This document shows positions 1-64,000 of a stretch of 64,000 nucleotides of DNA, one piece after another. Location of the stretch: assembly GCA_036567845.1 (NCBI GenBank), contig DATCTT010000027.1, forward strand, positions 11 to 64,010, in the 5' to 3' direction. A program made the translations under genes and the position numbers. Numbering within the stretch: the first letter of the stretch is position 1; each line of letters starts with the position of its first letter. The notes beneath the pieces are model-generated. The model had not been told where the DNA came from and did not search any database. It saw only the letters and a list, made by a program, of their open reading frames with translations. This stretch comes from Candidatus Ozemobacteraceae bacterium (GTDB taxonomy: Bacteria; Muiribacteriota; Ozemobacteria; Ozemobacterales; Ozemobacteraceae).

Positions 1-621
1 ATTTTTCAGGATGTTCAGAAACGTTTCGATCGTCTGCCGTGACGCGTCAGACGAGGAGACAAGGCTCGAGGTGAGATCCTCGATCACCGAGGAGCGGTGT
101 TCGGGTGGCACGAGGCGGGCGAGATTTTCGAGGGGGCCGGCGCTGGGTGGCGTGACGGCTAGTACGGACGGGATATCGCCCGGGGCAATCGTGATCCCGA
201 GTCTGGCGAGCAGATACGCGGCCAGCGGGCCGAGTGGCGGCGGTGAGAGCAGGGCCGGCCCGAAGCCGGCAAGCACGAGATCCTGCGGAAACAGCTTCAG
301 AAGCACGGCCGCCTGGCTGGGCGGCATGAGCGGGACAACGCTGCATGCGCGTTTCAGAAACATCGCGCGGACCGTCGCGTCGAACCGGGCGAGGGTCATG
401 GTTGCAAGCAGTGCCTGCGAAGGGGGAAGGGAGGGAAGCAGCGTGTCCCAGAATGCGGTGGGGGCGCCCTTGAGCGGCAGAAGAAGCAATTGCAGATCAG
501 CCCAAGTTGGCCGCTGCAGCGGATCACCCGCCTCATCGGCCCAGGCGGCGAGGAGCTTCCGCAGGTCCTGGGTGGGTGACGAGCCCGTCGAACCCGGGGA
601 CCGCGTGCTGCCGGTGCTCAT
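1..621 (-). CDS. Hypothetical protein, partial; the C-terminus runs off the window start
   Basis: My own minus-strand translation from ATG (reverse complement of 619-621) gives MSTGSTRSPGSTGSSPTQDLRKLLAAWADEAGDP...TFLNILKN, with no stop before position 1. It is absent from the ORF track because no stop lies in the window. The overlapping plus ORF 11..643 is Arg/Ser-rich, consistent with an off-frame artefact. Confidence 0.4.
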   Translation of the reverse strand, partial: MSTGSTRSPGSTGSSPTQDLRKLLAAWADEAGDPLQRPTWADLQLLLLPLKGAPTAFWDTLLPSLPPSQALLATMTLARFDATVRAMFLKRACSVVPLMPPSQAAVLLKLFPQDLVLAGFGPALLSPPPLGPLAAYLLARLGITIAPGDIPSVLAVTPPSAGPLENLARLVPPEHRSSVIEDLTSSLVSSSDASRQTIETFLNILKN

Positions 622-766
622 ACCTGTGTCTCGAACTGCATAACTATTTTTCATTATGCCATTTCCACGTGTCTGACGCAAACCAGATGGGCAATCCCGG
701 ACAGCCGCAAGCCTTCCGGACCGGCATCTCGCGTTCGACCGAAGAGTGCGGTATTCTGTTGGCATC

Positions 767-1687
767 ATGAAACGCTTCGATGTCGCCGGGCTGGGCCAGT
801 GTTCCATCGATCTGCTGGCCACGGTGTCGGCATACCCGCCAGTCGATGTGAAAGCCGAAACCTCCGCGTTCGAGATCCAGGGCGGCGGTCCCGTTGCGAC
901 GGCTCTCGTCGCGGCTTCCCGGCTTGGCCTCTCCACCGCCTTTCTCGGAAAGATCGGGGGGGATGAGTATGGCGAGCTGATCCGCAAAGGTCTCGAAGAT
1001 GAGCGGGTGAACCTCGAAGGACTGGTGACGGCCCCGGAAAAGACATCCCAGACCGCGTTCATCGCCGTCGAGCAGGGAAGCGGCCGCCGAACCATCTTCT
1101 GGCACCGCGGCTCCGCGTTTCCCCTCGAGGTGGACGAGCTGCAGAAGGACGTCATCCGGCAAAGCCGTTTTCTCCACCTCGACGGGCTTCACATCCAGGC
1201 TTCGTTCGAGGCGGCAAAGCTCGCGCGTCGCATGAAGATTCCCGTCATGCTCGATTCAGGCACATACCGACCCGAAATCGAGCCCCTGCTGCCGCTGATC
1301 GACTACCTCGTCGTCGGAAAAGGTTTTGCGTTCAGCTTTCTCAACACGAAAGATCCGGTCGAAGCCCTCCAGGAGCTGACAACCTACGGATGCCGCATGG
1401 TCTGCATCACGCTGGGTGATGAGGGCTGCGTGGCGGCCGCAAACGGGGTGCTGTTCCGCCAGCGCGCCTGGAAGGTCAGCCCGCTCATCGATACGACCGG
1501 GTGTGGCGATGCCTTCCACGGCGGGTTGATCTACGCCTTGCTGAAACAATGGCCCACCCCGACATGCCTTGGCTTTGCCGCTGCTGTCGCGGCTCTCAAA
1601 TGCCGTGCCCTTGGCGGCCGCACTGCCCTCCCGACTCTCGAACAGGCTCTGAGCCTGCTTCCGAAGCGTCTGCAGCCCGTTTCCTGA
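767..1687 (+). CDS. PfkB-family carbohydrate kinase (ribokinase/fructokinase-like)
   Basis: MKRFDVAGLGQCSIDLL at the N-terminus and the PfkB signature-2 DTTGCGDAFHGGLIYAL near the C-terminus. ATG at 767 is in frame with ORF 746..1687. Confidence 0.85.
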   Translation: MKRFDVAGLGQCSIDLLATVSAYPPVDVKAETSAFEIQGGGPVATALVAASRLGLSTAFLGKIGGDEYGELIRKGLEDERVNLEGLVTAPEKTSQTAFIAVEQGSGRRTIFWHRGSAFPLEVDELQKDVIRQSRFLHLDGLHIQASFEAAKLARRMKIPVMLDSGTYRPEIEPLLPLIDYLVVGKGFAFSFLNTKDPVEALQELTTYGCRMVCITLGDEGCVAAANGVLFRQRAWKVSPLIDTTGCGDAFHGGLIYALLKQWPTPTCLGFAAAVAALKCRALGGRTALPTLEQALSLLPKRLQPVS

Positions 1688-1871
1688 CGGTTTCCGGGGC
1701 AGGTGCCGGCCGGAATGGCGGCTATCTGAGACATCCGTGCCGTTCGAGGGGATAGATCCGAGGTCACAACCGGCCCGGGCATTGACGGGTTCCGGTTTCA
1801 TTCCTATAATTGATACAACGTTGTACACCCGACCCGGAAAAATCCGCTCCAGAAGGGAATGGAGGTTGCAT

Positions 1872-3422
1872 ATGATGTTTCGCACAAAAACCAGGATTCG
1901 TATCATTTCGCTTTTCACCGCCCTGATGTTCGTGGCTTCGACGTTTGGGGCCTACGCACAGCAGGGAACGATGGTTCAGCAGATCCCTGCCGGAACCAAG
2001 GTCGACCTCTCTTCCCTCGCGAACAATGTTCCCGAGATCGGCATGCTCAAGACCAATCTGGGCACGATCGAGGCGGCGCTCAAACAGATCGAAACCACGG
2101 CGGCGCCGCTCTACAACAAGGTCGCCCCGTCCAACATGGAAGCCATGACCATCGGTGAACGGATCAAGGCGATTCTCGGCAACACCAAGTCGATGGTCAA
2201 CGACAGCATGAGCACCTACAAAGGCCAAGTCAACGACTGGTATGCGCAGCGCGGTCTTCCCGCCGATCCATCGTTCGAGCAACAGCTCGGCGTGGGGCTC
2301 AATGAGCTCGGCGTTCAGGCCGGCCAGATGCCCTTGAATGGCAAGGGTGACGCGATCGTTGCCAAGCTCAAGACGATTGTTGATGCGATCAAGACCAAGA
2401 TGCAGACGATCATCAACGCCATCCGTGCCCGCATCGTGGCCCTGGCCCAGAAGGTCGGCCTCATGAAGAAGGACGAGAAGGGCCCGGCCAAGGACAAGAC
2501 GGGGTCGATCGAGCCCCAGGCCGACGTGCAGTATGCCGACACCTTCTCCGGCAAACTCCAGAAGGGCGTTGCTGAAGGCACCAAGAATGCCAAGCAGTCG
2601 CTCAAGAGCAGCTTCTCATTTACCAACCTGGCCGTGACCACGACCGTCGCGGTGGGCACCAACTTGGCCCTGCAGATGATCAAGGGTGAGAAGCCCTCGT
2701 TCGGAAAGGCCGCCAAGGCCGTTGCATCGCTTGAGTTCGCTGGCAGCGTCGTGGGTTCCGCAATTGGTGCCGCAGGTGGTCAGTTCACCGCTTCGATCGT
2801 CCGCTCCTTCCTGCCCGGCCCGATCGGCTGCCTCGTGGGCGCCGTGATCCCGGTCATGATGGGCTCGGCCGCCGGCCAGATCGGCTCCTCGCTTGCCGGT
2901 GACATCAAGAACCGCCAGTTCGACCTGGGCAAGGCGATCAAGTCGATCGACCCCGTGGATCTGATCGGCTCCTCAATCGGTTCCACCATCGGCATGGCGC
3001 TTCTCTCGCCGATCCCCGTCATTGGGCCGATCATCGGCGGTATCGTCGGCGGCGTCGTGGGCAGCAAGGTTGCCAAATGGGTCCAGGGGATCTTCAAGGG
3101 CAACAAGATCAGCATCTTCAACCGCGGCCGGAACTTCACCCCCTCTTCGAGCTCGAACTCCAGCTCCGGCATCACCTTCGGCAGCGGCCAGAGCTTGGGC
3201 ATCTTCACCGGCGGCCAGGCCGGCAACGGCATGATCCCGACCGGCAACGCCGAAACCCCGGTCAGCGGCGATGTCCAGACTGTCGAGAAGAAGTATTACG
3301 AGACCTATCTCAACTACAACCGCCTGGTCGAAGCCGGCAAATACGACGAAGCCAAGAAGGTGTACGAAGACCTCAAGGTGTATTCCGACCAGTATAACGC
3401 CCTCAAGAACCAGGCCAAGTAA
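1872..3422 (+). CDS. Secreted protein with a glycine-zipper-like hydrophobic segment and a C-terminal coiled-coil/Lys-Tyr-rich tail; function unknown
   Basis: GGAGG at 1861-1865 then ATG at 1872. Signal peptide MMFRTKTRIRIISLFTALMFVASTFGAYAQQ. A Gly-rich small-residue segment GSVVGSAIGAAGG...IGGIVGGVVGSKV. C-terminal KKYYETYLNYNRLVEAGKYDEAKKVYEDLKVYSDQYNALKNQAK. Confidence 0.7.
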   Translation: MMFRTKTRIRIISLFTALMFVASTFGAYAQQGTMVQQIPAGTKVDLSSLANNVPEIGMLKTNLGTIEAALKQIETTAAPLYNKVAPSNMEAMTIGERIKAILGNTKSMVNDSMSTYKGQVNDWYAQRGLPADPSFEQQLGVGLNELGVQAGQMPLNGKGDAIVAKLKTIVDAIKTKMQTIINAIRARIVALAQKVGLMKKDEKGPAKDKTGSIEPQADVQYADTFSGKLQKGVAEGTKNAKQSLKSSFSFTNLAVTTTVAVGTNLALQMIKGEKPSFGKAAKAVASLEFAGSVVGSAIGAAGGQFTASIVRSFLPGPIGCLVGAVIPVMMGSAAGQIGSSLAGDIKNRQFDLGKAIKSIDPVDLIGSSIGSTIGMALLSPIPVIGPIIGGIVGGVVGSKVAKWVQGIFKGNKISIFNRGRNFTPSSSSNSSSGITFGSGQSLGIFTGGQAGNGMIPTGNAETPVSGDVQTVEKKYYETYLNYNRLVEAGKYDEAKKVYEDLKVYSDQYNALKNQAK

Positions 3423-3444
3423 GCTCTTCCTCCTGTCCGAATCC

Positions 3445-3478
3445 AAACCCCCGTCGGCATTGCCGGCGGGGGTTTCCC
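3445..3478 (+). terminator. Rho-independent terminator after the glycine-zipper protein gene
   Basis: Stem cccccgtcggca (3448-3459) pairs with tgccggcggggg (3461-3472, one mismatch), followed by a TTT run. Confidence 0.6.
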
Positions 3479-3577
3479 TTTCGCTGCATTTGCGCCGCTG
3501 GCGGATTGACGGGAATCCGGGGGTGTAGTACCATTCTGCGCCATCGATCGTCAGGTCCGGTTCGTGGAGGCGGAACA

Positions 3578-4813
3578 GTGAAGATTCTCGTTCTGGGTTC
3601 AGGAGCGCGCGAACACGCGCTGGTGCACTCTCTCTCCCATTCCCCCTCGGTACTGAAAATTTATGCCTGCCCCGGGAACGCCGGCATGCGGGATATCGCG
3701 GTCTGCCAGCCGTTCCGCGGGAACGCCGAACTGGTTCAGTTCGCCCGCGACAACGTCGAGCTGGCCGTGATCGGCTCGTCACGCTATGTCGCCGAGGGAA
3801 CCGTCGATGCCCTGGTGCGCGCCGGCATCCCCGTCATCGGACCTGCTGCCGACGCCGGCCGAATCGAGACCAGCAAAGCCTTTGCGGCGGCGTTCATGGT
3901 CAAGCACAACATCCCCTCGCCGATGACCCAGGTGGTCGCGAACCCGCGCGAGGCCGAGAAGTTTCTCGACGAGAACCCCTGGGTGCGTGTCGTCAAGTGC
4001 GACGGCTTCTCCCGCGGAAGCGGCGTTGCCGTCGTCGACTCGACCGACGAGGCCAAAGAAGCCGCACATCGCCTGTTCAAGGCCTTTGGCCCGCCGATCA
4101 TCCTGCAGGAGCGCGTCAAGGGCGTCGAGTGCTCCTACACCATCCTGACCGACGGCCGACAATGGGTTTCCTTCAGCTCCTGCCGCGATTACAAACGTGC
4201 GAACGACAACGAGACCGGCCCGACGACCGGTGGCCTGGGCGCCGTCAGCCCCTCGCCCGATCTGACACCCGAGCTCGAGGAGCGGATCCGGCAGCGCATC
4301 GTCCTGCCTGCTGTGGCCGGGATGCAGAGCGACAAGCTGTTGTATCGTGGCTTCCTCTCGTTCCAGCTCATGCTGACGCCGAGCGGCCCCAAAGTGCTCG
4401 AGTTCAACGCCCGCCTCGGGGATCCCGAAACCCAGAGCATTCTCGCCCGGTTCCGGGGGAACTTGGCCACCCTGCTGATGGACTGCGCGCTCGGTCGTCT
4501 CGACTCGACCGGTTCCGAGGTCGCTTTCGGGAAGCACAGCGCCGTCTCGGTCGTGCTTGCCCGGGCCGGATACCCCCTTGACGAACAAGTCCTGCCCGAG
4601 ATCCGGAAGCTGGAGGACGTGAAAGACTCGACGATCTTTCATGCCTCGAACGAGCTTGGCCCGTCCGGTGAGTGGGTGTTCCGCAGCGGCCGCCTCATCA
4701 CCCTTTCGGCGGTCGGTGAGACCCTCGCCGATGCCCGCCGCATCGTCTACGGCGATATCGATCGGCTGATGCTGAAGAATATCCATTTCCGGCGGGACAT
4801 CGGCGCCTCCTGA
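3578..4813 (+). CDS. purD: Phosphoribosylamine--glycine ligase (GAR synthetase)
   Basis: GGAGG at 3566-3570 then GTG at 3578. VKILVLGSGAREHAL is the classic PurD N-terminus, with an ATP-grasp body and a length of about 410 aa. Confidence 0.9.
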   Translation: MKILVLGSGAREHALVHSLSHSPSVLKIYACPGNAGMRDIAVCQPFRGNAELVQFARDNVELAVIGSSRYVAEGTVDALVRAGIPVIGPAADAGRIETSKAFAAAFMVKHNIPSPMTQVVANPREAEKFLDENPWVRVVKCDGFSRGSGVAVVDSTDEAKEAAHRLFKAFGPPIILQERVKGVECSYTILTDGRQWVSFSSCRDYKRANDNETGPTTGGLGAVSPSPDLTPELEERIRQRIVLPAVAGMQSDKLLYRGFLSFQLMLTPSGPKVLEFNARLGDPETQSILARFRGNLATLLMDCALGRLDSTGSEVAFGKHSAVSVVLARAGYPLDEQVLPEIRKLEDVKDSTIFHASNELGPSGEWVFRSGRLITLSAVGETLADARRIVYGDIDRLMLKNIHFRRDIGAS

Positions 4814-4844
4814 GATGCCCCGCAACCAGACTTCCTGAAAAACC

Positions 4845-4880
4845 ATCAGGCCCCGGATTCCTCCGGGGCCTGATATTTTC
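4845..4880. terminator. Bidirectional hairpin terminator between the convergent purD and PLD genes
   Basis: caggccccgg (4847-4856), loop attcct, ccggggcctg (4863-4872), followed by atattttc. Confidence 0.55.
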
Positions 4881-4893
4881 AGATATATATATA

Positions 4894-7146
4894 TCAAATC
4901 ATCGATTTCAGGAAGGTGAGCTTCGAAAGCGTCTTCATCAGCCACATCTTCTTGCCGGGCAGATCGTCCGGACCGAAGACCGCCTTCGCGTTCCCCTTGT
5001 CATCCAGCTCGATCCGATATTCCTTCGACACCGCGATGTCACTCATGATGCCGGACCGGAGCTCCGCGGCGAAGGCACGGGACTTGATCGCGGCGACGAC
5101 TTCCGAGTTTACTTCCTCGCTCAGGTAGTCCATGTTGTAGGTGCCGATAACCGCGACCTTGCCGTCGAACACAAAGGTTTTCGCATGGAGCTTGCGCTGC
5201 GCGGCGAAGGTGAAGATGCGGGCGGTCGGGATTTCCTTGAGAATGCGTTTCCAGTCCGCATAGAACATCGCCTGGGTCGCGAGACTGTCGGTCGAGGCGG
5301 GGCTGTTGGTGTGGATGATGATCCGCACGCCGCGTGCGCTGGCGCGCTTGAGGGCTGCGTTCGCCCGTTCCGTCAGGACGACATAGGGGTTCTGGATCAC
5401 GATCTCGGAGCGGGCACCGTCCATGAACCGGATCAGCTGGTCGGTGATGTCGTTGCGGGGGCCGGCGAGCGAGTGCTTGTCGATGATCTTGACCGGTGCC
5501 TCGTGCGCTCCGGCGAAGGATTCGAAGCCGCTGAAACCCTTCAGATGCTTGTAATTGGCGAGTTCTGTTTGATACTCGGTGAGCGCCTTGGTCCGCCGTT
5601 TGTCCAGGTTCTGGGCCGTGGTCAGCGCGTTACCGCCGATGTGGGCGGACATGGCGTCGAAGGCGAGCTCCAGCTCCTTGCTCATCACGTCGATGTTGCC
5701 CCACAGATCCTTCGTGATGTTCGTCTGCTTGCGCTCGGTGAACTCCTCGTCGAACGCCAGGTCGAGCTGCTTCGCGATGGCGGCGCTGCGGACGACCACG
5801 TCACAGTCACGATACGCCGTCGGCATGTCTTCCGGATCGACGAAGTAGTGGCTCGAGATGTTGCGGCCGCCCACGACCGAATACTCCCCGTCGACAACGA
5901 GAATCTTGTCGTGGTTGCTGGCCATCAGCTTGCGCGGGTCGAGCACGAACGTCACGAGATTCTCATGAACTGGGTTGAACACCTTGACTTCGACGTTGGG
6001 ATAGCTGACCAGTTCCTGGACGAAATCCTGGCCCATCAGCTTGCGCGTGAAGCCCTTCGTGCCGCGGGCATCCATCATGAACCGGATCTTGAGCCCTTCG
6101 CGGGCCTTGCGCAGCAGCGCGCCCTGGAGAGCCAGGCCGAAGATATCCTTGTCGACGATGAAATACTGGATGTCGATCGAGGTGCGGGCTTCGTTGACCA
6201 GCTTCCAGCGGGTGTACCAGGCATCCGAGTTCTGATACAGCAGCCGGACGTCAGCCGCATCGTCACTCCCGCCCGAGGCCGGCCGGAACTGGTCGAAGCT
6301 GATGTCGGGCGCTGGCAGGAAACGGGCTGCAAGGTTCTCATAGGCGATCATGAACGTCTTGTAGTCGTCCTGTATGTTCGTGAACGACCAGACGTTCTTG
6401 AAATACGAGCCGAACCGGAAAATCTTGACCGGGAAGGCGAGCCACGAGGTGTCGCGATACTTGCCATACTGCGCGGCCACGACGGAATACTTGGTCGAAA
6501 GGGTGGTCTTCCACTGGTCGAACTGTTTGTTCGCGGCGTAATACTTGAGCCGGGCCTGCGCTTCGCCGGCCCAGGCGGGGTTGCGGGTGTCGGAAGCGAG
6601 TTGCTGCAGGATCTCAGTGGCCTTGGCTGTGTCGCCCTTGAGCTGTTCATAGGCTTTGGCCAGCTCATACTTCAACTGTGCCGCATGGGCCGAGGCTGGA
6701 TTGGCCTGAAGATACTGCTCGATACGGGAAATGGCCGCATCGGGGGATTTCCGGTTCTGGTCGCTCCAGAGCGCCTGGAGCATACTGCGGATCTCGGTGG
6801 GAAGCTGGGGGGCGACCTTCGCTGAGGAGGTCGAGCCCGTGGAGGAGGTCGCGGACTCGTCGGTGCCGGAAGGCGTCGCCGTTTCCTGATCGATATCCGA
6901 AGCTGCCTGCGCTTCGTCCGTCGACTGGTTCAACGTTGCCTCGTAGGCGCCCTTGGCCTGGGTGTAGGCAGCGAGCGCCTTCTTCACCTCGGTCTCGGAA
7001 AGTCCCTTCGAGACGGCGTCCTGATACGCCTTGTAGGTGGAGATATACTGGTCGTAAACGGCCCGTGTGTCGGTCTGGCCGAACGCGGTTGCCGATGCCA
7101 GCATGAGGAACAGGGACATCCGGACCCAGGTCGACGGAGTGCGCTT
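4894..7146 (-). CDS. Secreted phospholipase D-family protein (two HKD motifs) with an N-terminal TPR-like/low-complexity region
   Basis: RBS GGGAGG 7 nt upstream of ATG (7146). Signal peptide MKRTPSTWVRMSLFLMLASATAFGQ. HKD motifs NHDKILVVDGEYSVVGGRNI and KLHAKTFVFDGKVAVIGTYNMD. Confidence 0.85.
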   Translation of the reverse strand, partial: KRTPSTWVRMSLFLMLASATAFGQTDTRAVYDQYISTYKAYQDAVSKGLSETEVKKALAAYTQAKGAYEATLNQSTDEAQAASDIDQETATPSGTDESATSSTGSTSSAKVAPQLPTEIRSMLQALWSDQNRKSPDAAISRIEQYLQANPASAHAAQLKYELAKAYEQLKGDTAKATEILQQLASDTRNPAWAGEAQARLKYYAANKQFDQWKTTLSTKYSVVAAQYGKYRDTSWLAFPVKIFRFGSYFKNVWSFTNIQDDYKTFMIAYENLAARFLPAPDISFDQFRPASGGSDDAADVRLLYQNSDAWYTRWKLVNEARTSIDIQYFIVDKDIFGLALQGALLRKAREGLKIRFMMDARGTKGFTRKLMGQDFVQELVSYPNVEVKVFNPVHENLVTFVLDPRKLMASNHDKILVVDGEYSVVGGRNISSHYFVDPEDMPTAYRDCDVVVRSAAIAKQLDLAFDEEFTERKQTNITKDLWGNIDVMSKELELAFDAMSAHIGGNALTTAQNLDKRRTKALTEYQTELANYKHLKGFSGFESFAGAHEAPVKIIDKHSLAGPRNDITDQLIRFMDGARSEIVIQNPYVVLTERANAALKRASARGVRIIIHTNSPASTDSLATQAMFYADWKRILKEIPTARIFTFAAQRKLHAKTFVFDGKVAVIGTYNMDYLSEEVNSEVVAAIKSRAFAAELRSGIMSDIAVSKEYRIELDDKGNAKAVFGPDDLPGKKMWLMKTLSKLTFLKSMI

Positions 7147-7354
7147 CATACGGTACCTCCCAGGCTCTTCAAAGGATAATTTGTCCAATTATACGAGCGA
7201 ACCCGGGGGGGGCGTAAAGGGTACGCAGTTCCCCGCGAAGAATCTCACGAGAGATTTGAGAGGTTCTCGCAAGGGGGAAGGGGGCGACACGGGAGACCTC
7301 TGTACGTATTCTGGATGAGAATTTCCTGCGGCAATTGGCAGAAACGAGGAGTTT

Positions 7355-7894
7355 TCAGGCGGGGCTTGAGGGCGCCGGATAGCGGAACAGGCCAGAAATG
7401 CCCAGCAGGATGGCGGCGAGGAGCGGCAGGAAGGCGATCCGGATGAGATGCGGCCCCTGGAACAGGTACACCTTCACCTGGCCGGGCTCCTGCTGGGTCA
7501 GCCGAAGCGTGTAGGTGCCGTTGCGTGTGGCGGGGGCATAGATGGTCTGCCAGGTTGGGGGGGCCGCCGGGTCAGGCGGCCGGAGGAGATGAACCGTCTG
7601 ATCGGTCACGGGGGCGTTGTCGGGGTTCAGGACCTCGATACGAACATCACGGAGTTCACGCTGTTTCGCCCCAACATCGATACGGAACGGATCCCCGGCC
7701 GTTGCCGCGAAGGTGAGCTCCGATGCGAACGGCGTGGCAGGGGCCTGTGCGGGTTCGAGGCCGAGCATTCCTTCGCCGATGCCGGCCTGAAAATAATTCG
7801 GATCGATCAGGAGAAGGGCCGCTGTTAGAATACCAAGAACGATAAAATAGCGGATGATGATCCAGGCCACGCCTCCGCGTCGGTGCTCTCGCAT
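7355..7894 (-). CDS. Hypothetical membrane protein (N- and C-terminal TM segments)
   Basis: RBS GGAGGGAG 8 nt upstream of ATG (7894). MREHRRGGVAWIIIRYFIVLGILTAALLLI forms a TM helix, and the C-terminal IAFLPLLAAILLGISGLF is also hydrophobic. It lies downstream of clpB on the same strand. Confidence 0.45.
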   Translation of the reverse strand: MREHRRGGVAWIIIRYFIVLGILTAALLLIDPNYFQAGIGEGMLGLEPAQAPATPFASELTFAATAGDPFRIDVGAKQRELRDVRIEVLNPDNAPVTDQTVHLLRPPDPAAPPTWQTIYAPATRNGTYTLRLTQQEPGQVKVYLFQGPHLIRIAFLPLLAAILLGISGLFRYPAPSSPA

Positions 7895-8062
7895 GCGTTT
7901 CACTCCCTCCAATCCCTTTCTCCCGTGGTGCCTGCCGGTTCCCGCGGCACGCCCCATACCGATACGATATCAAAAATCCGTTCCCCAGGTATGCCTATTG
8001 GTGAATGTTGCGGGGTGGGTGTGGGGGCGGGTCTCAGACCCGCCCCTACGGAAACATCGATG

Positions 8063-10675
<2,613 letters not shown>

Positions 10676-10793
10676 TGATATCTAACCTCCGGCGTCCGCC
10701 GCGGGTGAAAAAAGATGTTCCCCGCTGTAACTAACAAAAATCGTGCCACAGGCAAAAGTGTCTCTGGAAGACCGCTGTCACCGGTCGAACACG

Positions 10794-10805
10794 TGCGACG
10801 TCGCA
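10794..10805. promoter_or_regulatory. Perfect 12-bp palindrome TGCGACGTCGCA in the clpB/aclB divergent intergenic region (candidate regulator site)
   Basis: The sequence equals its own reverse complement and sits in the 336-bp divergent region. No CIRCE or clear sigma32 motif was seen. Confidence 0.25.
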
Positions 10806-10931
10806 TCAGACAGCCTCCCGCGCGACGTTTCCGTCGCATCCAGATGCCCCCAAGTGCCGGGCGAAACACGATCGCCCGCCTCTCCTCGGCTCCCGCCTGT
10901 TTTCTCGCCAGCCGGCTCGCATATCGCCGCT

Positions 10932-10962
10932 TGACGGTTGAGGGAAGGTACTATATACCCAT
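10932..10962 (+). promoter_or_regulatory. Sigma70-like promoter candidate for aclB
   Basis: cTTGACG, a 15-16 nt spacer, then TATATA; about 45 nt upstream of the aclB ATG. Confidence 0.3.
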
Positions 10963-11011
10963 AGAACATGCGGCCCCAGAGAGCCGTATGACAGGGAAAG
11001 GAGCAGGATTC

Positions 11012-12286
11012 ATGGCACAACGGGGTATCCGTGAGTATCATGGCAAGAAGATGCTGGCCCGCCACCTGGGCGAGTATCTGAACGGCGGGATCGGCTACGA
11101 CGGCAAGATCGTGCTCGTTGACGAGAAAACCGACTGGAAACAGCTGCGCACGGAGAATCCGTGGCTCGGCTCGATGCCTCTGGTCGCGAAGCCCGATCAG
11201 CTGTTCGGCAAGCGCGGAAAGCATGGTCTCGTGCTCGTCAACAAGAATTTCGACGAGACCAAGGCCTGGATCATCGAGCGCATGGGCAAGACCACCAAGG
11301 TCGGCGAGACGACCGGCACGCTCACGCATTTCCTCATCGAGCCCTGCATTCCGCACGAAGCCGAATATTATGTCGCGATCAAATCGACCGCCGAGGGGGA
11401 TGTGATCTACTTCTCGCTTGAAGGCGGCATCAGCGTCGAGGAAAACTGGGACAAGGTCATCCAGATCCAGGTGCCGGTTCTCAAGGGCATCGACGGGATC
11501 GACATTGAGAAGGTCCTGCCCGCGCAGCTCGGCAAGAACAAGAAGCTCGTTGCCCGGTTCATCATCGGGCTGTACAAGTATTTCGCGGCGCTCCATTTCA
11601 CCTACCTCGAGATCAACCCGTTCGCCATCGCCGGCGAATCGATCATTCCGCTCGACATGGTCGCCAAGCTCGACGATACGGCTGAGTTCTGCGCGGCGAA
11701 GTTCTGGGGGGAGGACATCGAGTTCCCGGCCGCGTTCGGCCGCAACTTCACACCGGAAGAGCAGAAAGTGCGCGAGCTCGACGCGATGTCGGGTGCTTCC
11801 CTCAAGCTGACCCTGCTCAATCCCGATGGCCTCGTTTGGAACATGGTCGCGGGCGGCGGTGCCTCGGTCATTTTTGCCGACACGGTGTGCGATCTGGGCT
11901 TTGCGAAGGAACTGGCATTTTACGGGGAGTATTCCGGCGACCCCAGTACCCAGCTCACCTATGAGTATGCCAAGACCGTCATGGATCTGATGACCCGCAA
12001 GCCGGACCCGCAGGGGCGGCCGAAATGCCTGATCATTGGCGGCGGCATCGCCAACTTCACCGACGTTGCGAAGACCTTCACCGGAATCATCATGGCGATG
12101 AAGGAATACGCAAAGAAGCTTCAGTCGGTGGGTGCCCGGATCTACGTTCGGCGCGGCGGCCCGAATTACCACGAGGGCCTCGCCAAGATCAAGGCGGCGG
12201 CGACCGAGCTCGGTCTGCCGATCGAAGTGCACGGGCCGGACTACCACATGACCCGTGTCGTGCGCGACGCCCTCCAGACGGCGTGA
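11012..12286 (+). CDS. aclB: ATP-citrate lyase beta subunit (ATP-grasp, SucC-like)
   Basis: RBS AAAGGAG then ATG at 11012. ATP-grasp fold sharing the architecture of the succinyl-CoA synthetase beta subunit, about 425 aa. It immediately precedes an AclA-type gene. Confidence 0.85.
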   Translation: MAQRGIREYHGKKMLARHLGEYLNGGIGYDGKIVLVDEKTDWKQLRTENPWLGSMPLVAKPDQLFGKRGKHGLVLVNKNFDETKAWIIERMGKTTKVGETTGTLTHFLIEPCIPHEAEYYVAIKSTAEGDVIYFSLEGGISVEENWDKVIQIQVPVLKGIDGIDIEKVLPAQLGKNKKLVARFIIGLYKYFAALHFTYLEINPFAIAGESIIPLDMVAKLDDTAEFCAAKFWGEDIEFPAAFGRNFTPEEQKVRELDAMSGASLKLTLLNPDGLVWNMVAGGGASVIFADTVCDLGFAKELAFYGEYSGDPSTQLTYEYAKTVMDLMTRKPDPQGRPKCLIIGGGIANFTDVAKTFTGIIMAMKEYAKKLQSVGARIYVRRGGPNYHEGLAKIKAAATELGLPIEVHGPDYHMTRVVRDALQTA

Positions 12287-12311
12287 CTGCGGAAAGGAAC
12301 CAGAGAAGACC

Positions 12312-14156
12312 ATGAAACGACCGTCATATCTTCTGTTCGATAAAAACACCCGCGCGATCGTCTTCGGCATGCAGACGAACGCCGTCCAGCGCATGCTCGA
12401 TTTCGACTACTGCTGCAAGCGGGAAAAGCCCTCCGTCGCCGGCATCGTCGACCCGGGCCGCTCGGGCACCAGCAAATGCTTCTATGGCAAGAAGGAAATA
12501 TTCGTGCCGGTCTATCCCGACATCGCGACGGCCGTCGCGGCTCACCCCGATGTCGACGTGATGATCAACTTCGCCTCGTTCCGGTCGGCCTACGACACGA
12601 CGATGCAGGCACTTGACGCCGAGCAGATCCGCACGATCTGTGTCATCGCCGAGGGCGTTCCCGAACGTTTTTCGCGTCACATGCGCGCTGTCGCCCTCGA
12701 GCGCGGTAAGACGATCATCGGCCCGGCCACTGTCGGCGGCATCGCGGCCGGCGCCTTCAAGATCGGCAACACCGGCGGCACGATCGACAACATCTGCTCC
12801 TCCAAACTCCACCGGCCGGGCTCGGTCGGCTTTGTGAGCAAGTCCGGCGGCATGTCGAACGAGGCCTACAACATCATCGCCCGCAACAGCGACGGCCTGT
12901 TCGAAGGCATCGCCATTGGGGGGGACGCGTATGCCGGTTCGAATCTGCTCGAGCATCTGATGCGCTTCGAAGCCAATCCCGCGATCAAGATGCTTGTCTG
13001 TCTCGGTGAGGTTGGCGGCGAGGAGGAATGGCGCATCGTCGATGCTCTTCGGTCGGGCAAGATCAAGAAGCCTCTTGTCATGTGGGTCACCGGCACCTCG
13101 ATTAAATATATGCCGAAGGGTATACAATTCGGCCACGCCGGCGCGAAGGCTGACGCCAGCCGGGAGACGGCCGAGGCGAAGAACGACGCCCTGCGCGCCG
13201 CCGGAGCGATCGTGCCGACCTCGTTCGACGATTTCGACAAGGCAATCAGGGATACCTTCGACAAGCTCGTGGCGAAGGGCGTCCACAAGCCGATCCCCGA
13301 CGTCGAGCCGCCGGCGATTCCGATGATGTATAAGGAAGCCGCGGCCCGCAACCTCGTGCGCCGGCCGACCAACTTCACCTGCACGATCTCCGACGACTCG
13401 GGCGACGAGTTGATCTACGCGGGACACAAGATCAGCAAGGTGATCTCGGAAAACTACTCGCTCGGCGAGGTCATCGGCCTGCTCTGGTTCAAGGAACGGC
13501 TGCCCAAGTGGGCGGCGGGCTTCATGGAAAACGTCCTGAAGCTGTGCGCCGACCACGGCCCCTGCGTCTCGGGCGCCCATAACGCCATCGTGACGGCTCG
13601 TGCCGGTCGCGACCTGATGAGCGCCGTCGCCTCGGGCCTTCTGACGATCGGCCCCCGGTTCGGCGGTGCCGTCGCCGGTGCGGCCCTAGCGTTCAAGGCT
13701 GCGCGTGACGCCCAGATGACGCCGGAAGGCTTCGTCGACGACATGAAGAAGAAGAACGAGAAGATCCAGGGAATTGGGCATCTGATCAAGAGCCTCAAGA
13801 ATCCCGACATGCGCGTCGTTCTTCTGAAAAAGTTCGCCAAGGAGAACTTCCCCGCGACCCCACTGCTGGACTATGCCCTCGAGGTCGAGCAGATCACGAC
13901 GTCGAAGAAGGACACCCTGATCCTCAACGTCGACGGTTGCATCGGCGTTCTGTCGGTCGACATGATGTATGGCCTCGGCTGGGACGAGGAAAAGATCCAG
14001 GAAGTCGTCGACAGCGGCGGCCTCAACGGCCTCTTCCTGCTCGGCCGCACGATCGGCATGATCGGCCACTACATGGATCAGCGCCGACTCGAAGCCCCGC
14101 TCTACCGCCACCCCTGGGACGACGTTCTCTACGATCTCCCGAAACTCGAAGAGTGA
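12312..14156 (+). CDS. aclA: ATP-citrate lyase alpha subunit (CoA-binding, phospho-His, citrate-synthase-like C-terminus)
   Basis: ATG at 12312. GIQFGHAGA phospho-histidine loop, CoA-binding N-terminus, 614 aa. The aclB-aclA gene order matches Chlorobi/Nitrospira-type loci. Confidence 0.85.
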   Translation: MKRPSYLLFDKNTRAIVFGMQTNAVQRMLDFDYCCKREKPSVAGIVDPGRSGTSKCFYGKKEIFVPVYPDIATAVAAHPDVDVMINFASFRSAYDTTMQALDAEQIRTICVIAEGVPERFSRHMRAVALERGKTIIGPATVGGIAAGAFKIGNTGGTIDNICSSKLHRPGSVGFVSKSGGMSNEAYNIIARNSDGLFEGIAIGGDAYAGSNLLEHLMRFEANPAIKMLVCLGEVGGEEEWRIVDALRSGKIKKPLVMWVTGTSIKYMPKGIQFGHAGAKADASRETAEAKNDALRAAGAIVPTSFDDFDKAIRDTFDKLVAKGVHKPIPDVEPPAIPMMYKEAAARNLVRRPTNFTCTISDDSGDELIYAGHKISKVISENYSLGEVIGLLWFKERLPKWAAGFMENVLKLCADHGPCVSGAHNAIVTARAGRDLMSAVASGLLTIGPRFGGAVAGAALAFKAARDAQMTPEGFVDDMKKKNEKIQGIGHLIKSLKNPDMRVVLLKKFAKENFPATPLLDYALEVEQITTSKKDTLILNVDGCIGVLSVDMMYGLGWDEEKIQEVVDSGGLNGLFLLGRTIGMIGHYMDQRRLEAPLYRHPWDDVLYDLPKLEE

Positions 14157-14185
14157 CAACCGGCCCGCTCGCGGGCACGACGATG

Positions 14186-14224
14186 AAAAGCCGGCTTCCC
14201 GCCCTGGGAAGCCGGCTTTTGTAT
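14186..14224 (+). terminator. Rho-independent terminator after aclA
   Basis: aagccggcttccc (14188-14200), loop gccct, gggaagccggctt (14206-14218), followed by ttgtat. Confidence 0.65.
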
Positions 14225-14231
14225 AGGTATA

Positions 14232-14266
14232 TATAAAAAAAAAGCCCCGGGCATGAGCTCGGGGCC
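14232..14266 (-). terminator. Rho-independent terminator for the minus-strand lipoprotein gene (T9 tract on the minus strand)
   Basis: A9 (14235-14243) then gccccgggcatgagctcggggc. On the minus strand this is a GC hairpin followed by T9. Confidence 0.6.
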
Positions 14267-14277
14267 ATTGTGTTAGA

Positions 14278-17001
14278 TCATCTGATCGACGCTGGCGGCA
14301 AGACCGAGCCGGGTTGGGGCCAGACGGTGGAGGCATCCGAGAACTTCGTGAGGAACAGGCGGGTGCCGTCGGGGCTCAGGAGCCCTGAAACCGTTACGGT
14401 ATGGCCGGCCGATTCCCACATGTCGTGACCTCCGACAGGGTCCTGATAGCGGAATTTAGGGCTCTTCTCGAGGGTGGCTGGGTCGAAGGTGACGTAGGCG
14501 CTGTATCTCACCGTCTCTCTCGTCCAGAGGAGCTTGAAAGTCGTTGCGGGATCGGTCGACTTCGGATCGACGCTCAGGATACCGCTCAGGTCCGTGATCA
14601 GCGTTCCGGAGGCGGGCTCCTCGGGCGGAGTGAATGGAACCTCGGGATTGGGCCAAATGGTTGAGGAATCTTCGAAGGTGGTCATGAACAGGCGCTGGGC
14701 ACCGGTTTCGTCGGTGAACAGCTTGCCGGAAATCGTCACGGTGTGTCCATCGGATTCCCAGAGGTCACGACCGGACGTCGGATTCTGGAATCGGAAGGCG
14801 GGCACCTTGGTCAGCGCGTTCGGATCGAAGATGACGTAAGCGCTCTTCATGCCCGCCGCATCCCTCCAGGTGAACTTGAACATGTTCCGGGGATCCGGGG
14901 AACTGCGATCGAAACTCCAGAGACCGCTCTGATTGGCGATTGCCGCGCCTTCTGCCGGTTCCCCCGGGATCTCGATGCCGGGCGGAACGAAGCCGGTATC
15001 CGAGGCGGGCCGTATGGCGAACACCTTGACCACTGCCGGGCCGTAATCCGGAGCCGGTCGCTTCTCGATGATGAGGCCCTCCATGGTGACGGCCATGCCG
15101 AGCATGTTCTGCATGGCGTTCCTCACGGCTTCGGATTCGGGGAGGAATCTCGTGCGGATTCTCTGGGTGAGGCCGAACCAGAACTCACCAGCCGCATCAC
15201 GTTCGAGCGGGCCGCCCGTGAAGGTCATGGGCTCGAGCTCCGGGATCGTGACGACGTCGTCGGCATATCCCGTGATGCGGAACGTGGCGGGCATGCTGTT
15301 CATTACATCTGGCTTTGCTGTATAGTAGCCAATATATACGTGAGGGGTCGTTGTGGCCGTTACGGGCTGGCCGCCGACCAGGCTCCCATCGGCTACCATG
15401 GCGATATATCCGCTGAAAGAGGCCGGGCCTTCCGGAAAGCCTTCCGGGGGCTTGATATAGAGGTGACCGTTGCACTCCTCGATGATTCCCATGATCCGGC
15501 CGGGCAGATCGCCGGTGGGATCCTGGGGAATTTCGGCCGGTATATAGGTGAAACCCATCTCAGGGCCCTGCATCAGGAGCACGAACAGGGCGGCGGCGAG
15601 ATCCTTCGCGTTAGCTGAATTGGCGATGGCGGGAACGTTCGCCAGGATCTTGCCGATGATCAGATCGCGGATGGCGTCATGGTAGATCGTGAGCTGGTCG
15701 GGCGTCGGAGGGAGCGGGGACACCGTCTGCTTTCGCACCGAAGCCGCCAGGGTCAGCTCACCGAGACCGGTGTCGAAGCCCGAGCTGGTATTGATGCGCT
15801 GGGTTTCCCGAGGTGCGGGATACAGGCGGGTGATCAGGGGCGGAGTGCCTTCAAACAGGCCGAGATTCATGAAGGTGGTCTTGAAGGCGGCCTGGATCAG
15901 GCCGTGGACCGGATCGGCCTGGAACATCGCCCGGACGGCATCGGCGCTCGGAGCGGCCTTCAGAGCCGTCATGAGGCGCTCGAGGCTGTCGGAGATCAGC
16001 TGGTAATCGGCCATCGGCAACGCTGGCGGTGTCATGGTTGTCATAACCTTGAGAGCGGCGATGACGCCTTCCAGCTTGCCTGCCAGGGTCTGGGCTTCGA
16101 GATGCTGGGTGACCTCGGGGGCGTTGACGATGCCGGGCAGAGTCTCGCCGATCAGTTTGTCATCTGCATCCTGCAGCCCAAGGAGGACATCTGGTGGCAG
16201 GCCGAGCGAGCGGGCGCGCAGCCGGAGCTGGTCGCCGAACAGCTGCCAGCCTTCCGCCTCGCAGTAGAGGCCCTGGGCGATGCCTTCGCAGATCTCGCGC
16301 TGGAGGGAGAAAGCAAACTCGCGGAATTCGACAAACTTTGCGTCTTCGAGGCCGGCCTGGCGGAACATCTGGAGCTGGGCTTTCTCGCGGTTGACGAATG
16401 CTTGGGCGATCCTCGCCAGCTCGAGCTCCCCAAGAGTCGGGAGTTTTTCGATCGGAATGATGCTCAGGATCTCGCCCAGATTGACTTCGAACGTGGCATC
16501 GAAATCCTCGGCGAACCGAACCAGCTTCGCCTGGTAGATTGAGTTGGGATCGATGACGGGCGCCGAGGCAATCTTCCCTTCAAGGATCTCGGGCAGGACC
16601 CCTTCGAGGACCGTGCCGCCGAGAGTAGCGCGCAGGACGATGTTGCGCCGGCCGGTCGGAAGCCCTTCGATCCGGTAATACCCGGTGGCATCTGTCGTCG
16701 CCCGCTGGCCGAACGGGACGAACACGCCGCGATCATCATAATCACCGGCCTCGACCGTCATTCCAGCGGCCGGGGTGGAGACGGATTTCAGCAGGCTGCC
16801 CCGGATGCTCCGGGAAATGGCCGCGTTGCTGACAAAGCCTGTCGCAACGCCGTTTCCAGACGTGAGTCCCTCGTTCGTTCCGGGATTGTTCTGGCCGCCG
16901 GGGAGCAGATCATCGCCGCCTCCGCCGCCTCCACAACCCGTGACGAGGAGAGATGCGGCGACCACGCAAAAACAAAGCATACGAAAAAGCAAGGACTTCA
17001 T
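14278..17001 (-). CDS. Large lipoprotein (907 aa) with a carboxypeptidase-regulatory-like domain and two tandem ~100-aa C-terminal repeats; function unknown
   Basis: Lipobox LLVTGC followed by a poly-Gly linker. GYYRIEGLPTGRRNIVL has a CarbopepD_reg-like flavour. The C-terminal repeats are SGLWSFDRSSPDP...FRFQNPTSGRDLWESDGHTVTISG and SGILSVDPKSTDP...FRYQDPVGGHDMWESAGHTVTVSG. Confidence 0.8.
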   Translation of the reverse strand: MKSLLFRMLCFCVVAASLLVTGCGGGGGGDDLLPGGQNNPGTNEGLTSGNGVATGFVSNAAISRSIRGSLLKSVSTPAAGMTVEAGDYDDRGVFVPFGQRATTDATGYYRIEGLPTGRRNIVLRATLGGTVLEGVLPEILEGKIASAPVIDPNSIYQAKLVRFAEDFDATFEVNLGEILSIIPIEKLPTLGELELARIAQAFVNREKAQLQMFRQAGLEDAKFVEFREFAFSLQREICEGIAQGLYCEAEGWQLFGDQLRLRARSLGLPPDVLLGLQDADDKLIGETLPGIVNAPEVTQHLEAQTLAGKLEGVIAALKVMTTMTPPALPMADYQLISDSLERLMTALKAAPSADAVRAMFQADPVHGLIQAAFKTTFMNLGLFEGTPPLITRLYPAPRETQRINTSSGFDTGLGELTLAASVRKQTVSPLPPTPDQLTIYHDAIRDLIIGKILANVPAIANSANAKDLAAALFVLLMQGPEMGFTYIPAEIPQDPTGDLPGRIMGIIEECNGHLYIKPPEGFPEGPASFSGYIAMVADGSLVGGQPVTATTTPHVYIGYYTAKPDVMNSMPATFRITGYADDVVTIPELEPMTFTGGPLERDAAGEFWFGLTQRIRTRFLPESEAVRNAMQNMLGMAVTMEGLIIEKRPAPDYGPAVVKVFAIRPASDTGFVPPGIEIPGEPAEGAAIANQSGLWSFDRSSPDPRNMFKFTWRDAAGMKSAYVIFDPNALTKVPAFRFQNPTSGRDLWESDGHTVTISGKLFTDETGAQRLFMTTFEDSSTIWPNPEVPFTPPEEPASGTLITDLSGILSVDPKSTDPATTFKLLWTRETVRYSAYVTFDPATLEKSPKFRYQDPVGGHDMWESAGHTVTVSGLLSPDGTRLFLTKFSDASTVWPQPGSVLPPASIR

Positions 17002-17136
17002 ATTCCTCTATGCCTCCAGAAAAATAATATCTTTGTTGAGGGCGCTGTATCGAAGCTAGCGGAGAACCGATCCGGAAGTCAATGACGAATGGGCTTCATG
17101 TGTCTCATCCAGGGCGTGACGAGAGTTTCCTCAAAA

Positions 17137-18765
17137 TCATCTCGGGGGCATGACTTGCTGAACACGATCCGTGACATCGACGAGGACAGACCGGCCCGAT
17201 GCGAGCGGAGGAACAAAGTCGGAACCGGCGAGAAAGATGTTGCGATCCGGGAGGGGGGGGAGATCTTCACTGAGATATTCTGAACGGATCGACCGGAACA
17301 GATTGACCAAGGAGAGGTCCTGCCTCAACCGGCCATATCTTCGATTCTGGCAGTAAACGGCGATCAGATTCGCGAAGCGCTCCTTCAGATGCGAGGCATT
17401 CATGTCCCCATACCGGAAATAGCAGCCAGGGCCATGATCGGATGCGAGAATGATCACGCGAGGGCGGTTGGATGGGGAGACAAGAAGAGTGTTGACGAGG
17501 TCGCGGACGCGCTGTTGCAGCCATGCGAGCTGGTTCACATAAGCGCGTTTGTATTCTTCCTCGGTCCTGTTCCAGCGGATGTTGATGGCGTCGATATAGC
17601 TGAAACAATATAATGGCTCAATTTCTTGCCCCTGGGCGTCGAAAACGAATGGTGCATGCGGGGCAAAGAGATGAGCGAAGGCAAAGACCGGTGCCGAAGC
17701 GGAGGAGGCTTGCGGCATGGCATCGAATGCGAAGCGGATGCGATCCCTGTGGCCTTCATAGGGAAAGAATAGTTCGCGATAGCGGGGGGGAATGGACTTG
17801 GTAACGGCTGAAGGAAGAACGGACGCGAGAGCCGGCAGGATGGTACGGCCGATGATGGTGCCTGTGAATTCCCCTGTTTGAGGATACTGGTTGGTCTCGA
17901 AAACACCAGAAGGGGATACGTTTGTATAATAATATCCGCTTTTGTATATTTTAAGATGATATCCCCGGTGGGCGAATGCGGCCATTGTCGGATTTGTCGC
18001 CATCCTGGCAACGAAATCTTCCGGATACAGGGTTGGGGCAAGAAGATCGTCGATATATCGGCCTTCCAGCATCGAGAGAAAGCTTGCGAAGGTTGAAGGA
18101 TAATTTGCTGTGCTGCGGTCGGCTACGTAGAAGCCCCGGTCCCGAAGAAACCGGGTAAATGAGGATGCATTGAAGCCATAGAGGTCCCGAAGCACATCTT
18201 CGCGAGCATAGGCATCGAGAATGAGACAGTATATGTCGGGATCTACTGTCTCCGGGGCAGAGCGTGGTGCCGGCTGGGAGGCTGGAAGAACGTGGCCAGT
18301 CGAACGTGCTGGGCGGTTTGAGAAGACGTAGAGCTGTTCGGCGCCCGTCAGCAGAACGAAGATCAGGAGATAGACGTTCATGATTCGGAGCGGCCGGTCA
18401 AGTTTCATGCGTGTCCGTCGCAGCAGAATGGCGAATATCAGAAGAGATGTAGCGATGGTCAAAAGCATCAGGAGGTGACGGCCGTATGGGGACAGGTCTC
18501 TAGGCAACATCGGGACGATGAATTCGAATGCCGTGCCGTATCCGAAAAAGGCCGTCAGAACCAGCAGGGAAAACAGGCCTGCGTGTTGCCGGTCGGCCCA
18601 GAGGCGCTTTGAGAGGAGAACGAGAACGGTTGCCAAGCAGGCAAGACCTGCGACGACGGAGATCTCCCCGGTCTGGAGAAACAAGGTATTCTCAAAGAGA
18701 AGTCGGGTGTTCCAGATCAGGAAATACAGGAGCGAAGGGAGCTCAGGATTGCTCAGCATCGACAT
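17137..18765 (-). CDS. Membrane protein with an N-terminal polytopic domain and a C-terminal sulfatase/alkaline-phosphatase-superfamily domain (LTA-synthase/phosphoglycerol-transferase-like)
   Basis: About 5 TM helices N-terminally. Then DAYAREDV and ILASDHGPG motifs typical of the sulfatase fold. The start overlaps the stop of the upstream methyltransferase. Confidence 0.75.
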   Translation of the reverse strand: MSMLSNPELPSLLYFLIWNTRLLFENTLFLQTGEISVVAGLACLATVLVLLSKRLWADRQHAGLFSLLVLTAFFGYGTAFEFIVPMLPRDLSPYGRHLLMLLTIATSLLIFAILLRRTRMKLDRPLRIMNVYLLIFVLLTGAEQLYVFSNRPARSTGHVLPASQPAPRSAPETVDPDIYCLILDAYAREDVLRDLYGFNASSFTRFLRDRGFYVADRSTANYPSTFASFLSMLEGRYIDDLLAPTLYPEDFVARMATNPTMAAFAHRGYHLKIYKSGYYYTNVSPSGVFETNQYPQTGEFTGTIIGRTILPALASVLPSAVTKSIPPRYRELFFPYEGHRDRIRFAFDAMPQASSASAPVFAFAHLFAPHAPFVFDAQGQEIEPLYCFSYIDAINIRWNRTEEEYKRAYVNQLAWLQQRVRDLVNTLLVSPSNRPRVIILASDHGPGCYFRYGDMNASHLKERFANLIAVYCQNRRYGRLRQDLSLVNLFRSIRSEYLSEDLPPLPDRNIFLAGSDFVPPLASGRSVLVDVTDRVQQVMPPR

Positions 18766-20150
18766 TCCCGGGATTTCATCAGAAACAGTGTGCGTTTTGT
18801 GTCCCGCACGGGCATGGCGGCGAGGGTGTCAAACCTGCAGGCCATGCTGGCTTCGAACGCCGCCTGTGAATACCCGGTGAAGATATCTTTCCGGACGGCG
18901 AGGAGTCGCTGCACCTGGGAATCTTCGCGGGGGACGAACTCGATGATCAGGTGGCGTCCGAGACCGGCCAGGAAGGCGGCGACACGGTCGAAGGGCAGGT
19001 TGTTGCCGATGACGAGATGGTGGATGAGAGCGAGCGCCATGACGAGATCGACCGGGCCGCGATCCGCGAATGAAGCCCGTTCGGTATGGGCCCAGCCGAA
19101 GGCCGGGGTGGGGTTGGTCAGATCCAGCAGCAGAGGAAGAAGTCGGGTGTCACCGCGGGAGCGGACGTCCCGGTAATTACGCTCGACTGCCGCCGGATCG
19201 ATGTCCCAGGCCACGGTCAGGGCTCCCCGCTCGCTAGCGAGGCGGCTGAACACGCCGGTGTTCGCCCCGAGATCCCAGGCTGTCCCCGGGGAGACCCGGT
19301 CGATGAGGCCGGCGACCAGTTCGCGCTTTTCCGTGAAGCCGGTCTCTGAATAATTTGTATTTGTATAATATTCCGCCCACGTCGTTCCGGCGGGATGCCA
19401 GTCGAGAGCCTCGATGGCGCTCTGAAGACCGTCGACGATGCCGCGAACGGCCTGGGGATGAACCTTGCGGCCGGCGGCGGGGTGGGGGGTGTCCGAGGCA
19501 AGGCTCGACTGGGCTCGTGCGTGCAGGTGCAGATGCATCAGGAGCTGGAAGGAAAACCAGGTGCGCAGCGGGAGCAGGCGCGAGGCGAGGTCCAGCGGAA
19601 TACCGTCGAGATGGAGCTGAGAGAGGCGGCCCAGGCTGACATCGACGCGACTCATCAGCGCGAGGGGGGCGAGGAAGTGGCGGCAGAACTGCTGATAGGC
19701 GGGCCAGGGCTCGTCTGCCCGGGCTTTTTCGAAGGAAAGGGTGTCGAGAAGCACGATTCGGCCTTCGTGCAGCTGGAAATTGAAGGCCGAGGCGTCCTTG
19801 AGCCGCATCCCGTAATTCATCGCGAGCGACTGGAGAGCGAGCGCCGCCCGGGCCGCGTCCCGGAGCTGACTGAACGACCATTCACAGGGGTGGGAGATGA
19901 ACCGGACCGTCTCCGGCCGGATGACGCGGAAACAGCCCTCGGGATCAAGGGGTGGTTCGCCGGTCTCCTCGTGTCGGATCAGCAGGCCGTCTTCGATCAG
20001 ACGCGCATACAGGCCGGATCGCATGAAGTGTTCATAATCCTCCTGCCCGATTGCTTGTATCTGGCGATATAGAATGCCGTTCCGGGAAAAGACGAAGCCA
20101 GCCGGGTCTCGAAACGAGGCCCGATGCCGATCCTGGTGATTGACCGTCAT
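18753..20150 (-). CDS. Two-domain protein: unknown N-terminal domain plus a C-terminal class I SAM-dependent methyltransferase
   Basis: MTase motif I WDLGANTGVFSRLASERG and post-I VAWDID. N-terminal 250 aa are unassigned (FRDPAGFVFSRNGILYRQ). Confidence 0.75.
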   Translation of the reverse strand: MTVNHQDRHRASFRDPAGFVFSRNGILYRQIQAIGQEDYEHFMRSGLYARLIEDGLLIRHEETGEPPLDPEGCFRVIRPETVRFISHPCEWSFSQLRDAARAALALQSLAMNYGMRLKDASAFNFQLHEGRIVLLDTLSFEKARADEPWPAYQQFCRHFLAPLALMSRVDVSLGRLSQLHLDGIPLDLASRLLPLRTWFSFQLLMHLHLHARAQSSLASDTPHPAAGRKVHPQAVRGIVDGLQSAIEALDWHPAGTTWAEYYTNTNYSETGFTEKRELVAGLIDRVSPGTAWDLGANTGVFSRLASERGALTVAWDIDPAAVERNYRDVRSRGDTRLLPLLLDLTNPTPAFGWAHTERASFADRGPVDLVMALALIHHLVIGNNLPFDRVAAFLAGLGRHLIIEFVPREDSQVQRLLAVRKDIFTGYSQAAFEASMACRFDTLAAMPVRDTKRTLFLMKSRECRC

Positions 20151-20467
20151 TTCTTCGCGGAGGGGTGATCGTCGGGCTGTGGTGGTCTCTCGGTGCTGTC
20201 GGGCTTCTTCCTGCCCGTCAGGAAATCTTTAAATTGCTGCCAGTACAGTTTGAGGGCGTAGAGGCCTCCGAACAGCGTCGCCACGATGATCTGAAAGATG
20301 TAGCTTCCGGTGCCGGGATCGATATAGGCATCGGCCGGTGAAATGATCAGAAAAGAGAGGCCCAGCGCCAGCGGAATGCGGCTGGACAGGGCGGAAAGAG
20401 CGGTGTGCATGGATCCTCCTGAGGAACGGGCAGAATCGGTCGGGAACGCCGGCGAATGCCTGGTCAT
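20147..20467 (-). CDS. Small membrane protein (single TM); the real start may be the internal Met (about 20410)
   Basis: Hydrophobic LALGLSFLIISP and IFQIIVATLFGGLYALKLYW. ATGA overlaps on both flanks (20147-20150 and 20464-20467), suggesting translational coupling. Confidence 0.45.
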   Translation of the reverse strand: MTRHSPAFPTDSARSSGGSMHTALSALSSRIPLALGLSFLIISPADAYIDPGTGSYIFQIIVATLFGGLYALKLYWQQFKDFLTGRKKPDSTERPPQPDDHPSAKK

Positions 20468-21237
20468 CTCGGCTTTCTCGTGAGGCCGTGCTTGAAGAGG
20501 CGGTCGACCTCTTCGCCGAACCGGCCGTCGGCGAGGTGGATGACGAGATGGGGCAGGGGTTCGTGGCCGCCGTTGTAGAAGCGCTCGGCCTCGATCAGGA
20601 CAAGGTGGGCGGGCTGGCCCTCTTTCGGGATCACGAACCGGATGCGCTTCAAGCCGAAGTGGGCTGACTTGAAATGCTCGCAGGCCTCGTAAAACCGGTC
20701 GGCCGGGATGATCATGGCCAGCTTTGCCCCATAGGGCAGCAGATAGGCCGCCGACTCGATGAAGTCGGCCAGGGTGCCGTTCAGCTCGTGGCGCGCGGCG
20801 GCGCGGCTGGGCTTTTCCGGGATCTTCCCGCTTCCCTTCGGGTAGTAGGGGGGATTCATGACGACCAGGTCGAAGGATTCCGGCAACATGCGCGCCGGTA
20901 TTTCCCGGATATCGACATGCTCGAACTCCATGCCGATCAATCGGGGGTTGAGTTCGAGATTGCGCTTTGCAAGATGATGAAACTCTTCCTGCAGCTCCAT
21001 GCCGGTGATGGTCAGAGCGGGGTTTCGGTATTTCAGCATGAAGGCCAGAATGCCGCTGCCCGAGCCGAGGTCGGCAACCCGGGAAACGCTCGGGGAGAGC
21101 GGGGCAAACTCGGCCAGCAGAAGAGTGTCGATGGCAAACGCCGTGCCGTCGATCTTCTGGATCAGCTTCAGATCGGTGCCGACGACCTCGTCGAGCCGCT
21201 CGTCCGTGTCGAGGAAAACGCTCTGCATGCCAGGCAT
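20464..21237 (-). CDS. Methyltransferase-small-domain protein, TrmN6/YfiC-like (N6-adenine MTase fold with NPPY)
   Basis: VADLGSGSGILAFML (motif I), VVMNPPYY (motif IV, NPPY), about 257 aa. Confidence 0.75.
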   Translation of the reverse strand: MPGMQSVFLDTDERLDEVVGTDLKLIQKIDGTAFAIDTLLLAEFAPLSPSVSRVADLGSGSGILAFMLKYRNPALTITGMELQEEFHHLAKRNLELNPRLIGMEFEHVDIREIPARMLPESFDLVVMNPPYYPKGSGKIPEKPSRAAARHELNGTLADFIESAAYLLPYGAKLAMIIPADRFYEACEHFKSAHFGLKRIRFVIPKEGQPAHLVLIEAERFYNGGHEPLPHLVIHLADGRFGEEVDRLFKHGLTRKPR

Positions 21238-21291
21238 TCTACCCCGGATTCGGAAATGTTTACAGGGGGTGACGGCCTCGGGGACGGCAGA

Positions 21292-22404
21292 TCAGAAGTT
21301 GATCGCGAGGGAAAGCGAGTAGCGGCGGTCTTCCCGATCACCAGGACGGGGGCCGAGCTCTTCGGAATACGTCGCGAACTCGATGCGCGCTTCCCGAAAG
21401 GTCGCCGTAGCGCCGGCGCTCAGATAGCCCCCGCGAACGCCGCCCCGCAGGGTGAGCCAGGGCCGGGGAAGCGTTTCGAGGCCGAGCCGGAGCTTCGAGA
21501 AAAATGTGCCGTCGCTGGTGACATCGGCGAGATCGGCTGCCAGCAGCAGTTTGCGGGTGCGGCTCGAGGAGCCGGTGAGAGGCCGGACGGCGGTTCCGAT
21601 GTCGACGCGGCGCGGCAGGCGTCCGATGGAGGGATCGACCTCGGACTCGAACAGATTGCTCACCGAGAGGCCGATCGACTGGTTCCACGCGTTCGAAAGC
21701 CGGTACAGCACGCCGCCGTCGAGATCGAACGCCGCGCCCTTCCGGGCGTCGTCCCGCAGATCATCCTCGGAGAGCGTGGCGAAATCCCGTGCATCGTAGC
21801 TGCGGTCGATGCTGCGCCGCGAGAGAAACTTCATGCCCAGGCCCCAGTGGCCGGTCGCAGCATCGCCGAAGACGATACGGTTGCCGGGAATCGGGCGGGC
21901 GATGGCGCCGACCAGCACCGAGTCGATATCGCCTTTTGCCCGGATCGCGGGATTGGTCGGCCGCTCCACGCCGATCTGGGCGACCGTCTGATACAGAAAG
22001 CCGGCGCCGAAACCCGTTCCCCCGAGATAGTAGGCGAGATTCGAGGCGACGGTGCGGGCCTGCTGCCCCATGACGTCGCTCAGAAGGCGGTTGTTCGCGG
22101 CGCGGGCCTCGGGGGTGTCTGCATCTGACAGGCCATTGGTCTTGTTCTCCACGCGCCGGAGATCCTGATTGATCTCCCCCGTCGCGTCGAGAACGGCGTA
22201 CGATTTGTCGGTGATCTGGCCCAACCCGGCCGGATTCGAGAACAGGGCCTGCTGGTCATCGGCCACGGCCGTGAATGCCCCGCCCATGCCCTGCTGCCGC
22301 GGGGTTTCGTACACCAGCGGGTGGGCCTGCTTCGCCGGAAGGGGCGTGGCGGCGAGGATGGCCAGGGAGAGGGCTGCCAGTCCGGCGCGGATGATCGGTC
22401 GCAT
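21292..22404 (-). CDS. Outer-membrane beta-barrel protein (signal peptide, C-terminal Phe); PorV/FadL-like flavour but family unassigned
   Basis: Signal peptide MRPIIRAGLAALSLAILAATPLPA. Alternating beta-strand pattern, ending ...YSLSLAINF (terminal aromatic residue). N-terminal GMGGAFTAVADD motif. Confidence 0.7.
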   Translation of the reverse strand: MRPIIRAGLAALSLAILAATPLPAKQAHPLVYETPRQQGMGGAFTAVADDQQALFSNPAGLGQITDKSYAVLDATGEINQDLRRVENKTNGLSDADTPEARAANNRLLSDVMGQQARTVASNLAYYLGGTGFGAGFLYQTVAQIGVERPTNPAIRAKGDIDSVLVGAIARPIPGNRIVFGDAATGHWGLGMKFLSRRSIDRSYDARDFATLSEDDLRDDARKGAAFDLDGGVLYRLSNAWNQSIGLSVSNLFESEVDPSIGRLPRRVDIGTAVRPLTGSSSRTRKLLLAADLADVTSDGTFFSKLRLGLETLPRPWLTLRGGVRGGYLSAGATATFREARIEFATYSEELGPRPGDREDRRYSLSLAINF

Positions 22405-22406
22405 CG

Positions 22407-23258
22407 TCAGTTCGTCCCGTCGATCTCGGTCAGGAGCGCGGAAAAACTGGCCGCATGCACATCGTGGAAGGGGTGGACGGCTTCGAGCCGGTCGGCGAGA
22501 TCCCCGACGGCCGTGATGGTTGCCCTGTTCGAGGCACTGAAACTGCCGGTGAGCCGGGCGCCGTTGACGGGGGAGAGGAAGGTCCAGGCCTCGCCCCGCC
22601 CGTCGAATCCATACACGAGATCGCTGAACGCCTGTTCCAGCGACAGGCCCGAGGTCGCCGCCCCGCCGATGAAGGCGGCATACAACTCGGGCCAGGTCGC
22701 GGTTTTCGCGTCGTTCGTGGTGAACGTGATCTGGTCGTAGATGTCGAGCCGGCCATTCTTGTTCGTGTCATACTTCTCGAGCAGCCGCTTCGCGGCGATC
22801 AGGGGCGGTATCAGCCCCCGGGTGAGCCGGTCGGTGCGGGATGGCGCCGGCACCGACTGCATCATGCGCGAAGCCCGTTCGAGCCGGTCGATGTCCGAGA
22901 TGGTCGTTGCGCACTGGAACCACAGCGCCGCCCGGTCATACGGGCCAACCCCGTTTTGCATCGTGTCGAGCACGGACAGCACCCGGAAGCCGGCGAGGCC
23001 GGCTTCGGATTCGGCCAGTCCCTGGACTACGGGGCCGGTCGCATTTCCGCGATTCACGAGCTTCTGGAAGATCTCGCGCGCGCCGGTATAATCGCCGGAG
23101 CCAAGCGCCAGATAAGCTTCGTCGACGAGCTCGTCGTCGGTGCGCCCGCTCATGGCCGTGTCCATGCCGTCAAACAGATTGCATCCCGTCAGGCCGAGCG
23201 CGACCCAGAGCATCAGGAATGCCCGGAGGATGCGCGCCCCTCTACCCATGCTGAACAT
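22407..23258 (-). CDS. Lipoprotein of unknown function, translationally adjacent to the OMP gene
   Basis: MFSMGRGARILRAFLMLWVALGLTGC with lipobox LTGC. The stop at 22407 is 2 nt from the OMP start at 22404. Confidence 0.55.
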   Translation of the reverse strand: MFSMGRGARILRAFLMLWVALGLTGCNLFDGMDTAMSGRTDDELVDEAYLALGSGDYTGAREIFQKLVNRGNATGPVVQGLAESEAGLAGFRVLSVLDTMQNGVGPYDRAALWFQCATTISDIDRLERASRMMQSVPAPSRTDRLTRGLIPPLIAAKRLLEKYDTNKNGRLDIYDQITFTTNDAKTATWPELYAAFIGGAATSGLSLEQAFSDLVYGFDGRGEAWTFLSPVNGARLTGSFSASNRATITAVGDLADRLEAVHPFHDVHAASFSALLTEIDGTN

Positions 23259-23414
23259 CGTGACTCCCGAAGTTGACGGATTCATACCGGATATCGGCAG
23301 ATCCCGGCAGCCCGTGAAGAGGGTTCCGCCCAATCCCCCGAAACTTTTTCCGTACACCTGTGGTATCTATGGGAGTAGAAGTCCTGGAATGACTGTCTGG
23401 AAGGAGCCATCGCC

Positions 23415-24305
23415 ATGAACTCCCTGCTTCGCGCGTCCGGTGTTGCGTTGCTGTGTCTGCTTGCCGCCACCGTATCGGCCGGTCCGTTCGACCGTTCGAC
23501 CGTGCTTGTCGACGGGGCGGATACCGCCACCGCATCACTCATTCCGCCGAAGACCGTCGAGCAGCATGTGCGCGTGGCTTCCTATAACATCGCCCATGCC
23601 CGCGGCAACGAGGAAGGCAAGGACAAGAACGAGATCGCCCGCAAGGAGAATCTTGACGGGATCGCGGCGCTGCTGAAGCAGCACGAGATCGATATCGCGG
23701 GGCTGACCGAAATCTCCCAGGGCGATCTGCGGGCGAAGTTCCGCAATCAGCCGAAATACATCGCCGAACATGCCGGAAATCTCCATTACGTCTACGGGGA
23801 GAATGTCAGCCGGCTGCTCGGCCTGCTGGCGACCCAGGGAAATGCCGTTGTTTCACGGTTTCCGATTCTTTCTTCGAAGAACCACGTGTTGTACCGGACC
23901 GACCCCAAACATGAACAGCGGAGCTGCCTCGAGGCCATTCTCGATCTGGGAAACGGCCGCCGGCTCTGCGTGCTCGTCGCCCACCTGAGCCTGCTCGCGG
24001 AAGAGTCGGACAGGCAGGTCGAACAGCTCTGGAAGCTGGCGCTCGAGAGCAAGTATCCGGTCGTCCTGATGGGTGATTTCAACTCCCGCCCCGGAAGCAG
24101 CCGGATCAAATGGCTGGCCAGCCGCATGAAGGATACGACCGCCAACGTGAACACGACATTCCTGAACAAGCCCGATGTGAAGATCGATTATATTTTCAGC
24201 TATGGTTCGATCCGTGCCGGAACGGCGTTCGTCGACGGATTCGAGCAGGGTTACTCGGACCACGGCTGTCTCATCAACGAACTCTGGATCCGCTACCTCC
24301 GCTGA
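23415..24305 (+). CDS. Secreted endonuclease/exonuclease/phosphatase (EEP) family protein
   Basis: Signal peptide MNSLLRASGVALLCLLAATVSA. SYNIAHARG, LMGDFNS and the GYSDHG catalytic His region are typical of the EEP fold. Confidence 0.75.
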   Translation: MNSLLRASGVALLCLLAATVSAGPFDRSTVLVDGADTATASLIPPKTVEQHVRVASYNIAHARGNEEGKDKNEIARKENLDGIAALLKQHEIDIAGLTEISQGDLRAKFRNQPKYIAEHAGNLHYVYGENVSRLLGLLATQGNAVVSRFPILSSKNHVLYRTDPKHEQRSCLEAILDLGNGRRLCVLVAHLSLLAEESDRQVEQLWKLALESKYPVVLMGDFNSRPGSSRIKWLASRMKDTTANVNTTFLNKPDVKIDYIFSYGSIRAGTAFVDGFEQGYSDHGCLINELWIRYLR

Positions 24306-24357
24306 ACGAGAGAAACGCACCGCGAAGGCGCCGGGGCGCGGAGGGGAACGAAGAATG

Positions 24358-24450
24358 CTTCACCACAGAGACACCGAGGCACAGAGGTGAAGGGGGCTTA
24401 CTCTGTGTCTCCGTGACTCTGTGGTGCGCCGTCTTTTCAACACGCCAGAC
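24358..24450. terminator. Long imperfect hairpin with a T-tract, acting as a bidirectional terminator between the convergent EEP and asnA genes
   Basis: caccacagagacaccgaggcacagag ... ctctgtgtctccgtgactctgtggtg forms a stem of about 26 bp with mismatches, followed by cgccgtctttt. Confidence 0.5.
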
Positions 24451-24525
24451 ACAGCGATCCAGATGTGAGGGCGAAGCCTGTACGTTGTGGCACGGTGGGG
24501 AGGCGTTCCCTCGCGGTCTTGTGGC

Positions 24526-25548
24526 TCAGAGGAGCGGGACGCCGCGGGCGCGGAATGCCTGTTCGGTTTCGGTCGGCCAGACGCTCGCCTGGACTTCGCC
24601 GATATGGGCCTTTTCGAGCAGATACATGCAGAGACGGGACTGGCCGATGCCGCCCCCGATGCTGAGGGGGATCGTGCTCTCGAGGACGCCTCGGTGGAAC
24701 TCGAGTTCGCGGCGGTCGCGCAGACCCGCCATCTCGAGCTGGCGTTCGAGGGCCGGGGCATCGACGCGGATCCCCATCGAGGAAAGCTCGAGCGGCTTGC
24801 CTCGCACCGTGTCCCAGACGATGATGTCTCCATTGAGGCCGCGGGTTCCGGGGCCGGTTGGGGGGCTCCAGTCGTCGTAATCCGCCGCGCGCAGGTCGTG
24901 CGGCTTGCCGCTGCTGAGCGGGTGGCCGATGCCGATCAGGAACACGGCGCCGAACTCGCGGGCGATCTCGGCTTCCCGCTGGGCCGGCTCGAGACCCGGA
25001 AAGCGTGCCTCGAGCTCCTCGGTGTGGAGAAAGGTGATGCGTTCTGGGAGCTTTTGCCCGAGGGCGGGAAATGCGGCTGTGACGTCTCGATGGGTTTCGA
25101 GAATTGCATTCCATATATTAATAACAATATATTTCAGGTGGTCGAGGGTGCGTTCGGCCGGGGTGACGACGCGTTCCCAGTCCCACTGGTCAACGTAGAT
25201 GCTGTGGATCTCGTCGACGATCTCGTCCTTGCGGATGGCGTCCATGTCGGTGTACAGGCCGTGGCCCGCCTCGAAGCCATACCGGCCCAGGGCGTGACGC
25301 TTCCATTTCGCCAGGCTGTGGACGACCTCGATCGTCTCGGGGCGGAACTTCGTGACGAACGAGACCGGTTTCTGGGTGCCGGCCAGGTCGTCCTGGAGCC
25401 CATTGCCGGTTTTCAGGAACCGGGGGGCCGTGACACGGACGAGGCGGAGCCGCTCGGCGAGGCGATGCTCGAAGACATCCTTAACATGCTTGATCGCGTG
25501 TTCGGTCGTGAACAGATCGAGGGCCGGCCGGTAACGTTCTGGAAACAT
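24526..25548 (-). CDS. asnA: Aspartate--ammonia ligase (asparagine synthetase A)
   Basis: MFPERYRPALDLF start, GGGIGQSRLCMYLL signature near the C-terminus, about 340 aa (class II aaRS-like fold). Confidence 0.85.
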   Translation of the reverse strand: MFPERYRPALDLFTTEHAIKHVKDVFEHRLAERLRLVRVTAPRFLKTGNGLQDDLAGTQKPVSFVTKFRPETIEVVHSLAKWKRHALGRYGFEAGHGLYTDMDAIRKDEIVDEIHSIYVDQWDWERVVTPAERTLDHLKYIVINIWNAILETHRDVTAAFPALGQKLPERITFLHTEELEARFPGLEPAQREAEIAREFGAVFLIGIGHPLSSGKPHDLRAADYDDWSPPTGPGTRGLNGDIIVWDTVRGKPLELSSMGIRVDAPALERQLEMAGLRDRRELEFHRGVLESTIPLSIGGGIGQSRLCMYLLEKAHIGEVQASVWPTETEQAFRARGVPLL

Positions 25549-25721
25549 ACAACTCCTGTCGCAATGCGGTGTGCCGCGCAAACCTTGGGGATGCAGCGGC
25601 GGGGGCTGTCATCAAATGTACCAAGCCCGGGATCGACAATCAAGACCCGGCTCTCGAAAAGAGGCTTCCGAGGCCGTCTTCGCGATTGACGACCCCCTGT
25701 ACCGCCCGTATAATCGAAGGC

Positions 25722-26855
25722 ATGAAACGCCTTTTCGTGATTCTTGCCGTTCTGCTGAGCCTCGCCGCCATCGGCTGCGGGGGCGGCGGCGGCAGCAACC
25801 CCGTCAGCACGACCACCACTCCGCAGATCGCCGGGTTTTCCCCTCAGACGGGAGGACCCGGAACCACCGTTCAGCTCTGGGGAGCCTATTTCGGTGCGGC
25901 TCAGGGCTCGAGCATCGTCTATTACAACTACGAGCCCTGCACCATCAACTCCTGGAGTGACACGATCATCAGCTGCACGCTCCCGAACACCGCCCGCACG
26001 AGCGGTACGTTCATCGTCAGCGTCGGGGGCAAGTCTTCGGCCGCAAGCACCCAGTTCACGCTCAACGCCCCGCAGATCACCAGCATCTTCCCGGCCGGCG
26101 GGCCGGCCGACACGCTTGTGACGATTTCGGGTGTCGGATTCGGCACGAGAACCGACTACTCGCGTGTTTCCTTCAATGGTTCCAACGCGCCGATCGAAAG
26201 TTGGTCGAACTCGTTCATCACCTGCCGGGTCCCCTCGGGCCTTCAGAACGGGTCGGTTCCCGTCATCGTCTATATCAGTTATGACTATTATGTAACGACG
26301 TCGTTCAATTATGTATTGCCTGCTATAACAAGTCTGTCGTCCGTCAATTCCAGCTCGACGGGAAACAACGTGGGCGCGGAGATTGCCATCAATGGCCAGG
26401 GCTTTGGCTCCTATCAGTCCGAATACAATGGCCAGATTTCCTTTGGGGGGGCACCGGTTTCCTGGACGTCCTGGACATCCAACCGCGTGACCTTCCGGAT
26501 ACCCGCGGGCACGGCGGCCGGATACCACTCCGTCTCGATCACGGTGAACGGGAAAAGCGTCAGCTCGGGCTGGAATGTCTACGAGCCCAATCTTTCCAAT
26601 CCGAATCTGTCGACGGTTTACGACCAGGGCGACCTCGTCACGCTGTCAGGAAATTATCTTGGTCTCTATACCGATCAGGCTCAAAGATCTGTGAAATTCG
26701 GCGATGCAACCGTGACATCGTTTGTGTCATGGACGGATACGGGCATTTCGTTCTACAATCCGATCGAGCCCACGCTGCTCTCCAATCCCACGATTTCGGC
26801 CTCTGTCGTCGTGGGGGGGCTCCAGTCCAATGCGGTTAATGTCAAGGTAAACTGA
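25722..26855 (+). CDS. Lipoprotein with about four IPT/TIG (Ig-like) repeats
   Basis: MKRLFVILAVLLSLAAIGCGGGGGS (lipobox AIGC). Repeats of the type P.I..F.P..GG.G..V.I.G.GFG. A TATAAT at 25709-25714 lies just upstream. Confidence 0.75.
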   Translation: MKRLFVILAVLLSLAAIGCGGGGGSNPVSTTTTPQIAGFSPQTGGPGTTVQLWGAYFGAAQGSSIVYYNYEPCTINSWSDTIISCTLPNTARTSGTFIVSVGGKSSAASTQFTLNAPQITSIFPAGGPADTLVTISGVGFGTRTDYSRVSFNGSNAPIESWSNSFITCRVPSGLQNGSVPVIVYISYDYYVTTSFNYVLPAITSLSSVNSSSTGNNVGAEIAINGQGFGSYQSEYNGQISFGGAPVSWTSWTSNRVTFRIPAGTAAGYHSVSITVNGKSVSSGWNVYEPNLSNPNLSTVYDQGDLVTLSGNYLGLYTDQAQRSVKFGDATVTSFVSWTDTGISFYNPIEPTLLSNPTISASVVVGGLQSNAVNVKVN

Positions 26856-26862
26856 GGAAACG

Positions 26863-27282
26863 ATGCAGGAAGCGATCACGAAGATCAAGGAGGTGCTGCA
26901 GCTGATCGACGAGCTGAAACGTCAGTTCGCGGTGCGGCGCCATCCGGATGGATGCAGCAAGCTTCTGTACACGGGCGTGGCCGAGTCGAATCTCATTGAC
27001 AAGCTGATCCCGGTTGTCGAAAAGCGGTTTGGTCCTGCTTACAAGCCGGCAGGCCAGTCGGCGCTGCTGAAAAACTGGTTCGACGGGTTTGTCAAGGGAG
27101 TCGGGGGCATCCGGCGCGATCAAACCCTCTTCCGGCTCGATATCTCCCCCGAGCTGAGCATGTTCTGCGCGTTCTGGCCCTGGGGCTCCGAGCCGGTCAA
27201 AACCTCGATCCGCATCGGCCTCCTTTGTGCCGACGAGGATCTCGAGAAGAAGATGGAGTCTTCCCTCCAGGGCTGCTTCTAA
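26863..27282 (+). CDS. Hypothetical protein (139 aa), probably cotranscribed with the IPT lipoprotein
   Basis: RBS GAGGAAA then ATG, 8 nt after the upstream stop. No recognisable motif. Confidence 0.5.
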   Translation: MQEAITKIKEVLQLIDELKRQFAVRRHPDGCSKLLYTGVAESNLIDKLIPVVEKRFGPAYKPAGQSALLKNWFDGFVKGVGGIRRDQTLFRLDISPELSMFCAFWPWGSEPVKTSIRIGLLCADEDLEKKMESSLQGCF

Positions 27283-27443
27283 GGCACATGCCTGTGCTCA
27301 GGGCAAACGGGAACTCCTTGATCTGTGAGGAGGGAGTTTCTGGGGATTGATTCATCCTCAACCTCTCGCATACCGGACCGGTTGCCGTCGTTCGCTTTTC
27401 CACGACCCGCTCACCGGCCCCTTCCCGGAGGGGGCGCTTTCTC

Positions 27444-27452
27444 TGGTATAAT
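27444..27452 (+). promoter_or_regulatory. Extended -10 promoter element (TGgTATAAT) for the alpha-amylase gene
   Basis: tggTATAAT at 27444-27452, about 33 nt before the ATG at 27485. RBS-like cagagggggcggaag in between. Confidence 0.35.
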
Positions 27453-27484
27453 GAAAAAACCAGATACATCAGAGGGGGCGGAAG

Positions 27485-28801
27485 ATGGATCGTACCATTC
27501 GGAATCACTGCCGTATCGGCTGGGTTCTGCTGGCTCTGTTTCTGTGCTGTGCTGCCCTCACGGAGGCTGCGCCAAGACGTTCGGCCGGGCAGCACATTCT
27601 GATGCAGAGCTTCGGTTGGAACTCCCAGGCTCGCGGGGTTCCCAGCCGCTGGTACAAACTGGTCGGTGATCGGGCCCGCGACATCGCCGATCTGGGCGTC
27701 ACGATGATCTGGCTGCCTCCGGTTTCCCGCTCGGTCAGCCCCCAGGGCTATCTTCCCGGCGATTACTACGACGTGGGAACCGAGCAGAGCCCCACCTTCT
27801 ACGGCGACCGCGACCAGCTCGTTGCGTGTCTCCGAAGCCTCGACCAGGCCGGCCTGCTTGCCATTGCGGATATCGTCGTGAATCACCGGTGTGCCAGTCA
27901 CCAGGATGCCAACGGCGTCTGGAACATCTACAACTTTGCCTCGGGAAAGGCCCGCTGGGATGGGCGGATGATCTGCTCAGGCGAATACGGAGGTTCGGGC
28001 CAGCGTGATTCGGGGGATAACTTCGGCCCGGCACCCGATCTCGACCATTCCAACAGCAGTGTCCAGAGCGACATCATCGAGTGGCTCAAATGGCTGAAAT
28101 CCCTGGGATTTGACGGCTGGCGGTATGATTTCAGCCGTGGATACGCCCCGGAATATACCGCTATCTATGATAAGGCGACGGCCCCCGCTTTTTCCGTCGG
28201 CGAAATCTGGACCGATATGGCTTTCAGCGGCTCCTCCCTCAATCCGAATCAGGACGCCCACCGCCAGGTTCTGTGTAACTGGCTCGACAGGGCCGGGGAC
28301 AAGGCCGCGGCCTTCGACTTCACGACCAAGGGCATTCTCCAGGTTGCAGTCATGGGCGAATACTGGCGGCTGCGTGACTCCAGCGGAAAGGCGGCCGGCC
28401 TGATCGGCTGGTGGCCGGCCCGCGCCGTCACGTTTCTCGACAACCACGACACCGGTTCCCAGCAGAACCACTGGCCGTTCCCCGCGGAAAAGGTCATGCA
28501 GGGATACGCCTATATTCTCACGCATCCCGGCACCCCGTGCGTGTTCTGGGAGCATGTCTACGATTGGAAACTGCGCGAACCCATCAAAAAGCTGATCGAT
28601 GCCCGCCGCCGGTGCGGCATCGTGGCGGACAGCAAGCTCGAGATCGTGAAGGCCGAACAAGGCCTATACGCGGCTTTCGTGGGCGGGAATCTCGCCATGA
28701 AACTCGGCCCTGCCGACTGGAACCCGGGTGACGGGTTCGAGCTGCTCGCGAGCGGCGATCAGTATGCCGTCTGGGGGAAAAAGGCCGCGGCGGGGAGATG
28801 A
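27485..28801 (+). CDS. Secreted alpha-amylase, GH13 (plant/archaeal-like subfamily)
   Basis: Signal peptide. ILMQSFGWNS (region I), DIVVNH, GWRYDFSRGY (catalytic Asp), GEIW, FLDNHDTG. Confidence 0.9.
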   Translation: MDRTIRNHCRIGWVLLALFLCCAALTEAAPRRSAGQHILMQSFGWNSQARGVPSRWYKLVGDRARDIADLGVTMIWLPPVSRSVSPQGYLPGDYYDVGTEQSPTFYGDRDQLVACLRSLDQAGLLAIADIVVNHRCASHQDANGVWNIYNFASGKARWDGRMICSGEYGGSGQRDSGDNFGPAPDLDHSNSSVQSDIIEWLKWLKSLGFDGWRYDFSRGYAPEYTAIYDKATAPAFSVGEIWTDMAFSGSSLNPNQDAHRQVLCNWLDRAGDKAAAFDFTTKGILQVAVMGEYWRLRDSSGKAAGLIGWWPARAVTFLDNHDTGSQQNHWPFPAEKVMQGYAYILTHPGTPCVFWEHVYDWKLREPIKKLIDARRRCGIVADSKLEIVKAEQGLYAAFVGGNLAMKLGPADWNPGDGFELLASGDQYAVWGKKAAAGR

Positions 28802-28904
28802 CCAGACTGGCCGTTCCGTGCTATTGTTCCGATGACCGATGAAAGTGCGCCGAACGGGCACACTTCTGATTTTCGGCGATCTTCACTCCGGGAGTCTCTG
28901 CATC

Positions 28905-29558
28905 ATGTCTGAAGAGGTGCGGTTCGGCGACAACTACACGGATCTTTCCAGTGAGTCTGGTGTCAATGCAGGATTTCAGTTCGAGTTTTTCTGCGAACAT
29001 TGCAACGATACGTGGCGCACCCCGTTCGTTCCCTACCGGCGGGGCCAGCTTTCCGGCTGGCTCGGCAAGGCCTCGGATCTCCTCGGTGGCCTGTTCGGTG
29101 GGGCGGGGGATGTCGCCAGCGGAATGGCCGAGTCGGGATTCGGCGCGGCACGGGACGCCGCATTTCGTGAAGCGGTGCAGATGGCGCGCGGTCGGTTCCA
29201 TCGGTGCGGAACCTGTGCCCAGTATGTGTGCGATCGCTGCTGGAATCGGGAACGGGGGCTCTGCCTCCAGTGCGCTCCGGATACGGATGCCGAGATTGAA
29301 GCCGCCCGGGCGCGCGGCGAAACGGAGGCGGCGATCGAGGAGGCAACGGAGGAAGGGCGTTCCCGAGGAAAAAAGCGGGATGTGAAGACGGCGAAGCAAC
29401 TCGTCTGTCCGGCATGCGGCGAAAAGAGCGGCGGAGGGAAATTCTGTGCCGCGTGTGGCGCGAAGATGGATGCAAAAGCCTTTTGTCCGGAGTGCGGGAA
29501 GCCCGTCGCGAAGTCCGATGCGTTCTGCCGCGAGTGCGGGCATCGACTGAACGGGTGA
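28905..29558 (+). CDS. Zinc-ribbon domain protein (multiple CxxC pairs)
   Basis: CEHCN, CGTCAQYVCDRC, CLQC, CPACGEKSGGGKFCAACGAKMD, CPECGKPVAKSDAFCRECGHRL. The start is uncertain (28839 or 28905). Confidence 0.55.
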   Translation: MSEEVRFGDNYTDLSSESGVNAGFQFEFFCEHCNDTWRTPFVPYRRGQLSGWLGKASDLLGGLFGGAGDVASGMAESGFGAARDAAFREAVQMARGRFHRCGTCAQYVCDRCWNRERGLCLQCAPDTDAEIEAARARGETEAAIEEATEEGRSRGKKRDVKTAKQLVCPACGEKSGGGKFCAACGAKMDAKAFCPECGKPVAKSDAFCRECGHRLNG

Positions 29559-29771
29559 CCCGGGTAGCGTATCGCCGCGGGCGAGGTACCCCGGCGGCAA
29601 GGCGGGATGAGCAAACGCGCGCGGCGGCGTTCAAAAGCGTGGTGTACACTGCGCTGCTGGTTTACATAAATAATTACGGATAAATTGTACAGCTTCCATT
29701 GCAAGGGACCGCCGTGGTCTGAAACGCCAAGGGGTACCCTGTGGCGGGGAGTTGCTCCTGGACAGAGGCGG

Positions 29772-38191: not shown

Positions 38192-41100
38192 CTAAGCGGG
38201 CGGCTTTGCGCAAAGCGCGGCAAAGGCGCATGTGGAACAGGGTGCCTCGGCGGGGGGCTGCCAGGCGCGTTCGCCGCGGATCCGCGCCACGAGCTCCGTG
38301 GCTGACCGCTCGAAGGCCGGGAGGTCGGGATCGACGGGCTCGATGCGCACCGATGTCTCGGTCAGATAGGCCAGAGCCGCGGATGCGAAGGCGAGGGCGC
38401 CGCTCTTCCCGAACAGGCCCCGGCGGGCCGCAGCGAGATACAGAGCAAGCTGCCGGGCATAGACCGCGTGGGCCGCAGGTGAAAAAGCATGAGATTTATA
38501 ATCAATGATATATACTTCTCCGTCCCGTAGATCGATGCGGTCGGCAAACCCGCGCAGCAGGAACGGGCCATCCTGGTCTGACGTTCCTGTCACCTCGAGC
38601 CGGAGGTTCACCTCGGCCTCGAGATGTGCCGCATCTGTCGCCGCCAGGGGTGAGGCGAGATACGAGGCGAGCAGGGCTGCCGCGCGGTCCCTGCCCGCCG
38701 CCCCTTCCTCACCGTGAAGAGGGACCAGCCGGTCGAGCAGCCCGAACAGCCGGTCGCGTCGGACGTCGTCCGGGAGGGCGGACACGTTTCCCTCGTGGTA
38801 CAGGCGCAGGGTGCGATGAACGAGGTTGCCGACGGCCGGCCCGCGTCCGGACTCGGACGGACCCGCAAGGGGCGCGATATGCCGGCGCTGAAAAAAATAT
38901 CGCCGGGGACACTGCTCATACGCATCGAGATCCCCGAGCGAGTAGATCTCCTCACTCACTCCGCTTCCTGCCACCCGCCTGGGCCGGGACGCCTCCTCCC
39001 GGAGACGGAGAAAACGGCCGGTGAGAGCGGTGATCTGCGGGGTGAGATCGACTCCATCAGCCGGCTGGGACGGGAGAGGGGTGGCGGGGGCGGAGGAAGC
39101 CGTTCCTGCCGCAAGCCATCGCTCCGCGACAGTGGGCCACTCCGCGAGGGCGTCGACGGAGCCGAGGGTTTCATCCGCGCGAAGCATGCCGGCAAGCTCT
39201 CCGATGGGCTGGCCTGGTTTGTCGATATCCGTTTCCGAGCCGCTGATGACAAGAAGATCACGGGCGCGAGTGAGGGCGACATACAGCTTCCGGCGCTCTT
39301 CGGCGGAATTGGCGACCTGCTCCGCGTCGAAAACGGCCCGGATTTCGGCCTCCGGGCTGCCCTCACACTCTTTCCGATGGACCACGAGCCCCTGGTCGCG
39401 GGTCATGAACAGGCCCTGTTCGCGTTTGAACGTGCGCGTGTGGAGGTTCGGCAGAAAGACGACGGGGAACTCGAGCCCTTTCGATTTGTGAATGGTCAGG
39501 ATCTTGACGGCTTCGCCCTCCTCGAGACCGAGACCGGCCTCGTCCTCGTCGACCCCGGACTCGATCGTCCGGTCATGGTAGGCAAGGAAGTCGCGGAGGG
39601 TCGTGAAGACACCGTTGGCTTCGAACGCCCGGACGATACCCACGAATTTCGCGAGGTTGTTCTCGAGGCGGCGCCGGCGCAGATCATCCGTCTGGGCGGC
39701 CGCGTGCTCGAGGAACCCGGCCTGCTCGAGCACGGCATGGACGAGGTCGAGAATCCCCAGCGTGCCGCTCATTCCCTGAAGGCGGACGAACAGCCGGCGG
39801 AACGAGCGGACACGCTCCGGCAGGACGCTCTCGGGAAGGGCCAGCAGGTGGGCGAGGAGGCTGACGTGTTCTTCCCGCCTGTCATGGAACAGCGCCGACA
39901 GCTCCGCATCCGAAAGGCCATACTGGGGCCCGGTCAGGATCGTCGCCAGCGAGAGATCGTCGGTCGGCCGCACGAGAAGCCGGAGAAACGCGACAACGGC
40001 AGCGATCTCATGGCGCGCGTAGAATCCGAGGCCGCCGGCCATCACATACGGGATCCCGCGGACCAGCAGGGCGTCTTCGTAGGCGCGGGGAAGACGGTTG
40101 ACGGAGTGGACGATGATCGCGAAGTCTCCATACGCTGCCGGCCGTTTCCCCTGCCGGGTCTCGATGGCCAGGCCGCCGCGGACAAGAGTCTGGATGAGGT
40201 CGGCGATGGTTTCGGCCTCTTCGGAACTGCCGGGCGCCGCGGCAAGAAGACAGGCAATCGGTCTTGGTCTGGTCGAAGCGCCACGATCGGCTGTCTGAGG
40301 CGGTGGCGGATTTTCAATATTGCGGGAAATATATCTGTCGGCCAGAGTCAGGATTTCCTGAACGGACCGATAGTTCTGGTTCAGCCAGATCGTGCGGGTT
40401 GCGGGAAACGCATGGAAGGTGCGGATGTCGGCACCCTGGAACCGATAGATGCTCTGTTTCTCGTCGCCGACAACGGTGATGTGGCCTTCGCGGCCGTCGA
40501 CGAACGTCCGGATGATGCCGAACTGCTCCTGGTTGTTGTCCTGAAACTCGTCGATCAGGAAAACCCGTTGTGCCGGATCGCTGCCCGCGGCACGCTGGTC
40601 GGCGATCAGGGCCGAGCTGCGGAGGAGGATCTCGTCGAAATCGAGCAGGTGTCGTTCCCCGAGCTTCTGGAGATACCGGCTGTAGAATCGGAAAAACCAG
40701 ATCTGGACCCTCTTTTCGAGGGGAGAGGGCGGTGTACCGCGCCGGGCGAATCGCTCGTCGGTGAAACGCTGGAACCCGCCGGGTGAGAGGAGAAACCGCC
40801 GGACGTGGCCAAGGAGGCCTGGAAACAGGCTTGTGACGTGATGAGCCTGGTCGGGGCCGAACGCCTCGGGGCCCTCGAGCAGTGCATCGGCATGGGCCGC
40901 CCGGAACTCCTCGAGAAGATCGGCGAGAAGCAGGCGGCGGCCGCCTTCGGTCAGAACCGTGTCACCCCGGTCGATGCCGGCGCCGAACGGGTCGCGGCGA
41001 AGCAGATCGCCGAGGAAGGCGTGGAAGGTCGAGACCTGGAGATTGCGAAGCACTGAAGCGGTGAGGCCGCGTGCCGGATGCGCGAGCCGCTCCTTCATCT

Positions 41101-41302
41101 CCGCGGCGGCCTTACGGGTGTAGGTGATCGCGACCAGCTCCATCGGCAGGATTCCCTGGCGGAGCAGGGCCACGATGCGTCGTGTCAGGACCTCGGTCTT
41201 GCCAGAGCCCGCTCCGGCAGCGATTTTCAGAAATCCGGCAGACGGCTCGCGAACGGCATCCTGTTGCTCGGGGTTCAGCCCGGTAAGGAGGTCAGTCAGC
41301 AT
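38192..41302 (-). CDS. UvrD-like helicase plus C-terminal RecB-type PD-(D/E)xK nuclease with a 4-Cys (Fe-S) cluster; second subunit of an AdnAB/AddAB-type helicase-nuclease
   Basis: Walker A AGAGSGKT. Nuclease IIDYKSHAF. Cys ligands YEQCPRRYFF ... CSTCAFAALC. 1036 aa, overlapping the upstream paralog by 11 nt. Confidence 0.85.
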   Translation of the reverse strand: MLTDLLTGLNPEQQDAVREPSAGFLKIAAGAGSGKTEVLTRRIVALLRQGILPMELVAITYTRKAAAEMKERLAHPARGLTASVLRNLQVSTFHAFLGDLLRRDPFGAGIDRGDTVLTEGGRRLLLADLLEEFRAAHADALLEGPEAFGPDQAHHVTSLFPGLLGHVRRFLLSPGGFQRFTDERFARRGTPPSPLEKRVQIWFFRFYSRYLQKLGERHLLDFDEILLRSSALIADQRAAGSDPAQRVFLIDEFQDNNQEQFGIIRTFVDGREGHITVVGDEKQSIYRFQGADIRTFHAFPATRTIWLNQNYRSVQEILTLADRYISRNIENPPPPQTADRGASTRPRPIACLLAAAPGSSEEAETIADLIQTLVRGGLAIETRQGKRPAAYGDFAIIVHSVNRLPRAYEDALLVRGIPYVMAGGLGFYARHEIAAVVAFLRLLVRPTDDLSLATILTGPQYGLSDAELSALFHDRREEHVSLLAHLLALPESVLPERVRSFRRLFVRLQGMSGTLGILDLVHAVLEQAGFLEHAAAQTDDLRRRRLENNLAKFVGIVRAFEANGVFTTLRDFLAYHDRTIESGVDEDEAGLGLEEGEAVKILTIHKSKGLEFPVVFLPNLHTRTFKREQGLFMTRDQGLVVHRKECEGSPEAEIRAVFDAEQVANSAEERRKLYVALTRARDLLVISGSETDIDKPGQPIGELAGMLRADETLGSVDALAEWPTVAERWLAAGTASSAPATPLPSQPADGVDLTPQITALTGRFLRLREEASRPRRVAGSGVSEEIYSLGDLDAYEQCPRRYFFQRRHIAPLAGPSESGRGPAVGNLVHRTLRLYHEGNVSALPDDVRRDRLFGLLDRLVPLHGEEGAAGRDRAAALLASYLASPLAATDAAHLEAEVNLRLEVTGTSDQDGPFLLRGFADRIDLRDGEVYIIDYKSHAFSPAAHAVYARQLALYLAAARRGLFGKSGALAFASAALAYLTETSVRIEPVDPDLPAFERSATELVARIRGERAWQPPAEAPCSTCAFAALCAKPPA

Positions 41303-44300
41303 CGTCGGAAGCCTCCTGCGTGGAATCGGGTGTCGGGAGGCGGAGCTGGTCGAGCCGTTCCTGGCAGAATGGTTGGAATTCGCAGTGCTTTGTCGGTGAA
41401 CGGTTGATGCAGGACATTGCCGAGGCCGCCGGAGAAGGATGGCAGTCGAACACCCGTTCTGAAACGATCCTTTCCATGAGCCGCTCCAGGGTGTCGCTGA
41501 AGGTGGCGAACTGGTCGGGTGTGACCTGGACGGCCCATTCGGGGCCTGCGCCCAGTCCGAGCATCGCCGATTTCAAAAAACCCGGCTGGAAGCCATTGTA
41601 TTTCCTTTTATATAGATCATCCTTCGGATACACGGTGCCGGCACACACCCGTTCATGGCCCAGCTGGCGCGCGGCAAGAAGATAGAAGGGAAGTTGGATT
41701 TCGGATGGCGGGCCGGATTCCGGGAATGCCTCGCGCAGCATCGAGGCGGCCGACTTTGCCGAACCCGTCTTGTAGTCGATGATCCAGATCGTGCTGTCCG
41801 CATCCTCGAGCCACCGGTCGATCCGCCCTTTGCAGGGATATCCGCGGAACTCGAACCGGAACCCCGCCTCGACGCCGATGGTGCCGGTCGCCGGAATCTG
41901 GCCGTTGACGTAGACGGCTTCGCGATACCGGTTCAGAATTTCCCGGGCCTGGCCGTCATACTGCTTCCGCTGGAGCACGGGGAGCTGGCCGAGAAGTGGC
42001 ACACCATGGGACCTCCAGAGGGCTTCCAACTCATCAAATCTTGGCGATCGGCCGCCCGCGAAGGTTCCAGCCGGGTCATGCAGAGCCTGGAGGCACGCGT
42101 GGATCGCGTTTCCGAAGATGAGCGCGGGTTGCCGCTCGATCCGGTCGTCGCGCAGGCGGAGGACGTGACGGTAGAAGAACCGTCGGGGACAGTCGATGAA
42201 ATCGCGAAGCGCCTGGGCAGAAAACCGGAATCCCGCGGGCAGTTCGGCCGGACAGGGGGGGGCAATTCCGAATCGGCGTGGTTTCAGAAGATCCCTGTCT
42301 GCTTCATCCGTGTCGGAGATTGCGTGGACGGCTTCAGACAGGCCCTGCAGGCCGGACTCCAGGCTCAGGCGCTCCTCCGGGGACAACCGGGCCAGGTGGG
42401 TGCGGAGTTCGCCGATCGTCAGGATTCGCTGTTCATGCCAGTCACGGTGGGGGTGAAGACCGAGTTCGTCCAGGAACGGCGCCGGCAGGGCGGGGTCGGT
42501 TCCGATGCGGCGGGGCATCGTGAGGATCAGCCCTTCTTCGGCCCGCGTCAGGGCAACATACAGCAACCGGCGTTCCTCTTCGAGATGGTCGGCGTGATCG
42601 GCGGGGTAGGGGTTGAAGAAGCGGATCTCCCTGTCACTTGCGTCGATCGCTTTCTGCACCGCGGCCAGGCCGGCCGAGCCGATCAGGAGGTTCTCGCGGA
42701 GGCGGACGGGGAACTGGTCCTCGCAGAGTCCCGTCACGAACACCACGGGAAACTCGAGCCCTTTCGACTGGTGGACCGTCATCAGCCGCACCCCCGGCGC
42801 TGCCGGGGCCACGTCGGCTGCCGGCTCATCCTCCTGTTCGAGGGTCGATGCGTAATACGTGAGCCACTCATCGAAGCTCGGCATCAGATCAGCGGCGACG
42901 GGGGGGCGGCCAAACTGTTTTTCCCGGACGTCGCAGAAATCGTCAATCATGTTCCGGAACCGCATGACATGCCGTGCTCCGGGAGACGCCGGGTCGGCGA
43001 CGAGATGCGGAACGGCGAGTAGAAGCCGGGCGAATAGGGTGACGAGCGGAAGGCCGATTCCGTCATGCAGGAGGCGCAGGGTCTCGCGGAACGCGATGAG
43101 CCGGGTGACTGTGTCCGGGGTGGGAGGGACGAAACCGTCGGGAAGCGGTTCGTCAGGCGGGCGGTCGAGCCAGGCGTCGAGTGCGGTCTCGAGAGCCGCC
43201 CCGGGGGGAAGGGCGGCGAGATACTGCTGGACCCAGATGGGGTCGAGGCCAAAAACGGGGGAGGCGAAGGCCCGCCGCAGAGGTTGCTCTCGGGCTTCCT
43301 CCGGACCTGCCGTCGCCTGGAGCAGCGAGGCGAGCGCCGTCACCTCTTCGGACCGAAAAAATTTCATATCACCGGCTATATCAAAAGGGATATGCATTGC
43401 CCGGAGAGCCTCAGACAACAGATCGATCTGGTAATTGTTCCGGACCAGGATCGCGATTTCGCCGGGGGTGAAGCACCGATGGGTCCCGTACGTGAGCAGT
43501 GAGGCGATGCGGCGGGCGATCATGCGCGCCTCGTCGAGCTCGTCACGGGCCTCGAGCAGCTCGACGAAGCCCTGACGGCTGCTGCGCGCCACAAGGCCGC
43601 CCGGGCTTCCGCCGGAAGGGGGACTTTTGGGGGCAAGCTCCTGCGACCAGTGCAGGTTGGAGGCCAGGGCGAGAATGTCGGCGGCGCTGCGGTAGTTGCC
43701 GCCGAGTGAAAACAGACGGGCTTTGAACTCGCGTCGGAAGGCGCTGCGCGAACCCATCATACCTGGATCCGCCCCGCGGAACCGGTAGATGCTCTGCAGT
43801 GGGTCGCCGATCACCGCGATGCGGGGGGGCGGCACCTCGTCCGGGCTTTTCAGCAGCCGGAGAAGGAGATACTGGGCCGGGTCGGTGTCCTGAAACTCGT
43901 CGACGAGGACGACCCGGAACCGGTCGCGATACCGGGCGGCCGTGTCGGGATCGCGGAGAGCCTGGATCGAGAACGAGATCAGATCGCGGAAATCGAGGTA
44001 GCCGGTCCGGACCCGCTCCTCCTCATACCGCCGGTACAGATGCAACAGCTCGTCGAGACGCTGCCTGGCCATGGAGGGCGGTGGATGGGCGGTGATGGCC
44101 TGTTGGAGCTGGTCGGGAGTCACGAGATTCGATTTGAGCAGCGAGATGAACGTGAGCACTTCGAGCTGGAAACCGCGTTTGGTGAGCACCCGGCCGAACA
44201 CCGGGAAGGTTTCCGGAGTCAGTCGTGCACAGATGCCCGCCATCAGCAGGGCTTCCTTGAAGCCCGTGAGCAGTCGGAAATCCGGCCTGATGCCAACCAG

Positions 44301-44603
44301 GTGATACCGCTCGCGAAGCAGGCGGGCACAGAACGAGTGGAACGTTGAGATCCAGCACTCGTCGTAGCTGTGGGGGTGGTATTCCATGACCCGCCCCCGG
44401 AGTTCGCGTGCGGCCTTTTCCGAGAAGGTCAGGGCAAGAATCTCGCGGAGCCTGGTGCCTTCAGAGAGCAGGCGGCCGATCAGCACTGCAATGGTCCGGG
44501 TCTTGCCGGTGCCGGGGCCGGCGACGATCATTGTGGGCCCCTTGAACCCGCGGATGATGGCCTTCTGTTCGTCGTTCAGTCGGTCGAAGTCTTCGGAGAG
44601 CAC
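41292..44603 (-). CDS. UvrD-like helicase plus C-terminal RecB-type nuclease with a 4-Cys cluster; first subunit of an AdnAB/AddAB-type helicase-nuclease
   Basis: Walker A AGPGTGKT, DEFQDTD (motif II). Nuclease IIDYKTGSAKS. Cys ligands FIDCPRRFFY ... CINRSPTKHCEFQPFC. 1103 aa. Confidence 0.85.
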   Translation of the reverse strand: MLSEDFDRLNDEQKAIIRGFKGPTMIVAGPGTGKTRTIAVLIGRLLSEGTRLREILALTFSEKAARELRGRVMEYHPHSYDECWISTFHSFCARLLRERYHLVGIRPDFRLLTGFKEALLMAGICARLTPETFPVFGRVLTKRGFQLEVLTFISLLKSNLVTPDQLQQAITAHPPPSMARQRLDELLHLYRRYEEERVRTGYLDFRDLISFSIQALRDPDTAARYRDRFRVVLVDEFQDTDPAQYLLLRLLKSPDEVPPPRIAVIGDPLQSIYRFRGADPGMMGSRSAFRREFKARLFSLGGNYRSAADILALASNLHWSQELAPKSPPSGGSPGGLVARSSRQGFVELLEARDELDEARMIARRIASLLTYGTHRCFTPGEIAILVRNNYQIDLLSEALRAMHIPFDIAGDMKFFRSEEVTALASLLQATAGPEEAREQPLRRAFASPVFGLDPIWVQQYLAALPPGAALETALDAWLDRPPDEPLPDGFVPPTPDTVTRLIAFRETLRLLHDGIGLPLVTLFARLLLAVPHLVADPASPGARHVMRFRNMIDDFCDVREKQFGRPPVAADLMPSFDEWLTYYASTLEQEDEPAADVAPAAPGVRLMTVHQSKGLEFPVVFVTGLCEDQFPVRLRENLLIGSAGLAAVQKAIDASDREIRFFNPYPADHADHLEEERRLLYVALTRAEEGLILTMPRRIGTDPALPAPFLDELGLHPHRDWHEQRILTIGELRTHLARLSPEERLSLESGLQGLSEAVHAISDTDEADRDLLKPRRFGIAPPCPAELPAGFRFSAQALRDFIDCPRRFFYRHVLRLRDDRIERQPALIFGNAIHACLQALHDPAGTFAGGRSPRFDELEALWRSHGVPLLGQLPVLQRKQYDGQAREILNRYREAVYVNGQIPATGTIGVEAGFRFEFRGYPCKGRIDRWLEDADSTIWIIDYKTGSAKSAASMLREAFPESGPPSEIQLPFYLLAARQLGHERVCAGTVYPKDDLYKRKYNGFQPGFLKSAMLGLGAGPEWAVQVTPDQFATFSDTLERLMERIVSERVFDCHPSPAASAMSCINRSPTKHCEFQPFCQERLDQLRLPTPDSTQEASDDAD

Positions 44604-44616
44604 GGGAAGCGGCCTT

Positions 44617-44940
44617 TCAGGGGGTTCGGGGATAGACGAGATCGAACTGGGGGGAGCCGGTCACCGCCCAGAGAATCACGAAATGGTGGATGACATCTGA
44701 GAGGGCCAGTGCCCCGCCCAGAACTGCGAGGTGCCGCTTCCAGACGGGATCTCTCACGAAGGCCGACACGAGCAGGATCAACAGGCCGATGAGGCCGTGA
44801 TGGATGCGGTAGCCGAAGGTGAGCCGGCCGACGCTCGCAGCCGTGTCCCGGGCCGCCTCGAGACCGAAGCCGAACCGCAGGGCGGCCGTCACGGCCTCGA
44901 TTGCCGCGGCTAGAAGGAAAATCGGTTTCCAGGAGCTCAA
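44617..44940 (-). CDS. Small hydrophobic membrane protein (about 3 TM helices) upstream of the helicase-nuclease pair
   Basis: PIFLLAAAIEAVTAAL, HGLIGLLILLVSAF, LAVLGGALALSDVIHHFVILWAV. It overlaps the VWA gene stop by 4 nt. Confidence 0.4.
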   Translation of the reverse strand: MSSWKPIFLLAAAIEAVTAALRFGFGLEAARDTAASVGRLTFGYRIHHGLIGLLILLVSAFVRDPVWKRHLAVLGGALALSDVIHHFVILWAVTGSPQFDLVYPRTP

Positions 44941-46562
44941 TTGTCGCTGTCCGTGTCGGGAAGATCGGGCGTTCCGGGAAGATCCGTTCCGGCGTCCGCC
45001 GACCCTTCCCCGGATGTTGGCACTTGATACTCATGACTCAGGCTTTTTTCCAGCCCTTCGAGCATCTGATTCGTCCCGGCGGCATTCTCGTCGGCAGCCT
45101 GCTGCTGATCCTCCTGCATCCGGCGTTTCGAGGCGTTCAGCTCGTCGATGTTCCGGTTCACGCCGTCGATGTGGGCGTCATGGCGCTGCTGGTTCTGATC
45201 GTGCAGCTCGCGCATCTCGCGATTGAGCTGATCGGTTCGGGCGTTCTGGTCGCGTTTGAAATCCTGCCGCCATTGCTGATGAGCGTCATGAGAGGCTTTC
45301 AGGGTGGCGTTTAATTCCGCGATATGGGCTTTTTCCTGTTCCGATGCTCCGGGACGGGGCTGGATGGGTTTGTATTCCTGCCACACGGGCATCGCCTCCG
45401 TCGCGATATCGGTCCAGGTGGCAAGCTGATTCCGGTCCACATGGGCGATATCCGGCGATGTGCCCGTGTCGGGGGCCTCGACGCGGCCGAGCCGGACGTC
45501 GTGGCGGATGGTCCTGGTTCCCAGGCCCGTGGCTGCGGATGCGGCATCCCCTTCCCGGATGGCGATGCCAGGGATGCCCCGCCCCGGCTTGTCCGATGCG
45601 CCGGGCTGGCGTTCGACCCGGACCGGATCGAGGGGGGCGACGTAGGCGCCCGTGCCCTGGTCTTTGCGGCCTTGGTGCTCGCTGACCACCGTCAGCTCGC
45701 GGCGCGAGCCGTCCCGCTCGGGGGCGGGTGTTGTATAGCTTAGTTTATATCTTCGCTCGAGCATCATTCGGGAGCTGATCTTCTGGAAAATGCCGGCCAG
45801 CTGTTCGGCCGACGGGGCCCGCAGCAAAGCTCCTTTGGTCGTGCGGGCGAGCTGCTCGAGGAAACTTTCGTCAATGCTTGTACCGAGGGCCACGCAGATG
45901 ACGCGGATGCCGTTCTTGCTGGCGTGGGCGATCACCTCATCGGCTTTCTTCGTCGAAAAGCCGGGTTTGCCCTGCGGACTTTCGTCGCGACCATCCGTGA
46001 GCAGCACGATGGTCTTGCGGTCATCGGTGCCGGCAGCCGAGCGCAGCTGCTCGCAGGCCTGATACAGGGCGTCGAATAGGGCCGTGCCTCCCCATGGGCG
46101 CATTTTCGCGATGCCGCCGAGCAGGGGTTCCTGTTCGCGCGTGAACTCAGTCACGAGATCGACGTCGCTTGCGAAGGTGATCAGGGAAATGCGCGCCGGC
46201 ATGTTCATCCCTTTCACGAACATCGCCGCCGACTCCTTCACCGTCGTGACCACAGGTTCCATGCTCGAGGAGCGGTCGAGAAGAAGGGCAATGAACGGCT
46301 CCCGGCGGACGAGATCGATGGTGAAACTCGTGATCGGCGTTTCGCGTTCGTGCAGGGTGAAGGCATCATGGAGGAGTTCTGTGGCATCCGGGGTGAACAC
46401 CCGCATCATCACCCGGATCTTCGGGTAATCGATGGGTGACACGGTTTCGATCACCGAGGAAAATCCTGGATCGGCCGCGTGGGCCGGCGATCGGCCCGTC
46501 AGGGCGAACGTGAGCAGGAGCAGGACCACCAGCCATACATGGCCGGGACGACGGGTGCGCAT
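44937..46562 (-). CDS. Secreted von Willebrand factor A (VWA) domain protein with a C-terminal coiled-coil/Gln-rich tail
   Basis: Signal peptide ...LTFALTGRSPAHA. MIDAS motif LLLDRSSSM, VLLTDGRD. C-terminal QQWRQDFKRDQNARTDQLNREMRELHDQNQQRHD. Confidence 0.75.
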   Translation of the reverse strand: MRTRRPGHVWLVVLLLLTFALTGRSPAHAADPGFSSVIETVSPIDYPKIRVMMRVFTPDATELLHDAFTLHERETPITSFTIDLVRREPFIALLLDRSSSMEPVVTTVKESAAMFVKGMNMPARISLITFASDVDLVTEFTREQEPLLGGIAKMRPWGGTALFDALYQACEQLRSAAGTDDRKTIVLLTDGRDESPQGKPGFSTKKADEVIAHASKNGIRVICVALGTSIDESFLEQLARTTKGALLRAPSAEQLAGIFQKISSRMMLERRYKLSYTTPAPERDGSRRELTVVSEHQGRKDQGTGAYVAPLDPVRVERQPGASDKPGRGIPGIAIREGDAASAATGLGTRTIRHDVRLGRVEAPDTGTSPDIAHVDRNQLATWTDIATEAMPVWQEYKPIQPRPGASEQEKAHIAELNATLKASHDAHQQWRQDFKRDQNARTDQLNREMRELHDQNQQRHDAHIDGVNRNIDELNASKRRMQEDQQQAADENAAGTNQMLEGLEKSLSHEYQVPTSGEGSADAGTDLPGTPDLPDTDSDN

Positions 46563-46696
46563 ACGGGTTCCCTCCCTCTTGACCGGGATATTCTATCACA
46601 AGGGCAGCGGTGCTTGACTTGAAGCCGTCCGGTCGGGCACACTTTGCACAAGCACGGGCTATGCCCGTCGGGATACTGCCGCATCAGGAGGCGAAC

Positions 46697-47101
46697 ATGA
46701 AATTCATCGGGGCCGACACGCACAAGTGCGTGGGAGCGAAGAGCTGCGAGAAGACCTGCGCCAGGACGTTTTTCAAGACCGAGGATGTGGCGTATTCGGC
46801 GATCCGTGTCACGCGCACGAAAGACGGGTGGGACATCAACGTCTGCAACCAGTGCGGCAAATGCATCGAGATCTGCCCGGAGAAGGCCATTTCGCGGAAC
46901 AGGGCCGGCACCGTCGTGATCGACAAGTCCCTGTGCGTCGGCTGCTTCATGTGCGTCGGCTTTTGCCCGACGCTGTCGATGCGCGTGGCGCCCGGCGGTC
47001 GTGAGCCGTTCAAGTGCGTTTCCTGCGGCGCCTGTGCCAAGGCTTGCCGAAGCTGTGCCCTGACCCTGAGTGAGCGCGATCACGCGCAGCTGCCGTCTTG
47101 A
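46697..47101 (+). CDS. 4Fe-4S ferredoxin-type protein (probable electron-transfer partner of AOR)
   Basis: RBS CAGGAGG. CNQCGKCIEICP and CVGCFMCVGFCP (two CxxCxxCxxxCP motifs), plus extra Cys pairs. 134 aa. Confidence 0.75.
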   Translation: MKFIGADTHKCVGAKSCEKTCARTFFKTEDVAYSAIRVTRTKDGWDINVCNQCGKCIEICPEKAISRNRAGTVVIDKSLCVGCFMCVGFCPTLSMRVAPGGREPFKCVSCGACAKACRSCALTLSERDHAQLPS

Positions 47102-47126
47102 CGGATCGAGGAGAGGAGTGAATAAT

Positions 47127-49322
47127 ATGATAGACTATACTAAACGGACCTCGTATCTGGGTGATCTGGAAAAGCAGCGAGGCGCTCACCGGCTCGTCTT
47201 CGAGGGGAGCTTCAAGCCGGGACTGCCTGAGCGCGGCTACAACAACCGCACGCTGTTCATCAACCTCTCGACGAAGACCATCACCGAAAAGCCGGTGACG
47301 GAACAGATGAAGGAGATCTTCATCGGCGGCCGCGGCTTCGGTCTCTGGTATCTCTGGAATGCTGTCACCCCAAAGACCCGCTGGAACGACCCCGAGAACG
47401 AGATCGTCATCAGCCCCGGGCCCCTCGGCGGCAACACGCAGTATCCGGGTTCCGGCAAGTCGCTCGTCGTCTCCCTGTCGCCACTCACCGACATTCCGAT
47501 CGACAGCAACGTCGGCGGGCATTTCGGGCCCCTGCTGAAGTTCAGCGGCTTTGATGCCCTCGAGATCCAGGGAAAGGCGGATGCTGACGTCGTCATCTTC
47601 ATCGACGGGCAGAAGGGGGTCATCCGGGTCGAGGAGGCACCGCTCGAAAGCGTCGACAGCCATATCGCCGCGGATATATTCACACACATGTATGCCGAGA
47701 ACGAACTGGACCGGCGGAACATCTCGGTCATCGCTTCGGGCAAGGGCGCCGATCATGCCCTGATGGGCTGTCTGAACTTCTCCTGGTATGACCACCGGCG
47801 CGGCGTTGCGCGGCTCAAACAGGCCGGTCGGGGCGGCATCGGAACGGTGTTCCGGAACAAGAAGGTCAAGGCTGTTGTCGTGCGCGGCCCGGCCGTCAAG
47901 GGCGACATGAACCGTCCCGCCGATCTGGACCGGGTGCGCAACACCGGCATCCGGTTGCATCGCGAGATCCACGATAACGATGACAAGCAGTGCCACATGC
48001 GGACACAGGGCACCGCCCACCTCGTCGAGGTGATGAGTGACTACGATCTGCTGCCGGTCTGCAACTTCCAGTATGGTTCCCACGACGATGTAAAAAATAT
48101 CGCATCGTATAAATGGGGCGAACGGTTCACCCAGGGAATTCCCGACGGCTGCTGGCATGGCTGCTCGATGGGCTGCTCGAAGGGCGCCGACGGCCATATC
48201 GTGAAGACGGGGCCCTACAAGGGCCACTCCGTCACGGTCGACGGTCCGGAATACGAGACGGCTGCCGGTCTCGGGTCGAACTGCGGCATTTTCGACCGCG
48301 ACTGGATCCTCGAGGGCAACTTCTACTGCGACACCTACGGCATCGACACCATCTCGTTCGGCACGAGCTGCAGCTTCGTGATGGAGTGCTGGCAGCGTGG
48401 CATCCTGAATGCCGAGCGCACCGGCGGGGTCGAGCTGACGTGGGGCAATGGCGAGGCGCAGATGGAGCTGCTGCACCAGATGGCTCGCAACGAGGGGTTC
48501 GGGGCGATCGTCGGCCAGGGTGTCGCCCGCATGAAAAAACTGTTCATCGAAAAAGGTTGGGGGGATCCGAAACTGATCGAGGATATTGGCATGGAGGCGA
48601 AGGGCCTCGAATACTCCCAGTATCTCTCGAAGGAGTCCCTGGCGCAGCAGGGCGGTTATGCCCTGACCAACAAAGGGCCGCAGCACGATGAGGCCTGGCT
48701 GATCTTCATGGACATGGTCAACAACCAGCTGCCTACATTCGAGGACAAGGCAGAGGCCCTGCATTACTTCCCGATGTTCCGCACCTGGTTCGGTCTGAAC
48801 GGCCTGTGCAAACTGCCCTGGAACGACGTCGAACCGGATGACAACCGCAAGGTCAATAGTCCGATGGAGGCGGCGAAAGTGCCGGCCCATCTGCAGAACT
48901 ACTGCGATCTCTTCTCCGGCATCACCGGCCGCGAGATGAACCGCGACGAGCTGGTCTTCATGTCCGAGCGGGTCTACAACTTCCAGCGCGTTTTCAACCT
49001 GCGCATGGGAAAGGGGCTGCGCAAGTTCGACCAGGCGCCCTACCGCTCGACCGGCCCTGTCACCCGCGAGGAGTATGAATCGCGCGCCGAGCGGTATGAC
49101 AAGCAGCTTCGGGAACAAATCGGCATCGACCCGGCCGGAAAATCCGTCGACGAAAAGATCGCTCTCCACCGGAGATGGCGCGAAGATCGGTATCAGAAGC
49201 TCTGTGATGCCGTCTACAAGCGCCGCGGCTGGACAAAGGATGCCGTGCCGACCCTCGAGACCCTGAAAAAACTCGGCATCGATTTCCCCGACGTCGTAGA
49301 GGTCGTCAAAAAGTATCTCTGA
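47127..49322 (+). CDS. Aldehyde:ferredoxin oxidoreductase family (tungsten/molybdopterin) enzyme
   Basis: RBS GAGGAGAGGAG. N-terminal AOR_N IFIGGRGFGLWYLW. Length 731 aa, with a C-terminal extension beyond typical AORs of about 600 aa. Confidence 0.85.
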   Translation: MIDYTKRTSYLGDLEKQRGAHRLVFEGSFKPGLPERGYNNRTLFINLSTKTITEKPVTEQMKEIFIGGRGFGLWYLWNAVTPKTRWNDPENEIVISPGPLGGNTQYPGSGKSLVVSLSPLTDIPIDSNVGGHFGPLLKFSGFDALEIQGKADADVVIFIDGQKGVIRVEEAPLESVDSHIAADIFTHMYAENELDRRNISVIASGKGADHALMGCLNFSWYDHRRGVARLKQAGRGGIGTVFRNKKVKAVVVRGPAVKGDMNRPADLDRVRNTGIRLHREIHDNDDKQCHMRTQGTAHLVEVMSDYDLLPVCNFQYGSHDDVKNIASYKWGERFTQGIPDGCWHGCSMGCSKGADGHIVKTGPYKGHSVTVDGPEYETAAGLGSNCGIFDRDWILEGNFYCDTYGIDTISFGTSCSFVMECWQRGILNAERTGGVELTWGNGEAQMELLHQMARNEGFGAIVGQGVARMKKLFIEKGWGDPKLIEDIGMEAKGLEYSQYLSKESLAQQGGYALTNKGPQHDEAWLIFMDMVNNQLPTFEDKAEALHYFPMFRTWFGLNGLCKLPWNDVEPDDNRKVNSPMEAAKVPAHLQNYCDLFSGITGREMNRDELVFMSERVYNFQRVFNLRMGKGLRKFDQAPYRSTGPVTREEYESRAERYDKQLREQIGIDPAGKSVDEKIALHRRWREDRYQKLCDAVYKRRGWTKDAVPTLETLKKLGIDFPDVVEVVKKYL

Positions 49323-49379
49323 CAATAGTTCATTCCTGCTTCCGTTTCCCTTCGGCTTTTCGAGCCGATCAGCCCGTTT

Positions 49380-49877
49380 ATGACGGCCAAACGGGCTTTC
49401 AGTGCAATTTTCGAGGGGAGCTGTCCGAAAGTCTCCGTTTCGGGGAGGAAATGCGTGCGAACGACGCAGGCGGATGTGGAGCTGCTGATGAAGCGGCTGG
49501 TGGAGCCGGTGCGGAAGATGCTTCGGGAAAGCGGAGGATTTCTTCCGTTTGGGGCGTATCTCGACACCGCCCGCCGTGTCCGGAAGTTCCAGGCCGAGGT
49601 CGATGACGCGTGGGACCAGGATGAGCTCGCGGGGTTTTTCGAGGAAAAATTGCAGGGATATGCAGCCGCGAAGAAAGCGGTCGCGACCGCCATCGTCCGC
49701 GACGTGCGTGCAGCGCCGCCCGGAAAGCGCAAGGCGGAAGACTGCGCCGCGTTTGCGCTCGATCACGTCGACGGCTACTCGGTCATCGTCTTTCTGCCGT
49801 ATGTGATCGACGAAGGCGGCAAGGTGTTGTTCGGAGAGCTGTTCGCGATCGACGGCGACAGCAGGATCTTTTCATGA
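49380..49877 (+). CDS. Hypothetical protein (165 aa)
   Basis: ORF only; no motif recognised. It lies between AOR and the ThiF-like gene. Confidence 0.35.
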   Translation: MTAKRAFSAIFEGSCPKVSVSGRKCVRTTQADVELLMKRLVEPVRKMLRESGGFLPFGAYLDTARRVRKFQAEVDDAWDQDELAGFFEEKLQGYAAAKKAVATAIVRDVRAAPPGKRKAEDCAAFALDHVDGYSVIVFLPYVIDEGGKVLFGELFAIDGDSRIFS

Positions 49878-49997
49878 GCAGATTTTGAAACCCGCTCCGA
49901 CGGTATGGGAGCAGCGCGGCGCTCGAGCGATCAAGGTTGTCGGGGGCATGCCAGGTTGATGTAGGGGCATATTTATAACCAGCCCGTCACGATATGT

Positions 49998-50873
49998 GTG
50001 AGGATTGATGCAAAGGAAAGGCATTGCGTGAAGTGCAGAATCAATGAGCGGGATGCGGAGATCGGGGGCGGGACCAGCCTTGGAAAATTGGCTGAGGCGC
50101 ACTGCCCGGGGGCGGATCTGTTCATCCTGAACGGGTGCCCCGCGGCGCCGGATACGATTCCAGGGGAAGGCGACGCGATCGTGTTCATCCGGCGCGGCGT
50201 GAAGCCGGCCCCGGAGGAGCTGGATGCTCTCCTTGCGGCTCGTCACACCCCGGGCGTACATGAAAAGCTGAAACGATCCTCGGTCGGCATCGCCGGCTGT
50301 GGCGGGCTGGGCTCGACCGTTGCCCTGGCCCTCGCCCGCGTCGGGATTGGCCGACTTGTTTTGGCCGATCACGACGTGGTCGAGCCGAGCAATCTAAATA
50401 GGCAGCAGTATTATATAGATCAGATTGGCATGGCGAAGGTCGAGGCGCTCCGGACGACGATCGCCCGAGTAAACCCGGCCATACAGGTCACGGTCTGGGG
50501 GGAACGGCTGGTGCAGCCGACGGTTGCTTCGCTCTTTGCCGGTGTAGACGTGCTGGTTGAGGCGCTCGACCAGGCCGACCAGAAGGCGATGCTGGTCGAG
50601 GCGGCGATGAAGGCCTTCCCCACCAAACCTCTCGTGTTGGGCTCCGGGATGGCGGGGTGGGGAGGGAACGAGCGCCTGCGCACCCGGATTTCCGGCACCA
50701 TGACGGTGTGCGGTGACGAGACGGCCGAGGCCGTGCCCGGCCGGGGCCTGATGGCTCCACGCGTCGGCATTGTTGCACACATGCAGGCCAACCGCGTCAT
50801 GGAACTGCTTCTCGGGCCAGATGAGGGTATCGGCCCCGAACTCGTAACAGGGAGATTCGACGAGACATGCTGA
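49998..50873 (+). CDS. ThiF/MoeB-family E1-like adenylyltransferase with an N-terminal fused ThiS/MoaD-like beta-grasp domain
   Basis: GIAGCGGLGSTVALALARVG (Rossmann GxGxxG), NLNRQ. The N-terminal 75 aa are LFILNGCP...GDAIVFIRRG, ThiS-like but with no terminal GG. Confidence 0.75.
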   Translation: MRIDAKERHCVKCRINERDAEIGGGTSLGKLAEAHCPGADLFILNGCPAAPDTIPGEGDAIVFIRRGVKPAPEELDALLAARHTPGVHEKLKRSSVGIAGCGGLGSTVALALARVGIGRLVLADHDVVEPSNLNRQQYYIDQIGMAKVEALRTTIARVNPAIQVTVWGERLVQPTVASLFAGVDVLVEALDQADQKAMLVEAAMKAFPTKPLVLGSGMAGWGGNERLRTRISGTMTVCGDETAEAVPGRGLMAPRVGIVAHMQANRVMELLLGPDEGIGPELVTGRFDETC

Positions 50874-51064
50874 AAGTCAACGGCGAGCCGCTGAAATACC
50901 AGAAAGACATGACCGTTTCCGACGTCATCCGGGCGAAGAAATACTCGTTTCCTTTGTTGATCGTGAAGATCGATGGCGTCTACATTCCGCGCGAAAGCTA
51001 CGACATCACCCCCGTCCCGGACGGCGCCACCCTCGACATTATCCATCTCATCAGCGGCGGTTGA
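50867..51064 (+). CDS. ThiS/MoaD-family ubiquitin-like sulfur-carrier protein (C-terminal Gly-Gly)
   Basis: 65 aa, MLKVNGEPL...DGATLDIIHLISGG. It overlaps the E1-like gene by 7 nt. Confidence 0.7.
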   Translation: MLKVNGEPLKYQKDMTVSDVIRAKKYSFPLLIVKIDGVYIPRESYDITPVPDGATLDIIHLISGG

Positions 51065-51168
51065 GCCGTCCCGGTTGCGATTTTCCGGCGTTCTAAGTAC
51101 GCTTGAATGTCCACCACTCGACAACCCAGACATTTCCTTCCAAATTTCAGCCGAGGAGCGCGACATTG

Positions 51169-52263
51169 ATGAGCGACACGCCCGTCTTTCCCGAAATAAT
51201 CTTCGATACAGACCCCCTGGGCCTGGCCGATAAGATGGCCCCCCTTTCCCCGACCGTCGACATCATCATCGAATCCGATGCTGAAGCGGCCGTTGAGGAG
51301 GAGATCTCGTTCGGTCTCCCGACCCCGGAAGGCGAGATCATGGAGACGAGAGGACGGGTGAAAGCGGTTGCGCCACGCGAGGGCGGGTATGCCCTGACGG
51401 TCGAGATACGGGAAGTCGATGCTGCCATGCGAGGGACGGCCCATTCCAGTCTCAGGGGAACGGCGAAGCCTGCCGCTGGTGGCCTTCAGCCGGTCTGGGG
51501 AATCGGGCTGAAGCAGACCGACAACACCTATGCGATTCTGGTCAACAGCCCGGCCGGCGTGCTCACAGCAGCTCAGCTGAGCAAACTGGGCGAGCTGGCG
51601 GCCCGGGGGACGGGCGTGGCCAAGCTCACCCACGCCCAGCGGGTTATTCTTCTGGCGCCCATGGAGCGGCTCGAGGCGATTCGCGCCGAGCTCGACCAGG
51701 TCGGTCTTCGCGTCGGCGTGCTCCATAAGGGGGTCAGGAATGTGCGGGCGTGCTGTGGTGCGCGTTGTCGCTTCTCCGATCGCACCGATGCCATCGGAAC
51801 CGCCCTGGCAATCGACAAAGTCCTGTACGGGCGCGGGGAGACCTTCGATGTCAAGCTGGCGATCTCGGATTGCATGCGCAATTGCTCCGAAAGCTACTGT
51901 TGCGACATCGGACTGCTGGGAGGCGGAGGGAAATACCGCATGGTCGTCGGCGGTCGCGGCAGTCAGATCCCTTTCCGGGCTCTCCATCTTGCCGGCGATA
52001 TCGAGCCGTCCGACGTTCCGGCGGCCGTTGCCGAAGTCCTCGACTGGTACGAGCAAAACGCCCGCGAAGGGGAGCGATTCTGGAAAATGATGGTGCGGCT
52101 TGGCGAGGCCGAAGCTGCCAGGTTCGGTCTGGCTGATATTGCAGTAGCTATGGAAAAGCTCGGAGACGGGGTCGACGAAGTGCGACGGCTCCGGGAACAG
52201 CTGGCCCGGCTCGCCACGCTCCACCGCATGAAGAACGAACTCCGTTTTTGCCGACCGAAGTGA
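51169..52263 (+). CDS. Nitrite/sulfite-reductase-like Fe-S protein (ferredoxin-like half-domain plus 4Fe-4S/siroheme-type Cys motif) with an unassigned ~120-aa N-terminal extension
   Basis: RBS GAGGAG. RACCGARCRF and CMRNCSESYCCD Cys clusters are spaced like NIR_SIR Fe-S/siroheme ligands. A GIGLKQTDNTYAILVNSPAGVLTAAQLSKLGELA ferredoxin-like half-domain precedes them. Confidence 0.7.
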   Translation: MSDTPVFPEIIFDTDPLGLADKMAPLSPTVDIIIESDAEAAVEEEISFGLPTPEGEIMETRGRVKAVAPREGGYALTVEIREVDAAMRGTAHSSLRGTAKPAAGGLQPVWGIGLKQTDNTYAILVNSPAGVLTAAQLSKLGELAARGTGVAKLTHAQRVILLAPMERLEAIRAELDQVGLRVGVLHKGVRNVRACCGARCRFSDRTDAIGTALAIDKVLYGRGETFDVKLAISDCMRNCSESYCCDIGLLGGGGKYRMVVGGRGSQIPFRALHLAGDIEPSDVPAAVAEVLDWYEQNAREGERFWKMMVRLGEAEAARFGLADIAVAMEKLGDGVDEVRRLREQLARLATLHRMKNELRFCRPK

Positions 52264-52275
52264 GGAACTGAGAAG

Positions 52276-54432
52276 ATGCCCGTTGGAAGCCACAAAGACG
52301 CATTCAAGGCCCATCAGCTGGTCAAAAAACTCGTTGCCAAGGACGGGGCAACTCCGCTGCCGACGCTTGCCGCAGAGATCCTCATGGATTTCGTCAAGAG
52401 TCAGCGGCAGATCAACCAGCGGGAGTCGGCGACGCACCTCCCGACGGATCAGAATGTGTATGACCAGGAGAAGCTGAAGGCTGCTCTCGAAGCCGTGGGC
52501 AGCTTGTGCGGCCAGTGCGAGGAAGCTCATAACGACGCCTGTTTCGTCAATCAGGCACGCCGCGTCCTGATCGCTGCCAGGACCGGCGTCGATCTGGGCC
52601 AGGCCTTCGACGGCAAGAAGAGCCTCGATGAGCTGGTGCGGGAGGCCGAGCGTCTCGCTGCCGAACGGGCGGCCGCCCCCCCGGAGACAGCCGCTGCGAG
52701 CGCCGGGACCACTCCCGTTTCCGGAGAGACGGACGCGGCTGCGACCGGAAGGCTGCGTCAGGAGCTTGCTTCCCTTCAGGAAAGGGAAGTGTTCCGCAGC
52801 ACGCTGATCGACGAGATCGTCGATACCATCGGCAAGGTGTCCGCGGGCAACTATGCTGCGAAAATGCCGGTGCATGAAGATGAGCAGCTCGGCAAGCTCG
52901 CGACGTCGTTCAATCTCATGCTTGATGCGATGAACGCGACGATGTCCCACCTCGATCACCTCGTGAACGCTCGGAACGCCGAGCTGAAGCAGATCATGAA
53001 CACCGTGCCGCTGGGCCTGCTCTCGCTGAACGCCGAGCTCCGGGTGAATCCGGAATACTCCCGGACCGCCGCCCTGATCTTCGGCGTGGACGAACTGCGG
53101 GGCCGCGATTACCCAGAACTGCTCGGACTTACGCCGCGCCGCCAGGAAGAGCGGAATGCGCTGAAGGATTATCTCGACATCCTTCTGATGGGCATCGACT
53201 GTCCCGACGCCGATCGCCTCAACCCCTTCGCCGAAATCCTGCTGCCCCGGGGTGTCTGGGTGCGTCTCCGTTATCATCTCGTGCAGACCGAGTCCGGGCA
53301 GGGGAACCTCCTCGTTGTCGTGGAGGACGTCACCGAGACGAAGAAGCTGGAAGCCCGGGTTGAAGCGACTCAGCGCGAAAGTGCCCAGATCAAGGCGATT
53401 GCCGAGGCTCCCGATCTGTTCCGCGACGTTATCGCCGACAATCAGAAGATTCTCGATCAGACCATCACCCTGCTTGATGGGAATGGCCCGGCATCCTCTC
53501 AGGAACGGATCGATGCCATGTTTCGGGGTGTCCATACGGTCAAGGGGGTGGCCGGAAGCTTTGGCATGTCCGAAGTCGGAAAGCAGGCGGGAATTCTCGA
53601 AAATGCCCTGGCCCGGGCGCGCGATCTCGGCTCCCTGACCACGGAACGGACGGAGGAGATCCGCCGCGAGCTCGGCCTTCTCGGCGAGGCGATGGGGGAC
53701 GTGAAAAAACTGGCGAAGCTCATTTTAGGGGATGATTCCCTGACCGGCGGCCCGGCTCTGAAGGTGTCCCTCGAGCAGCTGCAGGAACTCGAGCGCGAGA
53801 TGCGGGACGCGGCGGTGGACGAAGGGGTCCGCGCGCGTATGCTCGGCAAGATCCGTGACCTGCGGCTCGTCCCGGCGAAGAAAGCCCTGGAGCGCACGAT
53901 CCGTCTCGTTCCGGGGCTGATTTCCCGACTCAACAAGCAGGTGTCCTTCCGCCTCGAGGGCGAGGACGTTCCGTTGCCGGTTGAACTTGCGCAGAACCTG
54001 AACGGTCCTTTGATCCACCTTATCCGGAACGCGTTCGACCACGGTGTCGAGGACGAGGAACTGCGGCGCGGTGCCGGAAAGCCGGAGCAGGCGTCGGTCG
54101 CTCTCACCATTCACCGGCGGGAGCGCTGGATCGAAGTGGCCGTATCAGATGACGGCAAGGGGCTCGACCCTGAGGTGCTCCGGGCCAGCGCCATCCGCAA
54201 GGAGCTTCTCTCCCCGGAGGAGGCCGGGAATTTGTCGGCGGAAGCGTGTCTCAACCTGATCTTCCTTCCCGGCTTCTCGACGGCAGCTTCGGTCACCGAG
54301 ATCTCCGGGCGGGGTGTTGGGATGGATGTCGTCCAGACTGAAATCGCAAACATGGGCGGGCGGATCACCATTGATTCGACACCGGGAAAAGGGTCCCGGT
54401 TCACCCTGCACGTTCCGATAGCCTGCTCCTGA
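52276..54432 (+). CDS. Cytoplasmic CheA-like histidine kinase: Cys-containing N-domain - HAMP - sensor region - HPt - HATPase_c; no CheW-like P5 domain
   Basis: HAMP IDEIVDTIGKVSAGNYAAKMPVHEDEQLGKLATSFNLMLDAM. HPt FRGVHTVKGVAGSFG. HATPase N-box IRNAFDHGVED, G-boxes DDGKGLD and SGRGVGMDVV. N-terminal CGQCEEAHNDAC. No TM segments. Confidence 0.8.
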   Translation: MPVGSHKDAFKAHQLVKKLVAKDGATPLPTLAAEILMDFVKSQRQINQRESATHLPTDQNVYDQEKLKAALEAVGSLCGQCEEAHNDACFVNQARRVLIAARTGVDLGQAFDGKKSLDELVREAERLAAERAAAPPETAAASAGTTPVSGETDAAATGRLRQELASLQEREVFRSTLIDEIVDTIGKVSAGNYAAKMPVHEDEQLGKLATSFNLMLDAMNATMSHLDHLVNARNAELKQIMNTVPLGLLSLNAELRVNPEYSRTAALIFGVDELRGRDYPELLGLTPRRQEERNALKDYLDILLMGIDCPDADRLNPFAEILLPRGVWVRLRYHLVQTESGQGNLLVVVEDVTETKKLEARVEATQRESAQIKAIAEAPDLFRDVIADNQKILDQTITLLDGNGPASSQERIDAMFRGVHTVKGVAGSFGMSEVGKQAGILENALARARDLGSLTTERTEEIRRELGLLGEAMGDVKKLAKLILGDDSLTGGPALKVSLEQLQELEREMRDAAVDEGVRARMLGKIRDLRLVPAKKALERTIRLVPGLISRLNKQVSFRLEGEDVPLPVELAQNLNGPLIHLIRNAFDHGVEDEELRRGAGKPEQASVALTIHRRERWIEVAVSDDGKGLDPEVLRASAIRKELLSPEEAGNLSAEACLNLIFLPGFSTAASVTEISGRGVGMDVVQTEIANMGGRITIDSTPGKGSRFTLHVPIACS

Positions 54433-54493
54433 CTGCGTGAGTGGCAAGCCAGTCCCCTTCTGCCAGACGAGGCGGAAGGGGACTGGAGGATCG

Positions 54494-56371
54494 TTACAGA
54501 TCCATTTCCCAGGACACGGCCAGGCGCCGGCCGGGCTCGCCATATCCGTAGATCCTCTGGGAACGCGTGTTGGCGATGTTCAGCAGGGCCAGCCGGAACG
54601 TGCCACCGTGGAACCGGCTCAGATAGCCGATATCCGTGCGATCCGTCGGTGAGACGGAACGGGTGTTTCCGGCATCGTCCCAGCTCGCCCCCCACCGGGC
54701 ATACCGCGCAAACACCTCGCCGTTTCCGGCAGGATGACGCAGAGTCAGGGCTCCGGCATGCCCCGGTACGCGGGGCAGGGTGCAGCCTGAGCTCAGGATC
54801 CGGGCCCGGGGCGTGCGGGAATACTCGAACTCCATGCGGCAGCGGCCGCTGGACATCCGCACGTCAAGTTCGTGGCCGGTGATTTCGGCGGTTTCCAGGT
54901 TCGCCGCCTTGATCCCCCAGGCATAGGCCGGGTCCGTCGTGGCGACGGTTCCGATGAGATTGTCGGCGCGTGTCCGGTAGCTGCGCACCTCGATGATGCC
55001 ATCGGTACCTGCCCGCTGGGTAAGCGCGAGCGAGAGAGTGCGCCCTGTCTCGGGGGCCAGGTGCTCGTCGCCGTAGTTCGGGTAGAACCGTTCATTGAGC
55101 GACGGACGCCGGAAGGAAGTTCCCCAGGCGGCTTCCAGACTGCGTTTGCCCTGCTCCCGGGAAAGGGCGAGCTTGCCCGTCGCGGCGGTGTCGCCGGGGT
55201 TTGTATAACGATCGATACGTCCGATCGACCGGAGCTTCCAGCCGGCTGCCGGGCTCCAGGAAACCCCGCCCCGAAGCGCATCATCTGCCTCATTCCGCTC
55301 GAGGATGCCGTCGTTCGATGCGTCCGTTTCCTGATGTGAAACGCCCAGGTCGATCTCGCCGCGCGACAGATACCAGAACCGGTCGATCGCCTGCTGGTGC
55401 GTGAGAGAGTGCATGTCATACCCGTTCCAGGGATCTGTCGGATCATCCCCGGCAAGAACCGCGTCACGCCGGCCGGCCGTGTACTGCCACTCCCCGTCCG
55501 GAAGGGGCCGCGCGATGTGCAGATTCATCGTCGATTCCGACCGGTGCTGGATGAAGTCGGGATCGTCGACAGGGGCTGAAGTGATCGGGGAAAACGTGTC
55601 CAGGGCCGTGTCCGACGAACGCCAGCCGAGAAGGAATCGGACGGCAGTGCCGTTGGTCGATCGGCTCTGGATGCCGATCTGCAGGCGCTCCTGCTCGAAC
55701 GGATCCGTTTCGGCATTGCCCTGCCGTCCGTCGGCAGCCGACCAGCCCTGAGTCCGGAAGGTCATCCCGGAAACCCCCAGAGTGGCATCCCCAAGCGCCA
55801 ATGCCGCGTTCAGCTCGCGGCCGTTTCCCCCAACTCCGTCTGAAAACAGGCGAATACTCGAAGTGGCCGGAATGGCGGTTCGGAGATGGAGGACCCCCCC
55901 GATGGCGTTGCTGCCCCACCAGGATGCGCCTGAACCGCGGTACACCTCGACGGAATCGAGGAGCCCCGGGTCGATGTCGCCCAGGTCGGGATTGCCCGTG
56001 AAGGGGTCGTTCACCGGCATGCCGTCACGCAGAACGAGCACGCGCGCGCCGGTGAAGCCTCCCAGCATCGGACTGGCGAGCCGCCCCGGCCCGCCCTGGG
56101 GCGGAGTCACGAGCACGCCGCCCCCCAGAGCCTCGGGGCCGGTCGTCGGTAGAAATCTGCCGATATCCTCCGCCCCGGCACGGGAGACGGCATCGCCGAC
56201 GAGCTCGCACGGCGGCTTCCACGCCGGTGCCGTCACCGTGACCGTTGGAAGCTGCACGACCGGCTGGGAAGCTGTTACGGCGGGCAGACCGGTGGTCGGG
56301 TGGACCAGGAATGCCAACATCGGCAGCAGAAAACGGGAAAAGCGGGAAATGAAACGATGGAAAACGAGCAT
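54494..56371 (-). CDS. TonB-dependent receptor-like outer-membrane protein (plug domain clear; start uncertain; atypical C-terminal residue)
   Basis: Plug motifs RVLVLRDGMPVNDPFTG and EVYRGSGASWWGSNAIGGVLHL. Candidate starts at 56476, 56425 and 56371 (GAGGTG RBS before 56371, then a signal-like MLVFHRFISRFSRFLLPMLAFLV). It ends ...SWEMDL rather than an aromatic residue. Confidence 0.65.
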   Translation of the reverse strand: MLVFHRFISRFSRFLLPMLAFLVHPTTGLPAVTASQPVVQLPTVTVTAPAWKPPCELVGDAVSRAGAEDIGRFLPTTGPEALGGGVLVTPPQGGPGRLASPMLGGFTGARVLVLRDGMPVNDPFTGNPDLGDIDPGLLDSVEVYRGSGASWWGSNAIGGVLHLRTAIPATSSIRLFSDGVGGNGRELNAALALGDATLGVSGMTFRTQGWSAADGRQGNAETDPFEQERLQIGIQSRSTNGTAVRFLLGWRSSDTALDTFSPITSAPVDDPDFIQHRSESTMNLHIARPLPDGEWQYTAGRRDAVLAGDDPTDPWNGYDMHSLTHQQAIDRFWYLSRGEIDLGVSHQETDASNDGILERNEADDALRGGVSWSPAAGWKLRSIGRIDRYTNPGDTAATGKLALSREQGKRSLEAAWGTSFRRPSLNERFYPNYGDEHLAPETGRTLSLALTQRAGTDGIIEVRSYRTRADNLIGTVATTDPAYAWGIKAANLETAEITGHELDVRMSSGRCRMEFEYSRTPRARILSSGCTLPRVPGHAGALTLRHPAGNGEVFARYARWGASWDDAGNTRSVSPTDRTDIGYLSRFHGGTFRLALLNIANTRSQRIYGYGEPGRRLAVSWEMDL

Positions 56372-56487
56372 GGGGCCGCGCCACCTCTGAAAAAAATACC
56401 GCGCTCCCCGGGCCGGAGACGCCATGCGTCGTCTGTTCGGCACGATCTCCCGATCCGCGAGGAGTCGCGTGCTCATCCGACAGGTAT

Positions 56488-56650
56488 TCCGGCTCCCGGA
56501 TCATCCTCCCGCCGGCCCTTCCCACCCTTGCGGGTAGTGGCTTGCCGGCGTTTGTCCCCGATTACGGCGACGGGCTCGCGCAGGTGTTTCACCTGCTTCC
56601 CTGCTGGCCTGCGGTCAGGCCATGGCGATGAGGCCCTCTGGATACCACAA
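56488..56650 (-). ncRNA. Candidate cobalamin (B12) riboswitch in the leader of the TonB-dependent receptor gene
   Basis: The minus-strand leader reads ...GGGAAgcAGGTGAAAcACCTGcgcgagcccgtcgccGTAAtcgg...gcaaGCCACTacccgcaagGGTGGGAAGGccggcgggaggatgatCCGGGAGCCGGaa. This matches the conserved GGGAA/GGTGAAA/GTAA core and the CCACT...GGGAAG plus B12-box-like elements of E. coli btuB. Confidence 0.5.
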
Positions 56651-56728
56651 CCGGCCCCTCCGTGCAAGAACCCGTTCTGTGCCGGAGACCCCCTGTGGTA
56701 GGATGGATCGGTCGGAAGGGAGGGAAGT

Positions 56729-58055
56729 CGTGAGCGGCCAGGCCGATGACGCCATGCATGCGGGGACGGTGATGCCCGTTCAGAACGATGCCCTGCTGCC
56801 CGAGGTGCGTCGAGAGATCAACGCCACCCTGCGGCCGGCATTCCTGGTCGGGGCGCTGTTTGGCATCTTCGCCGGAGCCTTCATGCTGATCATCCATTGG
56901 GTCGGCCTCATGCCCGATATGGCCATTCCGGCGCTGTGGGCATTCGTGTGCGGGATCACGGTGCTTGGCCTGTATCTGCTGGCCAGGCACGATGCCATTC
57001 CTGCCGTCCGGCCGTGGATCGTGGTGCTGCCGCTGGTTTCTCTGCCGACGATCATTTTCGTGGTTTCCTGGTTGATCCTCCCGGGTGGCACCGCCACCTA
57101 CCTGACGGGACCGCCCTCCTATCTGTATTTCTTTCTCGTCGTGCTGACGGGGTTCTGGATGCAGGCGCGTGTTTCCATCGGGGCAAGTATCTTTGCCGCA
57201 GCGCAGTTCATCGTCGCCTACCAGTTCGCCCGGGAGCATCTGCAGCATATTTCTGGCCCCGATGCGCTGTTCCTGCAGGATCTGAAGGACCCGGTCCTGT
57301 GGGGCTTCAAGGCTGTCATGCTGGTGCTGACCGGGATCGCGGTTGGCGTGTTGTCGCGCTCGGCCCGCCGGCTGATCGGTCGGATGATCGACAAGGAGCG
57401 GGAGCGGGCCTCGCTCGACCGGCTGTTCGGCCAGTATGTCAGCCCGGCCGTGCGCGACCGGCTGATGACCTCTGAGGCTGTCCGGGGCGAGATGCGCGAT
57501 GTCGCGGTCCTTTTCTGCGATATCCGCTCGTTCACCACGATGTGCGAGGGCATGTCGCCGGCTGCCGTCGTCGAGCATCTCAACCGGTATCTCGATGAGA
57601 TGGTCGCCTGCATCCAGGCGGAGGGGGGCGTCATCGACAAGTTCATCGGGGATGCGATCATGGCCACCTTCGGCGGGGTCGCGCCGCTCGAGGCGCCTGC
57701 CGCTTCGGCCGTGAAGGCTGCCCTGATGATGCAGAAGGAACTGGTTGTCCTCCGCTCCGACTGGACGCTCCAGAATCTTCCGCTTCTCCGGTCGGGAATC
57801 GGCATCCATTACGGCCCGGTTCTGCTCGGCCCAATCGGCAGCGAACAGCGTCGCGAGTTCACGGTTATCGGCGACACCGTGAACACCGCTTCCCGGCTGG
57901 AAACACTGACAAAAGATCACGCCTGCTCGATCATCTTTTCTGATGCCGTTTTTGAGGCTTTGTCCCCCGATCTTCGGCAGGGATTTACCGAGCTGGGGAC
58001 GGTGCCGGTCAAGGGGCGAACCGCGCCTGTCCGGATTTTCGGCAACAGGGATTGA
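56729..58055 (+). CDS. Membrane-anchored class III adenylate/guanylate cyclase (6-TM N-domain plus CYTH-less cyclase homology domain)
   Basis: Cyclase motifs VLFCDIRSFT, KFIGDAIMATFG and GDTVNTASRLE. The N-terminal about 200 aa have 6 hydrophobic helices. GTG at 56729 after GGAAGGGAGGGA; alternative ATG starts lie downstream. Confidence 0.8.
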
Positions 58056-58192
58056 TCCCGACGCGCTTCTGCTGTTGTGGGGTGGCCCTCCGGGCGACGC
58101 GGGTTTGGAAGGGCCCCTTCGGCGTCGAGAACATCTGGTATACTCACCCGGACAGGGCGAAAGAACGAAATCATCGCCCTGGGAGGAAGCAG

Positions 58193-59116
58193 ATGGGTGA
58201 GCGGGACTCTGCGAAAGGGCGAAGGATCATACTGGGCTGCCTTCTTGTGTGCGGCATCGCCCTGGCCGGGTGCGGATTCACAAAATATACGTATGACGAT
58301 TTGAAGAAGGCCGAACAGGCGCGAGATGGAAAGGCCGTCGTCAATATCTATCGTTCTCTCGCCGACAGCGGGGATGCGACGGCCGCCGTCGTTCTGTCTT
58401 ATATCGCCTACGATGGATCATGGGGCGATCCGGACAAGGAAATGGCCTGGAAGTATACAAAAATGGCTGCGGCAGCCGGTCATCCGGAGGGCCTGTTCAA
58501 TCTCGGCCTGATGCATATCGATGGAAGCGGCGGTCTTGCGAAAGACTATGGCCGGGCACGGGAGCTTTTCCTCCGAGCCGTGGAAAAAGGGTTTGCCGCA
58601 GCGAACTGCGGGCTTGCCTATCTCGAGCGAGACGGGCTTGGATGCTCTCCGGACGCAAAACGGGCATTCGACTACGAACTGGCTGCCGCGAAGACCGGCA
58701 ACCCGCGATCGATGTATGAAGTCTGTCTTGCGTATTTCCGTGGAAAAGGGGTTTCGAAAGACGTGCGGCGGGCCTATTACTGGGCTGTCGGCGCCTGGAC
58801 GGACCCCATCACGCGCGAGGCGCGCGACGTGGCGAAGCGGATCGAGGAGGAGGAAAAGCTGACGCCGGCCGACAAACAGGCGGTTCTCGAGGAGATCCGT
58901 GCGGCGGCGAAGGCGGGTGGCATCGAGGCCCGCTGGTTGTTCAGCCTGCATCGCTCGGGGGGCATGGGGGTGTCGAAGGATCCTGTTCAGGCTTGTGCCT
59001 GGCTGCTCAGGGCCCCGTCCGCGCTGTATACCGTCCGACCGATGCGCGGTGTCGAGGATCTGTTCAGCAAGGCCGATATCGCCCGGGCGAAGGAGCTGGC
59101 GGGAACTCTTCGGTAA
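58193..59116 (+). CDS. Sel1-like repeat (TPR-like) lipoprotein
   Basis: RBS GGGAGGAAG then ATG at 58193. Lipobox IALAGCG. Sel1 repeats with GHPEGLFNLGLMHIDGSG and AANCGLAYLERDGLG. Confidence 0.75.
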   Translation: MGERDSAKGRRIILGCLLVCGIALAGCGFTKYTYDDLKKAEQARDGKAVVNIYRSLADSGDATAAVVLSYIAYDGSWGDPDKEMAWKYTKMAAAAGHPEGLFNLGLMHIDGSGGLAKDYGRARELFLRAVEKGFAAANCGLAYLERDGLGCSPDAKRAFDYELAAAKTGNPRSMYEVCLAYFRGKGVSKDVRRAYYWAVGAWTDPITREARDVAKRIEEEEKLTPADKQAVLEEIRAAAKAGGIEARWLFSLHRSGGMGVSKDPVQACAWLLRAPSALYTVRPMRGVEDLFSKADIARAKELAGTLR

Positions 59117-59170
59117 GGTGACTCCGGTGCCGTGGTGCCGGACGGAAGACATCGTTGCAAGGAGCATGAG

Positions 59171-60235
59171 ATGGCACGCATTCTGAACAACACGGCGAAA
59201 TCGTCGAAGAAGCGGGAAACGGCACCGGGAATCGTTCCGCTGCTGCGCGACCTCGAGGCGATTGCCTCTCCGTCAGGGTTCACCGACGAGATCGCCCGGT
59301 ATCTCGTCCGGACGGCTGAAAAAGCCGGCATTGCCGGCCGGCTGACAAACAAGGGCGGCGTGCTGATCGGCAACCATCCGGCACCGGTGCTGCTGGTGTC
59401 CGGCCATGTCGACACGCTGGGCGCGATGGTGTCGCATATCAACGGCGATGGAACTCTGGCGATCACGAAGATCGGTGGGCCGCTTCTCCCGTCGTTCGAG
59501 GGAAACTATCTCACCGTCTGCACCGATGCCGGAACGCGGTATCGGGGCACTCTGCTGCTCAACAACCCGGCTGCGCACGTAAACCGCGCGGCCGAGTCGA
59601 CCGAGAGAAAACCCGAGAGCATGCATGTGCGGCTCGACGCGGAAGTACGCCGCGCCGCCGACGTGGAGAAACTCGGGATCGGGGTGGGCGACTTCGTCTG
59701 TTTCGACGCCCGGTTCGAACACACCGACACCGGCTTCGTGAAAGCGCATTTTCTCGACGACAAGGCCGGCTCGGCCGTGATGCTGGCCACGCTTCTCGAA
59801 CTCGGGGCGGCGCGGCTGAAAAAGCTTCCTGTCTGCTTCTTCTTCACCACCTATGAAGAGGTCGGTCACGGGGCCTGTGCCGGTATTCCCGAAACCGTCC
59901 GGGAGATGCTGGTCGTCGACATGGGCGTCGTCGGCGACCGGGTGGCGGGCGACGAGTACTCCGTCTCGATCTGCGCCAAGGACTCGTCGGGGCCATACGA
60001 TCTGGGCATGCGCCGGAAGCTGGTCGGACTCGCCCGCGGGAACGGAATTCCCCACAAGGTCGACGTGTTCCCCTTCTACGGATCGGACGGTTCGGCTGCC
60101 CTGCGCGCTGGCCATGATCTGCGGGTCGGTCTCATCGGCCCCGGGGTTTCCGCTTCGCACGGCTGCGAGCGGACGCATGAGACCGGGTTGCGTGCCACCC
60201 GCGACCTGCTCGTGGCATATCTCGAACAATTATAA
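59171..60235 (+). CDS. M42-family aminopeptidase (FrvX/glutamyl-aminopeptidase-like)
   Basis: RBS AAGGAG then ATG at 59171. VSGHVDTLG, FLDDKAG and TYEEVGHGA metal-ligand motifs. Confidence 0.85.
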   Translation: MARILNNTAKSSKKRETAPGIVPLLRDLEAIASPSGFTDEIARYLVRTAEKAGIAGRLTNKGGVLIGNHPAPVLLVSGHVDTLGAMVSHINGDGTLAITKIGGPLLPSFEGNYLTVCTDAGTRYRGTLLLNNPAAHVNRAAESTERKPESMHVRLDAEVRRAADVEKLGIGVGDFVCFDARFEHTDTGFVKAHFLDDKAGSAVMLATLLELGAARLKKLPVCFFFTTYEEVGHGACAGIPETVREMLVVDMGVVGDRVAGDEYSVSICAKDSSGPYDLGMRRKLVGLARGNGIPHKVDVFPFYGSDGSAALRAGHDLRVGLIGPGVSASHGCERTHETGLRATRDLLVAYLEQL

Positions 60236-60313
60236 TGTGTAAAATAAACGGGGCGGCGCCTTGTGCGCCGTCCCGTTTTGCCTGCTGGTGCGGGCTGTCG
60301 GAGGGAATCCCCG

Positions 60314-62182
60314 TCAGTCGTTCTTGCGAGAGATGACCGTCGCGAGCCCTTCGGGGTGCGTCGAGGCTTCCAGCTCCCGGACGATGGCGCTGTCGCCGTT
60401 GATCTTCCCCTTCAGGACCGGCAGATGCGTCTCCCCGCCGCGGGTGACGCGCAGCGTGAAGTCGGGCTCGCAGGGGAGGGTTTTGATGCCGTCGAGATCG
60501 AGGCGGAACGGCTGGATCAGCTCATTGCGCCGCGAGATCAGCCGCTCGACGGCCACCTTCTGGGCGAACGACGGCCAGCCGCTTTCGGCAAAACACCGCT
60601 CGAGATCGGCGCGGCTGAGCTTCGCGATGCGCAGGGCCATCCAGCGGGCGTCAGCCCAGGAGCAGTCCTTCCATGCCCGCGGCACGTACAGGGGGCGCAT
60701 GACGAAGTTGATGGTTCCGAGGCGGGTCCGCACAAACGAGGGCTCGAACGAGTTCAGCTCACCGGATGGTTTCAACCCGCCGAGGGTGCAGCCGAGGTCG
60801 CTCTGGAACTCGACGGTGCGGTCGAACTGGCGGGTTTTGAGGTTGTAGACGAGGCCGACGCGCGCGTTGTCGTCCTTCATGTCCTTGTTCTTGATCCAGG
60901 CGTTGAACACGATCGAGCCGCGGGTGACCCGGTCGGTCTCGGCTCCGGCCGTGCTGAGCGCAGCGCCGCCAAGCCGCTTGATCGCGGGGTTATACAGCGA
61001 AAGCTGGCACTCTTTGAACTTCACGAAGGCCGCGCCGACATACTTGGGGTCGATCGATTCCCGTTCTGCCATCTGCTTGTCGACGATCCCGTGGCCCAGG
61101 ATGGTATTGCCGTTCTTCACGAGGTTGCCGTCGAGCAGATACCGGTCGGCGTGAAACTGGAACTTCGAGTTCAGCAGCATCTCGGACAGGCGGCTGAAGG
61201 AGTGGACGGCATCTGGCCCGGTCTTGTCGGGCGGAGTGAGGATCAGCAACGACTCGCCGGGGCCCGAGTAGAACTTGAGATCCTCGAACGAGGCGCCCAG
61301 ATCGATAGCCAGCCGCGTCATCGCGACATCGGTGTGGACCTCGTCGCCCCACTTCAGTTTCCAGGTCAGGCCATACCGATCCTTCACCGTGATCTTCGGC
61401 GAGGTGGCATCCTCCTTGAGCTCGTCATAGAAGAGGATACGCCGGGCATACCCGAGGTCGAACCGGGCGAGCTTTTTCTCGCAGGCCCGGATCAGCGACA
61501 CCTGCTCGTTCACGAAGTCCTGGAAATTGTTGCCGGGTGCTTTCCCGCTCAGGGCCGGGTGGTCCGGTGCGGGCTGCAGGCGGGAGATCTCGACGGGGGA
61601 AAGCCGGGAAAGCTCCTCGCGCGAGACGGGGGTGGTGCTTCCGGCCTTGAACAGCCGCGCCGCTTCGCGTTTCGCGCCGAGTGGCCCGATTGGCTGCTCG
61701 GGGGCGATTCCCTCGGGGACGGACATGGCCAGGCTGCCGCCGAGCACGTTGCTGAACATGCGGAATCGTCTGCCGAGCTTGCCGAGAGGCGACTCTTCGG
61801 GGGCTTGCGCCATGTCGGCCAACAGGGCGTAATGGAGCCGCTGGAGGCGGATGAACTCGTGCGCCGCATCCCCGCTTCCCTGCGGGGTTTCCATGGCGGC
61901 GAGAAGCGCCTGCGCATCGGCAACCAGCTTCGCGTATGCGACGGCGGAGGCGTTCTTCGCCTGCTTCTCGGGCTTGTCGGGGTATTTTGCACGGAGCGCC
62001 TTCATCACTTTCGCGTGTTCTCCCGCGACGCGGACGGCGAACGCCTTCACGTTCGCTGCCGAGTAGGACAGGACGGGGTAATCCTTCACAGCATCCTGCA
62101 CGGCCCGGGCCGGCAGCGGGACGGCCGTCGGAGCGGCGCATGCGAGCGCCAGGACGACGAGAAGGGAAGATCGACGGGTCAT
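60314..62182 (-). CDS. Secreted hypothetical protein (622 aa), family unassigned
   Basis: Signal peptide MTRRSSLLVVLALACAAPTAVPLPARA. Uniform coding composition and no recognised catalytic motif. A convergent terminator-less junction with the M42 gene. Confidence 0.6.
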   Translation of the reverse strand: MTRRSSLLVVLALACAAPTAVPLPARAVQDAVKDYPVLSYSAANVKAFAVRVAGEHAKVMKALRAKYPDKPEKQAKNASAVAYAKLVADAQALLAAMETPQGSGDAAHEFIRLQRLHYALLADMAQAPEESPLGKLGRRFRMFSNVLGGSLAMSVPEGIAPEQPIGPLGAKREAARLFKAGSTTPVSREELSRLSPVEISRLQPAPDHPALSGKAPGNNFQDFVNEQVSLIRACEKKLARFDLGYARRILFYDELKEDATSPKITVKDRYGLTWKLKWGDEVHTDVAMTRLAIDLGASFEDLKFYSGPGESLLILTPPDKTGPDAVHSFSRLSEMLLNSKFQFHADRYLLDGNLVKNGNTILGHGIVDKQMAERESIDPKYVGAAFVKFKECQLSLYNPAIKRLGGAALSTAGAETDRVTRGSIVFNAWIKNKDMKDDNARVGLVYNLKTRQFDRTVEFQSDLGCTLGGLKPSGELNSFEPSFVRTRLGTINFVMRPLYVPRAWKDCSWADARWMALRIAKLSRADLERCFAESGWPSFAQKVAVERLISRRNELIQPFRLDLDGIKTLPCEPDFTLRVTRGGETHLPVLKGKINGDSAIVRELEASTHPEGLATVISRKND

Positions 62183-62224
62183 AGGTCCTCAATTGGTATT
62201 ACATTATATATAATAATAAGTTTA

Positions 62225-63064
62225 TCACGGTTTCATGGTCAGGTCGGCTCCGTCGGTGCGGAACACGATGTTCCCGTTCTCGTCGGTCCGCAGGATGGTC
62301 GTGCCCAGCTTGCGAAGAGCCGCGACCAGGGCTGCCTCCGGAACATCCCCGGCCGATTCGTCACAGGTGATGACGGCATACCGGGGCCGGACGGCGGAGA
62401 AAAAAGTCTCGGTCGCGTCATTGAAGCCGGTCCCATGGTGAGGGACCTTCAACACATCCGCCCGGAGGGCTTCCTTCCGGGTGCAGAGATCGGCCTGGCC
62501 GTCAGCGAGAGCATCGGCAGCAAACAGGAACGAGACGGCGCCGAAGGTGAGCTTCAGCACCAGGGATGCATCATTCTTGTCGGGGTGCGCTTTCGAGGGG
62601 CCGAGGGCCGTCAGAACGTAGCGATCCCCCTCGAGGAGGATGTCGCCGGGCTTGACGAGGAGGGTGCGGCCGGGATCGCGCGGATCGATCGGCCGGATGG
62701 TTCTGCCGACGGGAAACGCCTTCACCACGGCCGGATACCCACCGGCATGGTCCTTGTGTTCATGTGTGACGACGACCAGATCGATCGCCCGGATACCCCG
62801 CTTCTCCAGGTTCCTGAAAAGGTCGGCCGAGGTCTTCTCATACCCGGTGTCGAGCAGGCAGGTTTTTCCATCAGGGAGCCGGATGATGATGGCATCCCCT
62901 TTTCCAACATCGATGAACGCGACTTCGAGCCAGCCGGCCGGAAGCGGGTTTTTCTGGCCGGATGCCGCCTTCCCCTGCGCCGATGCCATTCCCGGCAGCA
63001 GAGAAATATACAGCATCAGACAGATCAACAGAAACAGGGATTGGCGAACCCGGATTTGAAACAT
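62225..63064 (-). CDS. Secreted metallo-beta-lactamase-fold hydrolase (ComEC C-terminal-domain-like)
   Basis: Signal peptide MFQIRVRQSLFLLICLMLYISLLPGMASA. LVVVTHEHKDHAGG (HxHxDH), later VLKVPHHG. Confidence 0.7.
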   Translation of the reverse strand: MFQIRVRQSLFLLICLMLYISLLPGMASAQGKAASGQKNPLPAGWLEVAFIDVGKGDAIIIRLPDGKTCLLDTGYEKTSADLFRNLEKRGIRAIDLVVVTHEHKDHAGGYPAVVKAFPVGRTIRPIDPRDPGRTLLVKPGDILLEGDRYVLTALGPSKAHPDKNDASLVLKLTFGAVSFLFAADALADGQADLCTRKEALRADVLKVPHHGTGFNDATETFFSAVRPRYAVITCDESAGDVPEAALVAALRKLGTTILRTDENGNIVFRTDGADLTMKP

Positions 63065-63147
63065 AGTAAATACTATTCCTTGCTCGTAAAATCGCCCTCG
63101 AGCGGGACCTAGACTTTCATTATACCGTAATAGCCTGGGGGCGTGGG

Positions 63148-64000
63148 TCACTCGATCGTGATATGGACCTGGGCGGCCTCTTCCCCGGGCGTCAGGGCCG
63201 TGATGGTGTGGGCTCCGGGTTGCATGGGCCAGAATGCCTCGTAAGGCGGGCCGACACGTGCAACCTCGACGCCATCAACCAGCCAGATGATCTCGGAAAG
63301 GGGCTCTTCCGGGATCGCCCGGAGCCGCACGAGGTTTTCCTCGTCGGGAGAGCGGACGAATCGATCGCCGGTATGGGGAGAGACGATCGTGAGCCGACCC
63401 CATCCGATGCCTTCGGCGTCCGGTCTGGCGACGCGCAGCCTGCCGGCGGGCGAGGGAAGGGGAGGAGAGAGGCCTTTGGGCTGGGATGCCGCTTGGGAAG
63501 AGTCTTTCAGATGAACCCCCGGCCCTTCCGGATGCGCTCCCGGAAGCGGGGCATAGGGGTCCCCGATCTCGATCCCGCCTTCGAGGACGAACGGGTCTGC
63601 GCCCCGGCTCATGCCCCGGGCCCGAAGCCAGTCGGCATACTCGGGGGGAAGTTCGTGGAACCGGCCCTGGCGGGCATGAAAGGGACAGGGGTCGGTAGGC
63701 TCCGAACCGCGCGCGAAGAGCTCCATGGCCTGTATCGGACAGAATGGGGTCGGGCGTTTCCCAGAGATGCCGCAGACGGGGGCGGCCACGACGGAGGAGG
63801 GTTGCGGGAACCAGTCGCTTCGGCCGCTCGCATTGAGAGCGAGGAGAAGGTCGTGGCCGACCGGTCCGCAGGCGACGGCGCCGGAGAGGCCGTAGGTGGG
63901 TGAGCCGTCGAAGTTTCCGACCCACAGGCCTACCAGATGCCGGGGGGTCAGGCAGAACAGCCAGCAGTCGCGATAATTTGTGCTTGTGCCGGTCTTGAGG
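63148..64000 (-). CDS. Penicillin-binding protein (class A, PBP1C-like), C-terminal part; the gene continues beyond the window end
   Basis: My minus-strand translation upstream of listed ORF 63148..63789 stays open to position 64000 and reads LKTGTSTNYRDCWLFCLTPRHLVGLWVGNFDGSPTYGLSGAVACGPV (KTG motif of the transpeptidase). This is followed by the beta-sandwich C-terminal domain typical of PbpC. Confidence 0.6.
   Translation of the reverse strand, partial: LKTGTSTNYRDCWLFCLTPRHLVGLWVGNFDGSPTYGLSGAVACGPVGHDLLLALNASGRSDWFPQPSSVVAAPVCGISGKRPTPFCPIQAMELFARGSEPTDPCPFHARQGRFHELPPEYADWLRARGMSRGADPFVLEGGIEIGDPYAPLPGAHPEGPGVHLKDSSQAASQPKGLSPPLPSPAGRLRVARPDAEGIGWGRLTIVSPHTGDRFVRSPDEENLVRLRAIPEEPLSEIIWLVDGVEVARVGPPYEAFWPMQPGAHTITALTPGEEAAQVHITIE

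What the first reader, a model, noticed from the sequence alone, without database searches (positions are those of the whole stretch)
51169..54432. Gene pair: nitrite/sulfite-reductase-like Fe-S protein followed 12 nt later by a soluble HAMP-HPt-HATPase (CheA-like) kinase with a Cys-containing N-domain
The first gene carries NIR_SIR-type Cys clusters (CCGARC ... CMRNCSESYCCD) plus a ferredoxin-like half-domain and an unassigned 120-aa N-terminal extension. The second gene is a cytoplasmic kinase built like a CheA P1/P4 core (HPt FRGVHTVKGVAGSFG plus HATPase) but has no CheW-like domain and no TM anchor. It has an N-terminal CGQCEEAHNDAC module and a HAMP segment. No receiver domain or CheY gene is adjacent. 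A small SiR-like redox protein cotranscribed with an HPt-type kinase reads as a redox/sulfite/nitrite-sensing phosphorelay input module rather than a metabolic sulfite reductase. I do not recognise this pairing as a described system.
Basis: partly seen in the sequence, partly recalled or inferred. Interest (0 to 1): 0.75.

Follow-up and report, generated by a model that had tools for sequence, protein, structure and literature searches.

The report
Sulfite-reductase-like sensor paired with kinase
A small iron-sulfur protein built like a sulfite/nitrite reductase is always encoded directly in front of a signalling protein with a previously undescribed N-terminal domain, across at least six bacterial groups, which suggests an undescribed way for anaerobes to sense a redox-active molecule.

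Summary
Gene A (51169-52263) is a single-repeat NIR_SIR_ferr+NIR_SIR protein. Gene B (52276-54432), 12 nt downstream, is a soluble kinase: novel N-domain, HAMP, PAS-like region, Hpt, CheA-type ATPase. It has no CheW domain, no TM helix and no adjacent receiver.

The pair is a conserved two-gene module. The N-domain gene follows in 31 of 31 genome loci with downstream sequence, across Riflebacteria, Planctomycetota, Verrucomicrobia/Victivallales, Deltaproteobacteria-labelled lineages and Wallbacteria, and nothing else is conserved nearby. In the reverse search, every kinase-type or PP2C-type N-domain gene with upstream sequence follows a SiR-like gene.

The constant partner is the kinase's first ~240 residues, a helical domain with invariant C-x2-C-x3-H-x3-C plus HAMP. 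The output varies (CheA-like kinase, PP2C phosphatase, HisKA). HD-GYP versions have no adjacent SiR-like gene.

The SiR-like protein keeps all four cluster cysteines. It has lost two of the four basic sulfite-binding residues described as perfectly conserved in sulfite reductases.

Best reading: a stand-alone cofactor-bearing sensor feeding an N-domain/HAMP transducer, analogous to H-NOX-kinase pairs. The ligand, cofactors, physical contact and response regulator are all untested. No Pfam or NCBIfam model covers either N-terminal domain, and no paper found describes the pair.

The parts
51169..52263 (+). Gene A: SiR-like protein (SiRL), 364 aa, single sulfite/nitrite-reductase repeat
51169..51468 (+). 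SiRL N-terminal beta-rich domain (residues ~1-100), family-specific, no Pfam model
51511..51699 (+). NIR_SIR_ferr half-domain (residues 115-177) with the invariant KLTHAQR motif
   Evidence: Pfam PF03460, E=3.9e-9. K152, T154, H155, A156, Q157 and R158 are invariant.
51730..52113 (+). NIR_SIR 4Fe-4S/siroheme domain (residues 188-315). Cluster cysteines are C195, C200, C235 and C239, with an extra invariant C244. R190 and K229 are retained; L124 and D227 replace the other two substrate-binding basic residues.
   Evidence: Pfam PF01077. Profile alignment to MjFsr 7np8 and Mtb NirA 1zj8. Residue mapping and column counts. Residue roles taken from PMC10229431.
52114..52260 (+). SiRL C-terminal helical tail (residues 316-364) with a conserved GDGVDE...R segment
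   Evidence: Helices 322-331 and 337-357 in the model. Conservation in A1. No Pfam hit.
52264..52275 (+). 12-nt intergenic spacer (ggaactgagaag) between the stop of gene A and the start of gene B
   Evidence: Sequence read. No terminator-like site on the + strand between the genes.
52276..54432 (+). Gene B: soluble signalling kinase, 718 aa (N-domain, HAMP, PAS-like, Hpt, CheA-type P4)
   Evidence: ORF. Pfam. PDB sequence search. About 70 full-length orthologue clusters.
52276..52674 (+). Kinase N-domain (residues 1-133): five-helix domain, always at the extreme N-terminus, the most conserved part of the protein
52507..52542 (+). Invariant C78-x2-C81-x3-H85-x3-C89 motif (candidate metal or redox site)
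   Evidence: Invariant in 50 sequences covering all output classes. Lies in the loop between helices 3 and 4.
52729..53004 (+). HAMP region (helices 152-189 and 203-243)
53005..53400 (+). PAS-like region (residues ~244-375), tentative
   Evidence: Sub-threshold PAS_4 here (E=0.021). PAS_9 in orthologues. NCBIfam alignments to PnpS and WalK over residues 178-360.
53416..53670 (+). Hpt (P1-like) domain, residues 381-465; phospho-accepting His420 at 53533-53535
   Evidence: Pfam PF01627. H420 is identical in >=98% of the 66 aligned orthologues. PDB CheA P1 hits.
53842..54423 (+). CheA-type ATP-binding catalytic domain (P4), residues 523-716
   Evidence: E=1e-41 to T. maritima CheA P4, 4xiv/1i5d. 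N, G1, F and G2 boxes conserved.

Best explanation
Genes A and B form an autonomous two-protein signalling module.

Gene A (SiRL) is a minimal single-repeat member of the sulfite/nitrite-reductase fold. It most likely still carries the [4Fe-4S] cluster and probably a siroheme-type cofactor, and it most likely works as a homodimer, as Fsr does. Its distal pocket has been remodelled. I propose that it acts as a stand-alone receptor for a redox-active small molecule or for redox state, not as a bulk metabolic reductase.

Its ligand or redox state is read by the invariant N-terminal helical Cys3-His domain of gene B, either by direct docking or by electron or sulfur transfer. The adjacent HAMP domain converts this into a change in output activity. 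In this window the output is autophosphorylation of His420 on the Hpt domain by the CheA-type P4 domain. Transfer then goes to a response regulator encoded elsewhere, probably a single-domain CheY-like protein.

Shown here: domain content, fold, conserved cofactor ligands, the altered substrate residues, strict gene pairing, output swapping, and absence of P3, P5 and a receiver.

Inferred: cofactor loading, dimerisation, physical contact between SiRL and the N-domain, direction of signal flow, identity of the ligand, and identity of the regulator.
For: 1. Strict, exclusive pairing.
- An N-domain gene lies directly downstream of SiRL on the same strand in 31/31 genome loci with enough sequence.
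- An all-vs-all ORF comparison finds no other conserved neighbour.
- A Pfam scan of the +/-2 neighbours finds nothing recurrent.

2. Reverse test. Searching metagenomes with the N-domain alone gave 42 loci.
- All 18 kinase-type loci with >=1.1 kb upstream have a full-length SiRL gene directly upstream, as does the PP2C-type locus L060.
- Two further kinase-type loci carry a partial SiRL at the contig edge.
- Four loci with truncated N-domain genes also have SiRL sequence upstream.

3. Sensor-like modularity.
- The same N-domain+HAMP (45-54% identical) is fused to a CheA-like kinase, to a PP2C/SpoIIE phosphatase (L018, L026, L036, L060) or to HisKA (L031), each preceded by SiRL.
- Conversely, the HAMP-PAS-Hpt-P4 core also occurs with a membrane CHASE4 sensor in place of the N-domain. 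That version has no SiRL and has an adjacent 119-aa CheY-like receiver.

4. Cofactor site kept, catalytic pocket changed.
- C195, C200, C235 and C239 align with the Fsr/NirA cluster ligands, including the bridging Cys472.
- R190 and K229 are invariant.
- MjFsr R355 is replaced by L/I/V in 33/33 members. K460 is replaced by D, S or N in 33/33.
- These four residues are described as perfectly conserved across sulfite reductases (PMC10229431).

6. No enzyme-type partners. Only 1 of the 31 paired genome loci has a ferredoxin gene inserted between the two genes (L019).

7. The kinase has no recognised ligand-binding domain of its own other than a weak PAS-like region. It is soluble.
Against: - N-domain-HAMP-HD-GYP proteins never have an adjacent SiRL. 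None was found in the 11 metagenome loci with >=1.3 kb upstream, nor next to P0150, P0144 or P0147; two of those three lie on contigs of the same metagenome. Their N-domains differ from the coupled ones at only two conservative positions. The N-domain may therefore sense on its own. These proteins do occur in the same low-GC populations as SiRL-kinase pairs, and Candidatus Magnetomorum entries carry both a kinase-type and a phosphohydrolase-type N-domain protein. Action of SiRL in trans is therefore possible.
- No direct evidence of protein-protein contact. Complex prediction could not be evaluated with these tools, and there are too few pairs for coevolution analysis.
- Cofactor content is inferred from sequence only. 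The first cysteine pair is CX4C rather than the canonical CX5C.
- No cognate response regulator was identified.
- All sequences come from MAGs or metagenomes.
Confidence: 0.55

Rival explanations
1. The N-domain of gene B is the real sensor. It would be a Cys3-His zinc or Fe-S thiol/redox switch. SiRL would be its dedicated redox enzyme, an electron or sulfur relay that oxidises, reduces or modifies the Cys3-His site in response to its own substrate, rather than a ligand-binding co-receptor.
For: - The N-domain is the most conserved part of the kinase and has invariant C78, C81, H85, C89, H6 and D8.
- It occurs with an unchanged sequence in HD-GYP proteins that lack an adjacent SiRL.
- SiRL keeps a complete set of cluster ligands and many invariant basic residues, so it looks redox-competent.
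- One locus has a 2x[4Fe-4S] ferredoxin gene between the two genes (L019).
Against: - The metal content of the N-domain is unknown. Four ligands within 12 residues fit a structural zinc knuckle equally well (my own knowledge, untested).
- There is no precedent for a SiR-fold protein acting on a protein thiol site other than DsrAB-DsrC, and the N-domain shows no DsrC-like fold.
- This overlaps heavily with the best explanation and differs only in the mechanism of coupling.
Confidence: 0.2
2. SiRL is an ordinary small assimilatory or detoxifying sulfite/nitrite-type reductase. The adjacent signalling gene is simply its regulator, or is co-regulated with it, and senses through its own N-domain or PAS domain. 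The two proteins would not interact.
For: - NIR_SIR family membership and fold.
- All four cluster cysteines are present.
- Single-repeat SiR domains can be catalytic as homodimers, as in Fsr (PMC10229431).
- JGI annotates homologues as nitrite or sulfite reductase.
Against: - Two of the four substrate-binding basic residues, described as perfectly conserved in sulfite reductases, are replaced in every member.
- There is no fused electron-input domain, and a ferredoxin gene sits between the two genes in only one of the 31 paired genome loci.
- No transcription factor or response regulator is linked that could control its expression.
- Pairing persists when the output is a PP2C phosphatase.
- A full-length hit list of only 39 clusters at 90% identity, every informative locus of which is tied to an N-domain gene, is atypical for a metabolic enzyme.
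Confidence: 0.12
3. Gene B is a divergent chemotaxis CheA that works in a chemosensory array with MCPs and CheW encoded elsewhere. SiRL would be an unrelated neighbour.
For: The P1 and P4 domains are CheA-type.
Against: - No P3 (H-kinase_dim) or P5 (CheW) in any of the ~70 orthologue clusters, whereas true CheAs in the same search have both. These domains are reported as present in all CheA sequences (PMC10782961).
- The protein has its own HAMP/PAS input region.
- No che genes are conserved nearby.
- Pairing with SiRL is universal.
Confidence: 0.03

Closest known systems
F420-dependent sulfite reductase Fsr, C-terminal sulfite-reductase domain (PDB 7np8/7npa); more broadly assimilatory SiR/NiR (NirA 1zj8, CysI 1aop) and DsrAB
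   Same: - A single NIR_SIR_ferr+NIR_SIR repeat, which in Fsr works as a self-complementary homodimer.
- The four cluster cysteines, including the siroheme-bridging Cys, align.
- The equivalents of R423 and K462 are invariant.
   Different: - No F420H2-oxidase domain and no inserted ferredoxin domain.
- The first cysteine pair is CX4C, not CX5C.
- The R355 equivalent is L/I/V and the K460 equivalent is D/S/N in all members.
- There is an extra invariant C244.
- Family-specific N-terminal beta domain and C-terminal helical tail.
- Always encoded with a signalling protein rather than with sulfur or nitrogen metabolism genes.
CheA chemotaxis histidine kinase
   Same: - Hpt (P1) phospho-accepting domain with the conserved His.
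- P4 ATP-binding domain that is 40-45% similar to T. maritima CheA P4 (E=1e-41).
   Different: - Lacks P2, P3 (H-kinase_dim) and P5 (CheW-like).
- Carries its own N-terminal input region (N-domain, HAMP, PAS-like), which CheA by definition lacks.
- No MCP, CheW or CheY genes nearby.
Stand-alone hemoprotein sensors paired with signalling enzymes (H-NOX with HnoK/HaCE, NosP with NahK). The comparison rests on my own knowledge of these systems.
   Same: - Same logic: a small cofactor-bearing protein encoded directly next to a cytoplasmic kinase, or another signalling enzyme, that lacks an obvious ligand-binding domain.
- The same sensor family is combined with different output enzymes.
   Different: - Entirely different folds: a SiR/NiR repeat instead of H-NOX or FIST.
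- A different presumed cofactor: [4Fe-4S]/siroheme instead of heme b.
- A dedicated, previously undescribed Cys3-His docking/transducer domain plus HAMP on the partner.
- No biochemical evidence yet.
CHASE4-HAMP-PAS-Hpt-P4 kinases (P0127, P0129-P0134), the nearest paralogues of gene B
   Same: 38-44% identity over the HAMP-PAS-Hpt-P4 core (73-74% of the query), and the same lack of P3 and P5.
   Different: - A membrane CHASE4 sensor replaces the soluble N-domain.
- No SiRL gene.
- A CheY-like single-domain receiver gene lies immediately upstream.

Membership tests
Sulfite/nitrite reductase (siroheme-[4Fe-4S]) superfamily | NIR_SIR_ferr half-domain followed by the NIR_SIR 4Fe-4S/siroheme domain | tested here: met
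   PF03460 at 36.5 bits (cutoff 24) and PF01077 at 45.9 bits (cutoff 27). All 39 family clusters carry both domains.
Sulfite/nitrite reductase (siroheme-[4Fe-4S]) superfamily | SiR/NiR three-dimensional fold | tested here: met
   [not shown]
Sulfite/nitrite reductase (siroheme-[4Fe-4S]) superfamily | Four cluster cysteines in the motif CX5C...CX3C, the last one bridging to siroheme | tested here: inconclusive
   Four invariant cysteines (C195, C200, C235, C239) align with Fsr C428/C434/C468/C472 and with the NirA ligands. The first pair is CX4C in all 33 members, one residue shorter than canonical.
Sulfite/nitrite reductase (siroheme-[4Fe-4S]) superfamily | Four basic substrate-binding residues (MjFsr R355, R423, K460, K462; described as perfectly conserved across sulfite reductases in PMC10229431) | tested here: not met
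   R423 aligns with R190 and K462 with K229; both are invariant. R355 aligns with L/I/V124 in 33/33 members. K460 aligns with position 227, which is D in 29, S in 2 and N in 2.
Sulfite/nitrite reductase (siroheme-[4Fe-4S]) superfamily | Bound siroheme and six-electron reduction of sulfite or nitrite | not testable with these tools
   Requires purified protein (UV-vis, EPR, activity assays).
CheA histidine kinase | Hpt (P1) domain with a phosphorylatable His | tested here: met
   PF01627 at residues 381-465. H420 is identical in >=98% of the 66 aligned orthologues.
CheA histidine kinase | CheA-type HATPase_c (P4) | tested here: met
   E=1e-41 to T. maritima CheA P4, while other kinases give E>1e-5.
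CheA histidine kinase | Dimerisation domain P3 (H-kinase_dim, PF02895), part of the core reported as present in all CheAs (PMC10782961) | tested here: not met
   No PF02895 hit in the window protein or in any orthologue cluster, whereas genuine CheAs in the same hit list have it. The alignment to the P3P4 structure 4xiv starts only at P4.
CheA histidine kinase | C-terminal CheW-like regulatory domain P5 (PF01584) | tested here: not met
   The protein ends right after P4. The next gene is convergent and starts 62 nt downstream. No PF01584 in any orthologue. The longer ~790-aa variants carry a short CxxC extension, not CheW.
Classical two-component system operon | Cognate response-regulator gene adjacent to the kinase | tested here: not met
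   No receiver in the 64-kb window. Response_reg occurs in only 4 of 56 downstream neighbours and is not among the recurrent families of the 50 upstream neighbours scanned.
Accessory stand-alone sensor + signalling enzyme pairs (H-NOX/NosP-like logic) | Sensor gene is consistently adjacent to, and on the same strand as, a signalling protein | tested here: met
   31/31 genome loci. All 18 kinase-type and 1 PP2C-type metagenome loci with enough upstream sequence. Intergenic gaps range from overlapping to about 160 nt.
Accessory stand-alone sensor + signalling enzyme pairs (H-NOX/NosP-like logic) | The same sensor family is combined with different output enzymes | tested here: met
   CheA-like kinase, PP2C/SpoIIE and HisKA outputs all lie downstream of SiRL.
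Accessory stand-alone sensor + signalling enzyme pairs (H-NOX/NosP-like logic) | H-NOX or NosP/FIST fold with heme b | tested here: not met
   The fold is SiR/NiR, so this is an analogy of mechanism, not family membership.
Accessory stand-alone sensor + signalling enzyme pairs (H-NOX/NosP-like logic) | Ligand-dependent physical regulation of the partner enzyme | not testable with these tools
   Needs binding and phosphorylation assays.
HAMP-containing transducers | HAMP two-helix module between input and output | tested here: met
   [not shown]

The most novel reading that the evidence does not exclude
The sulfite/nitrite-reductase fold has been recruited as a dedicated signalling receptor. 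SiRL would be the founding member of a siroheme/[4Fe-4S]-based class of stand-alone sensors for, for example, sulfite, sulfide, nitrite, NO or redox poise. It would dock on a previously undescribed Cys3-His N-terminal transducer domain and so control kinases, phosphatases and, in trans, c-di-GMP phosphodiesterases in anaerobes from several phyla.
Probability: 0.45. Interest if true: 0.85.

Novelty: new variant of a known kind. Interest (0 to 1): 0.72.

Why it matters
If correct, this would be the first case I know of in which the sulfite/nitrite-reductase fold, with its cofactors, serves as a signal receptor rather than as an enzyme. It would also define two undescribed protein domains: the SiRL beta-domain and the Cys3-His N-domain.

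It would give a concrete handle on how uncultivated anaerobes sense sulfur- or nitrogen-oxyanions, sulfide, NO or redox state. These anaerobes include Riflebacteria, anaerobic Planctomycetota, Lentisphaerae/Verrucomicrobia, sulfate-reducing Deltaproteobacteria (with relatives of the multicellular magnetotactic Candidatus Magnetomorum) and Wallbacteria.

It also documents a CheA-type catalytic core (P1+P4) working outside chemosensory arrays with its own input module. That is relevant to how the CheA architecture evolved.

The module is small (two genes), soluble and self-contained, so it is directly testable in vitro. It could become a biosensor part.

Tried and rejected
- Canonical CheA with a missed CheW domain. 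Rejected: there is no room downstream and no P3 or P5 in any orthologue.
- Functional link to the upstream AOR / ThiS-ThiF genes. Rejected as a general feature: these genes are not found next to the pair in any other locus.
- Anti-phage defence system. No PADLOC hits.
- Paralogue expansion in metagenome Ga0272440. Its 15 kinase loci are 74-93% identical, but most share syntenic flanks, so I read them as orthologues from related populations.
- Class-specific surface differences between SiRL-coupled and HD-GYP N-domains. Only two conservative positions differ, so this is uninformative.
- Searching homologues with the N-domain alone in the word-indexed database returned only 6 fragments. The exhaustive HMMER search was used instead.
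- The afdb50 fold library was unavailable.
- Complex prediction was not attempted.
- The promoter/terminator scan was uninformative.
- Exact-protein look-ups for two other window ORFs found nothing.
- Six literature searches found no description of the pairing.

Full report
**1. Observation**

- Gene A spans 51169-52263 (+) and encodes 364 aa.
- Gene B spans 52276-54432 (+) and encodes 718 aa.
- They are separated by the stop codon plus 12 nt (ggaactgagaag).
- A longer TTG-initiated version of gene A (51103) is not supported. All homologues and the public gene call begin at the ATG.

The window comes from a Candidatus Ozemobacteraceae (Riflebacteria) MAG. The database holds a 100%-identical copy of gene A's product. 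It also holds an entry listed at 100% identity for gene B's product that differs at one residue.

Pfam places gene A in NIR_SIR_ferr (residues 115-177) plus NIR_SIR (188-315). It finds Hpt (381-465), HATPase_c (579-715) and a sub-threshold HAMP (178-220) in gene B.

The ATPase domain of gene B is specifically CheA-type: E=1e-41 to Thermotoga CheA P4, against E>1e-5 for other kinases.
- Gene B ends two residues after the P4 alignment.
- A convergent TonB-receptor gene begins 62 nt later, so a frameshifted CheW domain is excluded.
- Neither protein has a hydrophobic stretch compatible with a TM helix.
- tblastn with a CheY-like query detects no receiver domain anywhere in the 64-kb window.

**2. 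Conservation of the pair**

Gene A belongs to a sharply delimited family. There are 39 clusters of 354-377 aa with E<=3e-76. The next hits are ordinary two-repeat NirA/CysI enzymes at E~1e-10.

A scan of one genome per species found 33 loci. They come from Riflebacteria, Planctomycetota, Verrucomicrobia, Victivallales, several deltaproteobacterial lineages (Desulfobacterales, Syntrophobacteraceae, Desulfatirhabdium) and Wallbacteria.
- In all 31 loci with sequence downstream, an orthologue of gene B's N-terminal region follows on the same strand.
- The gaps range from overlapping start/stop codons to about 160 nt.
- In one locus (L019) a 2x[4Fe-4S] ferredoxin gene sits between the two genes.

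An all-against-all comparison of every ORF in these loci found no other conserved neighbour. The only other families were shadow ORFs on the opposite strand of the two genes.

Pfam scans of the two genes on each side show nothing recurrent. Response_reg appears in 4 of 56 downstream neighbours. The upstream AOR / ThiS-ThiF genes of this window are not linked to the pair elsewhere.

**3. What is constant is the N-domain, not the kinase**

The homologue search with gene B returned four groups.
- About 70 full-length orthologue clusters (712-803 aa).
- Proteins sharing only the first ~240 residues (45-54% identity) fused to a PP2C/SpoIIE phosphatase.
- Proteins sharing the same region fused to an HD-GYP phosphodiesterase or to HisKA.
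- Proteins sharing only the HAMP-PAS-Hpt-P4 core, with a membrane CHASE4 sensor in front.

The pattern of pairing differs between these groups.
- The PP2C and HisKA versions lie directly downstream of a SiRL gene: L018, L026, L031, and L036, where SiRL is broken by frameshifts.
- The CHASE4 version has no SiRL. It has a 119-aa CheY-like receiver gene immediately upstream.

I ran the reverse test by scanning metagenomes with the N-domain alone, which gave 42 loci.
- All 18 kinase-type loci with >=1.1 kb upstream have a full-length SiRL gene directly upstream, as does the one informative PP2C-type locus.
- Two further kinase-type loci have a partial SiRL at the contig edge.
- Four loci with truncated N-domain genes also have SiRL sequence upstream.
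- None of the 11 HD-GYP loci with >=1.3 kb upstream has a SiRL. None was found next to P0150, P0144 or P0147 either, although two of those three sit on contigs of the same metagenome.

The HD-GYP genes come from the same low-GC populations that carry SiRL-kinase pairs. Candidatus Magnetomorum entries carry both a kinase-type and a phosphohydrolase-type N-domain protein. A SiRL acting in trans is therefore possible but unproven.

The 15 kinase loci from one metagenome mostly share syntenic flanks (UvrC upstream in the locus examined, an MBL-fold gene downstream). I read them as orthologues from related populations, not paralogues.

**4. Anatomy of SiRL**

AlphaFold2 with the 33-sequence family alignment gives a confident model (pLDDT 89.3) with three parts.
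- A beta-rich N-terminal domain (~1-95).
- The SiR repeat.
- A helical tail (320-360).

A profile search of PDB sequences aligns the family to MjFsr residues 336-485 and 517-607 and to Mtb NirA. I mapped residues with a script.
- C195, C200, C235 and C239 correspond to Fsr C428, C434, C468 and the siroheme-bridging C472. The first loop is one residue shorter, giving CX4C.
- An extra cysteine, C244, is invariant.

The Fsr structure paper names four basic residues (R355, R423, K460, K462) that bind sulfite and describes them as perfectly conserved across sulfite reductases (PMC10229431). Their equivalents in the family are:

| MjFsr residue | SiRL position | Residues in the 33 members |
|---|---|---|
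| R355 | 124 | L/I/V in 33 |
| R423 | 190 | R in 33 |
| K460 | 227 | D in 29, S in 2, N in 2 |
| K462 | 229 | K in 33 |

The cofactor-binding framework is therefore under strong selection. Other invariant elements include KLTHAQR, GxRNxRxC and KxAxSDCxRNCxE. The anion-binding quartet, however, is half dismantled: one position is hydrophobic and one is acidic. This fits a protein that keeps its cofactors but no longer performs standard sulfite or nitrite reduction.

SiRL also lacks the inserted ferredoxin domain of Fsr/Dsr and has no electron-input domain.

**5. Anatomy of the kinase**

The first 133 residues are the most conserved part of the protein. They always sit at the extreme N-terminus.

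The invariant residues are M1, G4, S5, H6, D8, F10, K17, R44, Q45, C78, C81, H85, C89, N92, R95, R96 and D106.

The AF2 model (pLDDT 86.7) shows five helices, with the C-x2-C-x3-H-x3-C motif in the loop between helices 3 and 4. A disordered linker (134-151) follows, then two long helices (152-189 and 203-243).

An exhaustive HMMER search of 1.84 billion representatives finds only 23 clusters. No case of fusion to SiRL was found.

Downstream of HAMP lie a weak PAS-like region, the Hpt domain with His420, a ~55-residue unassigned segment and the P4 domain with intact N, G1, F and G2 boxes.

No orthologue has H-kinase_dim or CheW domains. These are reported as present in all CheAs (PMC10782961).

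**6. Interpretation**

The module has the signature of an accessory-sensor system.
- A small cofactor protein is strictly coupled to a transducer domain plus HAMP.
- The output domain is interchangeable.
- There are no conserved metabolic neighbours.

I therefore favour the following model (confidence 0.55). SiRL, probably as a homodimer carrying [4Fe-4S] and a siroheme-type cofactor, is the receptor. The Cys3-His N-domain receives its state and HAMP relays it. In this organism, CheA-type autophosphorylation of His420 then feeds an unlinked regulator, probably CheY-like.

All mechanistic steps beyond domain content and genomic coupling are inferred.

The main rival (0.20) keeps the two proteins as functional partners but makes the N-domain the sensing site and SiRL its redox enzyme. 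The SiRL-less HD-GYP proteins and the near-identity of their N-domains are the best argument for it.

A purely metabolic reductase with a neighbouring regulator (0.12) fits poorly. The substrate residues are lost, electron donors and transcription factors are absent, and pairing persists with phosphatase outputs.

A chemotaxis CheA (0.03) is excluded by the missing P3 and P5.

**7. Novelty**

Neither Pfam nor NCBIfam has a model for the SiRL beta-domain or for the N-domain. PADLOC gives no hit. Six full-text searches found nothing describing a SiR-like protein coupled to a kinase or used as a sensor.

The general logic of a stand-alone hemoprotein sensor plus a kinase is known from H-NOX and NosP systems (my own knowledge). 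I therefore rate this as a new variant of a known kind, built from two undescribed domains and an enzyme fold not previously linked to signalling.

Caveats:
- All sequences come from MAGs or metagenomes.
- Cofactors, ligand, contact and regulator are untested.

Noticed in passing
window 46610-51064 (+): Directly upstream, on the same strand, lies a run of five genes with gaps of at most 120 nt. They are a poly-ferredoxin (46610-47101), an aldehyde:ferredoxin oxidoreductase (47070-49322), a 165-aa protein with no family (49380-49877), a ThiS-like/ThiF fusion (49998-50873) and a 65-aa ThiS ending in GG (50867-51064). No terminator-like site on the + strand separates ThiS from gene A, so all seven genes could be one transcript in this organism. 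The linkage is not seen in any relative.
   Followed up: partly
L019:2356-2934: In 'Deltaproteobacteria bacterium TL4' a 192-aa 2x[4Fe-4S] ferredoxin gene is inserted between the SiR-like gene and the kinase gene. It is a possible electron partner of SiRL.
   Followed up: partly
L034, L039, L040, L061-L072, L079-L082: N-domain-HAMP-HD-GYP proteins (429-440 aa) have N-domains nearly identical to the SiRL-coupled ones but never have an adjacent SiR-like gene. They sit in unrelated housekeeping contexts such as IleRS/LspA, LepA and type IV pilin genes.
   Followed up: yes
L037:4602-7643, L038:1930-4971: A paralogous kinase family (CHASE4-HAMP-PAS-Hpt-P4, ~880 aa) lacks the N-domain and SiRL. It has a 119-aa stand-alone CheY-like receiver gene 40 nt upstream, which hints at the type of regulator these P5-less CheA-like kinases use.
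   Followed up: partly
P0077, P0090, P0095, P0099, P0106; L045-L057, L063, L083 (C-terminal ~55 aa of the kinases): The ~790-aa kinase variants come from low-GC (0.34-0.40) populations and include a Candidatus Magnetomorum entry (P0095). They carry a conserved extra C-terminal segment, 'FGYCxxCFYEF..GGY..PV...VP..LL.KWK'. It has no Pfam match, and JGI labels one of them MoaD-like. It is absent from the window protein.
   Followed up: partly
window 50998-53535 (-): An 845-aa open reading frame runs antisense across both genes. Antisense ORF families overlapping the two genes also recur in the related loci, as expected for shadow ORFs in G+C-rich coding DNA. I treat it as not a gene.
   Followed up: partly
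window 52276+ (kinase residue 170): The database entry listed as 100% identical (P0059) reads LQEWEVF where the window reads LQEREVF. This is a single R/W difference between assemblies.
   Followed up: no
L022:4163-5407, L023:7517-8770, L027:7568-8812: In the Wallbacteria-type loci a ~415-aa gene follows the kinase directly. The neighbour scan reported Radical_SAM plus a 4Fe-4S single-cluster domain in three downstream neighbours, probably these genes, although the scan does not say which members matched. It is lineage-specific.
   Followed up: no
window 54494-58055: Downstream are a convergent TonB-dependent receptor (54494-56476, -) and an adenylate/guanylate cyclase whose ~290-residue N-terminal region looks hydrophobic on reading the sequence (56622-58055, +). 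Neither is conserved next to the pair.
   Followed up: partly
window 8063-10675 (-), 31474-33675 (+), 38192-44603 (-): The rest of the window is housekeeping or unrelated. It includes ClpB, a C25 (gingipain-like) peptidase with propeptide, and two adjacent UvrD/PD-(D/E)XK helicase-nuclease genes (AddAB-like). Several ORFs of 465-907 aa (1737-3422, 14278-17001, 18753-20150, 20674-22128) have no Pfam match.
   Followed up: no
L026, L029: MAGs labelled Desulfatirhabdium butyrativorans, a cultured sulfate reducer to my knowledge, carry SiRL, and L026 shows the PP2C-type partner downstream. This offers a possible route to experiments in a cultivable organism.
   Followed up: no

Follow-up and report, generated by a model that had tools for sequence, protein, structure and literature searches.

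The minus strand between a TonB-dependent receptor gene and a divergent cyclase gene of Candidatus Ozemobacteraceae carries an element that is almost certainly a genuine cobalamin riboswitch controlling the 625-aa receptor. A scan of the whole window—the 64,000-nt stretch of DNA analyzed here—against Rfam 15 (cmscan) placed RF00174 (Cobalamin riboswitch) on the minus strand at 56644..56462 with a score of 76.4 bits (E 4.7e-17), more than twice the family's gathering score of 31.5 bits. The alignment spans model positions 1-189 of 189, and RF00174 was the sole Rfam family to exceed its gathering score within the 64 kb. An earlier note, made from the letters alone, had read a cobalamin riboswitch here and named this minus-strand search as the check on it, which it passed; the reading is borne out by the full-length RF00174 match, the helix pairing in related leaders, and the BtuB-like receptor encoded downstream. 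Given its peripheral extension and RF00174 being the best match within clan CL00101, the riboswitch is presumably of class I (AdoCbl-type), and its ligand would be adenosylcobalamin or a corrinoid.

The motifs on which the initial reading was built all lie on the minus strand and in the claimed order: GGGAA (56601-56597), GGUGAAA (56593-56587), GUAA (56565-56562), GCCACU (56541-56536) and GGGAAGG (56523-56517), followed by a B12-box-like element, CCGGGAGCCGG (56499-56489). The exact B12 box is GAGCCGGAAUACCUGUCG (56495-56478), and the latter element coincides with its 5′ portion only. Likewise, the range first proposed, 56488-56650, does hold the riboswitch but ends too early on its lower side: the aptamer continues 26 nt further, to 56462, and the proposed range leaves out half of the B12 box as well as the P1 3′ strand (GAUGAG, 56477-56472). 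The promoter, the aptamer with its parts, and the two flanking genes are as follows.

56662..56667, minus strand: putative −35 hexamer TTGCAC, assigned by conservation
56639..56644, minus strand: putative −10 hexamer TATCCA with TGn before it, assigned by conservation
56462..56644, minus strand: cobalamin riboswitch aptamer, full-length RF00174 match
56627..56632, minus strand: P1 5′ strand CUCAUC, pairing perfectly with GAUGAG
56605..56622, minus strand: P2 hairpin UGGCCUG-ACCG-CAGGCCA, present in minimum free energy (MFE) folds
56580..56603, minus strand: P3 5′ strand CAGG, GAA junction and P4/L4 hairpin, GCAGGUGAAACACCUGC, fitting the model consensus
56603-56600 with 56484-56481, minus strand: P3, CAGG with CCUG, helix drawn by hand
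56596-56580, minus strand: P4, helix drawn by hand
56567..56579, minus strand: P5/L5 hairpin GCGA-GCCCG-UCGC, invariant in five leaders
56575-56571, minus strand: L5 loop GCCCG, the usual kissing-loop partner
56510..56550, minus strand: peripheral (P6-extension) domain, a CGCCGGC/GCCGGCG helix around the GCCACU...GGGAAGG hairpin (56541-56517)
56478..56495, minus strand: B12 box, aligned with the model consensus GAGCCAGGAGACCuGCC
56472..56477, minus strand: P1 3′ strand GAUGAG, pairing with CUCAUC
54494..56371, minus strand: regulated gene, TonB-dependent receptor of 625 aa, BtuB-like and monocistronic
56730..58055, plus strand: divergent membrane class III nucleotidyl cyclase (Guanylate_cyc, E 9e-23), context outside the switch

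The segment running from P3 through L4 holds the conserved GGGAA and GGUGAAA core, and the peripheral domain matches the GCCACUG...GGGAAGG consensus of the model. B12 boxes lie toward the aptamer's 3′ end and follow a consensus of approximately rAGYCMGgAgaCCkGCcd. The box found here matches it save for one core mismatch (G for A/C), and contains the 3′ strand of P3.

Leader variants were sought by genome scan, metagenome scan, protein search and contig look-ups. The closest relatives of the receptor are encoded in metagenome-assembled genomes of Candidatus Ozemobacteraceae and Riflebacteria: at two loci (L001 and L035) the protein is 91% identical, at three others (L002, L034 and L055) 75-77%, and in a second clade ~33%; an identical protein was present on a Logan contig of run SRR2059973, and the locus is also found in run SRR22387828. 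When the Infernal structure was mapped straight onto the sequence, it produced an unusable energy and 12 non-canonical pairs, most of which fell within P1 or the peripheral domain; the helices were therefore re-drawn by hand. The resulting 41 pairs, in seven helices covering P1-P6, were paired at 94.1% in five related leaders, as compared to 33-40% in a slid control with 3′ partners moved by 1-3 columns; since these leaders are few and closely related, this is supporting rather than independent proof, and the evidence for the aptamer comes mainly from the covariance-model score. The junction that the earlier note suggested checking can form canonical pairs. All six pairs of P1 were retained in the five leaders, and compensatory changes occurred in 2 of the 41 aptamer pairs, both from G-C to A-U: one in P2 (in L002, L034 and L055) and one in the peripheral helix.

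Upstream of P1, the hexamers TTGCAC and TATCCA constitute a putative receptor promoter. Their 17-nt spacing is fixed in the window and in L001, L002, L034 and L055; the −35 element follows the pattern TTG(C/T)(A/C)(C/A), and L002, L034 and L055 carry TTGTCA...TAATCA or TATTCA. In the leader alignments, hexamers and spacing are conserved while spacer and flanks have diverged. A consensus scan of 56200-57000 called no promoter and no terminator; the promoter, as well as the terminator-like element discussed below, was read by eye and by conservation. If the hexamers are indeed the promoter, transcription would start at about 56634-56632, at the base of P1, and the initial ~10 nt of the Rfam match would be promoter DNA, not RNA.

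Two likely gene-start errors, both reaching into the riboswitch, could be fixed. The longest receptor ORF, which runs to 56476, extends into the aptamer; the candidate Shine-Dalgarno (SD) sequence GAGGTG (56387-56382) pointed out previously, together with the ATG at 56371, proved real and invariant in five related leaders, and this conserved SD identifies ATG 56371 as the true start. The aptamer lies 91 nt upstream of the receptor ATG, on the same strand. On the other side, the longest cyclase ORF begins at an ATG inside the aptamer (56622). This start was rejected: homologues measure 450-459 aa, and the probable start is the GTG at 56730, preceded by a strong SD, GGGAGGG. With the cyclase starting there, the real intergenic region is ~358 nt and involves no overlap.

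The divergent upstream gene does encode a membrane class III cyclase with a Guanylate_cyc domain, as had been claimed. Homologues with 78-80% identity are likewise divergently placed in L002, L034, L055 and L056; the close clade keeps the cyclase-riboswitch-receptor layout even when other genes follow downstream. Past the receptor, the next gene (52276-54432, plus strand) is convergent and encodes a HAMP-Hpt-HATPase CheA-like kinase. No cob, cbi, btuFCD or other B12 genes besides the receptor and its riboswitch were found in the 64-kb window, and scanning it for tRNAs and tandem repeats gave no matches either.

Between P1 and the AUG lies a 100-nt expression platform, whose elements are listed here.

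56471-56372, minus strand: expression platform, 100 nt
56400..56469, minus strand: long imperfect hairpin (fold A), −36 kcal/mol, proposed anti-sequestor or terminator stem
56441..56459, minus strand: candidate P13/L13, CGCGG-AUCGGGAGA-UCGUG or the inner GAUC-GGGA-GAUC, in an alternative fold
56372..56409, minus strand: SD-sequestering hairpin (fold B), GGGGAGCGCGG-UAUUUUUUUC-AGAGGUGGCGCGGCCCC, −17.9 kcal/mol, its last base directly adjoining the AUG
56390..56396, minus strand: U7 tract, pairing with the SD in fold B or serving as a terminator U-tract 3 nt past fold A

Among leaders of receptors sharing 75-91% identity, the platform hardly varies, in contrast to the diverged DNA near the promoter. 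Such near-invariance in the face of 75% receptor identity suggests most platform bases to be constrained, as would be expected if they served alternative structures. Two mutually exclusive folds indeed compete for GGGGAGCGCGG (56409-56399). In fold A, it pairs upstream with CGCGACUCCUCG to close the long hairpin, which is both the MFE structure of the platform and the RNAalifold consensus of four leaders. Only four distinct platform variants exist across all leader sources, and RNAalifold revealed no compensatory pairs in fold A among them; the substitutions between relatives fall in the apical loop or are compatible with pairing. In fold B, GGGGAGCGCGG pairs downstream with CGCGGCCCC, burying AGAGGUG against the U7 tract, and the freed upstream arm makes small hairpins. 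In L002, a G-U pair and a shift in register preserve the outer stems of this SD hairpin. In the window the two folds total −43.2 and −42.9 kcal/mol, respectively, a gap of 0.3 kcal/mol, and in L001 their energetic order is reversed. The SD sequestration that the earlier note suggested checking was thus found in one fold, where GAGGUG is buried; in the near-isoenergetic fold A, the SD is open.

Regulation of btuB follows a homeostatic logic. The present switch is probably a B12-repressed translational OFF switch operating through an L5-L13 kissing loop. That ligand binding represses the receptor we consider very likely, and we give roughly even chances to the specific scheme of kissing loop and SD sequestration set out in the following. 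Transcription would start near 56633, and the aptamer between the P1 strands (56632-56472) would bind a corrinoid. With no ligand, GGGGAGCGCGG and CGCGACUCCUCG would be held in the long hairpin (56469-56400), the SD GAGGUG and the AUG at 56371 would be open, and the receptor would be translated. In the presence of ligand, L5 (GCCCG) would kiss CGGG (56452-56449), stabilizing a small P13 within the 5′ arm of fold A; that fold would be disfavored, GGGGAGCGCGG would pair with CGCGGCCCC, the SD would be buried in a hairpin reaching the AUG, and translation of the BtuB-like corrinoid importer would be switched off. We favor this model because it reproduces the scheme of E. coli btuB—kissing loop, then P13, then RBS hairpin—in which a ligand-dependent L5-L13 kissing loop stabilizes P13 and promotes the RBS hairpin (PMC10327014). 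The consensus of L5 is UCCCG, with GCCCG occurring in A. halodurans cobT (PMC10327014).

Downstream of the aptamer, two CGGG stretches are candidates for pairing with the L5 CCCG (56452-56449 and 56410-56407), of which the first is the favored one; its 4-bp duplex with L5 amounts to −6.9 kcal/mol. In L002 this favored candidate is altered. There, the leader carries ACAGGGAGA, the candidate L13 reads AGGG instead of CGGG, the L5:L13 duplex drops to −5.2 kcal/mol, and the GAUC/GAUC pairing of the inner P13 stem is lost. The computed costs of opening the SD and AUG were 18.3 kcal/mol for the free leader, 13.9 with the aptamer closed and 11.0 with P13 held; they fail to split the states in the expected direction and, since pseudoknot and ligand energies lie outside the model, were set aside as evidence either way.

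The main rival, to which we assign a distinctly smaller though still substantial share of the probability, is that the riboswitch controls transcription, alone or together with translation, with the 56469-56400 hairpin and the U7 tract (56396-56390) forming a ligand-induced terminator and, in the absence of ligand, aptamer or P13 bases supplying an antiterminator. In a genome of 62% GC, a −36 kcal/mol hairpin with GUA-UUUUUUU directly behind it has the appearance of a terminator, and in the favored model it is odd that the proposed ON-state hairpin should be followed, after 3 nt, by a U7 tract of this kind. RNAalifold picks the long hairpin in all four leader variants, L034 and L055 carry UUUUCUUU one base past the stem (their tract reading U4CU3), and the second Riflebacteria clade likewise has a hairpin followed by CAUUUUA ahead of the SD. 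A P13/antiterminator/terminator scheme of this type has been demonstrated for P. megaterium metE (PMC10327014). Against termination, the consensus scan called no canonical terminator, and the U tract sits 3 nt off the stem and is not kept in L002, where it is degenerate (UGUUACUU; ACUGUUACUUC); both observations support the translational model. When the nascent transcript was folded as far as the U tract, no antiterminator emerged, and P1 and the long hairpin formed together (both p>0.9; hairpin p>=0.93), which would imply constitutive termination. A terminator would furthermore give no role to the SD hairpin, which is conserved and isoenergetic and has the terminator 3′ arm in common with it. 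The absence of compensatory covariation among just four distinct platform variants, in turn, counts against the favored model.

With respect to the regulated gene, the downstream TonB-dependent receptor that had been claimed was confirmed by its Plug (PF07715) and TonB_dep_Rec_b-barrel (PF00593) domains, and what reads as a signal peptide at its N-terminus precedes a TonB-box-like TVTVTA. The best-scoring NCBIfam families are TIGR01779 (TonB-B12), the top match, with 101.7 bits versus a cut-off of 599.7, and NF007926, with 58.9 versus 836. E. coli BtuB is also the top PDB sequence match (E 3e-11), at 17-19% identity. An AlphaFold model of the receptor, for which 12 homologues were used, reached moderate confidence (pLDDT 70.7, pTM 0.73), and its nearest fold was BtuB 2gsk_A (E 1.1e-23; target-normalized TM 0.80), with BtuB 1nqh superimposing at an rmsd of 4.6 Å. 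Three receptor homologues bear the JGI label 'vitamin B12 transporter'. The protein family is small, comprising 13 clusters at E<=1e-20 in the protein search, and it is associated with the riboswitch: of the loci that encode receptor relatives, 25 of 33 from genomes and 14 of 20 scanned from metagenomes have RF00174 ahead of the gene on its own strand, and several loci without a match end at a contig edge. These loci belong to Riflebacteria, Bacteroidota, Alphaproteobacteria, Acidobacteriota, Gemmatimonadota and others.

On the grounds of this association and of BtuB ranking first by NCBIfam, PDB sequence and fold, we propose the receptor to be a BtuB-like corrinoid importer. Having missed the equivalog cut-offs, it is not filed as BtuB proper, and the assignment to a BtuB-type importer made at the outset stands in its resemblance, first by three methods, yet not in equivalog status. 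With scores so far below those cut-offs, the identity of the substrate leans mainly on the riboswitch association. An unlikely alternative accepts the riboswitch as genuine and has the receptor carry another corrinoid or precursor, such as cobinamide, or some unrelated substrate that has come under the control of B12. The two low NCBIfam scores and the low identity to E. coli BtuB speak for it, as do the fold-search E-values of PfeA and other TonB-dependent transporters, which are almost equal to that of BtuB; besides, corrinoid riboswitches are described as responding to many different corrinoids (PMC9600662). Yet BtuB came first by three independent methods, the receptor has the size of BtuB, the smallest class of TonB-dependent transporter, and the link between the family and RF00174 across phyla is what is generally accepted as marking corrinoid transporters.

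The second Riflebacteria clade (L003, L004, L006, L037 and L038) has a different and shorter platform that made a helix-by-helix alignment impossible. In the window itself, the P1 3′ strand GGAUGAGCA (56478-56470) is complementary over 9 bp to the start region UGCUCGUUU (56370-56362), and this pairing appears in the platform MFE structure. The complementarity is probably due to chance, and the favored model leaves it unused. That the platform departs from the btuB paradigm, whether as a second natural activating corrinoid riboswitch or with the 70-nt hairpin acting as terminator and anti-sequestor in one, seems to us quite improbable; were it true, such an activating or dual platform would constitute a new expression-platform logic. 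The weakest reading, an ON switch in which the P1 3′ strand would block the start region without ligand and ligand-stabilized P1 would free the start codon, is very improbable: it can draw on the complementarity, on an analog in the second clade (GGGUCA versus UGACCC just 5′ of the AUG), on the lower opening costs in the 'bound' approximations and on the natural activating corrinoid riboswitch of A. halodurans cobT (PMC10327014), but three of the nine pairs are G-U, the sequences are invariant and hence offer no covariation, short GC-rich matches would arise by chance in ~10% of leaders (an estimate rather than a computed value), an importer induced by its own abundant cargo contradicts the known btuB logic, and the conserved pair of SD hairpin and anti-sequestor would go unexplained.

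The translational OFF switch remains the preferred reading. The riboswitch makes a generic 'TonB-dependent receptor' in Candidatus Ozemobacteraceae annotatable as a corrinoid importer, and indicates that the organism scavenges B12-type cofactors and possesses an outer membrane and a TonB system. A literature search combining Riflebacteria and cobalamin returned no relevant work, and to our knowledge Riflebacteria is a candidate phylum without any studied riboswitch.

Compared to the RF00174 class I family at large, the aptamer has the same GGGAA junction, GGUGAAA L4, C-rich L5 (GCCCG), GCCACU...GGGAAGG hairpin, B12 box and P1-P6 helices, as well as the placement in the 5′ leader of a B12-related gene. 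It departs from the consensus in reading GCCACUA for GCCACUG and, within the B12 box, GAGCCGG for GAGCCAGG. Its P1 is short, with six perfect pairs in a register 2 nt off the Infernal alignment, and its peripheral domain is idiosyncratic, with many non-canonical pairs in that alignment. The receptor shares with E. coli BtuB (PDB 1NQE/1NQH/2GSK) the plug and β-barrel, a length of about 590 mature residues and a TonB-box-like N-terminus, but differs in its low sequence identity (17-19%) and in scores that stay well under the equivalog thresholds.

As in the E. coli btuB leader, the gene is of the TonB-dependent B12 receptor type and monocistronic, an RBS hairpin sits beside the start codon, and an L5/L13 kissing loop is proposed to choose between anti-sequestor and RBS sequestor (PMC10327014). 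The present platform nevertheless bears no sequence relation to the one in E. coli, includes a U7 tract and has its candidate P13 inside a 70-nt hairpin, 13-17 nt past P1; the host is an uncultivated member of Ca. Ozemobacteraceae (Riflebacteria). The riboswitch is an ordinary one and precedes a btuB-type receptor gene, the most classical setting of all; its class, gene association and general mechanism are long established. What is new is the host lineage, an uncultivated Riflebacteria family, along with the divergent small receptor family and the platform.

In all close relatives (L001, L002, L034, L035, L055 and L056), the riboswitch-controlled receptor (54494-56371, minus strand) remains divergently paired with a membrane class III cyclase (56730-58055, plus strand). 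Despite this retained pairing, the genes downstream of the receptor vary, being a CheA-like kinase in the window and ThiS together with ThiF in L055. The two divergent genes are separated by the following region:

56372-56729, intergenic region between receptor and cyclase, 358 nt

Naive ORF calling would hide this region, because the longest ORFs on both sides enter the riboswitch: that of the receptor reaches 56476 and that of the cyclase begins at 56622. The opposite of such over-extension was seen in one public gene call for a homologue (P0002, 596 aa), whose start was placed 29 codons too late.

Inspection of the receptor leader revealed that GGAUGAGCA, comprising the 3' strand of the aptamer helix P1 plus two bases (56470-56478, minus strand), is complementary to UGCUCGUUU in the start-codon region (56362-56370, minus strand), forming a match of 9 bp of which three are G-U pairs. 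A similar arrangement was found in a second Riflebacteria clade (L003, L004, L006, L037 and L038), where UGACCC, located directly 5' of the AUG, is complementary to GGGUCA, assigned by eye as the P1 3' strand (about 2950-3010 in L004 for the two segments). This complementarity may reflect either chance or a long-range helix acting on initiation.

Receptors of the second clade are about 33% identical to that of the window, and a compact cobalamin aptamer lies about 180 nt upstream of their starts. Its match to RF00174, the Rfam cobalamin riboswitch model, is confined to model positions 46-168 (60-61 bits). The compact aptamer lacks P2, its P1 can be drawn by eye as GUGGCCC/GGGUCAC and its loop L5 reads GUCCG. 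Its expression platform is far shorter than that of the window. The segment from the Shine-Dalgarno sequence to the AUG, GAGGUGGCG...CCCAUGCUC, is common to both leaders.

Riboswitches were also noted at other loci. In L025 (Kapabacteria; related plug domain), the upstream element is a TPP riboswitch (RF00059, 2751-2848, 81.6 bits) instead of a cobalamin one, suggesting a thiamine-related TonB-dependent receptor within the same broad family. The metagenome contig L041 carries two full-length RF00174 matches on the same strand, 2 kb apart (78-247 and 2216-2386), implying two consecutive B12-regulated transcription units.

Elsewhere in the window, several long ORFs whose codon bias is gene-like (GC3 0.76-0.86) had no Pfam match at E≤1e-5:

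1737-3422, plus strand
14278-17001, minus strand
18753-20150, minus strand
21292-23357, minus strand
60314-62182, minus strand

Two adjoining genes (10715-14156, plus strand) encode ATP-citrate lyase subunits (Citrate_bind and ATP-grasp, followed by CoA-ligase and Citrate_synt), a possible sign that this Candidatus Ozemobacteraceae bacterium runs a reductive TCA cycle or has a cytosolic source of acetyl-CoA. At 38192-44603 (minus strand), two UvrD-helicase and PD-(D/E)XK nuclease proteins of 1036 and 1103 aa, resembling AddAB/RecBCD, are encoded in tandem. Immediately upstream of them on the minus strand (44617-46562) are a short ORF and the gene for a VWA-domain protein.
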